In this document: in pieces, positions 1 to 64,000 of the stretch
Position numbering within the stretch: position 1 is the stretch's first letter
Layout of the letters: the number at the start of each line of letters is the position of its first letter
NCBI GenBank assembly: GCA_964571725.1
Contig: CAZNDB010000001.1
Span: forward strand, 322,544-386,543
Length of the DNA: 64,000 bases
Direction of reading: 5' to 3'
DNA from: an uncultured Candidatus Peribacteria bacterium
Lineage (GTDB): Bacteria > Patescibacteriota > Gracilibacteria > UBA1369
The notes under the pieces: model-generated
What the model was told of the DNA's origin: nothing
Databases searched by the model: none
What the model saw: the letters and a program-made list of their open reading frames with translations, nothing else
Position numbers and translations under genes: made by a program

Positions 1-80
1 GGCAAAAAGACACCTCATCCCCTGCCAACATAAAACAACGTACCCTGGTAGGGGGTAATCCGCGAAAAATGATTTAAAAG

Positions 81-785
81 CTAATCATTCAAAAACAACT
101 CCCTGAATTTGCCGGCGGCTTTCTGGTAGCTGGAATTGGTTTCGTCCTCCGCGTTATCGGTAAACTGCCAATGCCAGGACAAAGCGTCGATTGTTTTGAA
201 TCCGAAGTAATCCAAAACTGTTTTTTGAGTGAGCATGGCTTTTTCTCCATTCCAATTATGACCAATAGTGATGATTCCGGCCTCGATATTTTTAAGCAGA
301 TTATCTTCCCCCAAAGTAGCATGCCGGTTTTCAATCCAGGTTAGTCTTTCAATCAGTTTCTGATAAAACGAATTCAATTGGCCCCAGCGGATCGAGCCAA
401 AAAAGATCACACAATCGGACTCGAAAAGCTCCCTGCTGATCTTCCACAATTCATCATCCGCGTGATTGAAACTGGCCCAGCAGCGGTGATTGCCGCTGGG
501 ATTCTTGTCAGGGTCTGCCAGTAGGGCGTCCCTGAGTCCGCAAGTATTCCCCCGTGCCGTGGATACGTTCCCTTCACAGGGATAGATCTTCAGTTTGGGA
601 ACTTCAATTACTTTCACCTGTTCAGGAGGCAAACGGCTGGCTATTTCATAGGCCAGGGCTGTGCTTTTAGGCATCTCTCCGGCGCTTTCCCCGCTCCAGC
701 GATTGGAGGTGGTGAGCAACAGAATCTTCTTTTTATGTTTCAGGTGATCTATTGTCCCGCTTAATAAATTTTTATATTTTTCCAT
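81..785 (-). CDS. flavodoxin-like fold NAD(P)H-dependent FMN reductase-type protein
   Basis: 234-aa ORF. The N-terminal KKILLLTTSNRWSG and central CVIFFGSIRWGQ segments resemble the flavodoxin-like FMN-binding fold. Family assigned by recall only. Confidence 0.55.
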   Translation of the reverse strand: MEKYKNLLSGTIDHLKHKKKILLLTTSNRWSGESAGEMPKSTALAYEIASRLPPEQVKVIEVPKLKIYPCEGNVSTARGNTCGLRDALLADPDKNPSGNHRCWASFNHADDELWKISRELFESDCVIFFGSIRWGQLNSFYQKLIERLTWIENRHATLGEDNLLKNIEAGIITIGHNWNGEKAMLTQKTVLDYFGFKTIDALSWHWQFTDNAEDETNSSYQKAAGKFRELFLND

Positions 786-795
786 CTAATATTTA

Positions 796-957
796 CTATA
801 AACTCATTGCCAGACAGGCATCACATTTGGCGTCTTTTTCCTCAATTGTGTTGGAGCAGGGTTTGCATGAGCATTGTTTGCCGTCACAGTCCATTGGTTT
901 GTGGCACATACTACAATTAGCGCCTGACATTTCCGCGCCGCAATTTGCACATTTCAT
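796..957 (-). CDS. small cysteine-rich protein (53 aa, 10 Cys), not in the ORF track
   Basis: Manual translation of the minus strand from ATG (957-955) to TAG (798-796) gives MKCANCGAEMSGANCSMCHKPMDCDGKQCSCKPCSNTIEEKDAKCDACLAMSL. Paired CxxC motifs are present. The stop lies 10 nt upstream of the start of the 81-785 gene on the same strand. Confidence 0.5.
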   Translation of the reverse strand: MKCANCGAEMSGANCSMCHKPMDCDGKQCSCKPCSNTIEEKDAKCDACLAMSL

Positions 958-1053
958 ATTGGTGTTTGTTAAATTATTTTTTCAGCTAAAACCATACGAC
1001 AAAACGGGAGAAAAGGCAACGCTCAGCAGGGCAACTTCCCCCCCCAATCCCAT

Positions 1054-1081
1054 TTGACAGTTAGGGAAATTTATTTATTAT
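1054..1081 (+). promoter_or_regulatory. sigma70-like promoter (TTGACA-16-TATTAT) upstream of the GC-rich ORF 1177-1914
   Basis: TTGACA at 1054-1059 and TATTAT at 1076-1081, in an AT-rich flank. Confidence 0.4.
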
Positions 1082-1176
1082 ATTCGCGGCTTGGCTTTTG
1101 CTCACATTTTTTCCACAAGAAAGGAGGTGACACACCAAGCAGAAACCTCGCCTGTTCAAGCAACGAAAGGGGTTCC

Positions 1177-1914
1177 ATGACAAGCTGGAGAGATACCAAC
1201 AAGCTCCTCGCCAAAGGTGCGAGGACCGAACGTCTGAGTCCAACCTGGCTGAAAAAGGAGGAAAACAATGCCGCAAGGCAATTGATGCTCCTCCAGGGAG
1301 GAAATCCGGAGGTAGTAACCCACAAGCCCGCCAAACGCCGCGGGTCTGCAAAATCAACCGGCAGGCTCAAGCAGAGCAGGGCCGAACAGTTGGCCGCCCT
1401 GGCCGACGCGGAAGCCGCCCAATGGAGCGATGCCGAGGCGTTGTTGACGGAAGCAGAGAGCAAAGTGCTCCAGTTGGATGACTACCGTCATCCAGCCGCC
1501 ACCAGCCCCACCGACGACATCGTCCAGCCGGCAGTCCCCGCGCAACATGCCTGGACTGAGGACGACTTCACCCCCGAAGCGATCGCGGCCTACGAGCAGA
1601 AGATGAAGAAGAACGCGCCGACCATCCTCGAGCGCAGGGAGGGACTTGCCCGCTTCACGGAGCTGATTCAGAAAAAGCTGCAGGAGAAGGAAGACCTCTG
1701 CCGGCGGGCCGCCATGCCAAAGGTGCTTAAAGAAGCATCTGAGGTTCAGCCCGAACAAGTCTGTGCAACCAAGCTGGTTTTTCCCGGGCATGAACCGGAA
1801 GATCCGGTCACGTTGACCAGAAAGTTCAGTGCCCGGAAGCGTCCCACCCTGAAACGCAGCCACCTGATGCCGTCCCTCGGCACCAAGAAGGACAACAAGG
1901 ACCAGGACAAGTAG
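1177..1914 (+). CDS. hypothetical charged protein (245 aa), GC-rich
   Basis: First ATG in the 1054-1914 ORF, preceded by AAAGGGG 5 nt upstream. GC3 is high. There is no signal peptide or recognisable domain. Confidence 0.55.
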   Translation: MTSWRDTNKLLAKGARTERLSPTWLKKEENNAARQLMLLQGGNPEVVTHKPAKRRGSAKSTGRLKQSRAEQLAALADAEAAQWSDAEALLTEAESKVLQLDDYRHPAATSPTDDIVQPAVPAQHAWTEDDFTPEAIAAYEQKMKKNAPTILERREGLARFTELIQKKLQEKEDLCRRAAMPKVLKEASEVQPEQVCATKLVFPGHEPEDPVTLTRKFSARKRPTLKRSHLMPSLGTKKDNKDQDK

Positions 1915-1929
1915 TCTCTCCAGCGTAGT

Positions 1930-1972
1930 TTGCCCGCTCCCCTGATGCGCTTGCGCAAAAGGGGACGGGCAA
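1930..1972 (+). terminator. GC-rich hairpin downstream of 1177-1914
   Basis: TTGCCCG(C)TCCCCT at 1930-1943 pairs with AGGGGACGGGCAA at 1960-1972. There is no clear U-tract. Confidence 0.4.
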
Positions 1973-2082
1973 CATCGCTTTCCCCAAAAACTTACCCAAA
2001 GCCGTTGAATGTATCTATTAATTGCATCCGCCGGCAGCCTCGCCTATATTAGTACGGAGGTTTATTTCCTGAACAAAAAATT

Positions 2083-3609
2083 ATGCCAAAACCAACAGTA
2101 TTAATGATTCTGGACGGCTGGGGCTACAGTCCTCAATCCGCCAATAACGCCATCGCCCAGGCCAAAACCCCCAATCTCGACCGTCTGATCGAAAATTATC
2201 CCCACGGGCTTTTGAAAGCCAGCGGTTTGGACGTCGGTCTGCCCGAGGGAGTGATGGGCAATTCCGAAGTGGGCCATACCAATATCGGGGCCGGCCGCAT
2301 CGTTTATCAGGATCTCACCCGCATCGACCAGGCTATCAGCGACGGATCGTTTTTTCAGAACCCGGTGCTTAACGAAGCCTTCCGTCTGGCAGCCGAAAAA
2401 GGTACCAAATTGCATTTGATCGGTCTGTTGTCCGACGGGGGAGTGCATTCCCATATCCGGCATCTGGAGGCTCTGATTAAATTTGCGCAGCAGCAAAAAT
2501 TTGAACGACTGATTGTCCATCCGGTCTTTGACGGCCGCGATACGGCGCCGATGATCGGTGAGACTTTTCTGGAACAGCTTCTGGGCTATTTCAAACAATA
2601 CGGAGTGGGGCAGCTGGGAACACTTTCCGGTCGTTATTACACCATGGATCGCGATACCCGCTGGGAAAGAATTGAAAAGTCCTATGATGCCATGACTTTG
2701 GGCACGCCGGCCTGTCCCATGGATCCCGTCGAATACATCAAAGACTCACATCAAAAGGGCACCGGCGATGAATTTATCGAGCCGGTCTGCGTTAACCGTC
2801 AAAATAATATCGAAGACAATGACGTGGTGATTTTCTTTAATTTCCGTTCCGACCGCGCCAGACAAATTACCCGGGCTTTCACCGAAAAAACTTTTGACGG
2901 CTTTAAAAAGAAACAGTCTCCGCAGCTGGCCCAATATGTCTGTATGACCGAATATGATCAGCAATTCGGCCTTCCCGTTGCGTTTCCCTCTCCCGCGCTG
3001 GTCAATAATCTGGGGGAAGTGGTCTCCAACAGCGGTCTGAAACAGCTGCGCATCGCCGAAACGGAGAAATACGCCCATGTAACTTTCTTTATCAATGGTG
3101 GAAGCGAAATTAAATTTCCCAATGAGGACCGCATTCTGATTGACTCGCCGCGGGACATCCCCACCTACGATAAAAAGCCGGAAATGAGCGCTATTCCGGT
3201 CACCGAGCGTTTGCTACAGGAACTGGATCGTGATTATTATGATCTGGTGATTGTAAATTTTGCCAATTGCGATATGGTTGGCCACACCGGCATCATGGAT
3301 GCCACCGTCAAGGCCGTGGAAATTGTTGATCAATGCGTCGGCCAGGTCGTGGATAAAGTTTTGCAAAAAGACGGACTGGTCTTTTTGACCGCCGATCACG
3401 GTAACGCCGAAGTAATGGTGGATGAACAGGGCCGCCCGCAAACCGCCCATACCTCCAATCCGGTGCGTTATCTGATCATTTCCAACCGCTACGCGCCGGG
3501 CAGCCTGAAAACCCGTGACGGCCGGCTTTCCGACGTTCTGCCCACCCTGCTCACTCTGATGAACCTGAAAATCCCCGCGGAAATTACCGGGCAAAATCTG
3601 GTGGAATAG
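2083..3609 (+). CDS. gpmI: 2,3-bisphosphoglycerate-independent phosphoglycerate mutase
   Basis: 508 aa. The N-terminal LMILDGWG...NAI..A.TPNLD and GNSEVGHTNIGAGR motifs and the length are typical of iPGM. Confidence 0.95.
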   Translation: MPKPTVLMILDGWGYSPQSANNAIAQAKTPNLDRLIENYPHGLLKASGLDVGLPEGVMGNSEVGHTNIGAGRIVYQDLTRIDQAISDGSFFQNPVLNEAFRLAAEKGTKLHLIGLLSDGGVHSHIRHLEALIKFAQQQKFERLIVHPVFDGRDTAPMIGETFLEQLLGYFKQYGVGQLGTLSGRYYTMDRDTRWERIEKSYDAMTLGTPACPMDPVEYIKDSHQKGTGDEFIEPVCVNRQNNIEDNDVVIFFNFRSDRARQITRAFTEKTFDGFKKKQSPQLAQYVCMTEYDQQFGLPVAFPSPALVNNLGEVVSNSGLKQLRIAETEKYAHVTFFINGGSEIKFPNEDRILIDSPRDIPTYDKKPEMSAIPVTERLLQELDRDYYDLVIVNFANCDMVGHTGIMDATVKAVEIVDQCVGQVVDKVLQKDGLVFLTADHGNAEVMVDEQGRPQTAHTSNPVRYLIISNRYAPGSLKTRDGRLSDVLPTLLTLMNLKIPAEITGQNLVE

Positions 3610-3642
3610 AGTGCTTAGGGATGAAACAAAAACTTGTTCAGA

Positions 3643-4338
3643 TTAGGCGTTTTTGCTGACTGTCCCTGCATACCACGGACAGAAGACCTTTAATGGACAG
3701 GGCGGACAGTCCGGTTGCGGAGCTTTGCATTTATCCCGTCCCAGTTCAATCAGCAGATGTGAAAAATGTCCCCATTTATCACGCGGAACTATTTTCATCA
3801 AATCTTTTTCAATCACCGGCGGGACCTCGCTGTCCGTCAGTCCCAACCGCTTTGCCACCCTGGTTACGTGGGTATCAACGGCGATTCCTTCGTTTTTACC
3901 GTAAGCGTTATACAGAACCACGTTAGCGGTTTTTCTGGCAACTCCGGGCAGAGTGATCAAATCTTCCATTCTGTCCGGCACCCGTCCCTGAAAATCCGCG
4001 ACAATCTTTTGGCAGCAGGCAATAATGTTTTTACTTTTATTTCTAAAAAAACCGGTCGACCGGATCATTTTCATCAATTCCTCCGGCTCAGCTCCCGCCA
4101 GATCAGCCGCTGTCCGATACTTTTCGAAAAGAGCGGGAGTGACCATATTCACCCGTTTATCCGTGCATTGGGCGCTGAGTATGGTTGCTACCAGCAGTTG
4201 CAGCGGGTTTTTAAAAATCAGGGAGCAGTGCGCGTCGGGATAAAGCTTATCCAGCGCTGCAATTAAACTGTCGATACTTTTCGCCGCCGTATCCCCCGCG
4301 TTTTTACTGAGCTTGTTTTTTACCGGCTTTTTTTCCAT
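3643..4338 (-). CDS. nth: endonuclease III (HhH-GPD DNA glycosylase with 4Fe-4S cluster)
   Basis: 231 aa. Contains LVATILSAQCTDKRVN, the LPGVARKTANVVL HhH motif, and the C-terminal Cys cluster CKAPQPDCPPCPLKVFC. Confidence 0.92.
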   Translation of the reverse strand: MEKKPVKNKLSKNAGDTAAKSIDSLIAALDKLYPDAHCSLIFKNPLQLLVATILSAQCTDKRVNMVTPALFEKYRTAADLAGAEPEELMKMIRSTGFFRNKSKNIIACCQKIVADFQGRVPDRMEDLITLPGVARKTANVVLYNAYGKNEGIAVDTHVTRVAKRLGLTDSEVPPVIEKDLMKIVPRDKWGHFSHLLIELGRDKCKAPQPDCPPCPLKVFCPWYAGTVSKNA

Positions 4339-4339
4339 A

Positions 4340-4960
4340 ATGTCGCTGCTTCAATTCAAAATGATCGTCAATAAAAACAGCATAGCCAAACCGATGCCCA
4401 AACAAAAGTTAAAAATTATTATTCTGATTAATTTTACCTGGAGTATTCTGGGCTTTTACGCGGACTATCAGTGGCTGTCCATGGTGCCAACGCATCTTAT
4501 CCCTCTAACTGCCATTTGTTCACTGTATCCGCCGCTTTTAACTATCTGGTACCTGCTCAAATATTTTGATCGCAAAACGCCTGAGTGGTTTACCTACTGG
4601 CTGGTTTTGGGTACAGCCAGCTATTGGCTGGCCGCCCAGTTTTATTTTCCTCTGCTGATGTCCTGGAAGGGGATTAATTTCCATGATATCGGCTCGATGT
4701 TCTGGGTGTCGGTCTATGGCTGCCAGTCGCTTTTATTAATAAAATATCTAAAAAAGCCCTCGCTGAAGACCATACTGCCCGGATCGCTGTATATTTTGGC
4801 CGCGGATTTTACTCAATATTTCGCCCTGACTTTCGTGGACTTTACTATGGAAGGCTATCCCGTCTGGATGAAATATCTGACCGCGCTGGTCGCGATAGGC
4901 CTGCAAATAATTTGTTCAGTCTGGATTTACTTTCGCACTAGAAACAGCCAAATCCTTTGA
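4340..4960 (+). CDS. polytopic integral membrane protein (possibly DUF1405-like)
   Basis: ORF 4313-4960 has about 5-6 hydrophobic helices. The start is uncertain: the ATG at 4340 lies 1 nt from the divergent nth start, and alternative ATGs occur at 4361 and 4394. Confidence 0.5.
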   Translation: MSLLQFKMIVNKNSIAKPMPKQKLKIIILINFTWSILGFYADYQWLSMVPTHLIPLTAICSLYPPLLTIWYLLKYFDRKTPEWFTYWLVLGTASYWLAAQFYFPLLMSWKGINFHDIGSMFWVSVYGCQSLLLIKYLKKPSLKTILPGSLYILAADFTQYFALTFVDFTMEGYPVWMKYLTALVAIGLQIICSVWIYFRTRNSQIL

Positions 4961-6460
4961 ATTATTTCTGATCTTCGGGCGTAGCGGCATTCTGCGGATT
5001 TTGCTTTGGTCGCCCAGAGCTTTGGAAACATATTTTTCGGGCAACGAAGCGAAGTCGACGAAAGCCAGGTTCAGATAGTTCAAAGGATCCTCGTATGAAC
5101 CGTCTTTGATTATTTCAAAATGCAAATGAGCACCGGTTGTATATACTCCCGCGCCTTTGGAGCCGGGAATTCCTCCGCTCAAACCGATAATATCCCCCTG
5201 ACTCAACATATCGCCCTCGTTGACCAGTATTTTGGAGATATGGCCGTATAAAGTCATAAAGCCGCCGGCGTGGGCTACCATCACATAGCTGTAACCAAAA
5301 CCGTTATCCACTGCCTTGTAGACAATCCCTTCCGCCGCGACTTTAACCGGCGTCTCCTGGGCCGCCCTGACATCCACGGCATTGTGCTGCATGCCGAACA
5401 GTCGGGCATAGGACGCCTCATGATAATAAGCCGTAATTCCGCGAACCGGATTGACCGGCCAGGCCGGTGAAAATTCCGCCCCCTCCAACCCGTAAGTCAG
5501 ATATTCCAGCAGCTTTTTATTATTTCCCACGTTGAGCAGGCTGGCATAGTCTTCGGGATTAAATTTGTCTCCCAATTCCTTGATCCTGTCCTGCACGTAA
5601 ATCAGATTTTTGCGCAGGGTGTCGATTTCCAGTAACACGTCTTCCTGCTGGGCCTTGGATCTGGCCAACAACTGTCTGTATATTTCCTCCTCACCCCTGG
5701 TTTGTTCGATCAGAGATTCTTTGGCCTTTTTCTTGAATTCCAGGTCGTTTTTTTCTTCCGTCAGTTTCTGGTGAAACTGAATCAGGGTAAACTTTTTGAT
5801 TTCCAGTATTTTTTGATTGGTTTCCTGCTCTTCTATCAGCTCTCCCAGCTTCTCGAAAATGGTTCTGCCCTGTTCTTCCAGTACTTCGCTGTATCTGATT
5901 GAACGCAGTTTTTCACTGGTAGTTTCGTCGCTTAACAGCAGTTTGAGCGTGTTTAAATCGGCCCCCTCCTTGCCCAGAGTGTTAAATTCGGCCTGATCCC
6001 TGAAAATCACCTTCAGATACTCCGCTATCATCTGTTTTTGAAAGGAAATTTCAATTTTCTTTTGTTCTATCTGGTATTGCATGGTTTCAATCTCACTCTC
6101 TTTCAGATCTATTTGCGCCTCGACATTGGCAATAATTTTCTGGGAGGCTTTGATTTGTCTGTCCAGATTATCCAGTTGTTGCTGCAGCGTATCGATTTTC
6201 TCCAAAGTGCTGTCAATCTGTCCTTCGGTTTCCTCAATCTGTCTGTTTACGGACAGCAAATCGCTTTCCCCCGAACTGATTTCCAGCTTGATTCTTTCCA
6301 GAAAGCGGCTGGTCTTATATTGTTTGATCAACTCATCGGGATTGGGTGCTGGGTCCTGTTGCTGGGCAGCCAGAAAACCGTCTTTCAGGGGCAGAAAGAT
6401 AATCAGCGCGGCAGTCAGCAGCAAGACCAGTTTTTGTCTGAAGAGGGCTTTCAAATTCAA
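4916..6460 (-). CDS. coiled-coil M23 family metallopeptidase (EnvC-like)
   Basis: 514 aa. Has an N-terminal hydrophobic anchor, a long coiled coil, and a C-terminal M23 signature (HNAVDV..., GAHLHFEI). TTG start. The 3-prime end overlaps the convergent 4340-4960 gene by 45 nt. Confidence 0.85.
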   Translation of the reverse strand: MNLKALFRQKLVLLLTAALIIFLPLKDGFLAAQQQDPAPNPDELIKQYKTSRFLERIKLEISSGESDLLSVNRQIEETEGQIDSTLEKIDTLQQQLDNLDRQIKASQKIIANVEAQIDLKESEIETMQYQIEQKKIEISFQKQMIAEYLKVIFRDQAEFNTLGKEGADLNTLKLLLSDETTSEKLRSIRYSEVLEEQGRTIFEKLGELIEEQETNQKILEIKKFTLIQFHQKLTEEKNDLEFKKKAKESLIEQTRGEEEIYRQLLARSKAQQEDVLLEIDTLRKNLIYVQDRIKELGDKFNPEDYASLLNVGNNKKLLEYLTYGLEGAEFSPAWPVNPVRGITAYYHEASYARLFGMQHNAVDVRAAQETPVKVAAEGIVYKAVDNGFGYSYVMVAHAGGFMTLYGHISKILVNEGDMLSQGDIIGLSGGIPGSKGAGVYTTGAHLHFEIIKDGSYEDPLNYLNLAFVDFASLPEKYVSKALGDQSKIRRMPLRPKIRNNSKDLAVSSAKVNPD

Positions 6461-6649
6461 TTGTTATAAATCCTTATATTATACCGTAAAAACAGGCTTC
6501 TAACAATTGGCCAAAGGCTTAAAATCGGCTAAATAAGAGCTTTTTTCTTGCAAATATTATCAAAAAATTGTAACTTGCATTCACTGCTCATCTTGAGTAA
6601 CATAATCAAGCCATTATCCGGCTTACTTATTACCTAAATCTGCACCACT

Positions 6650-6928
6650 ATGGCACATAAAAAGGCCGCTGGTTCTACAAAAAACGGACGCGATTCAGTT
6701 GCAAAAAGACTGGGCGTAAAAATTTTCGGCGGACAGACCGTCAAGTCCGGCAACATCATCATCAGACAGAGAGGAACACAGTTCTTTCCCGGTGAAAACG
6801 CCTCCATGGGCAAAGACCATACGATTTTCGCCCTGGCCGACGGTGTAGTTAAATTTACCGAAAAACAGCTGAAAAAATATGACGGACAGGTCCACAAGGA
6901 TAAATTCGTCAATATAATCAAGGCTTAA
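6650..6928 (+). CDS. rpmA: 50S ribosomal protein L27
   Basis: 92 aa, beginning [27 protein letters not shown], which is canonical for L27. Confidence 0.95.
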
Positions 6929-6930
6929 TA

Positions 6931-7605
6931 TTGTCAGATTTAGAGTCGTTTTCGGCGTTTGAATCTTCCAATCAGGGTTCTTCCCCGGAGAGTTTCAGGC
7001 TGTTCCAGGAGAGAATGAAAGCCGCCGCCGCGCAAATCCAGGCCATCCGGGCGGGGGAACAGAAACAGAAGAAAAAAGAGGACGAACTGGCTAAAATTCT
7101 CAGTGAATTTATCAAATCCCTGCAGCAGGACTCGGAATATGCCGGGTTTATTGAACATATCAGTAAATTATTGGCGTTAAATCTGCCCGCGGCCTTTATT
7201 TTGGTACTAATAATTAATAATTTTCCCCATCTGGAAGAACGAACCGGCCTCAAGCTGCTGAGTTTTGAGGAAGCTTCCCGGGCGGGTATTCTGGAAAGCC
7301 CGACCTTGCCCGATATCTATATGGCCGAAAAGACTTTGCCCGTCGGCCTCAAGGCTGCCATCGACGCCTGGATTCAGGAAATATCCCGGGTGTCTCTCGA
7401 TCATCGTCAGCGGATGCTGGAAAGGGGACTGGATCGCGCCGGGAAAGTATTACCGGAAACTGTTGATTTGATGGCCTTCAGTCTGGCCTTCTATCTGGGG
7501 AAGAACGGCCATCCGCTTGATCAGGAATTTGCCGAAACATTCTGCCGGTTCTGCCTGAACGGGATTATGGAGCAGGTCAAAAAGCCCTTTAAGGCCCTGG
7601 AATAA
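6931..7605 (+). CDS. hypothetical protein
   Basis: 224-aa ORF with a TTG start 2 nt after the rpmA stop; an internal ATG is also possible. No recognisable domain. Confidence 0.5.
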   Translation: MSDLESFSAFESSNQGSSPESFRLFQERMKAAAAQIQAIRAGEQKQKKKEDELAKILSEFIKSLQQDSEYAGFIEHISKLLALNLPAAFILVLIINNFPHLEERTGLKLLSFEEASRAGILESPTLPDIYMAEKTLPVGLKAAIDAWIQEISRVSLDHRQRMLERGLDRAGKVLPETVDLMAFSLAFYLGKNGHPLDQEFAETFCRFCLNGIMEQVKKPFKALE

Positions 7606-7623
7606 TTCTTAAGAAAAACAAAC

Positions 7624-8085
7624 ATGAAACTTTATCTGATTCAGCACGGACTCGCCAACACGGAGGAAATTGATCCCGAAAAAAAACTCTCTCCCCAGGG
7701 GCAGACCGACGTGCAAAAAATAGCCCGGTTTATGCAAAATAACCGGATCGATCCCGGCGTAATCTGGCACAGCGGGAAAGCGCGCGCCGAACAGACCGCC
7801 CAAATCATTGCCGGAGTCTGCCAGCCGGCCCAGCCCGCCACCTCCATAGCCGGACTGCAGCCGCAGGACTCACCCCTGGACATAGTCCCTTTTCTAAAGG
7901 TGGAAAGCGGAGACATCGTTTTGGTCGGGCACCTGCCCCATCTGAACAAATTGGCGACCTTTTTGCTGTCGAATCAGGAGGACGGCGACACCATCGCTTT
8001 CCGCGAAGGAAGCGTTCTGTGCCTGGAAAAAACCGACCAGATTTGGAGAGTGAACTGGATGGTCACGCCTGATTTGCTGATTTAA
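7624..8085 (+). CDS. SixA-like histidine phosphatase family protein (QHG variant of the RHG motif)
   Basis: 153 aa. Collinear with E. coli SixA as I recall it (MKLYLIQHG..., [12 protein letters not shown]). The catalytic-motif Arg is replaced by Gln. Confidence 0.7.
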
Positions 8086-8087
8086 AA

Positions 8088-8165
8088 TGGGGTGTCCAAT
8101 GGGTCTCGAACCCACGACCTCCAGAGCCACAATCTGGCGCTCTAACCAACTGAGCTATGGACACC
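8088..8165 (-). tRNA. tRNA-His (anticodon GTG), with G-1 and encoded CCA
   Basis: Reverse complement is GGTGTCCATAGCTCAGTTGGTTAGAGCGCCAGATTGTGGCTCTGGAGGTCGTGGGTTCGAGACCCATTGGACACCCCA. It folds as a cloverleaf with anticodon loop TTGTGGC. Confidence 0.9.
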
Positions 8166-8188
8166 ATGCGAAAAAGCTTTGCCCGCTG

Positions 8189-8216
8189 ATTTTAACATAG
8201 CCGCAATTCAAAGCAA
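8189..8216 (-). promoter_or_regulatory. candidate promoter for tRNA-His (TTGCTT-16-TAAAAT)
   Basis: Hexamers read on the minus strand, about 25 nt upstream of the tRNA 5-prime end. Confidence 0.3.
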
Positions 8217-8422
8217 CCGAATATTGCTTTTATCACAAGTAGTACAAGGAGTAGAGAAAAAATTTGGTGGTAATTTTCAATATATCCAAGGAAAGAGAAA
8301 TTTTGACAAAGTTATTTTATATTATACGAGGAAGCAAGAAAATTATTATGAGACAGTATAAAAATACGGCGAATAATAATTTATCGTAGCTGACAAAGTA
8401 TAAGATGAAAAGAATAATCAAC

Positions 8423-8448
8423 AGGCCACTTGAACTTGCAAGTGGCCT
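8423..8448 (-). terminator. rho-independent terminator downstream of 8541-9470
   Basis: Perfect 10-bp stem AGGCCACTTG/CAAGTGGCCT with a 6-nt loop, followed on the minus strand by the T-rich run GTTGATTATTCTTTTC. Confidence 0.5.
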
Positions 8449-8540
8449 TAGTTGATATTTAGGAGTAACAACGCCCTAGAATAGCCTCATTATCCTAAAA
8501 TAGATATAAACAAAATCGCTTTCACAGTTCCGCCCTCGCA

Positions 8541-9470
8541 TTATATCTGAATTACTTCGAAAGCAGAAGTAATTATATCACCAGTATAAGAATAAGCAAG
8601 AAATTTTTCGAGATTAAATCCGATGATTGTAGAATCGTAATTTCTGGCGGTAAAAAGACTAAAGTCCTTATTCTCATCATTGCTGAATTCCTGTCCGGAG
8701 AAAACCATATCACGCATGAATATATACTTTTTTTCCAGAGCTTCATTTCCTGCCATAATTGTCCGGAAGTTTTCGCCGTGCAGTACATAAAAATTATAAG
8801 TTTCGGCAAAATCTTCAAAGGGGTCGGTCATGGCATAGCCGGTCACAAAGTCCTCCTCTTTGGCTGATTTTTTGATAGTTGATGCATTTAGGAAACTGAT
8901 TCTGTAAAAGCCCAGACTGGGATCATCCTGATAGATACTGCTCTTGCCGTCTTTGAATTCACTTTCCTTGACCCAAAAATTTCCGTTCATGACTCCCGTA
9001 TCCTGAATATGGCCCAATTCATGGACCAATACCGAAACCAGTTCCCCGTCACTAACGTTTTGGCAGCGCAGAATAATAGTTGACCCGCCTCCCAGCCCCC
9101 GACTGCCCTCCGGGCTGAAATATAAAGTCAGGTTCTTGATCTGTTTGGTGGTCTGCTCCGGCATGGCCTGGAGTGTCTTGTAAACCAGTGATGCACATTT
9201 GTTCTTTTCATAAGGATTATCCACACTGTCTTGGTCGTAATCCTGTCCCGGGTGCAGAGTAATCCCCAGGTCCGTGAGCCGTTTCAGATAATCCTGCTCT
9301 TCGATTTGAGAGTAGAGATCTGAAGTTAATTGAATGTTTTGGGCAACCGGACGGCTGTCATAACCGTTTTCAGTAAAGGCCTGTCCCGCCTCCAGAATTT
9401 CAGTTCCGAAATTCAGGCCGAAGATTGTCTGTATCCCGATAATAAAGGCAAAAAGATAAGTTCTTAGCAT
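8541..9470 (-). CDS. secreted or anchored gluzincin-type zinc metallopeptidase-like protein (HExxH plus downstream E-x-FAE)
   Basis: 309 aa. Has an N-terminal hydrophobic signal/anchor (LFAFIIGIQTIFGL), HELGH in VLVHELGHIQD, and DPFEDFAETYNFY about 75 aa downstream. Confidence 0.7.
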   Translation of the reverse strand: MLRTYLFAFIIGIQTIFGLNFGTEILEAGQAFTENGYDSRPVAQNIQLTSDLYSQIEEQDYLKRLTDLGITLHPGQDYDQDSVDNPYEKNKCASLVYKTLQAMPEQTTKQIKNLTLYFSPEGSRGLGGGSTIILRCQNVSDGELVSVLVHELGHIQDTGVMNGNFWVKESEFKDGKSSIYQDDPSLGFYRISFLNASTIKKSAKEEDFVTGYAMTDPFEDFAETYNFYVLHGENFRTIMAGNEALEKKYIFMRDMVFSGQEFSNDENKDFSLFTARNYDSTIIGFNLEKFLAYSYTGDIITSAFEVIQI

Positions 9471-9529
9471 GTTATTGCTGTTAACTGACCAATTTTGTCT
9501 TTATTTTTGGAATTTTAGCTGAAGAAGCG

Positions 9530-9557
9530 ATTATATACTAAAAGGGCCCAAAGTCAA
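9530..9557 (-). promoter_or_regulatory. near-consensus sigma70 promoter (TTGACT-16-TATAAT) for 8541-9470
   Basis: On the minus strand, TTGACT is at 9557-9552 and TATAAT at 9535-9530. Confidence 0.5.
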
Positions 9558-9588
9558 TGGGTGTGATATCTCGGCTTAATCGCTGAAT

Positions 9589-11199
9589 CTATTTTTTAAA
9601 TCTGACCAGGTATTTCAGAGTGCCTGTGCTTGAAACAAAAACGGTGCCGTGTGGCTCGCACTTGCCTTCCACCTTGCTTTTATCCACTTTTTCCTTCTCA
9701 ATCAGAAATCTCTCCGCGTCATCAATGCAGGCCAATAGTGTTTGATTCAGGGCTTTATCGTCTCCCTGCACATTATTCATTTGTTTCCCGACAATCATAT
9801 AGATGTAGCCATCAGTGGCCGCCCGGTATTTCAGATTATATCTGGCTTCCAGCTGCCCTCCGGCATTGGTATCGATGTAATTTTTGGCAATAGACTGATC
9901 TGCGCGCAGCAGACGATCCTTGATTGCGTCATTTACATCCTTTTCATCCTGTACAATTTCGCCGAATTTGGTGGCAAAAGCTTTCAATTCGTCCGGAGTA
10001 GCCTCATGTCCGAACCATTTTTTGTATTTTTCCGCCATCCAGAGAGCGGGGGCGCTGGAGGTCAGATAGTTATAACCGCGTTTGAACGAATCGCTGATTC
10101 CCTCGGTTACGCGGGAAGTCAGGCTTTCTTTCATTTTTATGTCCGTATCGTTGGACATTTCTATGATGGCGACCTGGCTGAAACTGATCGGGGGCTGATA
10201 TTTCTCATATTTCTTGAGATTGTCGGCCGGTCCGTATTTTTTCATGAAAATCTCAAAAGCGGCATAGGCCTCGTTTTTGGGCATCTTCATTCCGGGCACA
10301 TCGATAGCGCCTTGTCCTGCAGAGTATTGGGTCAACAGTACATTGAAGGGCGTATCTCCCATCTGTACAAAAGCCTTGGTCATCAGTTCTGCGCCTTTTT
10401 CATCTGTTCTGTAGGCCTCCATCAGAAATTTGCTGCCTCTGGGGCTTCCTTCGGTTGTGCCGGTGGCAAAGTCTACAAAACTTTCACCGGAAAACAGATA
10501 CCATACTTTATTGAACAACCAGGCTCCGCCTGCGACTTTCAGACCGGTCATCAACGTTTCCTTGATGGTTTTCATGATACCTTCCTCATTGGAGGATTTG
10601 AACATCCAGATTCCGCCCAACAGAGCCATGCCGGCCATGGCCAGCTTCTGTCCGGTGGATAATTTGTCCCAGTTTTCCCTGGCGTCTCCCAGCTTGTCCT
10701 GAATGGAGTCCATCACGCCCTGGGGTTTGGTAAAGATTGTTTTGCGGGCCTCTGCCGAAGCTTTGCTGACATTCAGAAAGCGGCTGGCCTGGGTTTTGAT
10801 CAGGTCATAAAATTCCCAAGCTGCTACTACCTTTTCCGCTTCACTGGCTTTCATGCTGGTGGGCGGAGTTTTCAGGTTTTCCAATGTGGAAAGCACCACG
10901 GCCTTGTCTCTTTCCATCAATTCCAGCTGGCCGTAGGTCTGTAATATCTTCCTGGCTTCAGTCAGTTTGCCGTTAATCATCTTTTCTGTAGCAGTTTTTC
11001 CTTCGGCAGTCAGATTGATGGCCGTATCCAGCTTAAATCCGTCTGCTCCGATCACGCCCGGTCTTTGCAGAAATTCCAGCACCCTTCTGTCATTCAGAGT
11101 CTGTTTATCGGGGGAAACCTCATTGTTAGAATCCTTGATGTCCCTTGCTCTCAGCGCGTCCAGACTTGTAGGTAACACCTCTTGATTTGATGGAGCCAT
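9589..11199 (-). CDS. hypothetical 536-aa protein with central hydrophobic hairpin
   Basis: Long ORF of native composition. No signal peptide. Two moderately hydrophobic segments (LAMAGMALLGGIWMF and GLKVAGGAWLFNKVWYLF) lie about 22 aa apart. Confidence 0.7.
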   Translation of the reverse strand: MAPSNQEVLPTSLDALRARDIKDSNNEVSPDKQTLNDRRVLEFLQRPGVIGADGFKLDTAINLTAEGKTATEKMINGKLTEARKILQTYGQLELMERDKAVVLSTLENLKTPPTSMKASEAEKVVAAWEFYDLIKTQASRFLNVSKASAEARKTIFTKPQGVMDSIQDKLGDARENWDKLSTGQKLAMAGMALLGGIWMFKSSNEEGIMKTIKETLMTGLKVAGGAWLFNKVWYLFSGESFVDFATGTTEGSPRGSKFLMEAYRTDEKGAELMTKAFVQMGDTPFNVLLTQYSAGQGAIDVPGMKMPKNEAYAAFEIFMKKYGPADNLKKYEKYQPPISFSQVAIIEMSNDTDIKMKESLTSRVTEGISDSFKRGYNYLTSSAPALWMAEKYKKWFGHEATPDELKAFATKFGEIVQDEKDVNDAIKDRLLRADQSIAKNYIDTNAGGQLEARYNLKYRAATDGYIYMIVGKQMNNVQGDDKALNQTLLACIDDAERFLIEKEKVDKSKVEGKCEPHGTVFVSSTGTLKYLVRFKK

Positions 11200-11226
11200 T
11201 TACAAGGCATAGTGATTAATCCTTAT

Positions 11227-11256
11227 ATTCTAGCACAAAAAGGAGGATTTCATCAA
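11227..11256 (-). promoter_or_regulatory. candidate extended -10 promoter (TTGATG-18-TGcTAGAAT) for 9589-11199
   Basis: Hexamers read on the minus strand between the upstream terminator and the ATG at 11199. Confidence 0.4.
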
Positions 11257-11276
11257 GGCTGGCAGACTATATTACA

Positions 11277-11322
11277 AACCAAAAATGAGGGAAGAGCAAG
11301 CGATCCTTGCTTCCCCCTCATT
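11277..11322 (-). terminator. rho-independent terminator after 11337-13703
   Basis: AATGAGGG...CCCTCATT stem with an extended imperfect helix and a CGATC loop, followed on the minus strand by TTTTTGGTTTG. Confidence 0.65.
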
Positions 11323-11336
11323 TACTTGAATAGCGT

Positions 11337-13703
11337 CTATTTGGAAGGAACAACCTGTCCTGGATTATATTGTAAATACCAGTTTACAAATTTCAGGTAT
11401 CCGACCCAGTACTCGGCATCCAGTCGTGCCAGGCGGGATTGATGTAGTGTCATTCCTTCGTGGTTTTGCAGTGATTGTTGAATTTTGGTCAGTTTGGATT
11501 GAATCTCGGACAGGTTGACTGAATATTGGTTGACCGAGGGGTTGGAACCGGAATGTCCATTATGAATAATACTGAATCGGGCTGCCTGTGAACCGGCCAG
11601 CTTTTGAGTTTCCTGTAAAAGCTTCTGGGCATGCCCCTGGGGAACCATAGCTTCTGCCACATTTACCAGCTTTACGGTTGTTTCGGCTTCAGCCATCGTT
11701 GTATCAATGGCTCTGAGCATTTCATTGATCTTTTCCAGATCCGCAACCTTTTCCATTGTTTTCATTTGGGCAATTACTGAATCCAGTTTTGGCAGTACTG
11801 TGTCCAGTCTCAGATCAACATTTCGTTTTGCGATCTGCGGGGCCAGGATTTTCGCATCAGCCTCAATCTCGGACAGCCGGCGTTTATATGCCGATACTTT
11901 TGCTTCCACCAGCCGCAGTTCCGCGAATTTCTCAGTCAGGGTCAGTACCTGGGTAGATTTATCCTCCACAGTAGGCCGTGATATCACCTCCTGAGGGGGT
12001 CTGACTATTTCCGGAGTCCGGACTCTGGCTGTTTTGAGCAGTCGGGGAGCCGGCGCAGGGTTAATTCTTTGTGGTCTGCTGTGCTGTACCACCGGAGTTC
12101 GGTTTACCTTCTCAGGTTGCGGAGCAGGAACAACCTGTCTAACCGGTTCCTGCACCACCGGGGTTTTTAGATCTTCAACAGGCGGATTCTGACTTTCCTG
12201 TAATGTAAATTCCTCATCACGCTTTTTGTCATTATGATTAACGGTTTCCGTAGTGGGATTTTCACCACTGTCGGTATTGGCCGCTGTGTCGGATGGAACA
12301 GGGGCCTCATTGCCGGAATTCAAATACTTGTTTGGTCCGACCAGAATTCCCAATCCCAGAGCTGCTGCACCGGCCGCCAAAGCAGAAGCAGTACGCCAAA
12401 ATTTTCGTTTTTGGGGAGGAACAGGAGGTTCATTGCCACTTCCGCCTCCCTTTCCATCTCCGCTTCCAACGGTAGCGGTACTGTTTATTGAGTTAATACT
12501 TAGTTTGCGCAAATTGGGTTTTGGGGCTGCCGGTTTGGCAGGCGAAGAAACCGCCTTGATAATGTTTTCTCTGACCCTGAGTAAACGGGAGTCGTTCAGC
12601 ATTTCATCGATGTTTTCCCGGGCGGAATGATTGGCTTCCAGGGCTTCCAGATCCTGATTATATTTTTCGGTTCTGCAGGCAAGTCTGTACTCGACCATAG
12701 TTTTAACTGCCTGATAATGGACTGAATTTTCGTCAAATTTACATTCAACAACAAAGTCACTAAGCATCAGCCGGTCAGTCGTATTAAAGCGGGGGATGCT
12801 GTCGCCATAGTTATATTTAACGTATTGAGCGATAGAGTCGTAAGCCGAGTTGATTTGTCTCAGGTCTCTTTGATAATCCAGCCGGAGTTTCTCCAAATCA
12901 TAAGCCTTTTGACGTTTGAGGCCCTCCAATATTTCGATTTTGGGAGTAGCCTGCAATGTATCGGGTAACAACGCGTCGATAGCCCTGGGCAAAGCCGTAA
13001 CAACAGACTTAGCAGCTCCCAGTAAAGCTCTACCAAGATTTTTTAATCTTGAACCGCGATACTGTGCAGTGGAGTCATACCTGCGTTTCATTTCATTTTG
13101 TTCTGCTTCCTGCAGACTCAGTTCGTCCAGATAATCGGTCAGTCTCAGTTTTTCATCTACCAGCAAAGCAGTCTGACGGTCGGGAGCACTTCGTAAAAAA
13201 GCATCCAATTCGGCATCTCCCAGATCTTCCTGCGGATAATCCAGATTTTCCAGAGTCAGTCGGTTGTTGCCTGGATCAAGCGTAAGTTTGCTCTCCGGAA
13301 TCGCGGATGGGACAACATTGATCGGCACCTCGTTAACTACGGAGATGTTGGTGGTTTCGGTAAGTACCCTGTTGGCAAATTTGGCAAATGCCGCTGCGGC
13401 AGGAGAATAATTCTGGTGTTCATTATATTCATAACGGTTATTGAACCCCGGCAATAAGGCCTGTCTGGTCTCGTCAATAATTGCCACAGCAGCTGAGCTC
13501 ATCGAATTTTCCAATCCGGGCAAAACGGCTTGTCCCTGTGAATCAATCAGCCTTCCCTGATGAATTTCAGGGGATTTGGGCGTTTCATCAACTTTGTATC
13601 GGACCCCGCTGTCAGCAAGGTTATCGCGAAAATCAGCCCGGGCTGGTGAATCCTCTCCTTTTACTATTCTCAGTTGTAGAACGGAGGCTCGTTGATTGTG
13701 CAT
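11337..13703 (-). CDS. hypothetical 788-aa protein with a single central transmembrane helix, a Pro-rich segment and coiled coils
   Basis: Long ORF. KRKFWR precedes the helix TASALAAGAAALGLGILVGP. No N-terminal signal peptide and no recognisable catalytic motif. Confidence 0.7.
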   Translation of the reverse strand: MHNQRASVLQLRIVKGEDSPARADFRDNLADSGVRYKVDETPKSPEIHQGRLIDSQGQAVLPGLENSMSSAAVAIIDETRQALLPGFNNRYEYNEHQNYSPAAAAFAKFANRVLTETTNISVVNEVPINVVPSAIPESKLTLDPGNNRLTLENLDYPQEDLGDAELDAFLRSAPDRQTALLVDEKLRLTDYLDELSLQEAEQNEMKRRYDSTAQYRGSRLKNLGRALLGAAKSVVTALPRAIDALLPDTLQATPKIEILEGLKRQKAYDLEKLRLDYQRDLRQINSAYDSIAQYVKYNYGDSIPRFNTTDRLMLSDFVVECKFDENSVHYQAVKTMVEYRLACRTEKYNQDLEALEANHSARENIDEMLNDSRLLRVRENIIKAVSSPAKPAAPKPNLRKLSINSINSTATVGSGDGKGGGSGNEPPVPPQKRKFWRTASALAAGAAALGLGILVGPNKYLNSGNEAPVPSDTAANTDSGENPTTETVNHNDKKRDEEFTLQESQNPPVEDLKTPVVQEPVRQVVPAPQPEKVNRTPVVQHSRPQRINPAPAPRLLKTARVRTPEIVRPPQEVISRPTVEDKSTQVLTLTEKFAELRLVEAKVSAYKRRLSEIEADAKILAPQIAKRNVDLRLDTVLPKLDSVIAQMKTMEKVADLEKINEMLRAIDTTMAEAETTVKLVNVAEAMVPQGHAQKLLQETQKLAGSQAARFSIIHNGHSGSNPSVNQYSVNLSEIQSKLTKIQQSLQNHEGMTLHQSRLARLDAEYWVGYLKFVNWYLQYNPGQVVPSK

Positions 13704-13765
13704 ATGGTTCGATTAACAAAAATACTTGGAGCTGAAAACTTTTCTAAAATTTATAATTAAAAATA

Positions 13766-13788
13766 GGCGATACTATTACATTATCGCC
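13766..13788 (-). terminator. rho-independent terminator after 13821-18227
   Basis: GGCGATA/TATCGCC stem with a 9-nt loop, followed on the minus strand by TATTTTTAATTATAAATTTT. Confidence 0.55.
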
Positions 13789-13820
13789 CAACCTTGTCAA
13801 GAGAGGGAATTATTTTATAA

Positions 13821-16800
13821 TCAGTTTTTACGCAGCAGTTTGAGCCAGGCCAATACGGTTTTGGCAGTGCTTAACATAGTCGTTACCTCCTTGATTTTAC
13901 CGCTTCTGAGCATTTCACTGATTTTTTGTAATGAATCGGATTTGTTTAAAGCTTCCAGCAGATCAACCGGCTGGTTATTGGAAATGGCCAGGGAAAGAGC
14001 GGCCCTCTTCTTATTCTTCTTGGGCAGCAATTCTTTTCCCGCATAAGTTAAAGTAAACAGGAAGGTTAACACATCGGGATATTGATTTATCAATTTGATA
14101 AAATTGACGTATTTTTTGCTGTCGCTCAATTTAAGTTCGCCGAAAAAGTGCAGTATCAGATTGGTCACCATGCTGTCCGCCCCAATTAGCGCTCCCAGAT
14201 TTTCCAGAGCCCGCTTTTCCAGTTCCTCAAATTTAGTAGCTTCGGCCTGATCTTTGCTCAAAATAACTATTTCAGTGGCCGGAGTAAGCGCGGGTGCGGA
14301 AGTAAGAGCTGGAACAGAAGTAGGCGCAGGTGCGGGAGTGGGGGCGGTAGCGGCTGTCGGGGCAGGTGCAGGGGCGGCGGGAGCGGGAGTGGATTCCGGA
14401 GCCGGAGTGGAGGCGGGGGAAGGTGCAGGTGTAGGTGAGGGTGTAGGGGAGGCAGCAGGTGCGGCCGTCGTGGTTGCGATGCGCCTTTTATGCCATTCTT
14501 CAGGAATTTCCATCAGTCCGACTCCGTAAGATTCCATTTCCGTAAGAATATCCGCCAGGGGACGGGCATCGGCAGATAAAAATTTGTAATAAAATTCAAT
14601 GAACTCTGCAATCTGATCGCTTCTTGGCTCAAGACTTTCCCTGTTCAGTAAATTCAGATTGGTAGCAAGATTTAACATGAAATCATAGAGACGTGTCGAG
14701 AAAAAAGCATCAAAATCTTCTATTGTGGAAATGTTAAACACAGACATCAGGTACTTGGCAATCGGTCTGAAATCGGCTGTAGCATTTACGAAAACGCCTT
14801 GCAGCCAAAGATTTATATTTTCAGACAAAATATCAAATCTTTCAATTTCCTCGGAAGCAAGGCCTCCTATGTGCAGATTGTTTTCCAGGTCCAGATAGGC
14901 TGTGGAGCGCAACTCTGGTAATTCGCCGGGCAGTCCCGCGCCAAAGTCAACATTGGCAAATTGAATCTTATTTTTATACCAATAAACTTGTCCGCCATTA
15001 TCTCTGGTATGTCCGTGTATCACTCTGTGAATTCCCAGGTCAGCCAGCTTGTCCAATTGGGCTGTTATGGCCGGATCGGTCAATGATTTCTGGAAATTTC
15101 TGTTTTTGGGGTGCAGAAACATTCTGCAAAGCTCGGTAAAACGGGGATATCCAGTCATTTGTTTTTGCTCTAGTAAAAGAGCTTTCAGCGTATCAGAAAA
15201 TTCCCGGTTTAGTCCGGCAATTGTATCGTCAAGATTAGGGCCACGGGTCAATTCAGTCAGAATATCCGGGGTGAGTTCCGTGTGTATAAACATAGTGTCC
15301 CCATCTCGGGAAAGCAGTTTCATTTTACAGATTTCCTCCAGTAGTTTCTTTCCTTCAACGTCTGCAAGCATATTCTGTCTGACCTCTTTCCCCAAGGCCA
15401 GAAACTTATCCGTATCGCTGTTAAAATTTTTGTCAATATCCTGTTTAATCTCTTCCATAACATCACCCTTGAAGGATTGGCCATACTGTGTATAACGAGC
15501 TATAAATTCTGTAATGCCGAGTCCCTGCCAAGAGTTGATCATCGCGTTGCCCCAGCTGTGTCTGGCAGCCAATAGATCTCCCTCGCCGGCCATCAGACGA
15601 TCTGTCAGAAAAGCAACTGCCAGGTCTTCGTGGTTGCCAAAATGCGAAACAATTACCCCGTTCTGTTCTGCTGCGGCCTGCCTCAATTCCGTTAACGTGG
15701 TCAATATATCCAGGCCATTGGTTAGTCTGTCGCCGATATTGTCACCGATCAGAATCAATTTTCTGTTGCCGGCAATCCATGACCAGGTCTGATCCGGGTG
15801 GATTTCAATTATTTTCAGAGTTACAAGATTGTTGATAAAAGCCTCATAGCTGCCGTTTAAGTCTCCAATTATTAGTACCTCAGTATGTCTTGGTACCTCA
15901 TGGGCTTCCAGTACAGTCGGCGGGGGAAGTGTACTGATTGTGGTTTGTAATACTGGTGCCGGAGCAGGTCCGGGCGCAGACGGGGGTGCAGCGGGAGGTG
16001 CCGGGGGAGTTACTGGTGCGGGTGCCGGAGCGGGAGTAGGAGCCGTAGCAGGTGCAGGCGCAGACGGCGGTGCAGCGGGAGGTGCCGGGGGAGTTACTGG
16101 TGCGGGTGCCGGAGCGGGAGCAGGTGCGGGCGCTGGTGCAGGCGCAGACGGCGGTGCGGCGGGAGGTGCCGGGGGAGTTACTGGTGCGGGTGCCGGAGCG
16201 GGAGCAGGTGCGGGCGCTGGTGCAGGTGCAGACGGCGGTGCGGCGGGAGGTGCCGGGGGAGTTACTGGTGTGGGTGCAGGAGCGGGAGCAGGTGCGGGCG
16301 CAGGAGTTGGAGCAGGAGCAGGTGCTGGCGGCGTCGGGAATTGCGTAAGCGGGGGCAGTGTGAATTTCGGAATTAAGGGGGATTCATCGTCAGGCAAACG
16401 TCTGCTTTTCAGAAGCTCAAGTTTTTTCTGAACTTTTTTCAGTTCTTCACGTGCCGCATTCAGTTTGGGGTTAACAGATACCAGGGATGGTTCTATACCC
16501 ATAGTGCCCAACTCTTTATTTAAAATTTCCACCAGCCGTCCCTCCAGACCGTGATCTGCTTCATACTGCAGTACTTTTTCACGCAGTTTAAGATAAGTCT
16601 CACTAATCGCGGTGACATGTGACTTATAAGCCTCTTGTCCCATCCTGTTCACCTTTGGCAAGCGTGCCTGCCAGCTTCTTATCAACGTTACGTGATCTCC
16701 GAATTCCAGCCAGAATAGTCGTTCAGCCTCCGGAATGGACATTTTTTTGACGGATTTTTCTTTCTTATCGATTTCTCTAACTTCTTCCTGAAAAGTTGCT

Positions 16801-18227
16801 TTTTGTTTCTCCGCTTCTTCTTTTGTTTTCTTCAATTGTGCGGTTCGTTCTGCTATTGCCTCCAAAGCCGAGGCACCAAGTGCCTGAATATGGGATAACC
16901 TTTGTTCCAGCCTGGTTTGCCTGTCTCTGAATTCCGCATAGGTGGTGGTATTGGCTACATAGGAAGACAGCGCGTTCTGATTCCCCTCGACGCTGACTGT
17001 GTCGGGAGCCAGCTGCCGTGCCTTGACCAATATATATAATTCCAATTCAATCAAATCCTTTTCAATACTGGTTTGCAGATTGAAGGCATGAAAATATTTG
17101 CCGTCGTCCCGCTGCCCGTAAATAATTTCTCCTCCCACGACCGAGTCGAGTGACTGTAACAAGGTGGAATTGATTCTGCCGTTCTGTACGTCCTGTTCCA
17201 ATTGAGCTATTTCTTCTGCTTTTTGAAAATCGTTGACCCAGTCCTCGGACTCCCTGATTTTTGACACGATCGCCGCCAGTTTTTTACTAATGTCTTTTTT
17301 GACGGTCTCATTTGTTCCCAAGGCCGTAGAAAGCTTCTTCAGCGTTTCTTCCAGTTGTGCGATTCCGGCCAATAAAGTAGGTTTTTTGCGGCGGCTGGAT
17401 TCCAGATCGGCTTTATCTTTGGTGATTTTTTCAGCGGCTTTTACACCTGCCGAGGGATTATCGGCTTCTCTTTTGGATGGTAAATCGTAGGCTTTAGCCG
17501 ACCCCAATCTCAGCACCCGTCCAATTTTATGCATAAAGCCCTTGGTGGCCCGTCCGACTTTCCCGTCCCCCAAATCTTTGGCAACATCAGGGTTGACTGT
17601 CTTGGCGGGCATTAATCTGGCGAACTTATCGGAACTCTGTTCCGGTCCCTGCTGGTTGGGCATTAACTTGGCGAAAGCATCAGGCCCCGTTTGGAGAGAC
17701 ATACCCGAACTGGTGAGTTTAGCTTGCGCGGCAACTTCCTCCGTTTGAGTTGTTTTGATGGTCAGAACTCTGTTCAAGACGGATTGCTTGATCGTGTCCA
17801 ACAGGGCATCGTCAACGCCTGTTATACTCTGTTTGATGGTTTCCTCAATATCATTGTTTGCGTACAAATATTCTTTTACCGACTCATCAATTGCTTCGTG
17901 AATAAGATATTCGTTTGCAACATTGGTTAAATGCGCTTTGTCCAAAAGACTGTTTTTCTCTAGATTTTTTCTAATTAAAACGGAAAGTTCCCCGGCCAGA
18001 TGACGATCGGGATAAACGGCAAATATTAAATCCGCCAGTTTGGCTTCATCCAAAATAGCCAGTCTATCGGCCAACACACTGCTCTTCAGTTTGCCAATAT
18101 CCAACGGAAGCTTTTGAGCCAGATCAATTGCATAATCATGGGCGAAAGCATTTTGAAAAGCATCCAGATTCGGATCATCCGAGTCGGTATATTTTTCAGC
18201 TCCATATGTATTGGGACCGCTGACCAT
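13821..18227 (-). CDS. giant 1468-aa protein with a PPP/calcineurin-like metallophosphoesterase core flanked by Pro/Ala-rich linkers
   Basis: The motifs occur in canonical order: GDLNGS (a GDxHG variant), GDNIGDR, GNHE, and later VIHGHTRD. PAPAP/VTPPAPPAAPPSA repeats lie N-terminal of the core and a TP/AP-rich linker lies C-terminal. No signal peptide. Confidence 0.8.
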   Translation of the reverse strand: MVSGPNTYGAEKYTDSDDPNLDAFQNAFAHDYAIDLAQKLPLDIGKLKSSVLADRLAILDEAKLADLIFAVYPDRHLAGELSVLIRKNLEKNSLLDKAHLTNVANEYLIHEAIDESVKEYLYANNDIEETIKQSITGVDDALLDTIKQSVLNRVLTIKTTQTEEVAAQAKLTSSGMSLQTGPDAFAKLMPNQQGPEQSSDKFARLMPAKTVNPDVAKDLGDGKVGRATKGFMHKIGRVLRLGSAKAYDLPSKREADNPSAGVKAAEKITKDKADLESSRRKKPTLLAGIAQLEETLKKLSTALGTNETVKKDISKKLAAIVSKIRESEDWVNDFQKAEEIAQLEQDVQNGRINSTLLQSLDSVVGGEIIYGQRDDGKYFHAFNLQTSIEKDLIELELYILVKARQLAPDTVSVEGNQNALSSYVANTTTYAEFRDRQTRLEQRLSHIQALGASALEAIAERTAQLKKTKEEAEKQKATFQEEVREIDKKEKSVKKMSIPEAERLFWLEFGDHVTLIRSWQARLPKVNRMGQEAYKSHVTAISETYLKLREKVLQYEADHGLEGRLVEILNKELGTMGIEPSLVSVNPKLNAAREELKKVQKKLELLKSRRLPDDESPLIPKFTLPPLTQFPTPPAPAPAPTPAPAPAPAPAPTPVTPPAPPAAPPSAPAPAPAPAPAPAPAPVTPPAPPAAPPSAPAPAPAPAPAPAPAPVTPPAPPAAPPSAPAPATAPTPAPAPAPVTPPAPPAAPPSAPGPAPAPVLQTTISTLPPPTVLEAHEVPRHTEVLIIGDLNGSYEAFINNLVTLKIIEIHPDQTWSWIAGNRKLILIGDNIGDRLTNGLDILTTLTELRQAAAEQNGVIVSHFGNHEDLAVAFLTDRLMAGEGDLLAARHSWGNAMINSWQGLGITEFIARYTQYGQSFKGDVMEEIKQDIDKNFNSDTDKFLALGKEVRQNMLADVEGKKLLEEICKMKLLSRDGDTMFIHTELTPDILTELTRGPNLDDTIAGLNREFSDTLKALLLEQKQMTGYPRFTELCRMFLHPKNRNFQKSLTDPAITAQLDKLADLGIHRVIHGHTRDNGGQVYWYKNKIQFANVDFGAGLPGELPELRSTAYLDLENNLHIGGLASEEIERFDILSENINLWLQGVFVNATADFRPIAKYLMSVFNISTIEDFDAFFSTRLYDFMLNLATNLNLLNRESLEPRSDQIAEFIEFYYKFLSADARPLADILTEMESYGVGLMEIPEEWHKRRIATTTAAPAASPTPSPTPAPSPASTPAPESTPAPAAPAPAPTAATAPTPAPAPTSVPALTSAPALTPATEIVILSKDQAEATKFEELEKRALENLGALIGADSMVTNLILHFFGELKLSDSKKYVNFIKLINQYPDVLTFLFTLTYAGKELLPKKNKKRAALSLAISNNQPVDLLEALNKSDSLQKISEMLRSGKIKEVTTMLSTAKTVLAWLKLLRKN
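15976..16311 (-). repeat. four tandem 84-bp (28-aa) coding repeats, GC-rich, inside 13821-18227
   Basis: The unit starting GCAGACGGCGGTGC recurs at 15976, 16060, 16144 and 16228, an exact 84-nt period. It encodes VTPPAPPAAPPSAPAPAPAPAPAPAPAP. Confidence 0.85.
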
Positions 18228-18611
18228 TTAATTGGTTTTATTGACTGAATTTAACTTTTCATCAATGCTTCTGGAATTCTCAACCAGTTCATCAAACAAG
18301 TCGCTTACCGCCTCTAAAATCTTATTATCAAGTCCGGGAATATAAGAGGTGATTATACTTAAAGCATCTATTTCGTCAAGTTCGGGGTGGTCCTCCAGTG
18401 TTTTCTGCAACAGAAAGACTTCCTTTTCTCCCAGTGAGGCTACGACTACGGCTGTCACGCGCTCACTTAAAGTCTGGGCAATTTCGTTACTCAGCTCTTC
18501 AATAACCTCAGGACTGGCCTTATCCATTTTGATTTCTTTCAGCAGCATCTGAATGAAATTTTCAGTGTTGAAATAAATTCCGTTTCTTCTGGTTGATTGT
18601 GTTTTTTTCAT
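18228..18611 (-). CDS. small acidic hypothetical protein (127 aa), translationally coupled to the 1468-aa gene
   Basis: Its stop TAA (18230-18228) abuts the ATG at 18227. It starts 9 nt after the stop of the 1072-aa gene. Rich in Asp/Glu, with no TM segment. Confidence 0.65.
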   Translation of the reverse strand: MKKTQSTRRNGIYFNTENFIQMLLKEIKMDKASPEVIEELSNEIAQTLSERVTAVVVASLGEKEVFLLQKTLEDHPELDEIDALSIITSYIPGLDNKILEAVSDLFDELVENSRSIDEKLNSVNKTN

Positions 18612-18620
18612 ATTGGTTAA

Positions 18621-21600
18621 TTAAGCTGCTTTGGAAATAACTTCTCCGTTGTCATTGGCTGCCTCGCTGTATAAAGCTATCGGTCCCAGATTCAATTGTT
18701 TCTCTGCGGCGATCTTTCTGTATTCATTGGCGGCTCCGTTTAATTCATAGATTTGTTCTTCTATACTGTTGATCTTTCTGGCGGCACGTTTTTTATCCCA
18801 GCTGTAAGGCATTCCCGAGATTTTGGCCTGCAGGCGTTTTTGTCTGGCGACCAGCTTATCGATGCGTTTTTCGTACTCGAGAATTCTGTCTTTGAGGTAA
18901 CTTCTCATGAAGTTTCGGTTGAATTGGCCAAGTAAACGTTTGGGCATATGCGTGGTGCGTACCATGGCCCTGCCGATCAATCTCACCGGGAAAGTGCCGT
19001 ATTTCCAGGCAAAGCCCAGTGGAGCGGTAACGGGAGTGGCAATCATTCGGCCGACACTGAAAGACTTCTTGGCCAGGCTTCTGGCCGTGGCGGCATTCAA
19101 AAACTTCTTGCGGCTCCAATTCCAGGAGGTTTTGGTTCCGGACCAGAACGCCTTGGCTCCCTGTTTTGTGTAATGCCAGCCCTTTTGTAATCTGAAATTG
19201 GTGGACATTTTGTTAAACACCTGGGTAAGTCCTACCGATTGCAGATATTCGCGTTTCTCCCTTCTGCTCAAATTGTTTTCATCAATATACTTTTTGGCGG
19301 CCTCCACTCTTTCGTATAAATCTTTGGATTGGGCAATTTGTTTATCCACTGTGGAAATTTCATCGCGCAGATTTTGGACTTCCCTGGTCAGTCTCAGCCG
19401 GTTAGGGTCGGCTTCCGGCAGAGCGTTCATTTCGGTTTCCATTTTGGAAATGCGCGCGCGTTTTTCTTCGATGCCGGCAGTTTTTAGTTTGTTCAGCCCT
19501 TCCAGTGACTTTTTGTTTAAAATTCTCTTTAAATCATTTTTGACCAGCAGCACCCGCCACATGGCATCGGGATTTTTCACGTCTTTGGTCAGGGATTCCT
19601 CAACTTGCCGTTCTTGCGTACGGCTTTCGCGAAGCATTTTTACCAGAACTTTTTCTCTTTCACCCGGCTCAGCGGTCTGGTTCACTTTATCCAGAAATTC
19701 TCGTGACCACATCTCAATCTTAACTTTTTTCAGTACTTCAATCAGGTTTTCCAGATCCCAGTCGTCCGGGTCCAGCCCTTTCTCCAGACTGGGTTTCACT
19801 TTTTTAAATCGGGAAACTGCTTCTTCCAATATCAGGGAAAACCTTTCCAGCGTTTCACGTTTCACCACCCGTCCGGATTTATTGAGAGTATGTTTCAGAC
19901 GTCGGGGCGTGGTGAACTTATTGATCCCGTTGAAAACGCTGAAGGTTTCATCGGAATTAATTACTGACTGCAGCAACTTGTCAGAAGTCATATTGGCAAA
20001 ATCAATCGGTTCCAGTCCGATAAAGTCCTGTCCGCTGGCCACGGCATTTTTGACTCTATTCCAGCCGCGTCCCAGCACGCCTCGGTCCATAATTTCCGCT
20101 CCCTGCTGGTTGGCCGTTCGCTTGATATCGATACTCTTTACTTTCTCCAGCCTCAGCGCGGCCTTAACGTTTGCATAATGGTTGGCTTCCTCGTTGTATA
20201 CTGTTTCGTCCAACTTATGCTTGCGCATGTAATCCTTGCGCATAAAACGCTGTGTCAGCTCAAAGGGTGTGAGCTTGGCTGGATTGACTGAGGGTTTGAT
20301 ATCGTCAATAGCAACTTTTATAGTCTTAAAACCCTCGTGCAACTTGTCAACAGCGTCATGATCATTGAAGTCGAATGGTCCAAGAACAGTTTCAAGAGTT
20401 TTATAAGAGGGTGCTGTCAGGTCAATGAGCTTGGGATGTAAGGAAAGCAAATCCTTTAATCCATCAACAGAGGCTCTTAGGCTTTTTACATTTTTTGCCA
20501 TTTGTGGTTCAAGCACATTCAACCTTTCATTTTCGGCTTTCTTTTTGTCGTCAGGAGAGGAAGTACCGCTTCCTTCGATAACCAGTAATTCTGCCCTTCT
20601 TTGTACAAAAGCTGACTGTTCCGCGATGGCCTGGCGAATGGTTTGAATAATTTTGTTGGTTTCCGCTTTCAAATGCTCAATAGCCTGGGCCTCGGCCGCG
20701 TCAACGGCCCCAGGAAGAGTTTCGTTTTTGATAAAAGTATCAATTTCAGCGGTAACTTGTTTTGCCGCAGCATTGAGGTCCGGAGCTTCTCCCGTGGCAA
20801 TCAAAAAATAAAGCCTGCCGCGCAATTCCGCCATAAACATTGTGGTTTCCTGACTTGTTTGAAGCTGATACAGGGAGTTATCCTCCAAAGCGGCTTTCAC
20901 TTGGTCTGCCAGGGCTTTACATTCAGGACTGCCCGTAACCAGCATATTCCAGAACTCTCTTAACGGTTGATGATTGTAGACCTCGGCCGAACCGGCTTCG
21001 TCACCGCTTTCCTGGTCAGAATTTGCAACCAGCAACAAGTCCAGGAAGGCCCGTTCTTCGCTTAAAGGCTCGGGTGGGTTTGCCTTTCTGCACCATTTAC
21101 GCAGATTTCTCAATTCTGAGAGTGTAAGCTGGGACAATCTGTTTGTGGCATCCGCGATGGGGGCACCTGCAATCAATCCGATACGAGCCATTATTTCGTC
21201 ATAACGTGTGGGATTGGTACTTTGAATTAAAGTTAACGGCTCCGTCAGTCTGTTGGCCACAAACAGTCTTTGTGCCTCCAGGCTGGGGTTCTTGCCAAAT
21301 CTTTTGTTTATCTGGGCTTCAATATAGGGGCTGGTGCCAATCATTGAGCCAACACCGCGCAGAACTCGTACAAACTGCCTGCCCACCCTTCTGGGAAGGG
21401 GGCTTTCCATGTGTTCCACTCCCTCCGAACCCTGATAATGCAATGAGTCCTCACCTAATTCGGTTTCATAATTTTCGTTACCCTGTACTGCGCGGTACAA
21501 TTTATTTCGTACCCTTTCCTCACCTAATTCGGTTTCGTAATTTTCGTTACCCTGTACTGCGCGGTACAATTTATTTCGTACCCTTTCCTCCTTGATCCTG

Positions 21601-21839
21601 TTTAATTCGGGGCTGCCTCCGCCTGCCGGCAGGGGACGGCCTCGGGTCAGCGCGTGGGCAACCTGTTCATTTATGCCGGTTTGTATCAGTGAAACATTGC
21701 GGGCGATTTGGGCGTTAAATTCATAAAATTCCCGGTTTTCGTCCTCCACCTGTCGCAATACGCGTTCATTTCTTTCTTCCTGGTCGGAAAGATTGGGTTG
21801 TTCCTGTGGCAAATGCCCAAAGCGGGGTACCTTTGACAT
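18621..21839 (-). CDS. hypothetical 1072-aa coiled-coil-rich protein
   Basis: Long ORF of native composition. No signal peptide. Contains an internal exact 23-aa duplication near the N-terminus. First gene of the 1072/127/1468 operon. Confidence 0.7.
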   Translation of the reverse strand: MSKVPRFGHLPQEQPNLSDQEERNERVLRQVEDENREFYEFNAQIARNVSLIQTGINEQVAHALTRGRPLPAGGGSPELNRIKEERVRNKLYRAVQGNENYETELGEERVRNKLYRAVQGNENYETELGEDSLHYQGSEGVEHMESPLPRRVGRQFVRVLRGVGSMIGTSPYIEAQINKRFGKNPSLEAQRLFVANRLTEPLTLIQSTNPTRYDEIMARIGLIAGAPIADATNRLSQLTLSELRNLRKWCRKANPPEPLSEERAFLDLLLVANSDQESGDEAGSAEVYNHQPLREFWNMLVTGSPECKALADQVKAALEDNSLYQLQTSQETTMFMAELRGRLYFLIATGEAPDLNAAAKQVTAEIDTFIKNETLPGAVDAAEAQAIEHLKAETNKIIQTIRQAIAEQSAFVQRRAELLVIEGSGTSSPDDKKKAENERLNVLEPQMAKNVKSLRASVDGLKDLLSLHPKLIDLTAPSYKTLETVLGPFDFNDHDAVDKLHEGFKTIKVAIDDIKPSVNPAKLTPFELTQRFMRKDYMRKHKLDETVYNEEANHYANVKAALRLEKVKSIDIKRTANQQGAEIMDRGVLGRGWNRVKNAVASGQDFIGLEPIDFANMTSDKLLQSVINSDETFSVFNGINKFTTPRRLKHTLNKSGRVVKRETLERFSLILEEAVSRFKKVKPSLEKGLDPDDWDLENLIEVLKKVKIEMWSREFLDKVNQTAEPGEREKVLVKMLRESRTQERQVEESLTKDVKNPDAMWRVLLVKNDLKRILNKKSLEGLNKLKTAGIEEKRARISKMETEMNALPEADPNRLRLTREVQNLRDEISTVDKQIAQSKDLYERVEAAKKYIDENNLSRREKREYLQSVGLTQVFNKMSTNFRLQKGWHYTKQGAKAFWSGTKTSWNWSRKKFLNAATARSLAKKSFSVGRMIATPVTAPLGFAWKYGTFPVRLIGRAMVRTTHMPKRLLGQFNRNFMRSYLKDRILEYEKRIDKLVARQKRLQAKISGMPYSWDKKRAARKINSIEEQIYELNGAANEYRKIAAEKQLNLGPIALYSEAANDNGEVISKAA
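21451..21588 (-). repeat. 2 x 69-bp tandem duplication (1 mismatch) within 18621-21839
   Basis: TCACCTAATTCGGTTTC(A/G)TAATTTTCGTTACCCTGTACTGCGCGGTACAATTTATTTCGTACCCTTTCC occurs at 21451-21519 and 21520-21588. It encodes EERVRNKLYRAVQGNENYETELG twice. Confidence 0.9.
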
Positions 21840-21879
21840 AATAGTGAGTTAAATCCCTAAATTATAGCATTTTTAAGTG

Positions 21880-21908
21880 TTGAAATAAAGCCTTTCCTGC
21901 GTTAAGAT
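21880..21908 (+). promoter_or_regulatory. candidate promoter (TTGAAA-17-TAAGAT) for tig
   Basis: Hexamers at 21880-21885 and 21903-21908. Confidence 0.35.
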
Positions 21909-21959
21909 GGCCGCGACCTAAGCAGTCAAATCGTTATATTATTTAAATCACCCCGGGTC

Positions 21960-23231
21960 ATGAAAATTACATCAGAGAAAATGGCTAAGGCAGAAGTAAA
22001 GCTGATTGTGGAACTGACGGAACTGGAAATGGAGAATTATTATCAGAAAGCCCTGGAAAAGCTGGCATCACAAATTAACGTAAAAGGTTTTCGTCCCGGC
22101 AAAGTGCCCCATGAAGTGGCCGAACAGCAATTGGAAAAAGGTTATATCATGGCCCATGCCATAGACCTTGCCATTCCCCCTACCTACATTGAATCCGTTA
22201 AACAGGAGAAAATTGAGCCGATCGCCCAGCCCAAAGTAACCATCGTCAACGACAAGCCCCTTAAATATGAGGCGATCATTCCGGTTTATCCCGAAGTCAA
22301 AGTAAAGGATTACAAGAAAATCAAGCTGGAGGGGAAAAAAGTTGAGGTTACCGACGCGATGGTGGAGGAAGAAGTAAAACATTTGATTGGCTATCACGCC
22401 ACATTCAGTGAAGTGACGGATCGTCCGGCCGCCATGGGGGACAGGGTGGAAATTGATTTTAACGGTTTTGACGAAACAGGGGTGCCTTTGGAAGGTACCA
22501 CCAGCAAGAATCACCCGATGATACTGGGTGAAAAGACCTTTGTCCCGGGATTCGAGGAAAATTTGGAAGGAATGAAAATAGGGGATGAAAAAGAATTTAC
22601 CGTCACTTTTCCCGCGGATTATTTTCACAAACCTTTTCAGAGCAAACCGGTCAAGTTCAAGGTCAAGCTTAACAGGCTGGAAGAAAGACATGTTCCCGAA
22701 CTGAACGCCGAGTTTATTAAAAAAGTTGCGGGGAAGGAAATGACTGAAGCAGAATTTAAAACGGAAGTAAAAAACAACCTGATGAAAGCCCGCGAACAGG
22801 AGGAGCAAAACCGTCTGGAAAGTCTGTTGCTGGAAAAAATTCGCGATAATACCGAAGTTGACCTGGCCGAGAGCCTGGTGGACGAAGAAATCCATTATCT
22901 GCTTGATGAAATCAAAGAGAATGCCACCAGCAGGGGCATTAACTGGGAGGATTATCTGAAGGCTACCGGTAAAACCGAACAGCAGTTGCATGAGGAGAAA
23001 AAGGGCGACGCCGAGAAAAGATTAAAGCTCCGCTTTGGGGTACAGGAGATTTTTAAGCTGGAAAAAATTGACGCTACCGACGAAGACCTGGACAAAGCTT
23101 TCCAGGACGAAATGAAAATACTTGCGTCCATGAATTATGAGCCTAAAATAGAGGAGCAGGAGATGCTCAAGGTCCGCCTGAAAAATAAAATTAAACTGGA
23201 AAAACTGATCGCGGTTTTCCTCAAACAATAA
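21960..23231 (+). CDS. tig: trigger factor
   Basis: 423 aa. Has the N-terminal ribosome-binding motif region (VKGFRPGKVP), a central FKBP-like segment, and typical length. Confidence 0.9.
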   Translation: MKITSEKMAKAEVKLIVELTELEMENYYQKALEKLASQINVKGFRPGKVPHEVAEQQLEKGYIMAHAIDLAIPPTYIESVKQEKIEPIAQPKVTIVNDKPLKYEAIIPVYPEVKVKDYKKIKLEGKKVEVTDAMVEEEVKHLIGYHATFSEVTDRPAAMGDRVEIDFNGFDETGVPLEGTTSKNHPMILGEKTFVPGFEENLEGMKIGDEKEFTVTFPADYFHKPFQSKPVKFKVKLNRLEERHVPELNAEFIKKVAGKEMTEAEFKTEVKNNLMKAREQEEQNRLESLLLEKIRDNTEVDLAESLVDEEIHYLLDEIKENATSRGINWEDYLKATGKTEQQLHEEKKGDAEKRLKLRFGVQEIFKLEKIDATDEDLDKAFQDEMKILASMNYEPKIEEQEMLKVRLKNKIKLEKLIAVFLKQ

Positions 23232-23242
23232 ACGAAAAAACT

Positions 23243-23497
23243 ATGAGAACATTTTTACTCAGTGGCACTATACTTGTTTTTGTAATCATTCTGATAATAT
23301 TTTTTCAGAATCTGGCCAATACCGTGACCGGCCTCTGGATCATGCTGTTCCAGTTTGATCAGAAAGCCAGCGCCTCACTGGCGGTTTTCATCCTTTGCGG
23401 AATCGGCTTTCTGGCGGGCTCAATCACCACTCTGTTGATCACGACTTTAGTGAACGCGGGCAAGGACGAAGAAGTTCCGGGAGGGGCTAACTGGTAA
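23243..23497 (+). CDS. small two-helix membrane protein (LapA/DUF1049-like)
   Basis: 84 aa with two hydrophobic helices. Family assignment is tentative. Confidence 0.5.
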   Translation: MRTFLLSGTILVFVIILIIFFQNLANTVTGLWIMLFQFDQKASASLAVFILCGIGFLAGSITTLLITTLVNAGKDEEVPGGANW

Positions 23498-23580
23498 TTC
23501 AGAGCATCTTCCCCTTGCTCTTTGACCTAAAAAATTATACATTGCAGCCAGTTGTATAAAAGATGTGAACAAGCTGGCCG

Positions 23581-24138
23581 ATGCTTAAACGACTGTTTAC
23601 CTCCACAACCAGAGTAAAACTGCTGACCATTTTTCTACTGAATCCGGATCGGGAGTTTTTTATACGTGAGTTGACCAGGGAATTAAACGAACAAATAAAT
23701 TCCATCAGACGCGAACTGGACAACCTGAAAAAGATGGGACTTTTGAAAACCAAAGAAAAAAACCGTAAAAAATATTACGCGGTAAATAAAAACTTTCTTT
23801 TGCTCAACGAACTGAAGTCCATCATTGTAAAAGGCATCAGCAATAAGGACGAAATTACCAGAAGAGTATCATCGTTCGGGGAAGTCGATGTTCTGGTTTT
23901 TTCGGGGATTTTTGTAAACAAGGAGGCACTGATCGATCTGCTGATTGTAGGTAATATCGACAAGGAGAGACTGGAAGAATATCTGAACAACGAACTGGAC
24001 ACCTCCAGGCCCATCAGGTTTAGCGTCATGTCGCGCGACGATTTCCAGTACAGACGCAAGTGTTACGATAAATTTCTGACCGATTTAATGGACAGTCCCG
24101 ACAACCTCGTTACCATCAACAATCTGGAAGAAAAATAG
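23581..24138 (+). CDS. winged-helix (ArsR-like) transcriptional regulator with C-terminal domain
   Basis: 185 aa. The N-terminal [46 protein letters not shown] is typical of wHTH regulators. Confidence 0.6.
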
Positions 24139-24202
24139 CTTGCAATTTAGCTTTCCATTACCTAATATTACACGGCAAAAACACTCTTTATCCGGAATTC
24201 CT

Positions 24203-24691
24203 ATGTCACATTTAATTATTCAAAAGATCGAAAAAAAGCAGATTAATCCCGATGTTCCTGAAATCAAGGCCGGTTATACCGTCCGCGTACATCAGAAAAT
24301 CAAGGAAGGTGAAAAGGAAAGAATCCAGATTTATGAAGGACTGGTTATTGCCGTCAATCATGGGCACGGACCAAGCAAAACCATGATTGTGCGCAAAGTT
24401 GTTGAAGGCATCGGAGTGGAAAAAATCTTCCCACTGAATTCACCCAGCCTGGCCAAAATTGAAGTTATCAGAATCGGCAAAGTCCGCCGCGCCAAGCTGT
24501 ATTATATGAGAGATATCAGCGGCAAGGCCGCCAGACTGAAGGAAGTTCTGGTCAGCCATGCTCAGGAAAAATCGGTTAAGGGTGGGGAAAAAGCTGAAAA
24601 AGCGGCTCCGGCTGAAGAAGTTCAGGAGACAGAAATAACCGAAACAGCTGAAGTTGCTGCAAACAACGAAGCTAATGAGTCCGAAAAATAA
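24203..24691 (+). CDS. rplS: 50S ribosomal protein L19 with acidic C-terminal extension
   Basis: From the ATG at 24203: [13 protein letters not shown]...[31 protein letters not shown], which is canonical for L19. An Ala/Glu-rich tail of about 45 aa follows. Confidence 0.9.
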
Positions 24692-25310
24692 AACTAATCG
24701 GGTTCCGGAACTTACAGATAAAATAATTATTGCAGGTTTGGATGAGGTAGGCCGTGGCCCCTGGGCCGGGCCTATTGTTGCGTGTGCCTTTATCGAAACC
24801 ACTCCGGTTATGGACGTGAAAATTACCGATTCCAAAAAGCTCAATGAGGCCCAAAGAGAGGAAGCTTATCAGGAATTGATCAGGCACGGCCACTATGGCA
24901 TTGGCAGTGTGGAAGCCTGGGAAATTGACAGAATCGGACTGACCAAAGCCAACCGTTTGGCGTTTCGCAGGGCGATCGAAGGACTCAAAGTTAAACCTGA
25001 TCTGATTCTGATTGACGGTCGGGATAAAGTTGACCGGGCAACCACCTTGGGGATTCCCTGCAAAACTTTTATTAAAGGGGATTTGGCGATCAGAGCCATT
25101 TCCTGCGCTTCGATTGTGGCTAAAGTCACCAGGGACAGACTGATGGATAAACTGGCCAAAAAATATCCCGAATACCATTTCGAGGAGCACAAAGGATACG
25201 GCACCAGTTTACATAAAAAGATGCTTAAACAGTACGGGGCCAGTGAAATTCACCGGCAAAGTTTCAAACCGGTGCATCTGCTTTTGCAGACCAGTTTATT
25301 GGATCAATAG
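24675..25310 (+). CDS. rnhB: ribonuclease HII
   Basis: Contains [18 protein letters not shown] and the downstream DSKKL motif. The start could be 24654 or 24675; both overlap the rplS 3-prime end. Confidence 0.88.
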
Positions 25311-25313
25311 AAA

Positions 25314-25331
25314 AAAGCAGGTTTCCAGGTA
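25314..25331. repeat. left arm of an 18/19-nt inverted repeat bracketing GC-rich cassette B
   Basis: AAAGCAGGTTTCCAGGTA. Its reverse complement (with a 1-nt indel) occurs at 26030-26048. Confidence 0.75.
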
Positions 25332-25365
25332 ACGGGAAATAACGGAGGGCTGTCAAAACGCCGCC

Positions 25366-25402
25366 GGCCGGGAACATCATCTCTTGGAAGATGTTCCCGG
25401 CC
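25366..25402 (-). terminator. GC-rich 13-bp hairpin downstream of 25444-26010 (may also serve rnhB)
   Basis: GGCCGGGAACATC at 25366-25378 pairs with GATGTTCCCGGCC at 25390-25402. The loop is 11 nt. Confidence 0.5.
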
Positions 25403-25443
25403 TGTGTGGCGCGCCCCTTTTCCTGACGTCGGAGAGACGCCGG

Positions 25444-26010
25444 CTAGAGGGCCATGACGCGAAAGGAACGCGTGGTGTTGCCCACCGTGATGCTGGCGGG
25501 GCGCTCGTCGTTCTTCTTCAACTTCTGTTCCTGAGGCAGAAAGCCGATCTGGCAGAGACCGGCCAACGGACGCTTGACGAGGTTGGTGACAGCCACATTG
25601 GAGCAGTCCGGGGCCGCGGCTGAGGAGTAGAAGAACAGCATGCGGTCAGAGGTGATCGCATAGGTCTGCCCGTCCACAACCTCGGTCGTGAGTCCGTTCA
25701 GTACGACCTGGATGACCGGCGGCTTCTCGCTGGGAGGAGCGGACTCGGGCGCGTCGGGCGCTCCGGCGTCCGCGGCCTGCGCGTCGTTGACATCTGCAGG
25801 CTTGGCATCGGCCTCGGCGTCGGGGACGGCTGCGGTGCCGGCATCGGCTTTCTGAGGGGGAGCCTCCTGGTCGGTCTGGGGTTGTGGTTGGGAGAGTCCC
25901 GCGTCGGCCTGAACTGACGCACTCGCCCCGGCGGTTTTTGGCTCGGGATTGGTTCCCGCGCAGGCCAGCAGGGTGGTGGAGAGCAGCACTGGCAGAATCG
26001 TTTTCAGCAT
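25444..26010 (-). CDS. GC-rich lipoprotein (188 aa) with long Ala/Pro/Asp-rich linker
   Basis: The ATG at 26010 is preceded by GGAGGAAAG. The signal peptide MLKTILPVLLSTTLLAC has a lipobox. GC3 is high. Confidence 0.7.
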   Translation of the reverse strand: MLKTILPVLLSTTLLACAGTNPEPKTAGASASVQADAGLSQPQPQTDQEAPPQKADAGTAAVPDAEADAKPADVNDAQAADAGAPDAPESAPPSEKPPVIQVVLNGLTTEVVDGQTYAITSDRMLFFYSSAAAPDCSNVAVTNLVKRPLAGLCQIGFLPQEQKLKKNDERPASITVGNTTRSFRVMAL

Positions 26011-26029
26011 TTCTTTCCTCCGTCGTTTG

Positions 26030-26048
26030 TACCTGGAAACCGTGCTTT
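26030..26048. repeat. right arm of the inverted repeat bracketing GC-rich cassette B
   Basis: TACCTGGAAACCGTGCTTT. The core of 12 perfect nt plus 6 more after a 1-nt indel matches 25314-25331 in inverted orientation. Confidence 0.75.
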
Positions 26049-26109
26049 CAAAGGGCTTAGTCCGGCCCACACGGTTTCATGAATAGATGAGCCTGACTAA
26101 ATCAGACTG

Positions 26110-26137
26110 ATTATACAAGCGGATTGACAAAAGTCAA
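26110..26137 (-). promoter_or_regulatory. near-consensus promoter (TTGACT-16-TATAAT) driving the cassette B lipoprotein
   Basis: On the minus strand, TTGACT is at 26137-26132 and TATAAT at 26115-26110. It lies in AT-rich DNA between the csaB stop and the right inverted-repeat arm. Confidence 0.5.
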
Positions 26138-26146
26138 TTAAGCCGT

Positions 26147-27277
26147 CTAATTAAAAGTGTCTTTCAGGAGCTTTTCGTGTTCGAAAAAACTATAGGTGCT
26201 TTTAAGTTTTTGCGCGGCTAATCTGGATTGAATATCTTCCTGATGTTTTCGTGCATGCGCAAACAATCGTTCAATATTTTCCGAGTTCAGGTCCATATAG
26301 TTCAGACAATATTCATCAAAACCAATCGTTTCGACAAAATCCCTGACTTTTTTGCTATAGGACAAAGCTACAAAAGGAGTGCCGGCTAACACCGAAAAAA
26401 TAATTGAATGCAGTCTCATGCCGATAATCATCTCACTGCGGCCAATTACCTCTATTGCCTGTGAGAAATCCTGAACAATTTTTAGCTGCATGGCTTCCGG
26501 ATTTGTCAGTAAGGAGGCCAGTTCTTTATAGCGATTTTTGTCGTCCTCGATTTCATTTTGAAAAGGAATGAAAATGGTCCGCAAATGAAATTTTATCCAA
26601 ATATCATCAATCAGTCTGGCCAATTCCAAATTAATTTTAGGCTGATCACCCCTGACCCAGTCCCTGAGAGTTAGTACAATTTGCTTTTGTCTGGAAACGG
26701 AGGAATCTGAATTATAGCCGATTGCAAAGGCCGGATCTGCTAAAACCCGTATGTTTTTGATGCCCAATTTTTCCAGCAAAGTCTTTGACTGCCGATCTCT
26801 GACAGTGACTAATTTGCTCCTGCTGAAAACGAAACGGGTCAGTTTTTGGGCCCATGATGAATTAAGGGGGCCCACACTTTGAGCAAGGCAGACTACGGGT
26901 TTTCTTAAGATCCAGAAATAAAGAAATTGTATAAACCAGATCCAGACGGCGCGTTTCTTTTCGTCGCTGAACAGACCGCCTCCTCCCAAAACAACCAAAT
27001 CGGCGCGTCTCACTGATTTGAGCGTGATCCAGCCGGCGGGAAGAAACCAGAATTTAAAAAATGAACGGAATCCCGCCGGGAAAAAAACCAATCCTTTTAC
27101 TCCGAAATCAGCTGCCGTTTTACGGGGAGTGCGGGACATAACTGCTATTTCATTGTGGGGCCAGGATGATGCGACTAGTTTTATCAAACCGGCCAAGATG
27201 GCATCGTCTCCCAGATTGGAAGCTCCATAGTTACCGCAAACTATAATATGTTTTCTGTCTGTCTTCATTGGGGACAT
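26147..27277 (-). CDS. csaB: polysaccharide pyruvyl transferase (CsaB-like)
   Basis: IIVCGNYGASNLGDDAILAGL at the N-terminus and overall length fit the PS_pyruv_trans family. Native composition. The start could be 27277, 27268 or 27334. Confidence 0.75.
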   Translation of the reverse strand: MSPMKTDRKHIIVCGNYGASNLGDDAILAGLIKLVASSWPHNEIAVMSRTPRKTAADFGVKGLVFFPAGFRSFFKFWFLPAGWITLKSVRRADLVVLGGGGLFSDEKKRAVWIWFIQFLYFWILRKPVVCLAQSVGPLNSSWAQKLTRFVFSRSKLVTVRDRQSKTLLEKLGIKNIRVLADPAFAIGYNSDSSVSRQKQIVLTLRDWVRGDQPKINLELARLIDDIWIKFHLRTIFIPFQNEIEDDKNRYKELASLLTNPEAMQLKIVQDFSQAIEVIGRSEMIIGMRLHSIIFSVLAGTPFVALSYSKKVRDFVETIGFDEYCLNYMDLNSENIERLFAHARKHQEDIQSRLAAQKLKSTYSFFEHEKLLKDTFN

Positions 27278-27340
27278 TCTTTGTAATAGGACAACTTTAT
27301 CTGAATTTAAGAAGATGATTAAGCTATAATACAAAAAACG

Positions 27341-27369
27341 TTGACAAAACTTTAAAAAAGTAGTTTAAT
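27341..27369 (+). promoter_or_regulatory. candidate promoter (TTGACA-17-TTTAAT) upstream of GC-rich cassette C1
   Basis: Hexamers at 27341-27346 and 27364-27369. This implies a leader of about 345 nt before the ATG at 27723. Confidence 0.4.
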
Positions 27370-27722
27370 TCAACCTTGCCTAAAATTTCCGGAACGGTTG
27401 TGGCAAGACTTTGCACTTTGAAATAAAGGCAAATGTCCGTTTAGCGCCCGAAAGAGGCTACCTGCTTTATCTACGCCTTCAGTTGTTTTCCATCTGTCAC
27501 AAGTGGACGGGGGGAAACCACCGATGACCTGATGCAGCAATAGCTTCTTGCGGGTGCTTACGGCATCAAGTTTCATTTAGGAAACAAGTCCGATGTCGGC
27601 ATTACGGCCGCCGGACAAACAGACTGGCCATCACCAAGTTCCGGCCGGTTTGTGTAAGAAAAACAGCCAGACCGTCAGACGGACTGGCGAGAGGTTCTCA
27701 AACGCATGCGAGGAGACAGATC

Positions 27723-28922
27723 ATGAAGAACAATGCGCTATCGGTTTCCGTCCTCGCGGCCCTCGTGTGCATCTGCATCGCGGGGACCGCCAACGCCGGC
27801 CCAGGCTGGCGTTACACCAACAGTCACGGTATGAAGCATTGCGCTTTCGCGGCCCTCGGGCCCGGCGGCGCAACTGTCAACACCGCGACCACCGCTGCCG
27901 GCAACGGCGGCGTCTCCATCACCGGCGAGCAGGGTAAGACCGTGACCCTCCGGCTGATCTGCGAGAGGCTCCAGAGCTACGATGCTCAGGGACAGCTCGT
28001 TTCGATCGGCTCGGAAGGGACCTACACGGGGCCCGGCACCGGTGTTAGCATCGGCGTGGACAAGCCCGACGACCAGACGACCTCCGGCTACAAGCTCCCG
28101 AAAGGGATGGAGTGGACGGTTCAGGTCGGCGACGCGCCTGCCACCTACCAGCTCGGTTGGAGTGGAAGCAACGGCAGCGACACGCTCAGCGTGACCGTCG
28201 CTCCCGTAGCGCCGCCTCCGACCGTGCCCCAGGTACAGAGCCTCGTTCAGCCCGCCCAGCAGAAAGCCGACGACGCCTACAAGATGGCGGAGTCGAGCGG
28301 ACATGGCTGGCAGAATCGGGTGTTCGCATTCCAGGGGCAGTACACCCTCGGCCTCGACAGTCTCAACAACGATGGGGACGCGCGCCAGGGGTGGGGGATC
28401 GACGCCAATGTCTTCCTCGGAAGCGATCCGAATGTTCGGTTCCTCACGGGACTGAACCTCCGGCACGACTTCCGGCAGAAGCCGCTGGTGGCTGCTCCCA
28501 ACATGCCGGTGAACGGGTTCAACCAGTTCATCGACTGGCAAACGCTCTTCATCGGCCCCAAAGCCGGCGTGGAGTGGATGCCTGCAAGCTGGTTCCAGCT
28601 GCAGGCCTGGGCTTCTCTCGGCGCGTTGATATCGATTGACGGCACCGTGCCGTTGTCCCAGCTGCCCGACCGCACTCTCTACAGCGGCGAGTCCTCGACG
28701 ACCGGCGCCCTCGGCTACAACGTCACGGTCCAACCCGGTTTTGTGATCGGGGAACACTTCGTGCTTGGCGCCAACATCGGCATCCTCGGCAACCTCTCCA
28801 AGGTGGCCAAGGAGCGAGGGCCGGAACAGATCTGCAACCAGACGACAGGGGACTGTCTGGTGCAGCGGAAAGGATGGTTCCTCGACGTCCCCCTGGGATT
28901 CTTCGCGGGATTCCAGCTCTAG
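27723..28922 (+). CDS. GC-rich secreted protein with C-terminal outer-membrane beta-barrel-like half
   Basis: SD GAGGAG lies 7 nt upstream. Signal peptide is MKNNALSVSVLAALVCICIAGTANA. After a Pro-rich linker there are about 8 alternating amphipathic strands (VFAFQGQYTLGL, VRFLTGLNLRHDF, FQLQAWASLGALISI, WFLDVPLGFFAGFQL). GC3 is high in this frame. Confidence 0.7.
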   Translation: MKNNALSVSVLAALVCICIAGTANAGPGWRYTNSHGMKHCAFAALGPGGATVNTATTAAGNGGVSITGEQGKTVTLRLICERLQSYDAQGQLVSIGSEGTYTGPGTGVSIGVDKPDDQTTSGYKLPKGMEWTVQVGDAPATYQLGWSGSNGSDTLSVTVAPVAPPPTVPQVQSLVQPAQQKADDAYKMAESSGHGWQNRVFAFQGQYTLGLDSLNNDGDARQGWGIDANVFLGSDPNVRFLTGLNLRHDFRQKPLVAAPNMPVNGFNQFIDWQTLFIGPKAGVEWMPASWFQLQAWASLGALISIDGTVPLSQLPDRTLYSGESSTTGALGYNVTVQPGFVIGEHFVLGANIGILGNLSKVAKERGPEQICNQTTGDCLVQRKGWFLDVPLGFFAGFQL

Positions 28923-29085
28923 CCAGTACCGGAGACCGGCAGCGAACGGCGCGGCGCAAACGCTCGCACGCTCGCTACACACGGCCAACGCGCAGCCAAG
29001 TAGCTGCCGGTTTCCGGGAACAACAAGAAACAGGCCCGCCCGTAGGCAGGCCAGACAGAAGCCTACGGGCAAGGAGAACATTCTC

Positions 29086-30525
29086 ATGAATCGAAAGAAG
29101 AGTGGGCCAGTCTTGTGGCTGGCTCAGACAATCCTCTCGCGAGGCAGGACAGCTCTCGGGCTGACCCTGGCCTCACTCGTACTCGCGCTGGCCGCCCTCA
29201 CGGGGCTGGCTGGTTGCGACGACACTCCGTCCAATGAGGCCTGCCTCACGGACGGCGACCCCTGGTGCCGCAGCTATGTAGCCCCTGGCTCCGGGGGAAC
29301 CGGCAACTCTGGGCAGGGGGGCAACCCCAACCAGAGCTGCTACGACGACCCCAACTACGGCCACGAGTGCACGCAGTCCAACGGTCAGCCCGGTATCTGG
29401 GACTGCAACGAAGCCGAGAACGGCCTCATCTGCGTGGACATCCACGGCAACGGAGGCACCGGCGGCAGTGGCAATTCTGGACAGGGCGGCTCGGGCAATG
29501 CAGGGAACGCCGGTACTGGCGGCTCCGGTGGCAGCTACAACTGCGCAACCGACCCCAACAACGGCGATCCTTGCACGCTTACCGGTGGCGAAACGGGCCA
29601 CTGGGCGTGTAACGCCAACGGAACGGGCCTGGTCTGCGTCTCCAACGGTGGAGGCGGCGGATCGGGCGGCACGGGTGGCAGCGGTGGCACGGGCAATTCC
29701 GGCACCGGCGGCAACCCCAATTACAACTGTGCAAACGACCCTCAGTTGGGCACAATCTGCTCGATGGGTGTCGGCATCTGCCTCAGGAACGGCGTGCAGA
29801 TCTGCAACCAGGTCGGCGACGGCTTGGTCTGCAGCGTGAACGCCGGTTCTCCCAATCCGCTCGGCGAGATCTGTAACAACGGTCTCGACGACAACTGCAA
29901 CAATGCAACCGACGAGCAACCCTGCACCAACGGAGGTGGGGGAGGCTCCGGCGGCACTGGCGGCAGCGGCGGAACGGGCGGAGCAGGTGGCAGCGGAGGA
30001 TCCGGTGGCGCAGTCGATTGCACTCCGGTCAGCTCCTCCACGACGATGGTGACGGGCGCGAACTCACTCGTCTCACTGCTCAAGGGTGCGGGACTCACGA
30101 GTACGTCCAATCCCTACCAGCACACTCTGGTCAACGGTGACCTTCTGTCGCTGGTCGCGAGCGGCGGCCTCTCCATCAACGTGTCGGCGGGATCGATGAA
30201 CTACTGGGAGCCCTACAGTCCCAGCGGCGACCCGATGCCCCTGATCGACGCCTTGTTCTGCCGACAGCTCGGGATTGACCCCCCGACCCCCGCCAGCTGC
30301 AACGACGGCGTGATCGGAGACCGCACATCCGCATCGTACCTGTCAGCCCTCCGCATCGACTGGGAGTGCTGGCGCAAGGGACTGTGCCCTGCCACCCTGG
30401 AAGGGCACATGCCTGGAGATCTCTTCGCACTCAGGAAGGTCATCGCAGTGGGCGACCCCCTCAACGGTTACACCTTCAACGGTTTGAAGTGGGGGCTGCT
30501 CGAAATGCCCCCCAAGTGCCTCTGA
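29086..30525 (+). CDS. GC-rich lipoprotein with three 4-Cys modules, Gly/Ser/Asn linkers and a CNNGLDDNCNNATDE motif
   Basis: The ATG at 29086 is preceded by AAGGAGAA. Lipobox is LTGLAGCDD. The repeated pattern is C-x3-DP-x-C...W-x-C...GL-x-CV. The C-terminal domain is about 170 aa. Confidence 0.7.
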   Translation: MNRKKSGPVLWLAQTILSRGRTALGLTLASLVLALAALTGLAGCDDTPSNEACLTDGDPWCRSYVAPGSGGTGNSGQGGNPNQSCYDDPNYGHECTQSNGQPGIWDCNEAENGLICVDIHGNGGTGGSGNSGQGGSGNAGNAGTGGSGGSYNCATDPNNGDPCTLTGGETGHWACNANGTGLVCVSNGGGGGSGGTGGSGGTGNSGTGGNPNYNCANDPQLGTICSMGVGICLRNGVQICNQVGDGLVCSVNAGSPNPLGEICNNGLDDNCNNATDEQPCTNGGGGGSGGTGGSGGTGGAGGSGGSGGAVDCTPVSSSTTMVTGANSLVSLLKGAGLTSTSNPYQHTLVNGDLLSLVASGGLSINVSAGSMNYWEPYSPSGDPMPLIDALFCRQLGIDPPTPASCNDGVIGDRTSASYLSALRIDWECWRKGLCPATLEGHMPGDLFALRKVIAVGDPLNGYTFNGLKWGLLEMPPKCL

Positions 30526-30751
30526 TCTCCCCAAAGTCCCAACCGGAGTTTGAGCTTCCCTGAAGTTCGCTCCTTTCACCCCAAACTTGATGCCGATCTC
30601 CTCGCCGATTGACCGGTCTCCCCGACCGATCATGAACGTGGACGCCCAGTCACTCCAGCCCGGAATGACGTCGGCTAAGCATCAATTAACCCCTAACCCG
30701 AGTGACCGCGAACTGCCCCGTGCAGTGTCAAAGGTCCCGGAAAGGAGGAAC

Positions 30752-30784
30752 GCCCCGCCCATCGCAAGATGTGGCGGGGCTTTT
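30752..30784 (+). terminator. rho-independent terminator after 29086-30525
   Basis: GCCCCGCC at 30752-30759 pairs with GGCGGGGC at 30773-30780, followed by TTTT. Confidence 0.7.
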
Positions 30785-31101
30785 CCAAATATATTTAATT
30801 AACAAAAGACTTTACAAACAGTAGTTAATATGTTAAAACATAATCTTGCTTTGGATCTATAAAAAAATAGGTCCCTGGCAGAATCTTTGAAAACTCATTG
30901 GATAAACAATATCGGGATAACCGACTTGTTTCTAACAGAAAAACAGGAGCTACGAATCTAGACAATCTGCAACGACCTGCAACTTAGAAACAACTTGGTC
31001 ATCCCGATTAAATGCGGGAAAAACACCTTTGAAAGGTGTCGGTCTCTGCTCGGAAGCTTAACTTATTCTGCAAACGCTCGGCAATCACGGAGGAATGCAT
31101 C

Positions 31102-31881
31102 ATGAAAACCAAGCTCAACAATCTGTTTTGGTCTCTCATCAGCGCTCTACTCGGACTCGTCGGCATCGTCTCACTCGCTGCCTTCAGCACCGGTTGCGAC
31201 GATGGCGGGTACGAGCTGGTACCCTGCACCACCTGCGGCACGCCTGATGGCGGCGCGGGAACGGGCGGGTCGGCCGGCAACGACGGTAACCTCAACCCCG
31301 GCGGGAGCGGCGGCGGCGATCAGTCGCCCCAGCCCAACCCCGGCTGCGAGCAGGTGCCCAGCTACTGGGATCTGCGTAGCTTCAACGGGTGCATGACCAG
31401 CAGCGATCTGGCAGGCGCGTTCCGGATGGCAAACCATCAGGAATACACCTACCAGGGCAAGAGCTTCCCCGAAAACTCCAGCCCGGAGCAAGGCGAAGTC
31501 TGGTACATGCTCGCGGAAGAAACCGACTGCGGCCCCATGACGCTCAGCGCCGTGTCCAACAGCGGCACTGTCGAGCTCACCGCAGGCAGCGAAGTGGACT
31601 GGTACTTGATCGAGCCGGCGATGGCCGAGCTGATCTGGACCAAGCTCCACAACGGCAACGCGCCCAGTTACTCGGACACGCTCTCGGGCGCGTTCGGCTC
31701 GCTCCTGATCGACATCTTCGAGTGCGAGGTGACCAACGTCACCTGCGCGCTCAAGAGCACGATCCCGGGCGGCTGGCCGACCTACGGCGGCGGCATCGTT
31801 CAGTTCCAACATACGGGGCCGAACGCCACCGCCAAAGGCGCCTTCTGCGGTCACATGTACGTCGTGGCCCGCTCCCACTGA
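31102..31881 (+). CDS. GC-rich lipoprotein (259 aa)
   Basis: The ATG at 31102 is preceded by GGAGGAA. Signal peptide with lipobox is LAAFSTGCDDGG. A Gly-rich linker is followed by a Cys-containing globular domain. Confidence 0.7.
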   Translation: MKTKLNNLFWSLISALLGLVGIVSLAAFSTGCDDGGYELVPCTTCGTPDGGAGTGGSAGNDGNLNPGGSGGGDQSPQPNPGCEQVPSYWDLRSFNGCMTSSDLAGAFRMANHQEYTYQGKSFPENSSPEQGEVWYMLAEETDCGPMTLSAVSNSGTVELTAGSEVDWYLIEPAMAELIWTKLHNGNAPSYSDTLSGAFGSLLIDIFECEVTNVTCALKSTIPGGWPTYGGGIVQFQHTGPNATAKGAFCGHMYVVARSH

Positions 31882-31957
31882 ACCCTTAAAGGCGTAAGTG
31901 GGGACGGCGCGAACTGTCCTCCTCCGCAGAGAGCGTTTTCCCCGCTCCCGCCCCGCA

Positions 31958-31994
31958 CCCCCACCCGGTCACCTCAAAAAGGCCCGGGTGGGGG
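31958..31994 (+). terminator. GC-rich hairpin after 31102-31881
   Basis: CCCCCACCCGG at 31958-31968 pairs with CCGGGTGGGGG at 31984-31994. No U-tract. Confidence 0.45.
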
Positions 31995-32052
31995 ATTGCG
32001 GCCCATCTCTATCCAATGAGTTTTCTTTTCCACCTATTCTACCTACAACCCC

Positions 32053-33042
32053 TTACTGTTCGGAAAGGTTATTTGAGCGTAAATCCAAGGTAAAAACATC
32101 ATCTTTAATCGGTATTTCCCGGTGTTCAATCGCCAGACCGGCTGGTTTACGGTCAGTATTTAATGAGCCTAAAATTTGTTCACGTTTCAATAAATTCAGC
32201 AGATGGCTGCCGTAACCACTCTTGAGAGTTCTGTCCGCCAGGACGCGCAATTGATCGGCGTTGATATAACCCATTTTATAGGCAATTTCTTCTATACAGC
32301 CTATTTTAATTTCCTGTCTCTTCTCAACCACTTCCACAAAATTGGAGGCCTGCATCATTGAGTCAAAAGTACCGGTGTCCAGCCAGGCCACACCCTGTTC
32401 CAGTATTTGCACTTTCAGTCTACCCTGGCGCAGATATTCAGCATTTACATCTGTTATTTCATATTCACCGCGCGCGCTGGGCTGAAGATGCTTGGCAATG
32501 GACACGACATCGTTGTCATAAAAATAAATTCCGGGAATGGCAAAATTGGATTTGGGACGGGCCGGTTTTTCTTCGATTGAAATAGCCCTTTTTTCAGAAT
32601 CGAACTCCACTACCCCATATCTGCCTGGATCAGCAACATGATAGGCAAAAATTATGCCTCCGTTGGGATCCGTAGAGGCCCTCGCCAGGTCTTCGACATG
32701 ATTGCCGTAAAAAATATTATCACCCAGAATCAGACAAACTTTATCCCGTCCGATGAAGCGTTCTCCAAGTATAAAAGCCTGGGCCAGCCCGTCCGGTTTG
32801 GCCTGCGTAATATATTGGAAATTGCAGCCGTAAAGAGAGCCGTCTCCTAAAAGATTGATAAACGTCTGTTGATCCTGTGGATTGGTTATTATCAAGATAT
32901 CCCGAATCCCCGCGCCCATCAGTACCGACAGGGGATAATAAATCATCGGCTTGTCGTAAATCGGCATCAGCTGTTTACTGATGGCCAGGGTAATCGGATG
33001 CAGTCTGGATCCCGTTCCGCCAGCCAGAATAATTCCCTTCAT
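32053..33042 (-). CDS. rfbA: glucose-1-phosphate thymidylyltransferase with C-terminal extension of about 40 aa
   Basis: [18 protein letters not shown]...[17 protein letters not shown] is canonical for RmlA. The sequence continues about 40 aa past the usual ...GYG.HLLNLLK end. Confidence 0.92.
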
Positions 33043-33115
33043 AATGATTTCATTACAGGGGTAAAAGTTATCGTTTTTATCGGTCTAAATCAACCTTTAT
33101 CTGTTGCCGGGAGCA

Positions 33116-34000
33116 TTAGAGGGTCTTGACGTCATCCAGGTAATCTTTCAAAGCTTCTTTCCAATGACGCAATTCTGGTAATTTAGTGTTAATCAAAGCT
33201 GAAAACTGAGGTCTCTTGGCTGGAGAAGGCCACTCTTCCATGGTGATGGGTTCCACCAGGTCTGATACAAACCCGGCTTCTGTTATCAATGTTCTGGCCA
33301 ATTCATACCAATTGGTGATTCCGGCATTGGTGATGTGATAAATGCCTGATTCATATTCATTGGACTCTACAAGCCATTTAACCTGTCTGGCCAGGTCCAG
33401 TGAGTAAGTGGGTTTGGCCCATTGGTCCTTCACGGCCTGAAACTTGTCCTTTTTACGGGCATTATCCAGCATTTTGGATAAAAGGTTGTCCCCGTGGCTG
33501 CCAAACATATAGGAGGTTCTGATGATGTAATAGCGGCCTTCTGATTGGTCTTCCGGATCGAATTCAGCTTCCATCATATCCACGATCAGCTGTTCGCCCA
33601 ACAATTTGCTCCGTCCATAAGCATTAATCGGATTGGGGGGATCGGACTCCCTGTAACCGTCCTTGCGGGTGCCGTCAAACACATAATCCGAGCTAAAATG
33701 AACCAGAACTATACCGAAATCACGGCAAATTTTGGCCAGTTTTCCAACGGCGTAACCATTGACCTGATTGGCTTTTTCTTCCTCCTGTTCGGCCTTATTA
33801 ACGTCGCGGTAAACGGTGGCGTTGATGATAACATCGGGCCGCGAGTTCAAAATCTCAGTCTTGAGTTGCTCCTCATTGGTAATATCCAATTCGTCTTTTC
33901 CCAGTGCGATAAAATCGCGGTCATGAAAAGCTTTCTGCAAATCCATTCCCAGTAACCCGTTTTTTCCCAGAATCAAATAGCGGCTGGTTTGATCAATCAT
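33116..34000 (-). CDS. rfbD: dTDP-4-dehydrorhamnose reductase
   Basis: 294 aa. RmlD-like (ILGKNGLLG, SSDYVFDG, YGRSKLLGE). Overlaps rfbB by 4 nt. Confidence 0.85.
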   Translation of the reverse strand: MIDQTSRYLILGKNGLLGMDLQKAFHDRDFIALGKDELDITNEEQLKTEILNSRPDVIINATVYRDVNKAEQEEEKANQVNGYAVGKLAKICRDFGIVLVHFSSDYVFDGTRKDGYRESDPPNPINAYGRSKLLGEQLIVDMMEAEFDPEDQSEGRYYIIRTSYMFGSHGDNLLSKMLDNARKKDKFQAVKDQWAKPTYSLDLARQVKWLVESNEYESGIYHITNAGITNWYELARTLITEAGFVSDLVEPITMEEWPSPAKRPQFSALINTKLPELRHWKEALKDYLDDVKTL

Positions 34001-35001
34001 TTGTCTTGAATAAAATTAAGTAATCTTGATTCGGTAGCCTTCACCCACTCAGGATTATTTTTATACCAGTCAAAAGTCATTTTTATCCCGTCTTCAAATT
34101 TTACGGTCGGTTCCCAGCCCAGGTCTTTTTTAATCTTGGACGGATCTATGGCGTATCTGCGGTCATGGGCTTTGCGGTCAACCACGAACTTGATATTGGT
34201 TGGATCCTTGTCCAAAAACTTTAATATGTGGCCGGCAATTTCCAGATTATTTTTCTCATTATGTCCGCCGATATTGTAAACCTCACCGTAATTGTTGCTG
34301 GAAACAATTAAATCAATGGCCCGGCAGTGATCCAGTACATACAGCCAGTCACGCACGTTTTTCCCGTCTCCGTAAATAGGCAGCGGTTGGCCCTCTGAGG
34401 CCAGCTTAAAGAAAAAAGGAATCAGTTTCTCCGTAAACTGGTAGGGACCGTAATTGTTGGAGCAACGGCTGATAGTCGCCGGAAAGTTATAAGTTTCAAA
34501 ATAGGCGCGCACCAGCAAATCGGCAGAGGCTTTGGCAGCGGCGTAAGGGCAATTGGGGGCAAGGGGAGTAATTTCCGTGAAAAAATTCGTGGAGCCGTCG
34601 CCCAAATCGCCGTATACTTCATCAGTGGAAATCTGATGATATCGTTTTACCCCATTCTCGCGTGAAACCAGCAACAGATTGTGCGTGCCGACTATATTGG
34701 TCAGAACAAAAATACCAGGATCAACGATGCTCCTGTCCACGTGAGTTTCGGCCGCGAAATTTATCACCAGATCAAATTTTTCCTGAGTAAATAAGTTTCT
34801 CAAAAACTGCAAATCTGTGATATCTCCCTGAACAAATTTTATAGTCCCGGAGTCAATTAACCCCTGTATGTTGGGAAGATTCCCCGCATAGGTTAGTTTG
34901 TCCAACACCACAATCCGGTCGTCGGGATATTTTTCGCTGTGGAAATGTACGTAATTTGAACCTATAAACCCTGCCCCGCCGGTAATCAAAACTTTTCTCA
35001 T
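33997..35001 (-). CDS. rfbB: dTDP-glucose 4,6-dehydratase
   Basis: 334 aa. Contains ITGGAGFIGSN, HFAAETHVDRS-like, and YAAAKASADLL (YxxxK). Confidence 0.92.
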   Translation of the reverse strand: MRKVLITGGAGFIGSNYVHFHSEKYPDDRIVVLDKLTYAGNLPNIQGLIDSGTIKFVQGDITDLQFLRNLFTQEKFDLVINFAAETHVDRSIVDPGIFVLTNIVGTHNLLLVSRENGVKRYHQISTDEVYGDLGDGSTNFFTEITPLAPNCPYAAAKASADLLVRAYFETYNFPATISRCSNNYGPYQFTEKLIPFFFKLASEGQPLPIYGDGKNVRDWLYVLDHCRAIDLIVSSNNYGEVYNIGGHNEKNNLEIAGHILKFLDKDPTNIKFVVDRKAHDRRYAIDPSKIKKDLGWEPTVKFEDGIKMTFDWYKNNPEWVKATESRLLNFIQDK

Positions 35002-35414
35002 GGTCTGATTAATTTAATATAATTTTCATACTCCCTCAGATCCAGAATATAGAGCGACTTATCGTAATACAAATTACAGAGGGTAAACATTACCGAATTT
35101 TCGGTAAAATCGACAAATTCTCTCCACAGATCGGCCTTTAATTCCAGAACGTCCGCGGGCCCGTTTAAAACAATCTCCGTCCATTTTTTTCCGTCATAAA
35201 TTCTGGCCTTACAGCTTCCCTGTGCCATCACATAAAACTTCCTTTCGCCCTTCACGCAATGTCCTCCGCGCGGAAGTCTGGTATTGGTAGACCAATAGGA
35301 ACGTTTCACCGGCCAGTCCACCAGCTCGTCGATTCTGTCCAGAACCGTTAAATCTCCCCGTTCGTCGCTGAATGTTTTTAGCGTGTGTTTTACGAAAAGC
35401 GCCTGTTCGGACAT
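34998..35414 (-). CDS. small cupin-fold sugar epimerase/ketoisomerase (FdtA/WxcM-like or short RmlC-like)
   Basis: 138 aa. Has F.DERGDL and PRGGH motifs. Overlaps rfbB by 4 nt. Confidence 0.6.
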   Translation of the reverse strand: MSEQALFVKHTLKTFSDERGDLTVLDRIDELVDWPVKRSYWSTNTRLPRGGHCVKGERKFYVMAQGSCKARIYDGKKWTEIVLNGPADVLELKADLWREFVDFTENSVMFTLCNLYYDKSLYILDLREYENYIKLIRP

Positions 35415-35424
35415 GAAGAATTCA

Positions 35425-37959
35425 TTACAAAGTACGAATCTTCTTTTCCATCTTATAAGGTATCAAAATATCGCCTTCCTGGATTTTCAGATTGCCGGTG
35501 ACTTTTATTCCGCAATCGTTTCCTTCTTTTACTTCATCCACCGTATCCTGGTTTTTCTGCAGTGAAGAAACGTTGATCTCTCCCAGCAACTGGCCGTCCC
35601 TCATCACCCGCAATTTTGACTTCTTCTCAATGACGCCGGATTTGACCTTGCAGCCAACAATCATTTCTTTTTTCTTGCTGTAGAAAATCTGGACAACTTG
35701 TAATTCGCCCAAAATCATTTCTACAAATTCGGGCTCCAGCAAGCCATTCAAAATCTTCTTGATGTCATCCAGCAGTTTATAGATGATGTTGTAATGAATC
35801 ACTTCCACGTTTTCTCTTTCCGCCACATTCATTACGTTGCTATTGGCTCTGACGTTAAAGCCCATCACGATGCCGCCTGAGGCAGCAGCCATCATCACGT
35901 CCGATTCGGTTATGTCTCCCACGCCGGATAAGATAATCTTTACCCCGACGTCGTCATGTTTGATTTCTGAAATAGAATGTCTCAGTGCTTCCAGACTGCC
36001 GTTGGTATCGGCTTTCAAAACAATTTTCAGTGTCTTCAGCTGACCGGAAGTAATTGCCGAAATAATTTCGCCTACGCCGCGTTCTCTCTGCTGTGCCTTG
36101 CGTAAATTCTTGATAGTTATGGCGCGCAGACGGGCGGTCTTTTCGTCCGGAACAACCTGCACAATGTCTCCGCTGAAGGCCTTGTCGGTGAGACCGGCAA
36201 TCCAGACCGGAGTAGAAGGTCCTGCCGTCTTGATCTTATGTCCCAGATGGTCCTTCATTACTTTCACGCGTCCGTAACTCTCACCGATGACTATATTGTC
36301 CATTAGTTTGATCGTACCGGTATTGACGATAATAGTGGCCACCGGTCCCAAACTGTGATCCAAGTGGGCTTCAATAACCGTACCGATACCGTCGCGGTTG
36401 GGATTGGCTTTCAGATTGCCCATGTCCGCCACCAGCAAAATCATTTCCAGAAGTTCGGGAATTCCCTGTCCCGTGATCGGGGAAACAGGCACAATTACAG
36501 TACTTCCGCCCCATTCCTCAGGTACCAGATCCACTCCGGCCAGTTCACCCTTCACTTTTTCCACATCGGCATTGGGTTTGTCTATTTTGGTAATAGCCAC
36601 AATAATCGGCACTTTGGCGTCCCTGGCATGTTGCAAAGCTTCCAGTGTCTGTGGCTTGATTCCTTCATCCGCCGCCACTACCAATACCGCGATATCGGTG
36701 GCTTTTGCTCCACGCGCTCTCATTGCGGTAAAAGCTTCATGACCGGGAGTATCCAGAAAGGTAATTTTCTTGCCGTTTTTTTCTACCTGATAGGCTCCAA
36801 TATGCTGGGTAATGCCACCGGCCTCCTGTTCCACTACGTGCGTATGTCTGATGGCATCCAGAAGCTTGGTTTTGCCATGGTCAACGTGCCCCATGATTAC
36901 TACAATCGGCGGTCTGGATTCCATTACCGAATTGTCATGTTCCTTCATCAGATTCTCCAGATTTCCCGAGAACAGATCTTCGGCTGAAGCCACAGTCTGT
37001 CGCTTCTTAATTTTTACTTTGAGGTCTTCCGAGACAATCATGGCGGTGTCAAAATCGATCACCTGATTGATATTGGCCAGAATGCCGTTTTTCATCAGCT
37101 CTCCAATAATTTTTGCGGCTCCCAGTCCTGTCTTTTCGGCGAATTCTTTTACTGTAATGACATCCGGAACTTCAACCACCCTGTTCGGGTCATATTTAAC
37201 CGTATGACTGACTGTGGGAGCTTTCTTGATCTGGCTTCTGAGACTATCTTTTCCGGCGGTCTGTTTCCTTTGGCTCTGAACAATCTCACGTTCCCTCTCT
37301 TCAGCAATCATTTCATCATACATTTCGGCAGTGTCGCGTGGACCTTTATGATCTTTAATTCCAAGCAGTTCATCCGACACTGATGAATCTGTTTTAATTT
37401 TGGGTTTTTGAAAACGGTCTTTATCCCTTTTTACTTTCTTTTCAAACACCTGCTTTTCCTTGACTACTTTGGCTTCCTCAACGTAAGAAAGAGGTTCCGG
37501 TTTCTTGGGGGCAACGGGCTTTTCAAAAATAATAAACTTTTCTCTTCTTTTCTCAATCTTTGGGGCCGGTTCCTCCGTCTTCTTTGCCTGCACGGGGGTA
37601 ACTGTGGTTTTAGCGCTCTTGGGAGCTGTTTTTTTCGGTTCGGATTTCTCGGATTTGGCGGGCTTTTTAACTGTCTTTTCCTTCGACTTGGTCTTTTCTT
37701 TTTTCTTGGACTGTTCTTCTTCTTTAGCCTGAAAATAAGACACCAGCAACTTGGCCAGTTTGGAATCAACCGTTCTGGCAGTCACAGGAAGCTCATGACC
37801 AAGAGCTTTTGCGGCAAAATGAATATCTCTCACAGAAACATAACATTCCTGAGCAATATCTATTAATAAAACATCGTTTTGTTTGTAGTTGACCACGTTA
37901 ATCTTAGGTTTACTGATCGAAAGCGTTTTTAGTTTAGTGTCAAGTTGGAAAAAAGTCAA
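35425..37959 (-). CDS. infB: translation initiation factor IF-2
   Basis: 844 aa. Lys/Glu-rich N-terminus. G domain has GHVDHGKT, DTPGH, NKID-like. TTG start. Confidence 0.95.
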   Translation of the reverse strand: MTFFQLDTKLKTLSISKPKINVVNYKQNDVLLIDIAQECYVSVRDIHFAAKALGHELPVTARTVDSKLAKLLVSYFQAKEEEQSKKKEKTKSKEKTVKKPAKSEKSEPKKTAPKSAKTTVTPVQAKKTEEPAPKIEKRREKFIIFEKPVAPKKPEPLSYVEEAKVVKEKQVFEKKVKRDKDRFQKPKIKTDSSVSDELLGIKDHKGPRDTAEMYDEMIAEEREREIVQSQRKQTAGKDSLRSQIKKAPTVSHTVKYDPNRVVEVPDVITVKEFAEKTGLGAAKIIGELMKNGILANINQVIDFDTAMIVSEDLKVKIKKRQTVASAEDLFSGNLENLMKEHDNSVMESRPPIVVIMGHVDHGKTKLLDAIRHTHVVEQEAGGITQHIGAYQVEKNGKKITFLDTPGHEAFTAMRARGAKATDIAVLVVAADEGIKPQTLEALQHARDAKVPIIVAITKIDKPNADVEKVKGELAGVDLVPEEWGGSTVIVPVSPITGQGIPELLEMILLVADMGNLKANPNRDGIGTVIEAHLDHSLGPVATIIVNTGTIKLMDNIVIGESYGRVKVMKDHLGHKIKTAGPSTPVWIAGLTDKAFSGDIVQVVPDEKTARLRAITIKNLRKAQQRERGVGEIISAITSGQLKTLKIVLKADTNGSLEALRHSISEIKHDDVGVKIILSGVGDITESDVMMAAASGGIVMGFNVRANSNVMNVAERENVEVIHYNIIYKLLDDIKKILNGLLEPEFVEMILGELQVVQIFYSKKKEMIVGCKVKSGVIEKKSKLRVMRDGQLLGEINVSSLQKNQDTVDEVKEGNDCGIKVTGNLKIQEGDILIPYKMEKKIRTL

Positions 37960-38003
37960 AAATTATGCTAAAATAAAAGGAATTTAAGCTTTTTTAATCA
38001 ATT

Positions 38004-38282
38004 ATGCGCAATCAGGGAAAAAATTCGCTGCGTTCCAGCCGTCTGGTCTATCAAAATATGGGAGGCCAGCCCGGACAGAAGGAACAATTCGAAGTAAAAA
38101 CAGAAGAAGTACTGGAAGGGTATGAGCAGGCCACGGAAAAAAACGTTCGTGACAGACTGAAATTGGGTATGGACGTGGACAGAACGCTGGAGCCCATAAA
38201 AGACGAAACGGAGCGCTTCAATCAGACCATTGCCGAAATGAACGAGGAAAGGCTGCGCAGACAGAGTTTGAATGAAAAATAA
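38004..38282 (+). CDS. hypothetical small charged protein (92 aa)
   Basis: ORF divergent from infB and first in a three-gene plus-strand unit. No domains recognised. Confidence 0.45.
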   Translation: MRNQGKNSLRSSRLVYQNMGGQPGQKEQFEVKTEEVLEGYEQATEKNVRDRLKLGMDVDRTLEPIKDETERFNQTIAEMNEERLRRQSLNEK

Positions 38283-38300
38283 AACTATCAAAAAACCAAA

Positions 38301-38492
38301 ATGGAACAAGCAAGTGCTGCAAATCAATCAAATCAAATTAAAAGAGAACTGGAGTTTTTCGGTGAAAAAGTCCTGATAGTGATGGAAGCCGACGGAAGTT
38401 ATTCCGTTTATGCTGACGGAAAAGAAATTGAATTTCTTCCCTGGGCTTTGGAGAAACAAAAATCAATGAAATCAGCGTCTGACCATGAATAA
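38301..38492 (+). CDS. hypothetical small protein (63 aa)
   Basis: ORF whose stop overlaps the ATG of the 988-aa gene (ATGAATAAA). Confidence 0.45.
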   Translation: MEQASAANQSNQIKRELEFFGEKVLIVMEADGSYSVYADGKEIEFLPWALEKQKSMKSASDHE

Positions 38493-41451
38493 ATTTCTGC
38501 AAAAATTTATATTTTGCGAAAAACGGATTGTCTTTCAGGTGCCCGAAACCGTCAAACCGCCAGAATCGCCCAAGTCCGATCAGGCGCGTTTGGCTGAAAT
38601 TGGACAAACTGCTCTAGATAAAGCCCGGCGCGATGCACGCAACGCCGCTGTACGGGCGGGAGCGGACCGAGCGAAGGCAGCCGCGGGAAATCCAAGTGCC
38701 AAGCCTGGGGAAAAATCTTCAACAGCCCCCGCTGCCAAACCTGGAGATAAACCCGCCACAACTCCCGCCGCCAAACCCGCCGAAACCAAAAATTTACCCG
38801 AGTTACCCAAAGGTCTGACCGGACTAAAGGTTGATAAAGACAAGGCTGTCACAAAAGACGGAAGGGTTGAACAACAATTCAAATTTGGCGATTTGGGCGT
38901 ACCGGGGAAAATTATCATGCCTGAAAAACCCAAAGATGGTGCGAAAACAACCATCATGTTTAACTATGTGGATGATCCGGACAAGTTTGATCACGGCAAG
39001 TTCCTCGAAGAAATGAAAAAAAGCAAAATTGACCTGGGGAATACGGTTATCGTGACCATCAGAACTCCGGAAGCCACCATCAAGGTTAACCGCGAACAGG
39101 TCAACACCATGACGCAGCTGGTAGGGGAAGTGGAAAAATTCCAACAGGAGCTTTCCAAGGATCCGAAATTCAAAGACCTCAAATTAACGCGGGCAGAAAA
39201 TATTATGCACATGACCTCTAAAGGAGAATCGGAGAAAGTGAAGCTGCTGCTGACCAAATACCAGGAATTTGCTGCAGACAAAGACCCGCGCGCGGCTAAC
39301 ATAAACGCAGTTCTGGATAATGATCCCACAAACTTTGTTGCCAGTCTGGAAAAGGCCCTTGAACCGGCTGAAAAGCCTCAACCGGAAGCGGCACCCGTCC
39401 AACCTGACGATCAGGGCGCCACGGCGGCTGCTGGAGGCGGAGCGTCAAGCGGTGGAGGAAGATCGGGGGGTGGGGGAACCGGCAGCGGTGGAGGAGGGAG
39501 TGGCGGCAATACTGAAACTCCATCAGCTCAGTCCGAAACAGCCCCAACCAGTGAAAGTGAAACGCCTGCGCCCGCCGGGGATACTGAAACGGTAGATCAA
39601 TCCAAAACCAATCCTGAGGTAAAAGGGGAGGGGATAGACCGCGTTTTGATTCTGGGCGATTCTTTGCTTGAATTGACTCAGAAAAGGGTGGCGGATCATT
39701 ATAAATCCAATATCATTGATACTACAGCGGTCAGAAGTAAAACTTTACATCAAATGCTGGGTGAACTGGAAGCGCGTGGCAAATCCCTGGAAAAGCTGAA
39801 CAGTGACAAATGCCGCGGTACCATAGTTGTGAACGGGGGAGTAAACGATCTTGCGGCGGGCGGAACCGATGTCGACATTTTTGCCGACATGGAAAAAATG
39901 GTGGAAATTGCCAAAAAGTATAAATTGAAAATAAATTTCTGCGCGCTGGCTCCTTTTGGCGGTACGACCTATCAGTCGTTGCAAAAGGATTTTGATAAGA
40001 AAAATGAATACCGAAAAAAAATAAATGCCAAGCTTTATGCGCTTGCCAATGTGGATGGAGCCAATGTCGGGGTAATTCCTCTGGACAAGGGAAAATCTGC
40101 CGGCGGGCTTGCGGATGATAATGATGCCAACAAGCTGGATCCAACTTACGCTTCCAAAGACGGTCTTCATTTGAGCATCGGTGGGGAAGCCGGCAAAGAC
40201 GGAACGGAAGCCATGGCAGCCGCTATCGTTAAACACCTTGGCGAGCCGGTAACTTTAGCCAGCGGGGACAAAACTCCCGATACCGTAAAACCGCCTGAAA
40301 CAGGCAATCCCACGGTTCCAGGACAGTTGGATATTTATACGCCAAAACCGGAAGAAAAATTAATTCCCTATTCGGAAAACGCTCCTGAGTTGAAAGACCT
40401 TTTCAGTACCTGGGCCATCCGGACCCGCGCTGATTTACTCAAAGCAGGTCTCAAGCCGGAAACATACGTAAAAACAGAATTTAACGGAAAGCCTCTTCTG
40501 GCAATTTTGCGGCCTCACACTATTCGTGGAGCAACGGGAGGAGCCTTGCCGCCCGGGACGCTGGGACTGGAAACATACGAGATTGAACGTACGGCAAATA
40601 CGGAGGCTGAAAAAAAAAGTCCTGAATCATCAGGAAGAACTCCGGAACTAAGATTAAGTCAGCGCGAAGTTAGTGGCGGGAATTTTGAGAAGATGCCGTC
40701 GCTGGCCGGCGGAGAAATAGAATTGTCCTTAAATTATCCTAAAAGCTTCAATCCCGCTTTTCCCACCGAGTTAATTGTTTACGCAACGCCCAATGGTCAG
40801 GCACCAGAGCGGACCAACGGATCGGGAAACCAGATTGGCCGGCAGGCAGATTTGTTGCGCTCGGGGAGCGGGGAATATCGCAACAAAAACCTGATTATTG
40901 CCTATATTTCTCCTTTAAGCAGAAAATGGGAAGAATATCTCGCCCGGAATCCCGCAGGAGGCAGCCCTGTGCTTCGCGAACTTACGGCTGTGGTAAATAA
41001 CAAATTTCATCCCGGGCAGCTTGATATCAGTTTTGATTCGCACAGCGGCGGAGGCGCTTTTGCGTTTAATATTATGAATGAGCAAAACGCCATACCTGCC
41101 GGAGTCAGACATCTTGATTTCTTCGACAGTCTCTATTATTACCACGGGGCGAAGCACGCAGGGATTATTAAAAAATGGCTGGATTCCAATCATAAAAATA
41201 CTTTTGCCCTGGTGGCGGGTACCCCTCCCATTATCGTCAAACAAAAACAATTAATCTCGGATCTGGAAAAAATGGGTGTGACTTTCTCCGGCAGCACGGA
41301 TCAGGACAATAACACAGAATATTCTGCCTATAATGGCAGAGTTAGAATCAAAGTACTCAATACTTCTGATCACGGTGGTACGGTCACCAGAAATGGCTTT
41401 GCCTATGCGCATGATCCGGAAAACTTCGAAATCGGCTCCCGTGCTGCGTAA
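38485..41451 (+). CDS. 988-aa protein with central SGNH/GDSL hydrolase domain and a possible C-terminal serine-hydrolase-like region
   Basis: SGNH blocks occur in order: VLILGDSL (block I), VVNGGVNDL (block III), DGLHLS (block V). AKPG repeats lie at the N-terminus and a Gly/Ser linker follows. A DSHSGGG nucleophile-elbow-like motif lies near the C-terminus. No signal peptide. Confidence 0.75.
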   Translation: MNKFLQKFIFCEKRIVFQVPETVKPPESPKSDQARLAEIGQTALDKARRDARNAAVRAGADRAKAAAGNPSAKPGEKSSTAPAAKPGDKPATTPAAKPAETKNLPELPKGLTGLKVDKDKAVTKDGRVEQQFKFGDLGVPGKIIMPEKPKDGAKTTIMFNYVDDPDKFDHGKFLEEMKKSKIDLGNTVIVTIRTPEATIKVNREQVNTMTQLVGEVEKFQQELSKDPKFKDLKLTRAENIMHMTSKGESEKVKLLLTKYQEFAADKDPRAANINAVLDNDPTNFVASLEKALEPAEKPQPEAAPVQPDDQGATAAAGGGASSGGGRSGGGGTGSGGGGSGGNTETPSAQSETAPTSESETPAPAGDTETVDQSKTNPEVKGEGIDRVLILGDSLLELTQKRVADHYKSNIIDTTAVRSKTLHQMLGELEARGKSLEKLNSDKCRGTIVVNGGVNDLAAGGTDVDIFADMEKMVEIAKKYKLKINFCALAPFGGTTYQSLQKDFDKKNEYRKKINAKLYALANVDGANVGVIPLDKGKSAGGLADDNDANKLDPTYASKDGLHLSIGGEAGKDGTEAMAAAIVKHLGEPVTLASGDKTPDTVKPPETGNPTVPGQLDIYTPKPEEKLIPYSENAPELKDLFSTWAIRTRADLLKAGLKPETYVKTEFNGKPLLAILRPHTIRGATGGALPPGTLGLETYEIERTANTEAEKKSPESSGRTPELRLSQREVSGGNFEKMPSLAGGEIELSLNYPKSFNPAFPTELIVYATPNGQAPERTNGSGNQIGRQADLLRSGSGEYRNKNLIIAYISPLSRKWEEYLARNPAGGSPVLRELTAVVNNKFHPGQLDISFDSHSGGGAFAFNIMNEQNAIPAGVRHLDFFDSLYYYHGAKHAGIIKKWLDSNHKNTFALVAGTPPIIVKQKQLISDLEKMGVTFSGSTDQDNNTEYSAYNGRVRIKVLNTSDHGGTVTRNGFAYAHDPENFEIGSRAA

Positions 41452-41461
41452 ATAAAAGCAC

Positions 41462-41492
41462 AAATAAAAAAGGGGAGCCGGTTCAGCCCCCC
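41462..41492 (-). terminator. rho-independent terminator for rpsA (hairpin may also stop the convergent 988-aa gene)
   Basis: GGGGAGC...GCCCCCC hairpin at 41472-41492, followed on the minus strand by TTTTTTATTTG. Confidence 0.65.
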
Positions 41493-41505
41493 TTTCAATC
41501 TAAAA

Positions 41506-42714
41506 CTATTCTTCTTTCTTTTCTTTCTTCACGACCTTTTTTTTAATTACTTTCTTTTCCTTCTTTTCTTCCGGCTCTTCAGCTTCTGCACTCTCTTCAT
41601 CCTTCTTTTGGGCTTTCTTCTCTTTTTCAGGAGCTTCGGTCAGGGCTTTGATGGAAAGACCGACCCTGTGTTCATCAGGTTCAATAGCGATGACTTTTGC
41701 TTTGACGGTATCGCCAACCTTGAGCACAGTATTGGGATCGTTGACTTCATCGTGTGAAATTTCACTGACGTGAATCAGGCCGTTGATGTCATCGCTGAGT
41801 TTGATAAATGCTCCAAATGGAGTAATCCGGTTAATTTCACCGTCGATTACTGTTCCAATCTGATATTTCTTGGTAGCTTCCAGCCATGGATCTTCTGTCA
41901 GTCTCTTCATGGAAAGTGAAATCTTGTCGCCTTCCAGTCCGATTACCATAACTTTCACGTCTTCACCCAGTCTGCCGTAATCTGATGGGTTTTTAACGTG
42001 TCCCCAGGCAATTTCCGAAATATGAACCAGACCTTCCAGTCCATTGAAAGCCACAAATATACCGAATTTTACCACGCCGCTGATTCTGCCGGTAACCACA
42101 TCTCCAACCTTGATACCTTCCAGGGCATTCTGTCTCTGTTCTTCCATGGCGGCTTTTTCGGAAAGGATCAATTTACCGTTGTCTTTATCAATATTAATAA
42201 TTTTCACGCGGAATCTCTGTCCAACCAGCTCCTGCAGTCTTTGAAGAATCATGTTGGAATCGGCACCGTTGACACGGGGATAATGCATCGGGGCCAGCTG
42301 GGAAACAGGAATAAAGCCTTTGATACCATCGATATCCAGAAGCAGACCTCCTTTGTTGGCCTCACTGGCGGATACTTCGATCACCAGGCCTTTCTCGAAA
42401 GCGTCTGAAAACTTCTTCCAGGTCTTTTCCTGGGAAGCCTTGCGGAGTGACATGACGATATAACCTTCTTCGTCCTCTCCGTCGATAACGTAGGCCGAAA
42501 CCTGATCGCCAACCTTCAGCGTCTTTACCGTTTCTGCGCTGTCTTTGGCTTCACGGCCACTGATCAGACCAACGGCGATGCCATTGATGTCGACCAGAAT
42601 TTTGCTTTTATAGATGGCAATAACTTCACCCTCCACCAGTTCACCCGGCTGGGGTAATTTGAAATCAGGAATTTGGGCTAAAAAGCCTTGATCCTTGGCA
42701 ACAGTTTTATTCAT
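41506..42714 (-). CDS. rpsA: 30S ribosomal protein S1 (multiple S1 domains, Lys/Glu-rich tail)
   Basis: Repeated S1-motif units (G..V.G.V..I...G.FV). Start taken at the ATG at 42714 (MNKTVAKDQ...). Confidence 0.85.
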   Translation of the reverse strand: MNKTVAKDQGFLAQIPDFKLPQPGELVEGEVIAIYKSKILVDINGIAVGLISGREAKDSAETVKTLKVGDQVSAYVIDGEDEEGYIVMSLRKASQEKTWKKFSDAFEKGLVIEVSASEANKGGLLLDIDGIKGFIPVSQLAPMHYPRVNGADSNMILQRLQELVGQRFRVKIINIDKDNGKLILSEKAAMEEQRQNALEGIKVGDVVTGRISGVVKFGIFVAFNGLEGLVHISEIAWGHVKNPSDYGRLGEDVKVMVIGLEGDKISLSMKRLTEDPWLEATKKYQIGTVIDGEINRITPFGAFIKLSDDINGLIHVSEISHDEVNDPNTVLKVGDTVKAKVIAIEPDEHRVGLSIKALTEAPEKEKKAQKKDEESAEAEEPEEKKEKKVIKKKVVKKEKKEE

Positions 42715-42834
42715 GCTAAACTTGGCCTGGCAGCAATTAATTATATAAGCCTTATTAGCGCATCTGCTTGGCCAATCTGCTCTAATCAGGCTAAACAAGT
42801 CTAGATTTAACCCCTGATATAGTCAAGACAAACT

Positions 42835-43596
42835 ATGAAAACACATAATTATTGGAGATTCATCCTCAAAACGACCAGTCTGCCCCAGTCTCTCGTCCCC
42901 GGAGAAAGCATGAGTCTGGATCCCTCCGAGGAGGATATATTTTATCAGCTTACCAAGGTATTCCGGGCAAAAGCAGGGGACAATCTGATTTTGATGGATC
43001 TGAACACCACCTCCCCTGAGAATCGAGAAGCAAATTTTACCATCACGGAAATCGGCAAAAAAGTAATCGAACTTAAACTGGAAAAAACCAGGATTATCAG
43101 TGATCCTCTCCAATATGATTTGACGCTGGTTTTTGCGCTGCCCAATAAGCCGGCTAAACTGGAAATGGTACTGCAGCACGCCACCGAACTGGGGGTGACC
43201 GGGTTCGTACTGCTTCCCACCGATAACAGCAATTTCAGTCACCAGGTCAGAATTGACAGGCTGGAAAAGATCTTAATAGAGGCAGTTGAGCAGTCTGAAA
43301 GAGCCAGGGTTCCCCAAATCGTTTTATATAAAAATCTTGACGAATATTTGCGGCAGCTTTCGCACCCCTGTCTTGCCGCGGTGGAGCGCCAGACCGACCA
43401 AAAGAACCTGCTTGAAATAGACGTAACGTCTGATTGTGACGTCTTAATCGGTCCGGAAGGGGGATTCAGCAATAGGGAATTCGACCTGCTGGCAAAAAGC
43501 ACAGTCACGCCGGTCTCACTTGGTTCTCAGATATTGCGCAACGAAACCGCGGCCATTGTGGCTTGCGGAATAATTGCACTTAAGCTGCAGCGATAG
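42835..43596 (+). CDS. rsmE: 16S rRNA (uracil1498-N3)-methyltransferase
   Basis: 253 aa. The C-terminal LIGPEGGFS..E motif is characteristic of RsmE. Confidence 0.8.
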   Translation: MKTHNYWRFILKTTSLPQSLVPGESMSLDPSEEDIFYQLTKVFRAKAGDNLILMDLNTTSPENREANFTITEIGKKVIELKLEKTRIISDPLQYDLTLVFALPNKPAKLEMVLQHATELGVTGFVLLPTDNSNFSHQVRIDRLEKILIEAVEQSERARVPQIVLYKNLDEYLRQLSHPCLAAVERQTDQKNLLEIDVTSDCDVLIGPEGGFSNREFDLLAKSTVTPVSLGSQILRNETAAIVACGIIALKLQR

Positions 43597-46210
43597 TTTT
43601 TCTGGTTCTGGCGGCCGCCTTTTTCTGGACTTTCTTTTTGAGCACAATTTTATCAGTTTCTTTGGTGATCAAAATCGTGTCTCCTTCATTGAAACTTTCC
43701 TCCAGAAAACCCTCCGTTAACTGGTCTTCCACCAGTTCCTGGATTTTTCTGCGTACCGGTCTCGCGCCGTATTCCGGGTCAAAACTCTGGTCAGCCAGCA
43801 TTTCCAGGGCTTCCGGAGTGCATTCCAATACAATGTTTTTCGCGTTGATGCGCAGTTGCAGCTGGGCCAAATGCAGTTTGACTATTTCCTTGATGTGTTC
43901 GTGCGTCAAAGCTCGGAAGACGATGGTTTTTTCAATTCTGTTCAGAAATTCCGGACGGAAATTCTTTTTCAGTTCTTCCAGAACCTCCTCTTTAAGTCTT
44001 TCATAATCCTGTTCCGCTTTGGACAGCTCATCGTGAGTCAGATTGAAACCGATCGGAGCAGCTCTCTCGGTCAGCTTCTTGGAGCCGATATTGGTGGTCA
44101 TGATTACGATAGTGTTCTTGAAATCAATCATTCTGCCCTTGGCATCAGTCAGCATGCCGTCTTCCAGGATCTGTAACAATAAATTGAAAACGTCGGGATG
44201 AGCCTTTTCGATTTCATCAAACAAAACCACCGCGTAGGGTTTTCTGCGTACCGCCTCTGTCAATTGTCCGCCCTCCTCGTAGCCCACGTAGCCGGCAGTC
44301 GCGCCCACCAGTCTGGAAGTATTATGTCTTTCCATAAACTCACTCATGTCAATCTTGATCAGTGCTTCTTTGTCATTGAAAACCTCCTGCGCCAGTGCTT
44401 TTACCAGCTCGGTTTTACCAATTCCGGTCGGTCCCATGAATATAAAAGATCCAATCGGTCGGCGTTCGTCGGAAATACCAACGCGGGAGCGTCTGATAGC
44501 CTGGGATACCGCGTGTACAGCCTCATCCTGACCAATAATTCTTTTCTTTAGTTTCTCTTCAATATTAATCAGACGGGTCTTGTCGTCCTTGACCAGTCTG
44601 GAAACTTCCACGCCCGTCATTTGTCCCACCACTCTGGCAATGTCGTCCACGCCCACAGTCTGTCTTTGTTCCCGGGGGGTTTTGACGAAACGGTTGCTTT
44701 CAATTTCCTTCAGCAGTTTCAATTCTTTGTCGCGCAGTTCCGCGGCATGTTCATAATTCTGTTTGGACACGCTCTCTTCCTTTTCCTTGATTATTTTGGC
44801 CAGGTCTTTTTGCAAAGCTCTGATCTTGTCGTTATTACCTTTCATTTTCATTCTTTTCAGTGAGCTGGCCTCGTCCAGCAGATCTATCGCTTTATCGGGC
44901 AGGAAACGGTCGTTGATGTATCTTTTGGAGAGTTTTACGGAAGCTTCCAGGGCTTCATCGGAAATTATCAGATTGTGATGATCTTCAAATCCTTCTCTGA
45001 TTCCTTTTATAATCAGTAAGGTTTCTTCCGGAGTGGGCTCTTCGACTTTTACCGGCTGGAACCGTCTTTCAAATGCGGCATCTGTTTCCACCTGTTTCCG
45101 GTATTCGGAAATGGTGGTGGCACCGATTACCTGAACTTTTCCTCTGGAAAGAGCCGGCTTTAAAATGTTGGATGCGTCCAGACTGCCTTCCGCGCTTCCT
45201 GCGCCGATAACGGTATGCAATTCGTCAATAAAGAGAATTACGTTTCCTACAGCTGCCGCTTCATCGATAATTTGTTTGATTCTTTCCTCAAATTCACCGC
45301 GGTATTTTGTGCCGGCCACCACGGAAGACATCTGCAGCGACAGAATCTTTTTGTCCATCAGACTGTCGGGAACTTCTTCGTTGATCAGGGAATAGGCAAT
45401 CCCCTCGGCAATGGCGGTTTTGCCCACGCCAGGTTCTCCGATAAATACGGGATTGTTCTTGGTTTTTCGACAAAGAATTCCGATACCTCGTTCAATTTCC
45501 TTCTTTCTGCCAATCACCGGGCTCAGCTTTCCTTTTCTGCATTCATCGGTTAAATCGGTCGTGAAATAATCCAGGGCAGGGGTTTTGGAGGGAGTACCCT
45601 GTTTTTCGCCCTTTTTATACTTTGCTTTGCCTTCAGTTTCCATCTGGGCACCTCCGGTCATCATACCCTGTAAGCCGTTCAGGAAGAATTCAAAGGGATT
45701 CATGGACTGCTGTCCTCCAGCGTTCTGTCCTCCGGCGGCAACCGGCGGTAAGTTGGACTTCTCAAAGTTCTTGATCAGCTGATCCTTTACGTCGGCCGGG
45801 TTTACTTTCATGTTTTCCAGTATCACGGTTGCCGCCGTATCATCCTGGCCAACCAGCGCGTAAAGCAAATGCTCCGTCCCCACATAACTGTGATTGTACA
45901 TATGGGCCGAGCGTACGGCCTCTTCAATAATTTTTTTGGCTTTGCCGGAAAGACCTCCCCAGCCGCTTTGCGGTGAAGATTGAGGCGCGTTGATCCTGCC
46001 CACGCTTTTGATGACCATGTCGACATTCTCCAGACTAACTCCAAAACCGGCCAGTATGGTCGATCCGAGTGATTGTTTTTGGCTGAGAACTCCCATTAAG
46101 ACGTGTTCCGTTCCGACATAGTTCCTCTTAGCTTCTTTGGCCTTTTCCTGGGCAATAATCAAAGCCTGCTTGGCTTCCTTGGTAAATTTCTCAAAATTTG
46201 TGTCTGACAT
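43580..46210 (-). CDS. clpC: ATP-dependent Clp protease ATP-binding subunit ClpC
   Basis: 876 aa. Has Clp_N repeats, two AAA+ modules (GEPGVGKT, GPTGIGKT), a short middle domain with UVR-like QNYEHAAELRDKE, and an IGF loop (APIGFN). Confidence 0.88.
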   Translation of the reverse strand: MSDTNFEKFTKEAKQALIIAQEKAKEAKRNYVGTEHVLMGVLSQKQSLGSTILAGFGVSLENVDMVIKSVGRINAPQSSPQSGWGGLSGKAKKIIEEAVRSAHMYNHSYVGTEHLLYALVGQDDTAATVILENMKVNPADVKDQLIKNFEKSNLPPVAAGGQNAGGQQSMNPFEFFLNGLQGMMTGGAQMETEGKAKYKKGEKQGTPSKTPALDYFTTDLTDECRKGKLSPVIGRKKEIERGIGILCRKTKNNPVFIGEPGVGKTAIAEGIAYSLINEEVPDSLMDKKILSLQMSSVVAGTKYRGEFEERIKQIIDEAAAVGNVILFIDELHTVIGAGSAEGSLDASNILKPALSRGKVQVIGATTISEYRKQVETDAAFERRFQPVKVEEPTPEETLLIIKGIREGFEDHHNLIISDEALEASVKLSKRYINDRFLPDKAIDLLDEASSLKRMKMKGNNDKIRALQKDLAKIIKEKEESVSKQNYEHAAELRDKELKLLKEIESNRFVKTPREQRQTVGVDDIARVVGQMTGVEVSRLVKDDKTRLINIEEKLKKRIIGQDEAVHAVSQAIRRSRVGISDERRPIGSFIFMGPTGIGKTELVKALAQEVFNDKEALIKIDMSEFMERHNTSRLVGATAGYVGYEEGGQLTEAVRRKPYAVVLFDEIEKAHPDVFNLLLQILEDGMLTDAKGRMIDFKNTIVIMTTNIGSKKLTERAAPIGFNLTHDELSKAEQDYERLKEEVLEELKKNFRPEFLNRIEKTIVFRALTHEHIKEIVKLHLAQLQLRINAKNIVLECTPEALEMLADQSFDPEYGARPVRRKIQELVEDQLTEGFLEESFNEGDTILITKETDKIVLKKKVQKKAAARTRKTIAAA

Positions 46211-46335
46211 CTACTTTTATTTAATTAATTCTATATATTTTAGCATAGCTAAGCCCTTAATTTAACATAACTAGCCCTAAAAACGCTTTACTTAACCAGC
46301 ATATATGCTTTTAATCCTCAATTAAGGTTATTTAA

Positions 46336-46362
46336 TTAGCACTCCTGATTATAAAGTGCCAA
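46336..46362. promoter_or_regulatory. CIRCE-like inverted repeat (TTAGCACTC-N9-AAGTGCCAA) upstream of clpC
   Basis: Matches the HrcA operator consensus TTAGCACTC-N9-GAGTGCTAA at 16 of 18 arm positions. Confidence 0.6.
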
Positions 46363-46376
46363 TAATTATAAGTCAA
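46348..46376 (-). promoter_or_regulatory. near-consensus promoter (TTGACT-17-TATAAT) for clpC, overlapped by the CIRCE-like element
   Basis: On the minus strand, TTGACT is at 46376-46371 and TATAAT at 46353-46348, which lies inside the CIRCE spacer. Confidence 0.55.
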
Positions 46377-46395
46377 CTTCCGTCTTTCTAAACGG

Positions 46396-47739
46396 TTATT
46401 GCAATGTGGAGGCCATTTGTTTGAGCAGACCCTCATCGGATTTGTCGCCGCTCAAACGATATACTTTGCCCGACTTCTCAAAATAGAGCTCCACGCCCGA
46501 AGTTGTGGTTGCCCGAACCATGGAGACACCGCCGTATTCCGTGGTTTTTCCGTCCGGCATGCCGCCGCTTATTATGTCCAGAGTAATTTCTCCCGGAGAT
46601 TCTTCCAGCGGACTGCTGCCAAACTGGTAACTGCGTATGGCATCCGCTGACGCGGGTGACGTACTGCCGAAATAATAACTTTTGGGATACTGTATTGTGA
46701 AATTCTGCGATTCGCTCTTAAAAGTTTCAAACCCGCTTATGTTGGAGTCCGATGAAACACTGGCAATGTCCCCGTCTTCTTCCTGCCCGGGTTCAGAGGT
46801 TTCTTCAGTTGTATCTTCTTCGACAGTTGAGCTGTCTTCCTCTGGGGATTCCTGTTCGGTTTGACCGGATTCCGATTCATCGTTTACCTCTGGAGCTTCG
46901 TAATCTCCGCTGAAATCAACCGAGGCTAAAATGTCGTAAAACATATTTTGTTCCTCCACCAGATTCTGCTCTTCTTCATCCGCGTTAAAACTAACTTTAT
47001 AGCCCGCTTCGCCGACTTGGAAAAAATACACTATTTTTCTGCCGCCCAGTTCAGACTTCTTATAAGCTTCTATGGCTCTTTGGGTAATTTTGCTGCGGTT
47101 ATAGCCGCCCGCCAGTACGTCGGAAGAGTCCAGGCTTTGTATGCCCATAGCGGAAATCAATCCTTCTTTATCGCTGGAAATCTTATTCATGGCTATTTCT
47201 GTCAGAGGCTTGTCCTCCGCAGGGGCGGGAGTGGAGAGCTGAACGGATTCCGCATCTGTGTCTTCTTCAGGCTGGGGGATTTTTGTAATTAATATGCCGT
47301 CATGTTCTTCCACCTGATAATCATCCCTGTACTTGAAACTGAGATTAAGATTTTCCGAGTTGTAATCCAGCCATTGGGGCAGTTGATCGTCAATGGCCCC
47401 CTCCGTATCTATAATATCAATACTGTCCACGGTCATGACCTGATTACCGTCGGTAGTTCGCAGAATTTCCCCCATAACCTCCACTTCTTTTCCTGAATAC
47501 TTTTCACTCTTCAGGTCCACGAGTGAGCTTTTCAGGGCCAGAGTTTTTCCGTCATCCATTCTCAAAAGATGCGTGGCCTGGCTGGACGTGAACGCGCCCC
47601 CCAGTGATTGTAATATGCCAATCCGTCTTTCCTGATTGAGAGTCATTTTTCTCACCTCCTCGGGATTGGGCGTTTTGTTTCCCGAGCATCCTGTAAACAA
47701 CAAAGTGGCGATAATTGTTAAAAACAATATTTTTTTCAT
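46396..47739 (-). CDS. hypothetical lipoprotein (447 aa)
   Basis: MKKILFLTIIATLLFTGCSG lipobox and an acidic low-complexity segment. Overlaps ruvB by 4 nt. Confidence 0.7.
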   Translation of the reverse strand: MKKILFLTIIATLLFTGCSGNKTPNPEEVRKMTLNQERRIGILQSLGGAFTSSQATHLLRMDDGKTLALKSSLVDLKSEKYSGKEVEVMGEILRTTDGNQVMTVDSIDIIDTEGAIDDQLPQWLDYNSENLNLSFKYRDDYQVEEHDGILITKIPQPEEDTDAESVQLSTPAPAEDKPLTEIAMNKISSDKEGLISAMGIQSLDSSDVLAGGYNRSKITQRAIEAYKKSELGGRKIVYFFQVGEAGYKVSFNADEEEQNLVEEQNMFYDILASVDFSGDYEAPEVNDESESGQTEQESPEEDSSTVEEDTTEETSEPGQEEDGDIASVSSDSNISGFETFKSESQNFTIQYPKSYYFGSTSPASADAIRSYQFGSSPLEESPGEITLDIISGGMPDGKTTEYGGVSMVRATTTSGVELYFEKSGKVYRLSGDKSDEGLLKQMASTLQ

Positions 47740-48788
47740 TTTTTGGTTTTTACGGTATTTAAATTGTCCAGACCCAGATGCTGGTAGGCTCTTTCCGAAG
47801 CGGTTCTACCTCTATTGGTGCGCTCTATCATGCCCAATTGCAGTAAATAGGGCTCATATACGTCTTCAATTGTGCCCTCATCGTCGCTGGTTGCCGCAGC
47901 GATGCTTCCCAGTCCCACCGGGCCTCCGTGGAATTTTTCAATAATGGTCGACAGAATTAGTCTGTCAGTTTCTTCCAGCCCAAGCTCATCGATTCCCAAA
48001 AGATTTAGACAGTTCCTTACTATTTTGGCATCAATCTCCTGATGTTGATGGACCAGTGAAAAGTCTCTGACTCGCTTTAACAGTCTGTTGGCAATTCTGG
48101 GCGTTTGTCTGGATGACCTGGCCAGCAATTGGGCCGCATTATCCTGTATGGATATGTTAAGTTTAGCGGCAGAGCGATTGATAATTTCCGTAATTTCTTC
48201 AACTGAATAAAACTGCAGTTTATAGATCGCGCCAAAACGATCCCTGAGCGGTGAGGAAAGCATGCTTACCTTGGTGGTGGCGCCAACCAGTGTAAACCTG
48301 GGCAATTTCAATCTCATCGTTTTGGCGGCAGGCCCTTTGCCTATTACCAGATCGATGGCAAAGTCTTCCATGGCCGAGTAAAGAATTTCTTCAATAGCGG
48401 GCTTTAACCTGTGGATTTCATCAATAAACAGGATATCATTCTCTTTTAAATTGGTGATAATTGAGGCAATGTCGCCCTGTTTTTCCAGAGCAGGTCCGGA
48501 GGTAATCCTGACGCTGGCTCCTACCTCATTACCGATTATATTGGCCAGGGTGGTCTTACCCAATCCCGGAGGACCATACAATAAAACATGATCAAGCGGC
48601 TCCTTCCTTAGTTTGGAGGACTCAATCAAATAATTCAGATTGGTCTTTATTTCAGCCTGTCCGACATATTCCCCCAACACTTTGGGCCGCAGACTGGTAT
48701 CCAGCTTGTTGTCCGTTTCAGAAACCGCGACTGAATCCAGCACGGCTTCAGTACCACTTTTTTTATTGGAGAATCTCTTGATTGTCAC
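47736..48788 (-). CDS. ruvB: Holliday junction branch migration helicase RuvB
   Basis: 350 aa. LRP..L.EY.GQ, Walker A GPPGLGKTT and DEIHRL are canonical for RuvB. Confidence 0.95.
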   Translation of the reverse strand: MTIKRFSNKKSGTEAVLDSVAVSETDNKLDTSLRPKVLGEYVGQAEIKTNLNYLIESSKLRKEPLDHVLLYGPPGLGKTTLANIIGNEVGASVRITSGPALEKQGDIASIITNLKENDILFIDEIHRLKPAIEEILYSAMEDFAIDLVIGKGPAAKTMRLKLPRFTLVGATTKVSMLSSPLRDRFGAIYKLQFYSVEEITEIINRSAAKLNISIQDNAAQLLARSSRQTPRIANRLLKRVRDFSLVHQHQEIDAKIVRNCLNLLGIDELGLEETDRLILSTIIEKFHGGPVGLGSIAAATSDDEGTIEDVYEPYLLQLGMIERTNRGRTASERAYQHLGLDNLNTVKTKK

Positions 48789-48824
48789 TGCTCGAAGTTA
48801 ATTTGCCCTGGCAATATAGCAAAT

Positions 48825-49406
48825 TTAATTCTTTGAAGCTACTTTACTAGCCGGGGATTCGATATTCTGACTAATTGTGAAGGCATCGGAAGCCTTGGCG
48901 GCCGGCGTATGTTCATGCAGGGCAGCATGTTTCCGTGCCAGGTTGACCACAAAAAATTTGATTTCTTCCGGATCGGGCGCCTCCGTAAAGATCATGACGG
49001 TTTTGGTGGAAGACGTTTCAATCTTGAACAAGCCGAAATCGAACCATTTAATTTTTGACAGGAACCCGTTTTCAACGGAACTGATATCCTGGATGTCATC
49101 CAGGGCGGCCTGAGTTTCCAGGTACTTAAACAGATTAATCCAGTCCAGATGAACGATTCTTTGATTGGTTATGACCAGCGTATCCAGATAATACATCAGG
49201 GAATCATAGAACTGTATCAGCGCGAACAGCACAAAAATTGAAGTCATAATAATCATGTCCAGCCAGTTGGGTGAGATAAAACTGAAAATATAGGCCAGCA
49301 TAAAAAAAGGCAGACTGGCCAGCCAGATTTTTACGGCTCTGGTGACAAAGAAAAGTTTATGATGATGATAAACTTTTACGATTTTTTCGTTAGACTGAAG
49401 TTTCAT
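48825..49406 (-). CDS. membrane protein with bacterial PH-like (YdbS/DUF304-type) domain
   Basis: 193 aa with two TM helices followed by a segment of the ITNQRIV...type. Confidence 0.55.
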   Translation of the reverse strand: MKLQSNEKIVKVYHHHKLFFVTRAVKIWLASLPFFMLAYIFSFISPNWLDMIIMTSIFVLFALIQFYDSLMYYLDTLVITNQRIVHLDWINLFKYLETQAALDDIQDISSVENGFLSKIKWFDFGLFKIETSSTKTVMIFTEAPDPEEIKFFVVNLARKHAALHEHTPAAKASDAFTISQNIESPASKVASKN

Positions 49407-49483
49407 GTATTTGCCAAATTAAACTAAAGCAAATATTAACACAATTCCCTTAAAAAGCAATTATTTGGAAGATACATTTAAAA

Positions 49484-49560
49484 TGGTGCGCCCGACACGA
49501 TTTGAACGTGTGACCTTTGCCTTAGAAGGGCACTGCTCTATCCAACTGAGCTACGGGCGC
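49484..49560 (-). tRNA. tRNA-Arg (anticodon TCT), encoded CCA
   Basis: Reverse complement is GCGCCCGTAGCTCAGTTGGATAGAGCAGTGCCCTTCTAAGGCAAAGGTCACACGTTCAAATCGTGTCGGGCGCACCA. It folds as a cloverleaf with anticodon loop CTTCTAA. Confidence 0.9.
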
Positions 49561-49608
49561 ATAGCGTAGACGATATTAATTAACACCGCAGCTTAAATCA
49601 ACTGAAAA

Positions 49609-51561
49609 TTATACCTGGCTGTAAAAATTGGCGATTTGATCCAGACTTACCACCAGGTTATTTTCAAATTTAATTTTCCCGCTGGCCTGCATCAGGATAG
49701 TCTTATAGAGGATTTGGGCAACCTCGGCCCTGGTCATGTTTTCATTGGGCCTGAATTTATTGGTGCTGGAATCAATCAGGTTTTTATCTTTGGCCAGCGC
49801 CACATAAGAATAAAACCACTCATTGCCGGCGACATCCGCGTAGGGCTGTTTCACTGTGACATAATCTTTTCCGTTGAATCCGGAGGCTTCCATCAGCATT
49901 TTAATAAACTCAGCTCTGGTCACAGAATTGGCCGGTTTGAAAAGATTTCCCGGATAGCCCTTTACCACACCTTCATTTTGGGCAGCGGCAATGTATCGGG
50001 CGTACCAGGCTTTCGAATCGGTATCACTGAATTCCAGAACCGCTTTGGGTTTAACTTCTTTGTTTAAACCTTCGTAAATAAATTTTAAGGCTTCCACCCG
50101 TGATACGTTGCTTTCCGGCTTAAAAGATCCGTCCGGGTAGCCTCTGACTATATCATTGTTTTTCAGGAAGTTGATTGCCACAAAACTCTCATCGTTCTGG
50201 TCCAGATCTGTAAATCCGCTTTCCTGCAATATTTCAGACGTTTTGGTAATATCGCCCATCGTAGCACTTACTCTGATCCCGAAACCGGCGTTTGGCGTCA
50301 AGGTGAATTCTGCTACCCCCTCGGCAAAATCCTGGCCGTTGAGGTAGGATTTGTTCAGGGTGGCACTGCCGTTTTCAACTTTTAGATAAACTTCATTGTC
50401 GGGTTTAAAATTCGTTATAATTTGGCCGTCTTTATCCAGGGCCAGCAATTTGAAGGTCTGTGCGGTTCCGATCTTGAATGAACTATTATATTTTAGCTCA
50501 AAATCAGCCAGTTCCTGACCCGCTGGGGTAACATCTACCGTTGGTTGTACAGATACATTGACCGGTTGCACCGGATCCGACGGGGCAACATCGATTGGAG
50601 GAAGTTCGTCGGTAGTAGTGGCCGTGTTGGTGGAAGTCGGCTCTACGGGTGTGTTTACTGTGGGTTGAACCGTAGTTGTAGACGTTGTTCCGGAAGATGA
50701 ATAATTTCTATATTTCTGAACGTAAACCATCGGACTGATAGTTGTGGCCAGGGCTTTTTCCTTTCCCAGCCCGGCATTCACCGCTTCCCAGAAACTCAGG
50801 CCGGCGTCGGCAGCCTCCTTGGAGGTATAAGGCCAGTATAAATGCCAGGGAGCCTGATCGTTATCTATCTGGAAGTGAACGTGGGGCGTGGTCGTGGTCC
50901 CCGAGTTACCGCTGTAACCGATCAATTGCCCCTTGCTGACCAGATCACCTTCGGCTACGGAAAGAGAGGACATGTGACCATATCCCGAATAATAAGTGGT
51001 GAGCGAATTGGGATTATCGATTGAGGGTACATTATCGTGTCTTAATACAACATGGTTCCCGTAGCCGCCCGTCGAGTTGACGGCCTTGAAAACTACGGCA
51101 TTGGCAATGGCATAAACCGGTGTACCGTAGGGTATTTTAATATCAACCGCCAAGTGGCTTCCGGCATACTCCTGACCGTCCAGTTTATAATTGCCCATAT
51201 AGGGAGTGCTGAAAGTCACCTGGGCGTTTCTGATGGCTTTGTCTGAAGCTTTGGAAAAATCGAGACTGGAAAAGGGGACTGTCAGTTGGCTTGGTATGTA
51301 ATCGGGGAGGTCAATAAATTTGTTCAGGGGGATCTGATCATAGCTGGCTTTCCATTCCGTAGTTGAAAGATCAACCCAACTGGGTGCTCTTTTGATGGGA
51401 GCGGTGGTTCCGTCAAAAGCCGCCGATTGTTTTCCCGCCAGAAGATTTGCCTGAAAATCCAGTACGCCGGCATTCATTAAAGTGCCGGTTATGGCGAAAA
51501 CCAAAACAACTCCGATTATCTGCTGTACATTTTTTTTCAAAAATTTCCTTAGCTTTTGCAT
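49609..51561 (-). CDS. M23 metallopeptidase with Thr/Pro linker and three C-terminal SLH domains
   Basis: 650 aa. N-terminal anchor; M23 motifs (HLAVDI, TPHVHFQI). The C-terminal repeats FTDL...A...L....I..GYPDG.F.P...V.R.E are of the S-layer-homology type. Confidence 0.85.
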   Translation of the reverse strand: MQKLRKFLKKNVQQIIGVVLVFAITGTLMNAGVLDFQANLLAGKQSAAFDGTTAPIKRAPSWVDLSTTEWKASYDQIPLNKFIDLPDYIPSQLTVPFSSLDFSKASDKAIRNAQVTFSTPYMGNYKLDGQEYAGSHLAVDIKIPYGTPVYAIANAVVFKAVNSTGGYGNHVVLRHDNVPSIDNPNSLTTYYSGYGHMSSLSVAEGDLVSKGQLIGYSGNSGTTTTPHVHFQIDNDQAPWHLYWPYTSKEAADAGLSFWEAVNAGLGKEKALATTISPMVYVQKYRNYSSSGTTSTTTVQPTVNTPVEPTSTNTATTTDELPPIDVAPSDPVQPVNVSVQPTVDVTPAGQELADFELKYNSSFKIGTAQTFKLLALDKDGQIITNFKPDNEVYLKVENGSATLNKSYLNGQDFAEGVAEFTLTPNAGFGIRVSATMGDITKTSEILQESGFTDLDQNDESFVAINFLKNNDIVRGYPDGSFKPESNVSRVEALKFIYEGLNKEVKPKAVLEFSDTDSKAWYARYIAAAQNEGVVKGYPGNLFKPANSVTRAEFIKMLMEASGFNGKDYVTVKQPYADVAGNEWFYSYVALAKDKNLIDSSTNKFRPNENMTRAEVAQILYKTILMQASGKIKFENNLVVSLDQIANFYSQV

Positions 51562-51634
51562 TTTTTTATTTTTGTTTTGTGTAAATATTCATTAAATTAT
51601 AGCTGAAATTGATGAATTATTCAATTAACTGGTC

Positions 51635-52099
51635 GTGAAAAAAACATTCAGGGTACAAAATCTTGCAGAACTGATAAAAGTGGCTCACTGGCTGAAAAAA
51701 GAAATTAAGGGGAACACCCTGCTGCTTTTGGAGGGATCTCTGGGCACCGGCAAGACCGCCCTGACCAAAAAACTGCTGCAACTTTACGGCTGGCCCGAAA
51801 ATAAAGTCAAAAGTCCGACTTTCAGCCTTATTAACCGCTATATTTGCCGGGAATATAACTTCTATCACCTTGATCTGTACAGACTGGAACAACATGACAC
51901 GTTTCTGCTGGAGGAAATGAAAGAATATCTGGCCGATCCCCAAGCGGTTCTGATTATCGAGTGGCCGGAAAAAATGGTCTTGGGGGAAATCTCCCCGCTG
52001 GCGGCCAAAATAATCCGGGTTGATTTGAGTTTTCTGCAAATAAATTTAAGAAAAATTGAAATTTGTGTTAACAATTCAGAAAACAAGCATTATTTATGA
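51635..52099 (+). CDS. tsaE: tRNA threonylcarbamoyladenosine biosynthesis ATPase TsaE
   Basis: 154 aa. Has the P-loop GSLGTGKT and downstream SPTF.L...Y and HLDLYRL motifs. GTG start. ATGA overlap with dnaE. Confidence 0.85.
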   Translation: MKKTFRVQNLAELIKVAHWLKKEIKGNTLLLLEGSLGTGKTALTKKLLQLYGWPENKVKSPTFSLINRYICREYNFYHLDLYRLEQHDTFLLEEMKEYLADPQAVLIIEWPEKMVLGEISPLAAKIIRVDLSFLQINLRKIEICVNNSENKHYL

Positions 52100-55000
52100 C
52101 TTTCGTCCATCTCAACACGCATTCCCATTACAGCCTGCTCGACGCGCTGGGCACGCCCAAGGATATTGTCAAAAAAGCCAAGGAGTTTGGTTGCGCGGCC
52201 GTAGGCATGACGGATAATTCCTATCTCTACGGCGCGGTTGAATTTTATAAGGGGGCCAAAGACGCCGGAATAAAGGCGATTATCGGGGCCGAGTTTTATA
52301 TCACAACCGGTTCGCGGTTCGAGCGGTCCTCCGATTCGGCCCACCAAACCTACCGCCTGACTCTGCTGGCGCAAAATGACGAAGGCTATCAAAATCTGCT
52401 GATGCTCAGTACGCTGGCTTCCCTGGAGGGGCTTCATCTTTATCCCAGAATCGACTTTGACCTGCTGGAAAAACATCATCGTGGACTGATTTGCCTGAGC
52501 GGCAGTAAATTTGGAGAACTGGCACAGCTTTTGTTACGCGGGGATGAAGCCGCGGCCCTGCAATTGACCAAAAAGTACAGGGATCTCTTCGGGGATAATT
52601 ATTATCTGGAAATTCAAAGACATCCGCAGGTTCCCGAATACAAGCAAATCGAACCGCTTCTGATCAAACTTGCCGGCGAACAGGGGATTCCTCTGGTTGC
52701 GACCCAGGGATCCCATTATCTGCGGCCGGAGGACGCGGGTCCGCATGACATTCTGCTGAGTATCGGTAATCAGACCAATATCAATGACTCCAACCGGGTT
52801 CGCTATGAGGGAGATTTCTCCCTGAAATCCCCTGAAGAAATGGAGGGGATTTTTTCCGACCTGCCCGAGGCCTGTCAAAACACTGTTACAATCGCTGAAA
52901 AATGTGAGCTTTCAATTAAGTTCGGGCAATATCTGATACCCAAATTCAAAACTCCCAACGGAGAGACTTCCAAGGAGTACTTAAGACTGCTCTGTCTGGA
53001 GGGCTTAAAAGAGCTGTACCCGGAAGACCGGCAGCCTCGGGCACTCAAGCAGCTGGATTACGAGCTGGATATAGTAGATAAAATGGGCTTTAACGACTAC
53101 TTCCTGATTGTCTGGGATTTTATCTTTTACGCCAAAACGCATGGAATTACCGTGGGGCCGGGCAGAGGTTCTGCGGCCGGTGCGATCATCGCCTATACGC
53201 TCAAAATTACTGAGCTGGATCCCATTGAACATCATCTGGTTTTTGAAAGGTTTTTGAATCCCGACCGCGTTTCCATGCCGGATATTGACATCGACTTTGC
53301 CGATCACCGCCGTCATGAAGTTTTGGAATACACTATCAATAAATACGGCAAGGATTGCGTGTCACAGGTCATTACCTATGGCACAATGTCAGCCAAGGCT
53401 GCGGTCAGGGACGTCGGGCGCGGCATGGGCTACCCTTATTCTGAGGTGGACAAAATAGCCAAAGCCGTACCACAACCTATCCAGGGCAAACACACCCCTT
53501 TAAAAATTTCTGTTGAGAAAGACCCCAATTTAAGTGAGATTTATAAGAACGATGCCCGCGCCAGAGCTCTTCTGGACAACGCCATCAGGCTGGAAGGCAC
53601 AGTCAGACACGCCGGTACGCATGCCTGCGCCGTAATCGTGGCAGACCGTCCGCTGGTCAACTTTACTCCTCTGCAAAAAGCCACCGATGGCAGTGATGGT
53701 ATAGTGACCCAATATTCAATGAAGTATCTGGAGGAAATCGGGCTTCTGAAAATGGACTTTTTGGGACTGAAAAACCTTACCATTATAGAAAAAGCCCTGG
53801 CCCTGATCGAAAAAAGAACCGGCGAAAAAATTGACATCACCAAACTGACGCTGGACGACCAGAAAACTTTTGAGTTGTTGCAGAGAGGCGACACCACCGG
53901 AGTATTTCAGCTGGAATCATCAGGCATGCGCAGATACATCAAAGAGCTCAAGCCGACCAGATTTGAAGATATCGTGGCCATGATATCGCTTTACCGTCCC
54001 GGACCGCTGGAATGGATTCCCGCCTATATAGAAGGTAAGCATAAGCCTGAAACCATCAAGTATCTGGATCCTTCTTTTGAGCCTATTCTAAAAGAGACCA
54101 ACGGAATCGCCATCTATCAGGAGCAGATTTTACTGATTGCACGTTTTTTTGCCGGATTCAGCCTCGGACAAGCCGATATTTTGCGCAGGGCGGTGGGCAA
54201 AAAGGACCCCAAAGCTTTGGCCGAACAGAAGGATAAATTTATTCAGGGGGCTATCAAGAGCGGACAGACCGAACAGCACGCCCGCCAGATCTTTGAAAAA
54301 GTGATCGAACCTTTTGCCGGTTATGGTTTCAACAAAGCTCATGCTGCCTGTTATGCCATGATTTCCTACCGAACTTCCTGGTTGAAATCGCATTATCCGA
54401 CAGAACTGATGGCGGCTCTTCTGACTTCTGACAGCGATAATACGGAAAAGATCGCCCAGGAAATGTCCGATTGCGAGGAAATGGGAGTGCAGGTTTTTCC
54501 TCCGTCAATTAATGAATCCGATTTGGCCTTTTCGGTGGAAGCCGAGGGGAAAATCAGATTTGGTCTGGGGGCAATAAAAGGCCTTGGTGAAGGCGCGATC
54601 CAACACATCATGGATGCACGTCGTCAATTCGGACCGTTTAAGAGCATTGAGGATCTGGCCCAACGTCTTCCCGGCCGTCTGATTAATAAAAAAACCATTG
54701 AATGTCTTGCCTATTCGGGAGCCCTGGATGAAATGGGAGACCGCCGGACCATTGCAGAAAATTATGAGGTTATTTCCGAATTCGCCAAAAACCTGGAAAA
54801 AGCCAAATCGTCCAATCAGGACCAGGGGGATTTGTTTGCATCGTTTTCGGACGATGCCGCATCAAATTTACAGCAGAAACTTAAATTAAAACCCTTCCCA
54901 CCCTTTGCCGTAATGGAGAAACTGAAAAAAGAAAAAGAATATCTCGGTCTATATGTTTCCTCCAGGCCTCTCAAAGGGCTTTCCAGATATCTGCACAACA

Positions 55001-55659
55001 AAGTAAAGTTTATTGGCGATTTCACTGAAAAGGATCTCAATAAAACTCACAAAATCGCCGGAATGCTGGTGTCTATCAGAACCGTAATCACCAAGTCCGG
55101 AACAGCCATGGCCTATGCCGAACTGGAGGACCCTACCAATAAAATTTCACTGGTGATCTTTCCCAAAATTTACGAACAATTTAAATTTAAGATCAGGGAG
55201 TACCAAATCTTCATTGTGGAAGGCAAGCTGGAGTGGCGCAGAGGCGAGTTGCAGTTTTCCGTCTATGGCATGAAAAACATTTCTCTGGAGACCATGCTCA
55301 AAAACGCCAATGATTCCGGTCTTTATGATCCCAATGAAAAAATCCAGAAAAAAACTCCCAATATTAACGTGGATAAAATTTTTCCTCAGGACGGGGGTAG
55401 CGGCGGGCGCAAAACGGAAAAACCGATTGCGGGATACAAGCATTTAACTTTAAATAACGACAAAATAACCATCAGAATACCGGCTAAATTCAAACCCCAG
55501 GACTTTACCAAACTAAAGGATCTTTTATCTACTTTAAATGGTGACCTTCCGGTGGAAATTCAGGTAAGGGAGGGGACAGATATTAAAATTCTTAAAACAC
55601 AGCTAAAAATCAACGCCAATGAAGAAAATTTGGCTTTGATTGAAAAATTCCTTGGATAA
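52096..55659 (+). CDS. dnaE: DNA polymerase III alpha subunit
   Basis: 1187 aa. Has an N-terminal PHP domain (FVHLNTHSHYSLLD) and a polymerase core (PDIDIDF), at canonical length. Confidence 0.95.
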   Translation: MTFVHLNTHSHYSLLDALGTPKDIVKKAKEFGCAAVGMTDNSYLYGAVEFYKGAKDAGIKAIIGAEFYITTGSRFERSSDSAHQTYRLTLLAQNDEGYQNLLMLSTLASLEGLHLYPRIDFDLLEKHHRGLICLSGSKFGELAQLLLRGDEAAALQLTKKYRDLFGDNYYLEIQRHPQVPEYKQIEPLLIKLAGEQGIPLVATQGSHYLRPEDAGPHDILLSIGNQTNINDSNRVRYEGDFSLKSPEEMEGIFSDLPEACQNTVTIAEKCELSIKFGQYLIPKFKTPNGETSKEYLRLLCLEGLKELYPEDRQPRALKQLDYELDIVDKMGFNDYFLIVWDFIFYAKTHGITVGPGRGSAAGAIIAYTLKITELDPIEHHLVFERFLNPDRVSMPDIDIDFADHRRHEVLEYTINKYGKDCVSQVITYGTMSAKAAVRDVGRGMGYPYSEVDKIAKAVPQPIQGKHTPLKISVEKDPNLSEIYKNDARARALLDNAIRLEGTVRHAGTHACAVIVADRPLVNFTPLQKATDGSDGIVTQYSMKYLEEIGLLKMDFLGLKNLTIIEKALALIEKRTGEKIDITKLTLDDQKTFELLQRGDTTGVFQLESSGMRRYIKELKPTRFEDIVAMISLYRPGPLEWIPAYIEGKHKPETIKYLDPSFEPILKETNGIAIYQEQILLIARFFAGFSLGQADILRRAVGKKDPKALAEQKDKFIQGAIKSGQTEQHARQIFEKVIEPFAGYGFNKAHAACYAMISYRTSWLKSHYPTELMAALLTSDSDNTEKIAQEMSDCEEMGVQVFPPSINESDLAFSVEAEGKIRFGLGAIKGLGEGAIQHIMDARRQFGPFKSIEDLAQRLPGRLINKKTIECLAYSGALDEMGDRRTIAENYEVISEFAKNLEKAKSSNQDQGDLFASFSDDAASNLQQKLKLKPFPPFAVMEKLKKEKEYLGLYVSSRPLKGLSRYLHNKVKFIGDFTEKDLNKTHKIAGMLVSIRTVITKSGTAMAYAELEDPTNKISLVIFPKIYEQFKFKIREYQIFIVEGKLEWRRGELQFSVYGMKNISLETMLKNANDSGLYDPNEKIQKKTPNINVDKIFPQDGGSGGRKTEKPIAGYKHLTLNNDKITIRIPAKFKPQDFTKLKDLLSTLNGDLPVEIQVREGTDIKILKTQLKINANEENLALIEKFLG

Positions 55660-55701
55660 ATAGGCAAAGCCATTATAATTCAGTCACAGCAAATAAAATT
55701 T

Positions 55702-57471
55702 ATGATCAGAACACACAAAAATAACGAGTTAAAGCTTTCGGATATTGGCAAATCGGTTACCTTGACCGGTTGGGTGCATCATCGCCGCGACCACGGGGGA
55801 GTAATTTTTATTGATCTCAGGGACCGCTACGGATTAACGCAAATCGTCACTGACCCGGTTCAATATTCAGATGCGCATCAGTCGGCCGACCAGGTCCGTC
55901 CCGAGTATGTGGTCAAAATTTCCGGAGTGGTACGGGCCAGACCGGAGGGACAGACCAATCCCAATCTGGAAACCGGCGAAATCGAAGTGCTCATTCATCA
56001 GTTTGAAATTCTGAACGCGGCCAAGACGCCGCCTTTTGAAATCGATCATGAATCGTTTGTAAACGAGGAATTAAGGCTCAAGTACCGCTATCTGGACCTG
56101 CGCCGGGAAAGAATGAAAAACAATCTGGTGCAGCGGCATAAAATCGTCAAACTGATGAGGGATTTTCTGGACGCCAGAGAATTTCTGGAAGTTGAAACCC
56201 CCATTTTAATCAAGGGAACTCCGGAAGGAAGTCGCGAATATCTGGTTCCGTCGCGCATTTATCCGGGGAACTTTTTTGTACTGCCGCAATCGCCGCAACA
56301 GCTCAAACAGCTTCTGATGGTGGCTGGAATGGACAGATATTTCCAGGTGGCGCGCTGTTTTCGCGATGAAGATCTCCGGGGCGACCGCCAGCCGGAATTT
56401 ACCCAGCTGGATATGGAAATGTCCTTTATCGACCAGGAGGACATCATGAAACTCAATGAAGAAATGTTGATAGAAATAAGCCAAAAACTGGTTTCCCATA
56501 AGAAAATCCAGTCCATCCCGTTTCCGCGCATTACCTGGCAGGAAGCCATGGAATCCTATGGCTCCGACAAACCGGACATCCGTTTTGAAATGAAAATTGT
56601 GGATGTTAGTGATATTGCCGCGAAAACCAATTTTTCGGTGTTTAAAGATGTTTTGGCGGCAGGGGGCGTGGTCAAATGTCTCAGAGTCGAAGGAGGACTG
56701 GAACTGACTCGCAAGGAGATAGATGACTTGACCGAACTGGCCAAGGTACACGGAGCCAGGGGTTTGGCCTATATCCAGATTGTCGCGGACGGTCCGAAAT
56801 CATCTCTGGTGAAGTTCTTTACTCCGGAGGAACTGGAGGCCTTTATAGCGAAAACCGGTGCCAAGGCCGGGGATATCCTGTTTTTTGGAGCGGGGTCGTT
56901 TGAAACCGCCTGTACCGCGCTGGGACAGGTTCGTCTGGCTTGCGCCGACCGCTTTAAACTCAGGGACAATAATGTTCTGGCCTATTTATGGGTATATAAT
57001 TTCCCTTTGTTCGAAAAAGACCCCGTCAGCGGCGCACTGTCGGCCGCCCATCATCCCTTTACGGCCCCCCTGGACGACCAAATCGGCCAGCTGGACGCAG
57101 CACCGGAGAAGACAATCGCGAAAGCTTATGATATAGTATTAAATGGTTATGAGATCGGGGGCGGCAGTATCAGAATACATGACCGCAAATTACAAAGGAA
57201 AATCTTCGATCTTTTGAAAATAAGCGAGGAAGACGCTCAAAACAGATTTGGACATCTGCTGGAAGCCTTTGAATACGGTGCGCCGCCGCATGGCGGACTG
57301 GCACTCGGCCTGGAAAGGGTAATCATGATTTACCTGGACGAGCCGAATATCAGGGAGGTAATGGCCTTCCCGAAGGATTCCAAAGCCAAGGACCTGATGC
57401 TGGGAGCACCTTCGCCCATGCCCGCTGAAACCATCGAGGAACTCAGTCTGGAAATCAAACTTAAAAAATAA
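55702..57471 (+). CDS. aspS: aspartate--tRNA ligase
   Basis: 589 aa. Has an OB-fold N-terminus (GWV...RDHGG.IFIDLRD), class II motifs (FRDEDLR, GGGSIRIH), and a GAD insertion. Confidence 0.95.
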   Translation: MIRTHKNNELKLSDIGKSVTLTGWVHHRRDHGGVIFIDLRDRYGLTQIVTDPVQYSDAHQSADQVRPEYVVKISGVVRARPEGQTNPNLETGEIEVLIHQFEILNAAKTPPFEIDHESFVNEELRLKYRYLDLRRERMKNNLVQRHKIVKLMRDFLDAREFLEVETPILIKGTPEGSREYLVPSRIYPGNFFVLPQSPQQLKQLLMVAGMDRYFQVARCFRDEDLRGDRQPEFTQLDMEMSFIDQEDIMKLNEEMLIEISQKLVSHKKIQSIPFPRITWQEAMESYGSDKPDIRFEMKIVDVSDIAAKTNFSVFKDVLAAGGVVKCLRVEGGLELTRKEIDDLTELAKVHGARGLAYIQIVADGPKSSLVKFFTPEELEAFIAKTGAKAGDILFFGAGSFETACTALGQVRLACADRFKLRDNNVLAYLWVYNFPLFEKDPVSGALSAAHHPFTAPLDDQIGQLDAAPEKTIAKAYDIVLNGYEIGGGSIRIHDRKLQRKIFDLLKISEEDAQNRFGHLLEAFEYGAPPHGGLALGLERVIMIYLDEPNIREVMAFPKDSKAKDLMLGAPSPMPAETIEELSLEIKLKK

Positions 57472-57474
57472 ACG

Positions 57475-59943
57475 TTGGAACGCATCTTATTAAATATACT
57501 GATAATAATTCTGGCCTGTGGCGGCCTGTATGTCGCCTTCCTGTTGGCCAAAAGCCGTTACATGGCGGCCGCCAACCTGAAGCGGTCACTTAATATGGTC
57601 TTTCTGAAAGTGCAGATGGCCAAAAAAGAAAGCCGCGATGAGCAGGACCAGGAGCAGAAGGACAACGCCAAGGATTTCAAGGAAGTGGTGGGGGTAATGG
57701 CACAGCTCTTCGATTCACTTCATTCCATCTATTCCGGAAAATGGCAGAATAAATATACCGGCGAGGACTTTCTGTCGCTCGAATATGTAGTGGTACAGGA
57801 TCAAATCTATTTCTATTTCGTAATTCCCTCCGATTTAAGCTCTCTGGTGGAAAAACAGATTACCGGCTTTTTCCCCGATGCATACGTCGAACAGGTTGAT
57901 GAATACAATATTTTTCAGCCTGACTGTAAGACTGCCGCCAAAGCACTGACGCTGAAAAAACATTTCATGTACCCGATCAAGAGTTATCAGCGGCTGACTA
58001 CTGACCCGATCAACAATCTCACCAACGCACTTTCCAAACTTCGTTATGAAGATGGCGCGGTAATTCAGATTATGATACGTCCCACAGCCGGCTGGCAGAA
58101 AAAGGGCAGAGAGGAAGCCAAAAACATTCTTAATCAGAAGCCCGCCAAAAAGGGACTGGACCTGAATCCGCTCAAGCTGATTCTGGGGTTCATTAATTTT
58201 ATAATGGGGCAGGAGGACAAGTCCGGAGCCAAACCTGATGTACAGGGGCGCACCACCCCCATGACCGATGAAGAGGTCAAGGAGCTGGAGAATAAAAACA
58301 GCGGCAAAGGCTATGAGACCATTATCAGAATTGTCTGTTCCTCCGATGATGAAAAAGAAGTCAAATCCAACCTGACCAACATAGTCAGTACTTTTGCCCA
58401 GTACGCTACGGAAAGCGCCAACTCATTCTCATCGGTCAAGCATTATCAGGAAAGAAAAATCATTGAGGACTATATTTTGCGCAGGTTTTCCTTTCCCTGG
58501 CTACAAAAATTCAAGAAAAAAATTACCATTCTGTCTTCCGAAGAACTGGCCTCTATCTTTCACTTTCCCAATATCCGTTTCAACAAGACTCCGGGCATCC
58601 ATTGGCAAAGTTATAAAATTGCCCAGGCTCCCAAAAACATGCCTAAAGAAGGCCTGCTGATCGGGCATAATCACTTCCGCGGGGTGACTACTGAAATCCG
58701 TATGAAAAGAGAAGACCGTTTTCGCCACTTTTACGTGATCGGCCAAACGGGAACGGGTAAAACTTCCGTTTTTGAAAACATGGTGCGGCAGGATCTGGTT
58801 AATAACGACGGTCTCGCCATTGTTGATCCGCACGGAGGATTTGTTGATAATGTTCTGCCATTTGTTCCCAGACAGAGAGCCGATGACGTAATTTATTTCA
58901 ATCCCGCAGACCAGGCCCGTCCCATGGGGTTGAATCTGCTGGAGGCCGATACCGACGATGAAAAAGAGCTGGTGGCGATGGACGCCATGAACATCATGAT
59001 CAAACTTTTCGGCAACGAGATATTCGGTCCGCGCATCCAGGATTATTTCCGCAACGGCTGTCTGACTTTGATGTCGCATCCCGAAGGCGGCACGCTGGTC
59101 GACATAGTCAGGCTCTTTACCGATGACGACTTTCAGAAAGAAAGGGTTTCCTATCTGAAAAACCCGGTGGTTAAATCGTTCTGGACCGATCAGATGGCTA
59201 AAACCGGTGCCCGTGAAAAACAGGAAATTATCCCTTATTTTGCCGCCAAATTCGGTCAGTTTATTACCAACTCCATGATGAGAAACATCATCGGCCAGAC
59301 CAAATCGGCCTTTGATTTTATCGACGTGATGCAGTCCAGAAAAATTCTTTTAATGAACCTTTCCAAAGGTGAAGTTGGCGACATCAACTCCAAACTGCTC
59401 GGTCTGGTTATCGTTTCCAAACTGCAAATGGCCGCTCTGCGCAGACAAAGGTATACCAAGGAAGAGCGTACCGATTTCTTCATGTACATTGATGAATTCC
59501 AAAACTATATTACCGACTCCATTGAAAGTATTTTGTCGGAAGCCAGAAAATATCGCCTGAGCCTGAATATGGCCAATCAGTACATCTCGCAGCTGGAAGG
59601 CGAGGACGGAAAATCCAAGGTAAAAGACGCCGTATTCGGAAACGTCGGCACCATGATGTGCTATAAACTGGGTGCGACCGACGCCGAATATATGGCCAAG
59701 GAAATGGCCCCGGTGTTTTCCAGCGGCGACCTGATTAACCTGGACTTTTTGAAGGCTGTGATGAAACTCTGTATTGACGGCCAGCCCTCCGTGCCTTTTT
59801 CCATCACGGTGGCCAAGCCCTGGCTGGAAAAAGGAGATCAAAAGGTTGGTGAAGCCATTAAACAGCTTTCCAGACTTAAATTCGGCCGAGACCGCGAGTT
59901 TGTGGAGAGGGAAATCACCAGAAGAATCGGCATTATCCAGTAA
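57475..59943 (+). CDS. membrane-anchored VirD4/TraG/TraD-like (type IV coupling protein-like) P-loop ATPase
   Basis: 822 aa. TTG start. Has an N-terminal TM helix, Walker A VIGQTGTGKTS, Walker B-like FFMYIDEFQNY, and a C-terminal segment of the LSEARKYRL type. Confidence 0.7.
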   Translation: MERILLNILIIILACGGLYVAFLLAKSRYMAAANLKRSLNMVFLKVQMAKKESRDEQDQEQKDNAKDFKEVVGVMAQLFDSLHSIYSGKWQNKYTGEDFLSLEYVVVQDQIYFYFVIPSDLSSLVEKQITGFFPDAYVEQVDEYNIFQPDCKTAAKALTLKKHFMYPIKSYQRLTTDPINNLTNALSKLRYEDGAVIQIMIRPTAGWQKKGREEAKNILNQKPAKKGLDLNPLKLILGFINFIMGQEDKSGAKPDVQGRTTPMTDEEVKELENKNSGKGYETIIRIVCSSDDEKEVKSNLTNIVSTFAQYATESANSFSSVKHYQERKIIEDYILRRFSFPWLQKFKKKITILSSEELASIFHFPNIRFNKTPGIHWQSYKIAQAPKNMPKEGLLIGHNHFRGVTTEIRMKREDRFRHFYVIGQTGTGKTSVFENMVRQDLVNNDGLAIVDPHGGFVDNVLPFVPRQRADDVIYFNPADQARPMGLNLLEADTDDEKELVAMDAMNIMIKLFGNEIFGPRIQDYFRNGCLTLMSHPEGGTLVDIVRLFTDDDFQKERVSYLKNPVVKSFWTDQMAKTGAREKQEIIPYFAAKFGQFITNSMMRNIIGQTKSAFDFIDVMQSRKILLMNLSKGEVGDINSKLLGLVIVSKLQMAALRRQRYTKEERTDFFMYIDEFQNYITDSIESILSEARKYRLSLNMANQYISQLEGEDGKSKVKDAVFGNVGTMMCYKLGATDAEYMAKEMAPVFSSGDLINLDFLKAVMKLCIDGQPSVPFSITVAKPWLEKGDQKVGEAIKQLSRLKFGRDREFVEREITRRIGIIQ

Positions 59944-60119
59944 AACCCTGCCGGACCAACTCCAAAGTCTGATCTGTGGGCAGATTAAAGGCCTTTCAAG
60001 CCGGTTTATTTGACAAGTAGCTATAAAACATCATAATGACCGCGCAATAGCATATAACCGCTAAAAGGCGGTATTTTTGGTATAATAATGAGATTTATTC
60101 ATTTCCCTCAGACATCAAA

Positions 60120-61331
60120 ATGAAAATAAATAAATTTCTGCTGTTAACTCCTTTTGTTTTGGGACTGTTGGTTTTTATCCCGACGGTTAATGCCGAGGAC
60201 ACAAATGCCGCTCAGGCGGCTGATCCGGCCGTGGTCACTTACCCCTATGAAAAGACCTTTACCATCACCGCTTATTATTCCCCGGTGGAAGGACAGAAAA
60301 GATATATTCGCGGCTCCCTGGCCGCCGATAAGAAACTGAACGGCAATGGTACCAACGGCGCGGACGGGACACCGGTTTTTCCCGGTATGATCGCCGCCCC
60401 CAAAACCATTCCTTTCGGAACCAAGATGTCCATTCCCGGTATCGGCATGGTGGCCGTGCATGACCGCGGAGGGGCGATTGTCCCTGCCGGCCAGCGCGGT
60501 ACGAAGTTTGACCGTCTGGACGTCTGGATGGGCTATGGCGATGAGGGATTGAACAGAGCCCTGCGCTGGGGCCGCCGCACCGTTAACGTAACGGTCTATG
60601 GTTTGGATGAAAGTATCAAGGAAGCCATTGATCTGGGCAGCCTTTCCAGTGCCGCCCTGCCTTCATCTTCCACCGGCAGCACGCTGACCTTTCGCAATGA
60701 TTATGGTTATGGCAATCAGAGCGACGAATTAAAGGATATTAAACAGAAATTTAAAGATCTGGGCTATTTCCAGGGCACTATTGACGACAACTTTGACGAG
60801 CCTCTCTATCACGCGGTGGTGAAGTTCCAGCTGGATTATGACATAGTAGATAACGAAGATCAGTTCGGGGCTGGCTATTTCGGGCCGCAGACCAGATCCA
60901 CCCTGGAAAAGGCCATGAAAGGTGAAAAACCGCCAGTCAGGGAGACGCTGACCATCATGTCCGCCCAGGCCGCCGACAACGACGATCAATACTCCCAAAA
61001 CGTCCGGTTAGCCGGAAACGGGTTGTCGTTTTTAACCCGGGACCTTCAATTGGGCGATTCAGGCCAGGAAGTGGTCGAATTGCAGACGGAATTAAAGAAA
61101 CTCCATCTGTTTGGGCTGGAACCAACCGGTTTTTACGGCGAGGTTACCGCTCATGCCGTATTTAAATTCCAGCAAAGCCGCAAACTGGTGGGGGACTTGA
61201 CTTCGCCCGGAGCGGGCGTGTTCGGTCCGATTACCAGGCAAGAGCTGATGGCACTGGTTAATTCGCGCATTGAAACCAGAAAAACCATTGCCTCCAACCT
61301 CGACCGGCGCCACCTTCTGGCTAATAAATAA
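60120..61331 (+). CDS. secreted 3D-domain (MltA/YocH-like) protein with two PG_binding_1-type repeats
   Basis: Signal peptide ...IPTVNAED. A 3D-domain segment (ITAYYSP...GMIAAP...PFGTKM.IPG...VHDRGGAI...RLDVWMG) is followed by two peptidoglycan-binding repeats (GDSGQEVVELQ..L). Confidence 0.8.
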   Translation: MKINKFLLLTPFVLGLLVFIPTVNAEDTNAAQAADPAVVTYPYEKTFTITAYYSPVEGQKRYIRGSLAADKKLNGNGTNGADGTPVFPGMIAAPKTIPFGTKMSIPGIGMVAVHDRGGAIVPAGQRGTKFDRLDVWMGYGDEGLNRALRWGRRTVNVTVYGLDESIKEAIDLGSLSSAALPSSSTGSTLTFRNDYGYGNQSDELKDIKQKFKDLGYFQGTIDDNFDEPLYHAVVKFQLDYDIVDNEDQFGAGYFGPQTRSTLEKAMKGEKPPVRETLTIMSAQAADNDDQYSQNVRLAGNGLSFLTRDLQLGDSGQEVVELQTELKKLHLFGLEPTGFYGEVTAHAVFKFQQSRKLVGDLTSPGAGVFGPITRQELMALVNSRIETRKTIASNLDRRHLLANK

Positions 61332-61337
61332 TTCCCC

Positions 61338-61366
61338 TTAACATTAGAACAACTGTTCTATATACT
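61338..61366 (+). promoter_or_regulatory. candidate lexA promoter (TTAACA-17-TATACT) with the SOS box in the spacer
   Basis: Hexamers at 61338-61343 and 61361-61366. Confidence 0.5.
61346..61359. promoter_or_regulatory. Cheo-type SOS box AGAAC-AACT-GTTCT (GAAC-N4-GTTC)
   Basis: Perfect GAAC-N4-GTTC palindrome arms 33 nt upstream of the lexA ATG. Confidence 0.7.
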
Positions 61367-61391
61367 GGGAAAGTAAATATCTTACTTTCCT

Positions 61392-62063
61392 ATGATTCGT
61401 TTATCCAGGACAATCCTGACCGTCAGGCAAAAAGCCATTCTGAAGAGAATCCAGCAGTATTACCGGAGCGAGGGCTATTTCCCCTCCACGCGTGAACTCA
61501 GCCAGGTTCTCAAAATCAAATCCCCCAACACCATTTTCAGCCATCTGCAGGCCCTGATCAAAAAGGGCTATTTGAAGAAAAACATCAAAGGGAAAATTAT
61601 CGCCGTGACCGATTTCGCCCATGATTTTTCCCGGCCTTCCGAGGCACCTCCTTTCCCGCTGCAATCCGGGAATCCAGCCGCTTCGCTGGCCATACCTTAT
61701 TTCCCGTCGGGCGTTCCCGCCGGTTTCCAGGCCCCTGCGGAAGACGCCGGCCGGGAAATGCTGACCGTCGACCAGTACCTGATTAAAAGCCCCAACAACA
61801 CCTTCGCCCTGAAGGTTAGCGGGAATTCCATGGAAAAAGCCGGTATCATGGCCGGCGACCTGCTGCTGGTGGAAAAAAGAAGCGATGCCCGTCCGGGCCA
61901 GATCATCGTAGCTCATTTGCCCAGCGGTTTTACCGTAAAAAGGCTGATCGAGGAAAACGGCCAGCAATATCTGAAGGCGGAAAGTTCCAAAGAATACCAG
62001 ATCCGGCTGGAGGAGGGGACGGAGATCTGGGGTATCGTCATAGGTATCATTAGAAAATACTGA
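61392..62063 (+). CDS. lexA: LexA repressor (S24 peptidase)
   Basis: 223 aa. Has an N-terminal wHTH (LT.RQ..IL..I......G..PS.RE), Ser nucleophile GNSM, and Lys in VKRL. Ends in TGA. Confidence 0.88.
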   Translation: MIRLSRTILTVRQKAILKRIQQYYRSEGYFPSTRELSQVLKIKSPNTIFSHLQALIKKGYLKKNIKGKIIAVTDFAHDFSRPSEAPPFPLQSGNPAASLAIPYFPSGVPAGFQAPAEDAGREMLTVDQYLIKSPNNTFALKVSGNSMEKAGIMAGDLLLVEKRSDARPGQIIVAHLPSGFTVKRLIEENGQQYLKAESSKEYQIRLEEGTEIWGIVIGIIRKY

Positions 62064-62064
62064 C

Positions 62065-63309
62065 ATGTGTTTTTTTCAGCGCACATCCTTCCCAACGGCC
62101 ATCGCGCATATTGACTGCAACGCCTTCTTTGCGTCCGTGGAAGAGGCCTATAACCCCTCTTACCGGGGCAAGCCGCTCTTGGTGGCGGGTATGGGGGCCA
62201 GCTGCGTTATAACGGCCAGTTACGCCGCCAGAAAGTACCACATTTCCACCGGAACGCCGGTTTGGGAAGCCCGCAAGATCTGTCCGGAGGCCATCGTAGT
62301 TCCGGCCGATTTCCGCAAATATCTGCTTTACCATCAGAATTTTTTAAAAATCATCGGCGAATTCACGCCGGACATCGAGGCGGCGAGTATTGACGAATGT
62401 TACATCGACCTCAAAGGTCTTCGCCGCCTCTACCGCAAGCCCTATGCCGCCATTTGCCGGGACATCCAGCAGGCCATCAGAGAGCGCCTGGGGATTGGCG
62501 TTTCCATCGGCCTCTCCACCAGCAAAGTTCTGGCCAAAGTCGCCAGCAACTACAAAAAGCCGAACGGTCTGACCGTGGTCAGCGGCAAGGACATCGAAAA
62601 ATTCCTCAGGATCATTCCTATCGACAAAATCAAAGGTCTGGGCACCAATTCCCGCGCACTGTTGGCCAAACAGGGGATTCACACCACCATGGAATTTGTC
62701 CTGGCCCCGCCTGACCGCATACAGAAGCTGCTCGGTAAACCCGGCGTGGAAATGCAGCTGGAGCTGCGCGGCTTCAGCGTCCGTCCGGTGATTACGGAAA
62801 CCGCCCTGCCCAAATCGCTGTCCCGTACCCGGTCTTTTACCGTAACCAGTGACCGCAAACTGATCTATCAGGAATTATTAAAAAACCTGGCCCTGGCCTT
62901 CTGGCACCTGCGCAAAAGCAGGCTGAAAACAGCTCACCTCACGCTGATGCTCAGAACCCGCGACTACAAAGTCTACGGCGAGGAAATCCGGCTCCCGGAG
63001 GACCTTAATTGCGAGGGGGCCATCATGAAACTGGTACGGGAGGCTTTTGATCGCTTATACCAGCCCGGGCTGGACTACCGCAGTTCAGGGGTAATTACTA
63101 CAGGATTACAGCTGGAAGACTATATTCCTTCCAAACTTTTTCCCAACGAGCTGGAAACTGAAAAACAGCTTTCGCTTTTCGAAAAAATCGACCGCATCAA
63201 CGGAAAATACGGCGCCATGTCGATCTCTATGGCAGGCGGCACGATAAGCCCGCCCGACCCCGACCGTCTGGAAAAACTGTATCTCCCTTTTCTGGGACAG
63301 GCTAAATAA
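62065..63309 (+). CDS. dinB: Y-family DNA polymerase (Pol IV-like)
   Basis: 414 aa. Contains IAHIDCNAFFASVE and SIDECYIDL. Starts 1 nt after the lexA stop. Confidence 0.85.
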   Translation: MCFFQRTSFPTAIAHIDCNAFFASVEEAYNPSYRGKPLLVAGMGASCVITASYAARKYHISTGTPVWEARKICPEAIVVPADFRKYLLYHQNFLKIIGEFTPDIEAASIDECYIDLKGLRRLYRKPYAAICRDIQQAIRERLGIGVSIGLSTSKVLAKVASNYKKPNGLTVVSGKDIEKFLRIIPIDKIKGLGTNSRALLAKQGIHTTMEFVLAPPDRIQKLLGKPGVEMQLELRGFSVRPVITETALPKSLSRTRSFTVTSDRKLIYQELLKNLALAFWHLRKSRLKTAHLTLMLRTRDYKVYGEEIRLPEDLNCEGAIMKLVREAFDRLYQPGLDYRSSGVITTGLQLEDYIPSKLFPNELETEKQLSLFEKIDRINGKYGAMSISMAGGTISPPDPDRLEKLYLPFLGQAK

Positions 63310-63359
63310 AACTTCCACCCGGTACCCACCGGCTGAGCTGAATATTTTGTTTTTTTAAA

Positions 63360-63443
63360 TGGTGCTGGAGAGAGGATTCGAACCTCCATGCTTTTGGCGC
63401 TAGCTCCTAAAGCTAGTGTGTCTACCAGTTCCACCACTCCAGC
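63360..63443 (-). tRNA. tRNA-Leu (anticodon TAG), long variable arm, encoded CCA
   Basis: Reverse complement is GCTGGAGTGGTGGAACTGGTAGACACACTAGCTTTAGGAGCTAGCGCCAAAAGCATGGAGGTTCGAATCCTCTCTCCAGCACCA, with anticodon loop TTTAGGA. Confidence 0.9.
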
Positions 63444-63470
63444 AAAGTCAAAATTCGTTGAAAATATAGG

Positions 63471-63785
63471 TTATCCCCCCATCAAATGCAAATGGATGTG
63501 CGGCACCTCCTGCCCGCCTTTTTCACCCACATTGAACAGTAATTTATACCCCTCCAGTCCCATGGCTTTGCCCATGTTGCGGGCAGTTAGCAGCAAATGT
63601 CCTAATAGGGCCTGATCACTGTCTGCAGCGTCCATAATGGTTGGTATTTCCTTCTTGGGAATGATCAGCAAATGAACCGGCGCCTTTGGATTAATATCAT
63701 GTATGACAAAGCATAAGTCGTCTTCATATTCGATTTTCTTCGTGGGAATTTCGCCGTTGAGGATTTTGGTAAAAATAGTCGTCAT
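63471..63785 (-). CDS. HIT (histidine triad) family protein
   Basis: 104 aa. Ends with the HIHLHLMGG histidine triad motif. Confidence 0.85.
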   Translation of the reverse strand: MTTIFTKILNGEIPTKKIEYEDDLCFVIHDINPKAPVHLLIIPKKEIPTIMDAADSDQALLGHLLLTARNMGKAMGLEGYKLLFNVGEKGGQEVPHIHLHLMGG

Positions 63786-64000
63786 AAATTCATAAAAAAG
63801 ACCTAATAAAGATAGGTACGATTCATGAAATATTCAAACTTAAATTCAACTATGGGATTTTCCGGCTCAAGTCAAAAAAAGGTTTTGCTTGCGCATATTA
63901 GGCAGCCTGGCCTTCATCCAGTGAATACACGGCGCGGCCAACTCTGACAAACTGGGGATTTTTTTGTAAATTCAGAGAAATTGTGCCCTTCTTGACCCTT

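Follow-up and report, generated by a model that had tools for sequence, protein, structure and literature searches.

Characterization of a lineage-specific six-gene block between the trigger factor and tRNA-His genes of a Peregrinibacteria/Peribacteria bacterium

The repertoires of classical effectors vary and are carried on islands, and chaperone–effector operons couple a small acidic protein to large ones that lack signal peptides. In proteins of the MapZ, RodZ and TonB/TolA-type designs, a cytoplasmic domain is followed by one transmembrane (TM) segment, a proline-rich spacer and an outer domain; the cytoplasmic part of MapZ is under the control of a kinase/phosphatase pair. Legionella WipA, a Dot/Icm effector needing the IcmSW chaperone, joins a PPP-fold tyrosine phosphatase to a helical hairpin (PMC5454105). 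In Shewanella-like PPP (Shelph) phosphatases, GNHE and the H(A/G)G-type motif are characteristically separated by a long insert (PMC535813); the cold-active Shewanella protein-tyrosine phosphatase (PDB 1v73/2z72) represents this group. Exported proteins in the Peregrinibacteria lineage have been described as often cysteine-rich (PMC4736985).

The genome studied belongs to a CPR bacterium in the Peregrinibacteria/Peribacteria lineage that uses the standard code, and the window is the whole stretch of 64,000 nucleotides that was analysed. An original prediction had described a block of six genes in it, here named A to F, as orphan effector-like proteins. Close relatives were found to carry homologues of all six in an unchanged order; the term orphan is thus not appropriate within the lineage and applies only with respect to curated families.

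Organization and conservation of the block

The six predicted ORFs were all present on the minus strand (Table 1). Intergenic gaps were 9 nt (A–B), 0 nt (B–C), 117 nt (C–D), 137 nt (D–E) and 118 nt (E–F); the first two indicate that A–B–C is a tightly coupled operon, and the gaps together with three terminator-like hairpins agree with the proposed arrangement of one operon followed by separately terminated units. The hairpin 3' of F was the only one called by the terminator scan, those 3' of C and D being missed by it and seen by eye. Composition was native, as had been stated, with GC values of 0.39–0.48 and an RSCU correlation of r = 0.87 against 14 housekeeping genes of the window.

Table 1. 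Features of the block and of its surroundings in the window.
Feature	Position	Strand	Remarks
Gene A	18621–21839	-	ORF, 1072 aa; first gene of the A–B–C operon, divergent from tig
Gene B	18228–18611	-	ORF, 127 aa
Gene C	13821–18227	-	ORF, 1468 aa
Gene D	11337–13703	-	ORF, 788 aa
Gene E	9589–11199	-	ORF, 536 aa
Gene F	8541–9470	-	ORF, 309 aa
69-bp in-frame tandem duplication in A	21448–21590	-	TRF: 2.1 copies, 98% matches
Pro/Ala-rich linker 1 of C, aa 614–775	15903–16388	-	sequence, composition, TRF
84-bp tandem repeat in linker 1 of C	15955–16304		4.2 copies, 93% matches
Shelph-like PPP (calcineurin-like metallophosphoesterase) domain of C, aa ~770–1135	14823–15920	-	profile and motifs
Pro/Ala/Thr/Ser-rich linker 2 of C, aa 1244–1325	14253–14498	-	sequence, composition
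Promoter-like site for D	13800–13772	-	promoter scan; overlaps hairpin after C
Terminator-like hairpin and T-run 3' of C	13766–13788	-	GGCGATA...TATCGCC-TTTTT, read from sequence
TM segment of D, aa 438–456	12336–12392	-	one strong hydrophobic segment; KRK..R on N-side
Strong terminator-like hairpin 3' of D	11277–11322	-	AAATGAGGGGGAAGCAAG...CTTGCTCTTCCCTCATTTTT; hairpin and T-run, read from sequence
Hydrophobic hairpin of E, aa 186–200 and 215–229	10513–10644	-	conserved in alignments; moderate hydrophobicity
Promoter-like site of F	9557–9530	-	promoter scan
HELGH of F, aa 150–154	9009–9023		invariant
DPFEDFAE of F, aa 216–223	8802–8825		
Terminator-like hairpin 3' of F	8423–8448	-	terminator scan
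Trigger factor (tig)	21960–23231	+	divergent conserved upstream neighbour; 120-nt intergenic region
tRNA-His(GTG)	8088–8164	-	conserved downstream neighbour of F
M23 peptidase	4916–6460		
GDSL-lipase-domain protein	38485–41451		17 kb from block
VirD4-like ATPase	57475–59943		36 kb from block

With tig as the synteny anchor for related loci, the order A-B-(C/X)-(D)-E-F between tig and tRNA-His was recovered in more than 20 related genomes, at tig identities down to 40%. The full order A to F stands beside tig in the close relatives L002, L003, L005, L024 and L026; A-B-...-E-F is retained in distant relatives (tig identity 40–47%), and in the majority of the remoter Peregrinibacteria loci the interval from tig to tRNA-His contains A, B, E and F. 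It is well supported that the core across the lineage comprises A (~1000 aa), B (~120 aa), E (~540–840 aa) and F (~290 aa), and that the content of the interval from B to E varies, C and D occupying it in the family of the window.

The block was correctly said to abut tRNA-His, although this gene ends at 8164 and not at 8165. It follows F in 8/8 related loci, so its adjacency is ancestral and marks no integration junction; the reported absence of an integrase was also observed in the block flanks. Positive selection had been raised as a question, and the dN/dS values of E (0.059) and F (0.071), obtained against a strain with 88% and 76% identity, indicated strong purifying selection instead. 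Identity to L026 was 45% for A, 27% for C and 42% for D, versus 76% for tig and 92% for a 185-aa neighbour, and recent in-frame repeats occur within these fast-diverging genes (69 bp in A, 84 bp in C). On the basis of the tig/tRNA-His synteny, native codon usage and low dN/dS of E and F, the conclusion that the block is a vertically inherited Peregrinibacteria/Peribacteria-specific cluster in a conserved backbone, and not a mobile island, is well supported.

Characteristics of the encoded proteins

Profile and structure searches, as had been recommended, gave no curated-family match for A, B, D and E in Pfam, NCBIfam, PHROGs and PDB sequences, nor with Foldseek on the two AlphaFold models obtained, those of A (all-helix, pLDDT 62) and E (pLDDT 66.5), which are of low to moderate confidence (pTM 0.30 and 0.45). 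The predicted lack of N-terminal signal peptides was correct for A–E, whose N-termini are not hydrophobic; F has a hydrophobic N-terminal segment (MLRTYLFAFIIGIQTIFGL), which had not been mentioned. Internal hydrophobic segments were present as announced, strong in D and moderate in E. Abundant coiled coil and low complexity were overstated for C and E: by a crude home-made heptad score, the heptad-rich share was 10% in A, 17% in D and 2% in C, and low complexity was restricted to C (19% of residues, Pro/Ala linkers).

Protein A is all-helical, with a conserved, basic, Trp/Lys/Arg-rich C-terminal region (~aa 843–1016). In 21 distinct loci a homologue of it (950–1260 aa) immediately precedes B. 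The 69-bp duplication doubles a 23-aa motif, EERVRNKLYRAVQGNENYETELG (aa 84–106 and 107–129), which is invariant across 9 close homologues. Protein B is acidic (24 D/E vs 14 K/R), has a conserved DHPELDEID motif and adjoins A in every related locus examined. Neither signal peptide nor TM segment was found in A, B or C, which contain 2, 0 and 2 Cys, respectively.

Protein C is modular: a conserved N-terminal region (aa ~187–580) is followed by linker 1, the PPP domain, a helical region and linker 2, and its C-terminal domain (aa 1335–1468) is again conserved. The predicted PPP-like phosphatase was confirmed at the level of homology, with a 5-homologue profile matching PDB 2z72/1v73 at E = 3e-11; 4/5 members matched Pfam Metallophos (best 5e-6), and among PHROGs a NinI-like phosphatase was matched (1e-4). 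Its motifs, in part altered, are GDLNGS (788–793), GDNIGDR (828–834), GNHED (864–868), HGHT (1071–1074) and VDFGAG (1093–1098); GNHED, HGHT and GD..DR are invariant among homologues of the module. As in Shelph, the N-terminal subdomain aligns, GD..DR, GNH(E/D) and HGHT are retained, and a long insert separates GNHE from the H(A/G)G-type motif. Unlike Shelph, motif I is GDLNG instead of GDxHG, the metal-binding His being replaced by Asn (Ser in the relative L004), motif II is GDxxxDR[LVE], with one additional residue and without the trailing Gly, the bacterial (I/L/V)D(S/T)G motif is VDFG, and the predicted phosphatase domain is embedded between Pro/Ala linkers in a 1468-aa protein. The phosphatase is bacterial-type (Shelph) and not, as had been thought, specifically eukaryote-facing, and catalysis is uncertain because the canonical His of motif I is lacking. 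The module was present in 5/8 close C-type loci and missing in 3/8; across close relatives it is fused into C, stand-alone or missing, so its status as an optional insert is well supported.

With WipA, C shares the combination of the phosphoesterase fold family with helical modules, and the small acidic B encoded beside it is loosely adaptor-like. However, Pfam WipA_Phos gave E = 0.003–0.09 (0.003 in 2/5 members), the 27-bit cut-off not being approached, no Dot/Icm system is present here, and C belongs to a vertically inherited backbone cluster in which the PPP module is optional. The relation is best regarded as analogy, not membership.

Protein D comprises an N-domain (aa 1–437), the TM segment, a Pro-rich spacer (~480–590) and a heptad-rich C-terminal domain ending in the aromatic motif YWVGYLKFVNWYLQYNPG; its homologues are restricted to closer relatives. 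From the positive-inside rule we infer a bitopic membrane protein with a cytoplasmic N-domain. Its domain order is that of MapZ, RodZ and TonB/TolA-type organisers, but sequence or profile similarity to these was not found and the resemblance is architectural only. Control of the MapZ kind would make sense of the PPP module encoded next to D.

Protein E has a helical N-domain, a Gly-rich hydrophobic hairpin that probably lies in the membrane, and an alpha/beta C-domain. The family is narrow and conserved (76 cluster representatives among 1.84 billion). Protein F, in which the HExxH motif predicted at the end of the block was present, also has two invariant Cys (92 and 136), and is a predicted exported or membrane-anchored zincin-like protein. 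It scored 24 bits against Pfam Peptidase_Mx/Mx1 (PF15887/PF15890; cut-offs 25.6–27), 28 bits against TIGR04549 (substrate import-associated zinc metallohydrolase lipoprotein; cut-off 75) and E = 0.0044 against PDB 9urd. It resembles these proteins in the invariant HExxH, the downstream motif YAMTDPFEDFAE, which aligns, and the exported N-terminus; it differs in that every score is under the curated cut-off over an alignment of only ~50 residues, and in lacking a lipobox Cys and a SusC/TonB context.

Possible function of the cluster

That the block is a degraded island or prophage remnant beside tRNA-His, with non-functional ORFs, is extremely improbable. The adjoining tRNA, the large ORFs without curated family and the repeats could suggest it, but tRNA-His synteny, native codons and the lack of an integrase effectively refute it, together with ORFs intact over 300–1500 codons in many genomes and the low dN/dS of E and F; PHROGs gave no phage structural match for the block proteins, and a search for relatives of E on viral contigs found none. 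A doubtful although real alternative is that the six genes are functionally unrelated and lineage-specific, held together by segment-wide synteny. The 117–137-nt gaps around D, E and F bear terminator-like or promoter-like sites, flanking genes (tig, L19, RNase HII, pyruvyl transferase) are equally syntenic, opposite-strand genes interrupt the cluster in L009, the A–B pair lies several kb away from tig in L016 and L018, and no fusion proteins joining the A–F families were found. Only A–B–C would then be a functional unit, with D, E and F independent, F being for example a general wall or nutrient peptidase. Against this, the A-B-...-E-F order and strand are kept where many other neighbours have changed, and the variable slot is always inside the cluster and never splits it.

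It is unlikely that A, C and perhaps D are translocated effectors or surface proteins of an episymbiotic cell directed at a host or partner, with B as chaperone or adaptor and the phosphatase and protease as payload activities. The large size and helical nature of A–C and their lack of signal peptides, the translational coupling of the small acidic B with A and C, the fast divergence and repeat expansions of A, C and D, the swapping of the enzyme module into and out of C and the VirD4-like ATPase in the window are in accordance with it, as are the nearest characterised PPP relatives, the Shewanella tyrosine phosphatase and, weakly, WipA (PMC5454105). Against it stand the fixed backbone position, universal presence and order-level synteny of the cluster, the WipA_Phos match far under threshold and the purifying selection on E and F. 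A joint system with the GDSL-lipase-domain protein and the VirD4-like ATPase, as had been suggested, was not upheld, given their distances, the intervening housekeeping genes (IF-2, S1, ClpB, RuvB, DnaE, AspRS) and the absence of VirB4 or any further recognised T4SS gene within the window; the ATPase gene lies between aspS and a peptidoglycan hydrolase. Nor does the block as a whole look like translocated cargo, since D and E are predicted to sit in the producer's own membrane and F begins with a signal or anchor sequence, and therefore at least half of the block would be envelope-resident.

The best explanation, tentative and with somewhat less than an even chance, is that the products are retained by the cell that makes them and build an assembly anchored in the membrane. 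The coupling of A–B–C, the TM segment of D, the hairpin of E, the N-terminus of F and envelope-themed neighbours (the M23 peptidase, a CsaB-like pyruvyl transferase, rmlA/B/D and an SLH-M23 peptidase) speak for such an assembly. Against it, D, E and F each apparently have their own promoter or terminator, and sequence divergence is much faster in A, C and D than in the genes next to them; fast divergence and repeats are typical of surface or host-interaction proteins. The altered motif I of the PPP domain, the layout of A–B–C, which chaperone–effector operons share, and the finding that no gene of the window was recognised as a protein kinase also count against it. As gene order is kept region-wide in these small genomes, the co-location of E and F with A–C is weak evidence of shared function. 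In the membrane-anchored assembly, A, B and C would be cytoplasmic, in line with their few Cys and lack of signal peptide or TM segment, and co-translated from a single operon, A serving as a long helical scaffold whose basic aromatic C-terminal region would contact the membrane. D and E would be the anchors, the proline-rich stalk and coiled-coil domain of D projecting outward; F would work in the wall space as a zinc hydrolase, and the PPP module, where present, could locally bind or dephosphorylate phospho-proteins. We propose that the cluster may have a role in the organisation or remodelling of the cell envelope, at division, in shape or at a contact site.

Layout and composition of the gene block

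Six consecutive minus-strand open reading frames, designated A to F in transcription order, were found exactly at the positions and with the lengths originally predicted. Genes A, B and C are closely packed, with gaps of 9 nt between A and B and 0 nt between B and C, and wider gaps of 117, 137 and 118 nt separate C from D, D from E and E from F, respectively. Promoter-like sites were detected by a promoter scan 5' of D, E and F. The features of the block and of its surroundings are detailed in the table.

Features of the gene block and of other loci of the window, with protein identity to the homologue in locus L026 of a close relative
Feature	Position	Strand	Description	Identity to L026
A	18621-21839	-	1072 aa ORF	45%
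B	18228-18611	-	127 aa ORF	74%
C	13821-18227	-	1468 aa ORF	27%
D	11337-13703	-	788 aa ORF	42%
E	9589-11199	-	536 aa ORF	57%
F	8541-9470	-	309 aa ORF	59%
Hairpin and T-run 3' of C	~13788-13766		visible in sequence
Hairpin and T-run 3' of D	11322-11277		visible in sequence
Terminator 3' of F	8448-8423		found by terminator scan
tRNA-His	8088-8164
tig			trigger factor	76%
185-aa neighbour	23581-24138	+	just 3' of tig, near L19	92%
CsaB-type protein	26147-27334	-	polysaccharide pyruvyl transferase
High-GC block	27,700-31,950		~4.2 kb
GDSL-lipase protein	38485-41451		988 aa
SLH-M23 protein	49609-51561	-	M23 peptidase with three SLH domains
VirD4/TrwB-like ATPase	57475-59943	+	822 aa

Base composition (GC 0.39-0.48) and codon usage (RSCU r = 0.87 against 14 housekeeping genes) are native, as had been claimed. 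The original prediction also described proteins without N-terminal signal peptides and rich in coiled coil and low complexity. A hydrophobic N-terminus is indeed absent from A to E, but is present in F; low complexity occurs in the block only in the Pro/Ala linkers of C, where it covers 19% of the residues of that protein; and coiled coil, estimated with a home-made heptad score, is nearly absent from C and E and accounts for about 10% of A and 17% of D. With these minor corrections, the observation stands.

The window encodes housekeeping proteins (trigger factor, L19, RNase HII, IF-2, S1, ClpB, RuvB, DnaE, AspRS, iPGM, LexA and DinB) and envelope proteins (two M23 peptidases, one of them with SLH domains, a CsaB-like pyruvyl transferase and the products of rmlA, rmlB and rmlD). 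In species-representative genomes, relatives of its trigger factor come from CPR bacteria only, under the labels Peregrinibacteria, Peribacteria or Gracilibacteria, with identities of up to 76%. The organism or its relatives occur in the sequencing runs SRR8925725 and SRR10769912 and in the sewage assemblies ERZ22666056 and ERZ22666006. The stop codons of 37 long ORFs (TAA 21, TAG 10, TGA 6) fit the standard bacterial code. Genetic code 25, considered on account of the Gracilibacteria label of some relatives, was rejected, as TGA ends 6 of these 37 ORFs and reading with code 11 leaves them intact.

Gene order, inheritance and divergence in related genomes

The window proteins were compared, by tblastn and ORF-by-ORF BLAST, with loci around trigger factor, B and database hits. 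The close relatives L002, L003, L005, L024 and L026 share the order tig, A-B-C-D-E-F, tRNA-His, loci L002 and L005 ending before E. Distant relatives (tig identity 40-47%; loci L010-L015, L017, L028-L031, L034, L037 and L040) carry A, B, often X, an unmatched ORF of 580-675 aa, then E (540-840 aa), sometimes Y, a second unmatched ORF of about 255 aa, and F where the contig reaches it. Gene A lies immediately 5' of B in 21 distinct loci, F is downstream of E in 12, and the cluster was found in every related locus covering the site between tig and tRNA-His. The proteins, previously regarded as orphans, therefore have homologues within the Peregrinibacteria lineage, all six of them in the same order in close relatives.

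The block adjoins tRNA-His and no integrase domain was detected in its flanks, in agreement with the original description. Since tRNA-His follows F in all eight related loci tested, this adjacency represents ancestral gene order and is no integration scar. Variable presence at the tRNA, an integrase and foreign composition, the marks of a genomic island, are all absent from the cluster, which is not an island and not a proven effector locus either. With no structural match in PHROGs and no viral-contig match to the E profile, nothing in these searches points to a phage origin, and decay or a mobile element as the nature of the block is effectively excluded. The cluster is vertically inherited, under selection and lineage-specific, with a constant core (genes A, B, E and F) and a slot of variable content (C or X, D and Y).

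Some loci depart from this arrangement. In L004, a stand-alone phosphatase ORF and a 133-aa A-like fragment sit between A and B (4775-6502), and in L009 two opposite-strand ORFs of 506 and 340 aa break up the cluster (3130-5678). In the distant relative L012, a 507-aa protein with a trypsin-like serine-protease domain (1745-3268, minus strand) is encoded between F and a conserved 224-aa neighbour, a second exported-protease gene at the F end of the cluster.

Strong purifying selection acts on E (dN/dS 0.059 against an 88%-identical relative) and F (0.071 against a 76%-identical relative). Comparison with locus L045 was uninformative for dN/dS, D differing at 3 sites only and the differences in the tail of C bunching at the contig end. 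The divergence of A, C and D from L026 outpaces that of their neighbours. Both A (2.1 copies of 69 bp) and linker 1 of C (4.2 copies of 84 bp) contain recent in-frame tandem repeats. The exact 1468-aa product of C is absent from a collection of 15 billion proteins in which the other five products are present, and the sole other copy seen is a 732-aa fragment truncated by its contig (L001). The Pro/Ala repeat linkers of C probably break short-read assemblies, and the repeat count at 15955-16304 may mislead in public assemblies.

Other loci of the window were also characterized. The 185-aa neighbour of tig shows 60-93% identity in all related genomes, against 40-76% for tig, matches only ArsR/wHTH-like and DUF7342 profiles, weakly, and has the look of a DNA-binding protein that is specific to the lineage and under high constraint. 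The high-GC block (62-68% GC, against about 47% for the genome) has a codon usage unlike that of housekeeping genes (RSCU r = 0.24) and encodes proteins with signal peptides or lipobox-like motifs (LAGCDD, STGCDDGG) and Gly/Ser/Asn/Cys-rich repeats, and one beta-rich protein, without Pfam matches. It sits between the CsaB-like pyruvyl transferase gene and rmlA, where relatives carry about 5 kb of unrelated sequence, and is a more plausible surface-protein island, horizontally acquired or hypervariable, than the A-F block. The VirD4/TrwB-like ATPase has an unmatched N-terminal extension of about 400 aa; its gene begins 3 nt past aspS, with a gene for a 3D and PG_binding_1 peptidoglycan hydrolase, lexA and dinB next in line.

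Protein modules and families

Residues ~770-1135 of C constitute, by profile similarity, a metallophosphoesterase domain of the PPP type, Shelph clade. A profile of five homologues matched the structures 2z72, 1v73 and 2zbm at E = 3.3e-11 to 8.9e-11 over profile positions 10-100, and the C sequence of the window alone matched the Shewanella cold-active tyrosine phosphatase at E = 0.014 only. Pfam Metallophos was matched by four of the five module members (best 5.3e-6) and the PHROG of NinI-like phosphatases matches the module at 1e-4. A word-indexed homology search with this region alone gave no match; because its relatives were found by tblastn in the loci, that miss reflects database and indexing limits and not orphan status.

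PPP motif I is GDxHG, in which Asp and His are ligands of metal 1 (PMC535813). The module has GDLNG instead in the window, L002 and L005, and ADVSG in L004, the metal-binding His being replaced by Asn or Ser, respectively; the motif I region is missing from the called ORF of L006. In this last locus (2772-4154), PPP similarity runs 5' of the called start, hinting at a frameshift or a different start. Motif II, GDxxDRG in Shelph phosphatases, reads GDNIGDR-L in the window and GD[IN][ILM]xDR-[VLE] in the relatives: GD and DR are invariant, one residue is extra and the trailing Gly is absent. Motif III and the downstream His motif, GNHED and HGHT, are invariant in all five sequences. The bacterial-type (I/L/V)D(S/T)G is represented by N-[VA]-D-[FL]-G (VDFG in the window), with Phe or Leu in place of Ser or Thr. 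The PPP fold assignment is sound; owing to the loss of the motif I His and the extra residue in motif II, catalysis by the module is putative only. A Shelph-type domain without this His is well suited to the study of atypical or pseudo PPP phosphatases. The module is facultative: it is part of C in the window, L002 and L005, L004 and L006 encode it as a separate ORF of about 430 aa, and it is missing from the C homologues of L003, L024 and L026, which consist of the N- and C-terminal domains only.

F is an exported zincin-like protein. It has an N-terminal hydrophobic segment, two invariant Cys and the HExxH signature HELGH, whose H150, E151, G153 and H154 are invariant in six homologues. The segment YAMTDPFEDFAE is conserved 62-69 residues downstream of H154, the last residue of HELGH, and the Glu/Asp residues of the DPFEDFAE at this position are candidates for the third zinc ligand. 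Its scores lie just under the Peptidase_Mx/Mx1 thresholds (PF15887, 24.6 bits, cut-off 27; PF15890, 24.1 bits, cut-off 25.6), and the similarity to TIGR04549 (28 bits, cut-off 75) and to PDB 9urd, a solved member of that family (E = 0.0044), is weak. With all curated thresholds above its scores, F is a candidate Peptidase_Mx-like protein only.

All six proteins were scanned against Pfam, NCBIfam and PHROGs, and no family was recognised for A, B, D and E, nor for X, Y and the non-catalytic parts of C. Pfam scans of 51 single members of the A, B, X, D, C and Y families, of 11 E-family members and of 10 distant E relatives gave no match, and among 10 variable-slot ORFs the sole match was the trypsin-like domain of an unrelated neighbour. 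Profile searches of the PDB with E, B, A and D returned chance or generic coiled-coil matches only (E at least 0.014). Phage structural, cytoskeletal and S-layer homology, any of which would have spoken against the original prediction, was looked for in PHROGs, Pfam, PDB profiles and Foldseek and none was found, nor was any SLH domain.

The AlphaFold2 model of E (18 sequences; pLDDT 66.5, pTM 0.45) has a helical N-domain and an alpha/beta C-domain with a central hairpin of low confidence between them, and that of A (9 sequences; pLDDT 62, pTM 0.30) is all helical. Foldseek searches of both against PDB and BFVD gave nothing at E <= 1e-3, and the models are too weak to claim a new fold. The E family is narrow, with 76 cluster representatives among 1.84 billion, and the match bearing an organism name is a Peregrinibacteria protein. 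Paralogy was not detected among the six proteins, nor were fusion ('Rosetta stone') proteins linking the families among 110 retrieved sequences. Profile-profile comparison of X (about 630 aa) gave no match to D, and with C a value of E = 0.0034 at 9% probability, over one LFWHEFGD-like motif, only a hint of kinship.

D has one strong transmembrane segment (438-456), and from the KRK..R on its N side an N-in/C-out topology is predicted, with the Pro-rich stretch and the heptad-rich C-domain outside. E contains a conserved Gly-rich hydrophobic hairpin (186-229), and the most widely conserved part of A, which has no transmembrane segment, is its basic Trp-rich C-terminal region. The SLH-M23 peptidase and the CsaB-type transferase of the window point to an S-layer/SCWP-type envelope in this organism, which bears on where the outer domain of D and F would act.

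Possible role of the cluster

The products of the cluster are cytoplasmic (A, B and C), membrane (D and E) and exported (F) proteins, plus an optional PPP module. They may jointly form a cell-resident, membrane-anchored assembly that would take part in envelope organisation or remodelling, the PPP module working locally within it; this is our tentative proposal, to which we give somewhat less than an even chance. That A-B-C is the sole unit, and that D, E and F act independently and keep their place through the overall synteny of these small genomes, is rather unlikely. An effector or host-interaction function is unlikely. Consistent with it are the fast evolution of A, C and D, the exchangeable enzyme module, the coupling of a small acidic protein to large proteins without signal peptides, and the analogy with WipA, a Legionella effector of PPP fold with a helical hairpin and dependence on the IcmSW chaperone (PMC5454105). 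However, the match to WipA_Phos is insignificant, the locus is universal in the lineage and fixed in position, half of the products are the producer's own membrane or exported proteins, and no secretion apparatus lies alongside, the window having a lone VirD4-like ATPase 36 kb off.

The block had also been proposed to form a host-interaction system with that ATPase and with the GDSL-lipase protein, and nothing was found that ties either of them to it: the three are mutually separated by translation, repair and chaperone genes, and VirB4 or other T4SS genes were not recognised in the window. A related reading, very unlikely in our judgement, is that A-B-(X/C)-(D)-E-(Y)-F encodes an undescribed, Peregrinibacteria-specific trans-envelope apparatus working where the cell makes contact with a partner. 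Its membrane portion would consist of E and D, with A as cytoplasmic scaffold and B as adaptor, and the C-type proteins, with or without the PPP module, would be exchangeable cargo or regulators. If true, it would be a machine for secretion or cell-cell interaction of a novel type, made of families without known relatives.

A paper on this lineage noted many large exported proteins and did not treat the A-F cluster (PMC4736985). In place of an effector island, the analysis defines a set of families, of which A, B, E and F make up the core while C and D occupy the variable slot. The phosphatase and HExxH modules are divergent variants of known superfamilies, and the remaining families are restricted to one lineage of the CPR. 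Much of bacterial diversity belongs to the CPR, in whose genomes about half of the genes are without known function and conserved clusters of unknown proteins are commonplace. The lineage-wide fixed place and order of this cluster, together with purifying selection, make a part in core biology likelier than for a strain-specific ORF, and envelope organisation, division or partner contact are the candidate roles.

Follow-up and report, generated by a model that had tools for sequence, protein, structure and literature searches.

A giant Peribacteria-lineage protein carries a divergent Shewanella-like metallophosphatase domain with asparagine at the motif I histidine position

The stretch of DNA analysed here (the window, 64 kb) comes from a standard-code, Peribacteria/Gracilibacteria-like bacterium and encodes, on its minus strand, a 1468-amino-acid (aa) protein whose reading frame begins with ATG (Table 1). 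Judged from gene order, this giant gene is the third of a predicted six-gene operon conserved in candidate-phyla-radiation (CPR) bacteria of the Peribacteria/Gracilibacteria lineage, as the order 1072 aa, 127 aa, phosphatase, 788 aa, 536 aa, 309 aa recurs in four genomes (the window, L001, L002 and L011). A preliminary description, made from the sequence, had regarded the giant protein as an orphan. Instead, whole-protein orthologues are found in syntenic operons of three or more other genomes, measuring 1286–1460 aa in L001, L002 and L011, and share about 30% identity with one another versus 76% for trigger factor. The 127-aa gene is the best conserved of the cluster, and its TAA stop is followed directly by the giant gene's ATG (junction TAAATG). 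No family assignment was found for the 127-aa protein or for the 1072-aa protein, the latter having no Pfam, NCBIfam or PDB match; the 536-aa protein matched nothing in Pfam or PDB, and the 788-aa protein, whose orthology is partial, nothing in PDB. The 309-aa protein has sub-threshold zinc-metallopeptidase matches (Pfam Peptidase_Mx, E=1.9e-5; TIGR04549, E=1.2e-6) and is viewed as a putative secreted Zn-peptidase-like protein. The hairpin behind its gene has a 10-bp stem, six pairs of it G-C, and a T-rich tail; it is the strongest terminator-like hairpin of the minus strand and likely marks the operon end.

Table 1. Features of the locus (window positions; aa, residues of the encoded protein)
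Feature	Position	Strand	Basis or remark
Whole gene, 1468-aa modular protein	13821..18227, stop codon included	-	ORF list
N-terminal region, 1-611, all-helical	16395..18227	-	AlphaFold2, 10 orthologues
Pro/Ala linker, 625-757	15957..16355	-	Translation, composition
Shewanella-like/PPP-type metallophosphatase domain, 773-1113	14889..15911	-	HMM, phmmer, AlphaFold, Foldseek
Motif I, GDLNG, 788-792	15852..15866	-	D789 invariant, N791 at His position
Motif II, GDNIGDR, 828-834	15726..15746	-	Bridging Asp829, Asp833, Arg834
Motif III, GNHE, 864-867	15627..15638	-	Asn865 metal ligand, His866 presumed general acid
Motif IV, IHTEL, 981-985	15273..15287	-	His982 ~ His of H(A/G)G
Asn1042-Arg1043	15099..15104	-	R1043 in 127/130 family domains
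Motif V, HGHT, 1071-1074 (VIHGHT from 1069)	15006..15017	-	Gly-His of bacterial PPPs, His1073 metal ligand
VDFG, 1093-1096	14940..14951	-	Bacterial-PPP (I/L/V)D(S/T)G motif, Shelph-typical Phe
C-terminal extension of domain, 1114-1250 (137 aa)	14478..14888	-	phmmer
Second low-complexity T/P/A/S linker, 1252-1316 (65 aa)	14280..14474	-	Translation, composition
C-terminal module, 1317-1468, basic amphipathic tail	13824..14279	-	Kept in orthologues
1072-aa basic protein (pI 9.4), first gene	18621..21839	-	Orthologues 40-48% identity in L001, L002, L011
127-aa acidic protein (pI 4.55), upstream of giant gene	18228..18611	-	Orthologues 61-75% identity
788-aa protein, downstream of giant gene; one predicted TM helix (438-457), Pro-rich segment	11337..13703	-	Hydropathy
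536-aa conserved protein; conserved hydrophobic hairpin ~190-245	9589..11199	-	Orthologues 48-59% identity, alignment
309-aa protein, last gene; signal-like N-terminus MLRTYLFAFIIGIQTIFG	8541..9470	-	Orthologues 51-62% identity
Terminator-like hairpin just after 309-aa gene	8423..8448	-	Consensus scan

Most of the giant protein lies outside the phosphatase core. Its N-terminal 625 residues are modelled as all-helical, in line with the large coiled-coil regions that had been placed beyond the linkers. AlphaFold2, run on 10 orthologues, gives the N-terminal region a mean pLDDT of 69, with two long helices at residues 258–348 (91 residues) and 430–494 (65 residues) exceeding 90. No domain is recognisable in this region, for which a Foldseek search of the PDB returned generic coiled-coil arms alone (MukB, Rad50, SMC; E>0.01); residues 481–600 are the most conserved outside the core. 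The Pro/Ala tract, estimated earlier at about 130 aa, spans 133 aa (65 Pro, 46 Ala) and contains a 28-aa unit four times, VTPPAPPAAPPSAPAPAPAPAPAPAPAP. The underlying DNA is an 84-bp tandem repeat (15955–16304, 93% matching) with 4.2 copies as assembled, a number that is unconfirmed since short-read contigs from this organism end within the repeat; among orthologues, the linker differs in length. The TP/AP-rich tract said to bound the core on its other side is present (21 Pro, 20 Ala, 13 Thr, 7 Ser) but not adjacent to it: the C-terminal extension intervenes, common to giant orthologues only, with phmmer matches P0002, P0006, P0013 and P0018 reaching query positions 472–485. The C-terminal module has conservation values of 0.19–0.26, and its residues 1376–1468 align with residues 1186–1284 of the L002 orthologue (34% identity, BLASTP E=1e-9). 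As had been stated for the signal peptide, the giant protein has neither a signal peptide nor a TM helix, because no 19-residue Kyte–Doolittle segment reaches 1.6 and the N-terminus is hydrophilic; from these features a cytoplasmic location appears most likely.

The core itself presents GDLNG(S), GDNIGDR, GNHE, HTEL and (VI)HGHT, followed by VDFG, in the order canonical for PPP phosphatases, just as the motifs had first been read. The proposed start at about residue 770 holds (773), whereas the proposed end near 1060 falls short: the domain extends to 1113, and even the fifth motif of that same description begins at 1069. Five of the six canonical metal ligands are present (D789, D829, N865, H982 and H1073), as are the His866/Asp833 pair and Arg834, together with the GH and VDFG motifs of bacterial type; a Gly before the His is a bacterial PPP feature (PMC535813). 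Across 130 family domains, the predicted catalytic residues other than the motif I position are near-invariant: D829 is found in all 130, H866 in 129, N865 and H982 in 128 each, and D833 and R834 in 127 each, while H1073 is kept in 114/120 and D1094 in 98/106 ungapped sequences. H982 aligns with the His of “MHGG” in 1V73, and H1073 with that of “VGHT”. Compared with the canonical GDxxDRG, motif II has one extra residue, which leaves a gap in the HMM alignment to 1V73 (GDiLaDR vs GDIF-DRG) and may have structural consequences. Arg1043 is a candidate second phosphate-binding Arg, the possible counterpart of PP1 Arg221 or WipA Arg369. Two helical inserts interrupt the core, one between GNHE and H982 and the other between H982 and GH1073.

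A direct Pfam search of the giant protein gave no Metallophos match even at E=1, because the domain sequence has diverged, and its match to WipA_Phos stayed below threshold (11.8 vs 27 bits); its closest relative, P0001, nevertheless passes the PF00149 cutoff (22.0 vs 21.5 bits). PF00149 matches occur in 30/36 family members of one set and 17/53 of another. phmmer gathers at least 290 related clusters at 50% identity (best E=1.8e-83), many of them sizeable multidomain proteins with as many as 2900 aa, so that such a phosphatase is less unusual for bacteria than first supposed. A profile of 117 family members, from which the giant protein and its 12 nearest relatives were left out, matches residues 773–1113 with E=1.1e-76 for a database size set to 1.84 billion sequences. 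Searched against the PDB, the family profile finds the Shewanella cold-active tyrosine phosphatase first (1V73/2Z72, E=2e-22), with lambda phosphatase, Rhilph and ApaH behind it. The AlphaFold model of the core (pLDDT 88.7, pTM 0.89) leads Foldseek to the same enzyme (2Z72/1V73, E=4e-11), followed by RdgC, Rhilph, PP5, WipA/WipB, PP2A and PP1, with probability 1.0 for PPP structures. The PPP-like core of the preliminary description is thereby borne out: the domain has a divergent bacterial PPP-type, Shewanella-like metallophosphatase fold. It belongs to a large, hitherto undescribed family whose members so far come from CPR bacteria.

The closest known system is the Shewanella CAPTPase/PPI of the Shelph group, the best match by profile and by structure (TM ~0.5). 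Both share the motif order, the GH ahead of the last metal-ligand His, an (I/L/V)D(S/T)G motif with Phe in third position (VDFG), and an insert that separates GNHE from motif IV. Unlike the Shewanella enzyme, a single-domain protein of ~340 aa, the present domain sits inside a 1468-aa protein without a signal peptide, has Asn for the motif I His, a longer motif II (GDxxxDR vs GDxxDRG) and much larger helical inserts (114 + 90 residues between motifs); the two structures align with only ~16% identity. Eukaryotic PPPs (PP1, PP2A, PP5, RdgC) have the same fold and catalytic core (Foldseek E from 1e-6 to 1e-4), but the present protein lacks their SAPNY loop, carries bacterial-type C-terminal motifs, and is 10–16% identical to them in structural alignments.

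The Legionella pneumophila Dot/Icm effectors WipA, WipB and WipC (PF21663; PDB 5N6X, 5Y9O, 5NNY) also have a PPP-like fold with DxH, GDxxDR and GNHE (structural matches at E ~1e-5), and two family members match WipA_Phos, with E down to 1.6e-6. Grafts of coiled coils or extra domains are thought to target the Wip enzymes (PMC5454105), an arrangement to which that of the giant protein can be likened. This kinship, in line with the likeness to translocated phosphatase effectors drawn in the preliminary description, raises the question of whether the protein is secreted or translocated by an episymbiotic or predatory CPR cell, dephosphorylating proteins of a host bacterium, for instance through a type IV system and with the 127-aa protein as chaperone. 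Its large modular build, rapid evolution and variable repeats would suit such a role, as would the small, acidic, translationally coupled protein encoded upstream and a VirD4/TraD-like coupling protein encoded at 57475–59943. That gene, however, is unlinked and 40 kb off; the giant protein has no recognisable secretion signal, its operon partners resemble resident membrane proteins, and the closest structure is the Shewanella enzyme rather than WipA, to which the Pfam match is sub-threshold. WipA moreover differs in its helical hairpin between motifs I and II, where the present protein has just 40 residues, and in keeping the His. An effector role is accordingly rated as quite improbable.

The catalytic motifs and the GH and D-x-G signatures of bacterial PPPs are also common to lambda phosphatase, PrpA/PrpB, ApaH-type PPPs and Rhizobiales-like phosphatases (1G5B, 2DFJ, 5VJV). 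These enzymes, small and with a single domain, are far more distant than the Shewanella one (weak profile matches, E from 9e-4 to 1.4e-2), and ApaH acts on dinucleotides. Given a functionally diverse superfamily with ApaH among the profile matches, the substrate might conceivably be a nucleotide such as Ap4A, or an envelope precursor or polymer handled within an envelope-biogenesis assembly. The genes of distant family members adjoin MurB, Mur ligase or FtsZ; peptidoglycan-binding domains occur in one or two members, which suggests that some may be extracytoplasmic, and FtsK_gamma is fused in one; the operon partners here are membrane or secreted proteins. Those distant gene contexts disagree with one another, however, the motif II changes differ from ApaH-type ones, and it is protein phosphatases that match best, by sequence as by structure (Shewanella PTPase, RdgC, PP5, WipA/WipB, PP2A). 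A non-protein substrate is therefore held to be very improbable. The single family members with an FHA or Pkinase fusion likewise favour a protein phosphatase, though the window contains no gene for a kinase or FHA protein.

The replacement of the motif I His by Asn (Asn791), correctly recognised at the outset, proves to be less of an oddity than it seemed, being one of several recurrent replacements. Over 130 family domains the column reads H 63, N 36, D 16, S 6 and F 5, with T, Y and A also occurring; the Phe of some clades is incapable of binding metal. The family tree implies at least 12 losses of the His. All six closest relatives carry GDLNG, and the nine-member clade around the giant protein is entirely Asn, whereas the sister orthologues P0013, P0014 and P0018, of the same giant architecture, keep His. 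In WipA, H32A abolishes activity (PMC5454105), and the H22N variant of lambda phosphatase hydrolyses pNPP less well and binds Mn less tightly (as cited in PMC2364625). Because both variants are impaired, Asn791 could mean a weak or inactive enzyme. Conceivably, the His loss disabled catalysis altogether and left a module for binding phospho-ligands or proteins in a structural coiled-coil protein, a reading to which the drift of this position, Phe included, and a sequence beneath every Pfam threshold would also lend themselves. It is nonetheless unlikely: the all-Asn clade keeps every remaining catalytic residue, including the general-acid His866, needless for mere binding, and Asn-type and His-type orthologues are alike in architecture and operon. 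Asn and Asp side chains are, besides, able to ligate metals. Standing in for the His as ligand of the first metal site, Asn791 has probably weakened or re-tuned metal binding there rather than killed the enzyme.

The favoured reading, with a probability of roughly 0.6, is that of a large, modular, most likely cytoplasmic protein whose divergent Shelph/WipA-like PPP core serves as the tethered regulatory phosphatase of a lineage-specific assembly. The core would hydrolyse phosphomonoesters on proteins by means of a metal-activated water; its substrate could be pSer, pThr or pTyr, the nearest solved relatives preferring pTyr. Hung between two flexible Pro/Ala-rich linkers, it would be joined to the long-helix N-terminal and the C-terminal modules, which presumably dock to partners. 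Because this layout of linkers and helices coincides with an operon of membrane and secreted partners, tethering to a membrane-associated protein assembly is the most likely role. Compared with a strain variant (run X2), the giant gene has 27 synonymous and 12 nonsynonymous changes among the 39 differences listed, and every listed change that falls in the core is synonymous.

The giant phosphatase is best read as a cytoplasmic, scaffold-tethered, Shelph-like protein phosphatase that has an altered first metal site and works within a lineage-specific membrane-associated assembly, a reading to which we assign a probability of roughly 0.6. Its gene is a genuine open reading frame of 1468 codons beginning with ATG. 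The five motifs listed in the preliminary description were all located (GDLNGS at residue 788, GDNIGDR at 828, GNHE at 864, HTEL at 982, and VIHGHT at 1069), as was the Pro/Ala tract that precedes them, which spans residues 625–757 (133 residues, 65 Pro and 46 Ala). In the assembly, the DNA of this tract holds an 84-bp unit in 4.2 copies that are 93% matching. Logan short-read contigs of the same organism break inside it, and small, higher-depth contigs cover the gap. Because of these breaks the copy number is provisional; the linker length in the assembly is uncertain and may vary from strain to strain. The 163-aa Gly/Ala-rich ORF lying opposite the repeat is almost certainly its mirror artefact and no gene. 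A second tract, rich in Pro, Ala, Thr, and Ser, occupies residues 1252–1316 and is separated from the core by a 137-residue extension (1114–1250) common to the giant orthologues, which differ in linker length.

Aligned with 11 orthologues, the protein is most conserved in its core (identity 0.32–0.47 per 40-residue block) and next in residues 481–600 (0.31–0.38); the linkers and residues 41–120 and 1161–1320 are poorly conserved. The AlphaFold2 model of residues 1–625 is all-helical, with long, confident helices at 258–348 and 430–494 and a low overall pTM of 0.42, and the Foldseek matches were confined to generic coiled-coil arms with E > 0.01, so that a hidden N-terminal domain was rejected. 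Of the large regions beyond the linkers that had been called coiled coil, the label is thus reasonable for the N-terminal one, since its model is all-helical. The giant phosphatase has a hydrophilic N-terminus, and nowhere in it does a 19-residue segment attain a Kyte–Doolittle mean of 1.6; the protein therefore lacks a signal peptide, in agreement with the preliminary description, and also lacks a transmembrane helix. Seeing a phosphatase tethered inside a giant orphan protein, the preliminary description had likened it to translocated effectors; that the protein is such an effector is quite unlikely.

Assignment of the core to the metallophosphatases could not be made directly. The Pfam search that had been recommended for this purpose failed to bear out the motif-based assignment: the whole protein gave no Metallophos match at E = 1, and PF00149, whose gathering threshold it does not reach, remained unmatched even at E = 1 to 10. 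The sole relevant match of the excised core was WipA_Phos, at 11.8 bits (cutoff 27) and E = 0.16, and this covered residues 826–904 only. Single-sequence searches with the core yielded nothing useful in Pfam, NCBIfam, or the PDB, where phmmer gave no match, and a word-index homology search found no relatives for either the full protein or the core, the Pro/Ala repeats probably swamping the index in the full-protein query. Even when queried with alignment A1, the word index returned only seven proteins. A phmmer search with residues 765–1250 against 1.84 billion cluster representatives, by comparison, recovered 290 proteins at E ≤ 1e-3, 167 at E ≤ 1e-10, and 28 at E ≤ 1e-30. From these relatives, 129 full-length domain copies were aligned with the window copy. 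Across the 130 domains D789, D829, and N1007 are invariant (130/130 each), and near-invariance is seen at D833 and R834 (127/130 each), N865 (128/130), H866 (129/130), H982 (128/130), R1043 (127/130), H1073 (114/120), and D1094 (98/106). Judged from the alignment, these conserved positions are the PPP catalytic set. An HMM trained on 117 members, with the window protein and its 12 nearest relatives removed, still matches residues 773–1113 at 274.5 bits (E = 1.1e-76, scaled to the whole library). The motifs are therefore no chance pattern, and a chance origin is excluded.

The relatives supply the link to known enzymes. PF00149 is matched by 30 of 36 relatives in one set and 17 of 53 in another, and the closest relative, P0001 (47% identity, likewise GDLNG), scores 22.0 against the 21.5-bit cutoff. 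A 36-member profile searched against the PDB retrieved the Shewanella cold-active protein-tyrosine phosphatase (1V73, 2Z72, and 2ZBM) at E = 2e-22, with weaker matches to 4J6O, lambda phosphatase, a Rhizobiales-like phosphatase, and ApaH (9e-4 or weaker for the last three). By these profiles the tie to the PF00149 superfamily is transitive only, but strong. Structure prediction, also proposed earlier, upheld the assignment. The AlphaFold2 model of the core, made with the 36-member alignment (pLDDT 88.7, pTM 0.89), has 2Z72 and 1V73 as its top Foldseek matches in the PDB (E = 4e-11, TM ~0.5), followed by RdgC, Rhilph, PP5, WipA, WipB, PP2A, and PP1, all at probability 1.0; there are 90 PDB hits with E ≤ 1e-3, and the 50 listed are almost all PPPs. 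Two large helical inserts, one between GNHE and H982 and the other between H982 and GH1073, are consistent with the moderate TM scores. As modelled, the core almost certainly adopts the PPP/metallophosphoesterase fold.

Within this fold, the core departs from the canonical PPP motifs at two points. In motif I (GDxHG) the Asp is kept and Asn791 takes the place of the His, giving GDLNG. Motif II (GDxxDRG) reads GDNIGDR, which retains the bridging Asp, the second Asp, and the Arg, carries one extra residue, and lacks the trailing Gly; its family-wide form, GDIL[GA]DR, aligns with a gap to GDIF-DRG of 1V73. Motif III is intact (GNHE, 864–867), and so is the C-terminal pair of metal-ligand histidines equivalent to H173 and H248 of PP1: H982 aligns to the His of MHGG and H1073 to that of GHT in 1V73. 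Shelphs have been described as carrying a bacterial-type (I/L/V)D(S/T)G sequence, with Val or Phe third in most, a Gly before the last His, and inserts after GNHE, between GNHE and H(A/G)G (Andreeva & Kutuzov, 2004, PMC535813). The window protein correspondingly has VDFG at 1093–1096, HGHT at 1071–1074, and a 114-residue insert from GNHE867 to H982 that is modelled as helices. The Shewanella/Colwellia phosphatases are its nearest PPP group by profile and its top three Foldseek matches. It differs from the Shelphs in its motif II, longer by one residue, and in the Asn at motif I, whereas Shelphs conserve every residue expected to bind metal ions. Shelphs are nonetheless the group that it most closely resembles; the gathering threshold of WipA_Phos (PF21663), the model for the WipA-like Dot/Icm effectors of Legionella, is not reached. 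The kind of enzyme is already known, and no new enzyme class is revealed.

The Asn of motif I, pointed out in the preliminary description, turns out to be one of many replacements. Over the 130 domains the column holds H in 63, N in 36, D in 16, S in 6, F in 5, and five single others, and all six of the closest relatives read GDLNG. In a neighbor-joining tree, which is a rough distance tree without support values, the window protein falls in a nine-member all-Asn clade whose sisters P0013, P0014, and P0018 share the giant architecture and are of the His type, and parsimony requires at least 12 His/non-His changes, among 23 changes in all. Published mutagenesis argues that this His matters: WipA H32A is inactive (PMC5454105), and H22N lowers both the activity and the Mn affinity of lambda phosphatase (as cited in PMC2364625). 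Loss of the residue could accordingly be taken as the mark of a pseudophosphatase, which would keep the fold and have given up catalysis. The other active-site residues, however, stay fixed while Asn, Asp, Ser, or Phe has repeatedly taken the place of the His; in the Asn class, 19 of 36 members keep every other catalytic residue, and most of the others differ only at H1071, a non-ligand. A pseudophosphatase is on these grounds unlikely. We infer from the alignment that many lineages of the family have a re-tuned or weakened first metal site, and that the domain is still selected as an enzyme. The lengthened motif II and the much-replaced His make the family a natural experiment in how much alteration the first metal site of PPP enzymes tolerates.

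That family is sizeable, with 290 or more clusters at the 50% identity level, and holds a Shewanella-like PPP module that standard Pfam searches often miss. Its domain-bearing proteins range from 166 to 2923 aa, and most of their flanking regions match nothing in Pfam. An FHA, Pkinase, FtsK_gamma, peptidase-like, or PG_binding_1 domain is present in single members. Fusion to FHA and kinase domains is in keeping with protein dephosphorylation, and action on a non-protein substrate, the remaining alternative, is very improbable; a kinase or FHA partner was sought within the window and none was found. The peptidoglycan-binding fusions indicate a possible extracytoplasmic action for some members. 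All labelled members, few as the labelled sequences are, belong to CPR bacteria, the distant ones being Doudnabacteria and “Patescibacteria group bacterium,” and a search of viral contigs for phage relatives found none. A consistent gene context for the distant members was rejected, as their neighbors differ: MurB and a Mur ligase in L003, FtsZ in L004, and SmpB and FtsH in L005 and L008. On the distant CPR contig L004 (525–11456), the 549-aa homologue P0045 lies between unannotated proteins of 815 and 1658 aa, preceded by a 106-aa DUF5663 protein and followed by FtsZ. This layout of large, small, phosphatase, and large protein echoes that of the window operon; sequence similarity between the partners was not found. 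In NCBI, “metallophosphoesterase” is already the label of some relatives. Searches of an open-access library turned up no account of the family, and the family, with its motif-II insertion and variable motif-I position, appears undescribed.

The giant gene belongs to a six-gene operon (see the table), which likewise appears undescribed. Its gene order, along with the divergent tig, is common to four genomes, namely the window, a Candidatus Peribacteria MAG (L001), a second MAG in the form of a 1.34-Mb chromosome that bears the label Candidatus Gracilibacteria (L002, OY782391.1), and a metagenome contig (L011); close genomic relatives of the domain occur only in the last three.

Features of the operon, its flanks, and the rest of the window
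Feature	Position	Strand	Observations
M23-family peptidoglycan endopeptidase-like protein	4916–6460	−	large
224-aa protein	6931–7605	+	one transmembrane helix; syntenic in L002, L001, and L011
SixA-type phosphohistidine phosphatase	7624–8085	+	TIGR00249, E = 3e-26; syntenic in L002
Terminator-like hairpin	8423–8448	−	strongest of the minus strand; after the 309-aa gene
309-aa protein	8541–9470	−	51–62% identity; signal-like N-terminus; sub-threshold Zn-peptidase matches
536-aa protein	9589–11199	−	48–59% identity; conserved hydrophobic hairpin
788-aa protein	11337–13703	−	orthology partial; one transmembrane helix
Giant phosphatase	13821–18227	−	~30% identity to orthologues
Gly/Ala-rich ORF, 163 aa	15940–16431	+	opposite Pro/Ala repeat
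Pro/Ala tract DNA	15955–16304		84-bp repeat
127-aa protein	18228–18611	−	identity 68–75% (BLAST HSPs), 61–74% full length
1072-aa protein	18621–21839	−	~40–48% identity to orthologues
tig, divergent	21960–23231	+	67–76% identity to orthologues
G+C-rich region	27700–31900		overlapping ORFs on both strands
988-aa protein	38485–41451	+	GDSL-like domain
M23-family peptidoglycan endopeptidase-like protein	49609–51561	−	large; also matches leucine-rich-repeat model
822-aa VirD4/TraD-like protein	57475–59943	+	E = 1e-11
3D/PG_binding_1 cell-wall protein	60120–61331		after VirD4-like gene

The 127-aa gene runs directly into the giant gene, its stop codon adjoining the ATG in a TAAATG junction. The operon supplies a defined set of candidate partners for the giant phosphatase, none of them assignable to a known family: the 1072-, 788-, 536-, and 127-aa proteins have no match in the PDB, Pfam, or NCBIfam. 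The 127-aa protein is acidic (pI 4.55). The DUF5663 gene ahead of P0045 on L004 had prompted its comparison with that family, and identity was rejected (hhalign probability 1.2%, BLASTP E = 0.034, and no orthologue matching DUF5663). None of the RNA runs searched holds the giant-phosphatase sequence. The SixA gene just beyond the operon puts a second phosphatase beside it. CPR/Patescibacteria genomes are full of very large unannotated proteins, and to our knowledge very little is known about signaling in these bacteria. A more far-reaching and improbable proposal is that the operon encodes a lineage-specific, envelope-associated apparatus of episymbiotic Peribacteria/Gracilibacteria-type CPR. 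The giant protein would provide its enzymatic activity, a Shelph/WipA-like phosphatase held by flexible Pro/Ala linkers that, delivered into the host bacterium or acting at the contact site, would rewire host phosphosignaling; the acidic 127-aa protein would serve as chaperone or regulator, and the recurrent loss of the motif-I His would mark a change, throughout the family, to another metal or to catalysis with a single metal.

The housekeeping genes of the window (pgm, tig, infB, clpB, dnaE, aspS, ruvB, rplS, and lexA) are ordinary bacterial ones, and the organism is present in bioreactor and wastewater metagenomes. UGA is read as Gly in some Gracilibacteria. In the window TGA ends 6 of 34 genes; the code is therefore the standard one, and the alternative was rejected. 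The orthologous operon of L002 consists of long uninterrupted ORFs under the standard code, and that chromosome does not appear, from its reading frames, to use UGA as a sense codon, at least in the operon region.

Several other parts of the window deserve mention. The G+C-rich region (59–65% vs. ~47% for the genome) has no Pfam match. Besides a 399-aa signal-peptide protein, it encodes a pair of lipoprotein-like proteins (LAGCDD and STGCDDGG) that bear Cys-rich repeats and Gly-rich ones (GGTGGSGG). The region resembles either a foreign island of high-GC Gram-negative origin or a chimera produced in assembly or binning. The matches of the 822-aa protein, 40 kb from the giant phosphatase, to VirD4/TraD-type coupling proteins are weak and far below curated cutoffs; together with its 3D/PG_binding_1 neighbor, it may belong to, or be what is left of, a type IV secretion or DNA-transfer system. 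Two M23-family endopeptidase-like proteins are also encoded. The 988-aa protein, whose only recognizable part is a GDSL-like lipase/acylhydrolase domain (residues 397–564), is another large, mostly unannotated protein.

Follow-up and report, generated by a model that had tools for sequence, protein, structure and literature searches.

Covarying inverted repeats bracket GC-rich surface-protein genes of a Candidatus Peribacteria bacterium and may pair the two ends of their mRNAs

Results

A GC-rich lipoprotein unit in the pyruvyl-transferase/rnhB slot

The window, meaning the whole 64,000-nucleotide (64 kb) stretch of DNA analysed here, comes from an uncultured Candidatus Peribacteria bacterium and represents a lineage that is probably ultra-small and host-dependent. 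It contains three GC-rich units, referred to below as cassettes B, C and D, whose features are collected in Table 1. Cassette B occupies the slot between a pyruvyl-transferase gene and rnhB, and encodes one lipoprotein with a GC content of 0.65 and a GC3 of 0.78 in its coding sequence. A disordered Ala/Pro/Asp-rich linker in this protein is followed by a C-terminal beta-sandwich with two conserved Cys. Residues from about 100 to 188 have pLDDT values above 90 in the AlphaFold2 model, for which comparison with the PDB gave weak Ig-like matches at most, and a Pfam search of the protein gave no match.

The promoter of the unit has 11 of 12 consensus matches in a consensus scan. Both of its hexamers are invariant in four aligned lineages and recur in most lineages, with TATGAT as the -10 hexamer in lineage L098. 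A palindrome, TTGACTTTTGTCAA (26124-26137), overlaps the -35 box and is unique in the window. Judged from the promoter, transcription would start at about 26103, ~7 nt after TATAAT. The stem-loop at the 5' terminus of the predicted leader comprises 12 pairs, three of them with compensatory changes, in an RNAalifold consensus of six lineages, and is also present in full-length minimum-energy folds. A seven-codon upstream open reading frame in the leader (MKPCGPD) was rejected, as it has no Shine-Dalgarno (SD) sequence and is not conserved in L013. Rfam gave no match at the gathering threshold and chance-level matches alone at an E-value threshold.

The initial annotation assigned to this unit a lipoprotein gene, its SD sequence and a hairpin terminator. 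Gene, SD sequence and GC-rich hairpin are all present, but the label of terminator does not hold. The hairpin at 25366-25402 stands 7 nt before a run of merely four T and is therefore not a canonical intrinsic terminator, and the consensus scan called no terminator after the coding sequence. The longer T-run of the unit adjoins the left arm of the repeat described below rather than the hairpin. A strong GC hairpin, different in sequence, is found at the homologous place in every lineage.

Table 1. Features of cassette B and repeat arms of cassettes C and D, in window coordinates.
Feature	Positions	Strand	Description
Promoter of the lipoprotein unit	26110..26137	-	-35 TTGACT (26137-26132), 16-nt spacer, -10 TATAAT (26115-26110)
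5'-terminal stem-loop of the predicted leader	26056..26101	-	RNAalifold consensus and full-length folds
5' arm, cassette B (right arm as first annotated)	26030..26048	-	mRNA strand reads AAAGCACGGTTTCCAGGTA; in the predicted 5' UTR, directly after the conserved TTGA
Extension of the 5' arm through the SD core CAAACGACGGAGG	26017..26029	-	complementary to 25332-25348
Lipoprotein gene, 188 aa	25444..26010	-	ATG 26010, stop 25444; signal peptide, lipobox LLAC
GC-rich hairpin, 3' UTR	25366..25402	-	16-bp stem
3' arm, cassette B (left arm as first annotated, 25314-25331)	25314..25348	-	mRNA strand reads CCTCCGTTATTTCCCGTTACCTGGAAACCTGCTTT; after the GC hairpin
T-run	25311..25316	-	mRNA strand reads TTTTTT; closes the 3' arm, directly adjoining the rnhB stop codon
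5' arm, cassette D	30889..30904	+	GAAAACTCATTGGATA; about 200 nt upstream of the ATG at 31102
3' arm, cassette D	32010..32025	+	TATCCAATGAGTTTTC, then TTTTCC
5' arm, cassette C	27561..27573	+	CGGCATCAAGTTT; 149 nt upstream of the two-gene GC-rich unit 27723-30525
3' arm, cassette C	30583..30595	+	AAACTTGATGCCG; 57 nt past the stop of the second gene; no T-run after it

An inverted repeat at the edges of the unit

A check of the sequence bore out the annotated 18/19-nt inverted repeat at 25314-25331 and 26030-26048. The left copy reads AAAGCAGGTTTCCAGGTA and the reverse complement of the right copy reads AAAGCACGGTTTCCAGGTA, so that the match consists of a perfect 12-mer, GGTTTCCAGGTA, and AAAGCA, split by one extra C in the right arm. 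Between two 50-nt windows, 9e-5 perfect 12-mers are expected, and the earlier estimate of ~1e-4 was right. Within the window GGTTTCCAGGTA occurs at the two arms only, and near-matches to it (8, with 4.8 expected) do not depart from chance. The repeat as first noted proved to be the core of a longer complementarity, which joins 25314-25348 with 26017-26048 across small loops and takes in GGAGG/CCTCC, thus reaching the SD sequence; the anti-SD motif CCTCC lies at 25344-25348. When the leader was aligned locally with the reverse-complemented 3' region, the score was 33, which none of 2000 shuffles attained (shuffle maximum, 27). This alignment was used instead of RNAduplex on whole untranslated regions, which was dropped because it returned long spurious interactions and did not discriminate them from shuffles.

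The arms were also said to sit at the compositional boundaries of the unit, and GC steps along it agree with this: GC is 0.45 in promoter and leader, 0.63 from the stop codon to the 3' arm, and 0.42 in the 3' arm and beyond. The two arm halves of cassette B are 698 nt apart. The right arm belongs to the predicted 5' leader, 62 nt downstream of the conserved promoter.

Presence and absence in related genomes

Nine diverged lineages, whose housekeeping proteins next to the slot are 70-93% identical, carry the lipoprotein gene in one and the same pyruvyl-transferase/rnhB slot. Among 5.8 billion proteins, relatives of the lipoprotein were found in this syntenic slot only, and a scan of viral contigs found none. 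For RNase HII, a scan of genome contigs returned distant relatives only, with identities of at most 46%. Each of the nine lineages has an inverted repeat at the homologous positions, with arms that differ in sequence, as in GCACGGTTTCC, GCGCGGATGAA, GCGCGGAAGAA, GCGCGGTTCC and GTGTGTTTCC. TTGA precedes the 5' arm in eight of the nine lineages, and L098 differs there. In most lineages a T-rich stretch follows the 3' arm directly, whatever the distance to rnhB; it is clearest in the window lineage, L010, L013, L017, L096 and L101. Depending on the lineage, 0 to about 370 nt separate the 3' arm from the rnhB stop codon, and the arm keeps a constant relation to the lipoprotein unit. Eight consecutive T lie inside the 3' arm of L096, 8 nt after the GC hairpin, so transcription might stop there before the 3' arm is complete.

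One of the two explanations offered in the initial annotation was that the arms are terminal inverted repeats of a non-autonomous mobile cassette, that is, of an element of the kind of a miniature inverted-repeat transposable element (MITE) with a passenger gene. Repeat arms that mark, in inverted orientation, the compositional edges of DNA that is GC-rich and seems foreign fit such an element, as do the empty sites of related genomes, one of them L018, which protein identity places among the carriers. Several observations speak against it. The flanks (...CAATAGAAA / arm and arm / CAAAGGGCT) contain no direct repeat that could be a target-site duplication. At the empty sites compared (L018, L020, L022 and others), the whole 836-bp intergenic region 25311-26146 is missing. 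The right arm lies 98 nt inside this lineage-specific region, with promoter and leader outside the arm, and because the promoter and 98 nt of leader are also absent from the empty sites, the boundary between presence and absence is not at the arms. The cassette is single-copy within 64 kb, its arm motif does not recur at the other GC-rich inserts of the window, which carry unrelated arms, and its protein relatives are confined to the syntenic slot that the gene holds in nine lineages. The arms also diverge by compensatory change, whereas the sites of a transposase would stay conserved. The mobile-cassette explanation fails on these grounds, and we regard it as most improbable.

Compensatory change between the arms

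Pairing between the arms is kept as their sequences diverge. In an alignment of the arms of eight lineages, 87.9% of cells are paired compared to 69.5% after shuffling (0/500 shuffles as high), although the paired fraction is somewhat inflated because the alignment, anchored by hand at the top local matches, masked three bulges and excluded L098. Both sides have changed at 13 of 21 pairs, an earlier count of compensatory changes having covered six lineages, and the covariation score is 0.52 compared to 0.19. When the register is slid, at most 54% of cells pair, and the signal is thus register-specific. The arms of L098, treated apart since MAFFT lost their register, form a 19-bp helix with a 2-nt bulge. 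Wobble cells in the mRNA sense comprise 8 G-U and 7 A-C, and without an excess of G-U over A-C the alignment is compatible also with selection on DNA complementarity or on an antisense RNA. The comparison points to base pairing between the arms as a selected property, and the G-U and A-C counts do not separate RNA from DNA. We infer that the selected pairing is that of RNA rather than DNA.

Complementarity would be kept at the level of DNA if the arms were the recombination sites of an inversion switch, in which a flip of the 700-bp segment uncouples the gene from its promoter and recombination keeps the arms alike. Surface lipoproteins of small-genome bacteria are classic targets of such switches. 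Here an inverted repeat flanks a surface lipoprotein gene whose promoter is outside, and arms that co-evolve without a G-U excess would fit homogenisation at the level of DNA. However, all recovered contigs, from nine lineages and many samples, show one orientation (assembled contigs can hide minority forms), and contigs of four runs contain no inversion joints, which is weak evidence as contigs and not reads were searched. The arms differ between lineages and cassettes, a misfit with one site-specific recombinase, and their length of 12-19 bp is on the short side for homologous recombination. A domain scan of about 26 window proteins revealed no integrase or invertase. Since the SD sequence is inside the segment, an inverted copy behind rnhB could still be expressed, leaving no clean off state, and the T-run beside the 3' arm and the extension over the SD sequence would go unexplained. 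A likeness to hix or gix invertase sites was rejected, as the arms are not dyad-symmetric and vary between lineages. We consider an inversion switch improbable.

The selected helix could also belong to an antisense RNA, either as read-through from rnhB on the + strand or as a control of convergent transcription. rnhB converges on the cassette without a + strand terminator called for it, and sense A-C mismatches, corresponding to G-U in the antisense, occur as often as sense G-U. On the + strand, however, the helix is followed by CAAAGGG and no U-run, and the relation of the 3' arm is constant to the lipoprotein unit, not to rnhB. Complementarity to an SD sequence makes sense on the lipoprotein strand only, and the brackets around cassettes C and D have other neighbours. 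An antisense role thus appears unlikely.

Predicted folds of the lipoprotein mRNA

The other explanation in the initial annotation, a long-range pairing between the 5' and 3' ends of the mRNA, is supported indirectly, by the position of the arms between promoter and T-run, by the compensatory changes and by predicted folds. Both arms would lie in one transcript, given a promoter upstream of the 5' arm and no canonical terminator before the 3' arm. When the predicted transcript was folded with RNAfold, as had been proposed, the arms were paired with a probability of about 1 in the minimum-energy structures of all five lineages folded. The predicted arm duplexes have energies of -22 to -42 kcal/mol across lineages, with -42 kcal/mol in the window lineage. 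In a consensus fold of the leader only, the arm is unpaired and therefore free for long-range pairing. In the window lineage a local stem, GAAACCGTG/CACGGTTTC, could form as a competitor of the long-range helix; it was set aside because the consensus fold prefers the 5'-terminal hairpin. The ribosome-binding region (SD sequence or start region) is under the predicted helix in the window lineage, L011 and L013, weakly so in L010, and not in L017. The long-range helix is the sole helix that touches the U-run.

Brackets around other GC-rich units

Inverted-repeat brackets of their own, with unrelated sequences, also enclose the two other GC-rich units of the window and one unit of a distant relative. 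The arms of cassette D are a perfect match (16/16; z = 7.1, 0/300 shuffles) with halves 1105 nt apart, the 3' arm lying past a lipoprotein-like gene (31102-31881) and a GC hairpin (31958-31994). This bracket covaries in L098 and is extended in L101, and in L013 the orthologous unit lacks a bracket and carries a textbook local terminator in its stead. The bracket of cassette C is weaker, with a 13/13 match equalled in 7 of 1000 shuffles, and shows compensatory changes in L013, L098 and L101. A hairpin with a short T-run lies ~150 nt beyond its 3' arm. In the distant relative, L023, an unrelated GC-rich lipoprotein gene is enclosed by its own perfect 15-nt bracket.

Among 48 genes scanned, cassettes B and D score far above all others, and none of about 45 backbone genes has a bracket. 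Brackets are restricted to genes with a GC3 of 0.78-0.85, compared to 0.42-0.54 for the genome. A search of the literature for an earlier description of such brackets returned nothing relevant.

Discussion

Our analysis favours closure of the lipoprotein mRNA by a long-range helix that joins the 5' UTR with the 3' end, probably defining or protecting the latter and, in some lineages, masking the ribosome-binding site. We assign this reading a probability of roughly 0.6. Under the proposed mechanism, transcription would begin near 26103 and the leader would first fold its 5'-terminal stem-loop. The 5' arm (26048-26030, on to 26017) would remain unpaired while the polymerase moves through the coding region and the GC hairpin. 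Once the 3' arm (25348-25314) is made, the arms could join in a helix of 18 to about 32 bp, with a GC-rich foot followed directly by the U-run. Such a helix may form a split terminator's stem or may block 3' exonucleases, in either case defining or protecting the 3' end, and may compensate for a GC hairpin that has no U-tract. Where it covers the ribosome-binding site, as predicted in the window lineage, L011 and L013, it could damp translation in the manner of icaR. The same design, with private sequences, may serve the two other GC-rich surface-protein units of the window. A terminator function meets with objections: a loop of ~700 nt makes the helix a kinetically poor terminator stem, and such a role cannot be general because the bracket of cassette C is without a U-run and a later hairpin is present there.

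A further interpretation does without a joint function of the two arms in RNA. They could be two operators for a DNA-looping protein, or the functionless and decaying remains of a palindrome, such as a bidirectional terminator, that foreign DNA has interrupted. The A-tract and T-tract flanks at the arm ends resemble a bidirectional terminator, and the insert is between convergent genes, the usual place for one. Yet the arms of a relic would decay independently, whereas here pairing was kept through changes on both sides, and a protein-binding site would keep its sequence rather than have an unrelated one in each lineage and cassette. The origin from a split terminator also does not predict a promoter and leader between the upstream gene and the arm. 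Both versions seem to us highly unlikely.

More tentatively, we speculate that the mRNA-closing helix is part of a lineage-wide arrangement by which GC-rich, foreign-looking surface-lipoprotein genes are run from native slots. The native leader and the native 3' tail would pair across the gene as a panhandle or split terminator, replacing the missing U-tract and allowing joint post-transcriptional control, for example by RNase III, temperature or translation-coupled opening. This broader proposal is possible, though we would not expect it to hold in full.

To our knowledge, end-to-end pairing of bacterial mRNAs is represented by few cases, found singly through genetics (icaR and hbs). The pairing principle described here appears to be shared as one design by three neighbouring transcription units and by an unrelated fourth gene of a distant relative, and compensatory evolution across nine lineages documents it. 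If transcript mapping confirms it, these units would provide a natural, covariation-supported set of long-range helices for the study of bacterial 3'-end formation and mRNA closure. They would also suggest a possible route by which an AT-leaning genome can express or restrain GC-rich, foreign-looking genes whose hairpins lack U-tracts, and a simple rule for genome scans, namely to check the leader of each gene against its 3' flank for complementarity. A caution follows for annotation as well: before an inverted repeat found where composition changes is called a transposon end, orthologous loci should be checked.

Comparison with known systems

MITEs and invertons (fimS, Hin/hix) share with cassette B a short inverted repeat around a discrete segment of ~0.7-3 kb. 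Cassette B differs from these elements in that it has neither a target duplication nor further copies nor terminal sequences in common with the other cassettes, no recombinase or transposase was seen among the window proteins scanned, contigs show no alternative orientation and the arms diverge by compensatory change. An integron gene cassette was considered and rejected: the unit has its own conserved promoter, no attC-like RYYYAAC/GTTRRRY cores flank the hairpin, and no integrase was found among the scanned proteins.

Brackets B and D resemble intrinsic terminators in that the GC-rich foot of the predicted helix runs straight into a U-run, with which A-rich sequence of the 5' arm can pair, and the L013 ortholog of cassette D has a local terminator in the place of the bracket. 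In contrast to intrinsic terminators, the stem halves of B and D are 700-1100 nt apart rather than 3-10 nt, and bracket C has no U-run. The processing stalks of rRNA operons, in which leader and spacer sequences enclose the entire 16S or 23S rRNA by base pairing and are cleaved by RNase III, provide another parallel. In both cases a helix is formed from the flanks of a long, GC-rich, highly structured RNA, and its sequence is private to the unit and kept by covariation. The bracketed units differ in being protein-coding, and their predicted helices are shorter than typical RNase III stalks.

Among mRNAs, the 3' UTR of Staphylococcus aureus icaR pairs with its own Shine-Dalgarno region (PMC3868564). 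Similarly, a CCUCC-type anti-SD motif in the 3' region faces the SD sequence in the window lineage, L011 and L013, and by analogy the cassette B duplex could block initiation and offer a substrate to RNase III. It differs from icaR in that the conserved core of the helix is upstream of the SD sequence, coverage of which is not universal, and in that the 3' arm is at the very end of the unit beside a U-run. The cassette B design further differs in recurring in several neighbouring units. In the hbs mRNA of Bacillus subtilis, a long-range interaction of 14 bp, which links the 5' UTR with the 3' UTR, modulates cleavage by RNase Y (PMC5737220). The arms of cassette B have no sequence relation to hbs, and the case for their pairing rests on covariation across lineages instead of mutagenesis. 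The two systems are alike in helix length (a core of 12-19 bp in cassette B) and in having the 5' partner in a structured leader and the 3' partner after the stop codon, and, by analogy with hbs, the helix of cassette B is likely to have a role in mRNA stability.

Organization of cassette B

Cassette B, the GC-rich lipoprotein unit between rnhB and a pyruvyl transferase gene, is transcribed from the minus strand, and its promoter begins 10 nt past the transferase stop codon. The first half of the predicted leader of approximately 93 nt forms a 5'-terminal stem-loop, beyond which come the 5' arm of the inverted repeat, the Shine-Dalgarno sequence (SD), the lipoprotein gene, a GC hairpin, the 3' arm and a T-run. 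The initial annotation described the hairpin as a terminator; the hairpin is present, but it is not a canonical terminator, as 7 nt separate its stem from only four T and a terminator scan calls nothing there. The encoded protein combines a signal peptide (lipobox LLAC) and a disordered linker with a beta-sandwich modelled at high confidence. Structural comparison gave only weak, Ig-like neighbours, and Pfam no match. A perfect palindrome unique in the window, TTGAC-N4-GTCAA (TTGACTTTTGTCAA; 26124-26137, minus strand), overlaps the -35 box and resembles the operator of a dimeric regulator, with CRP/FNR-like half-sites. These half-sites are kept in eight of nine lineages, some with a different spacer (L017, TTGACATTCGTCAA; L100, TTGACTTCTGTCAA).

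Coordinates of features in the window
Feature	Coordinates	Strand	Details
rnhB, convergent	24654-25310		stop codon adjoins T-run of B
B 3' arm (left)	25314-25331		AAAGCAGGTTTCCAGGTA
B GC hairpin	25366-25402		16-bp stem, 3' of lipoprotein gene
B lipoprotein gene	26010-25444	minus	188 aa
B 5' arm (right)	26030-26048		reverse complement, AAAGCACGGTTTCCAGGTA
B promoter	26137-26110	minus	TTGACT, 16 nt, TATAAT; near-consensus
Polysaccharide pyruvyl transferase gene	26147-27334		
Unit C bracket	27561-27573, 30583-30595		perfect 13-mer; 7/1000 shuffles
Unit C	27723-30525		two genes
Cassette D bracket	30889-30904, 32010-32025		perfect 16-mer
Cassette D lipoprotein-like gene	31102-31881		
ORF without Pfam match	13821-18227	minus	1468 aa
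ORF without Pfam match	18621-21839	minus	1072 aa
ORF without Pfam match	11337-13703	minus	788 aa
ORF without Pfam match	9589-11199	minus	536 aa

GC content is 0.45 in the promoter and leader, 0.65 in the coding sequence (GC3, 0.78), 0.63 from the stop codon to the 3' arm and 0.42 past it, in agreement with the compositional change initially placed at the arms. Backbone genes have a GC3 of 0.42-0.54. Four secreted or lipoprotein genes (25444-26010, 27723-28922, 29086-30525 and 31102-31881) have a GC3 of 0.78-0.85, a bias that persists in orthologs from lineages whose backbone DNA identity is only ~75-80%. Searches with two of the proteins, the B lipoprotein and a 399-aa protein of cassette C, revealed no donor lineage.

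Coevolution of the arms

The inverted repeat lies where it was first reported, with a perfect 12-mer and six further matches past a one-base bulge, and its complementarity is longer than noted then: with small loops, it joins 25314-25348 to 26017-26048, up to the GGAGG of the ribosome-binding site. The original chance estimate of ~1e-4 for two 50-nt windows is close to our value of 9e-5. The leader and 3' region give a local alignment score of 33, compared to a maximum of 27 among 2000 shuffles. A check for the motif elsewhere in the window found the 12-mer only at the two arms, with no third site and looser matches at chance level. In a wastewater metagenome (run X2), a near-identical strain carries a few SNPs in cassette B (26027, 25597-25669) and none in the core arms; 26027 T>A falls in the extended 5' arm, without a compensating change.

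In a search of 5.8 billion proteins, relatives of the B lipoprotein occurred only in the same genomic slot, and three further lineages were added via relatives of the neighbouring 399-aa protein. The nine carriers (the window, L010, L011, L013, L017, L096, L098, L100 and L101), several recovered from more than one sample, share 69-93% identity with the window in housekeeping proteins at the locus and only ~29-68% in the lipoprotein; the B gene is GC-rich in all nine. The metagenomes that yielded relatives were sampled from groundwater, sediment and wastewater; with the many large ORFs that lack a Pfam match, a tentative guess would be an uncultivated lineage with a small genome.

In each of the nine, the strongest, or nearly the strongest, complementarity of the leader to the 3' region (scores, 22-33) lies at the same two positions. 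The leader partner directly follows a conserved TTGA in eight lineages, L098 having a different sequence there, and the 3' partner lies past the GC hairpin, in most lineages directly before a T-rich stretch. The observed score was reached by 0/2000 shuffles for the window, L010, L011 and L096, 0/1000 for L098 and L100, 3/2000 for L017, 9/2000 for L013 and 23/1000 for L101. Arm pairs were counted on six lineages and on an eight-lineage alignment that was hand-anchored on the arms, with three bulges masked with N and L098 omitted because MAFFT shifted it. Standard pairs fill 87.9% of its cells, compared to 69.5% with shuffled partners (0/500), a control that does not correct for kinship of the lineages; 13 of the 21 arm pairs have changes on both sides, and the covariation score of the arms is 0.52 versus 0.19. 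Sliding the partner by 1-3 columns, which does correct for kinship, lowers pairing to 46-54%. Judging from these alignments, the selected property is the complementarity of the arms itself.

Mobility and inversion

The proposal that the arms are terminal inverted repeats of a mobile cassette fails on target duplication (none at the arms), number of copies within the 64-kb window, common termini and the boundary of the insertion. We reject transposon ends, as every testable defining feature was negative. The conserved 185-aa neighbour, used as a query, led to 80 loci from a wider clade; these keep the order trigger factor, regulator-like gene, L19, rnhB and pyruvyl transferase, with the last two adjacent. 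In one relative, L018 (3126-3138), rnhB and the transferase gene stand stop-to-stop, a few nt apart, with no cassette. The segment present or absent is the entire intergenic region, including promoter and leader, not the inter-arm segment, and its boundary is not at the arms. By protein identity to the window group, L018 (78%) is nested among carriers (L017, 75%; L096, 70%), which makes it more likely that the empty site arose by clean loss of the 0.8-kb unit as a whole.

A site-specific switch that flips the inter-arm segment is unlikely. All recovered contigs, among the assembled contigs examined, have a single orientation, no recombinase was found among the proteins scanned, and the arm sequences are not conserved (window, AAAGCACGGTTTCCAGGTA; L011, AAGCACGGTTTCCA; L017, AAAGCGCGGTTCCATTTAACA; L013, AGCGCGGATGAA; L096, AGCGCGGAAGAAAAAGAA; L100, CAGCGCGGAAGAAAGAAA; L098, ATAGTGTGTTTCCCAGAAA).

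Brackets at other GC-rich units

Inverted repeats also bracket cassettes C and D, the two other GC-rich surface-protein units of the window, and both brackets have compensating substitutions in other lineages. In L098 the D bracket pairs AAATCCATTGGAATTAACTAA with TTAGTAAATTCCAATGGATTT, in L101 the C bracket pairs ACGGCATCAGGTTC with GAACCTGATGCCGT, and in L013 a T:A pair of the C bracket is replaced by C:G. Among 48 window genes scanned, D had z = 7.1 and no backbone gene exceeded 2.7; B was missed only because the ORF finder started at an upstream GTG. After each GC-rich gene stands a strong GC hairpin with no T-run next to it (in the window also at 31958-31994, and at matching places in all lineages). 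The structure of these hairpins is kept across lineages while their sequence differs, and they resemble the U-less terminators of high-GC bacteria. The 3' copy of the D bracket is preceded by such a hairpin and followed by TTTTCC; a U-run is missing at bracket C. In L013 (2187-2239), the ortholog of D lacks the bracket and has a textbook local terminator instead (AAAAAAAGATGGGCTAATCCCCATCTTTTTTT).

Scanning GC islands in all fetched loci added one more bracket, from the more distantly related L023: a perfect 15-nt inverted repeat (GAAAAGTCGCATTAG) with arms at 8567-8581 and 9626-9640. It brackets an island of GC 0.61 (background, 0.43) whose gene encodes a lipoprotein unrelated to B, C and D.

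The D leader (30860-31015) is near-identical in the window and L010, lineages only ~80% identical in backbone. It contains a local 25-nt inverted repeat (30911-30935/30984-31008, 88% complementary), has no Rfam match and may be a structured regulatory RNA. The 399-aa protein (27723-28922) has a cleavable signal peptide, and its C-terminus, ...GFFAGFQL, recalls the signature of outer-membrane beta-barrels. Pfam gives no match for the protein, and the only relatives, at 44-88% identity, are proteins of ~400 aa from the same clade. Many large ORFs of the window have no Pfam match, and the longest in the table contains a short stretch of GC 0.73 (~15940-16340) with a strong skew of G over C.

A proposed helix closing the lipoprotein mRNA

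Predicted full-length transcripts pair the arms in all five lineages folded, with a pairing probability of ~1. The arm duplexes have energies of -22 to -42 kcal/mol and reach the ribosome-binding region in the window lineage, L011 and L013. The arms are positioned between the conserved promoter and the T-run, in sequence of native composition flanking the GC-rich part. Together with the selected complementarity, these folds, energies and positions lead us to favour, with a probability of about 0.6, a helix that would join the 5' UTR to the 3' end and close the lipoprotein mRNA. Such pairing was the second proposal of the initial annotation; its complementarity is kept and its arms pair in folds, but a preference for RNA over DNA is not borne out, the wobble count being neutral (8 G-U versus 7 A-C). 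This neutrality is the main weakness of the reading and is compatible with selected pairing in DNA or in an antisense RNA instead, both of them possible but less likely.

If the helix closes the mRNA, in B and D it would help to make or protect the 3' end, a role suggested by the GC-rich helix foot adjoining the U-run. The exchange of the D bracket for a normal terminator in L013 is consistent with a 3'-end role. Termination is not the common denominator, since bracket C lacks a U-run.

Literature searches found no earlier description of such brackets. Pairing between 5' and 3' UTRs inside bacterial mRNAs is known but rare (icaR, PMC3868564; hbs, PMC5737220). In icaR, translation is lowered where the pairing covers the SD (PMC3868564), and we propose that the helix would also lower translation here where it lies over the SD; mRNA stabilisation, as described for hbs (PMC5737220), is an equally possible effect. 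New here are the recurrence of the pairing design in several adjacent units, its tie to GC-rich lipoprotein genes within a lower-GC genome, and a U-run adjoining a helix formed from halves separated by 700-1100 nt.
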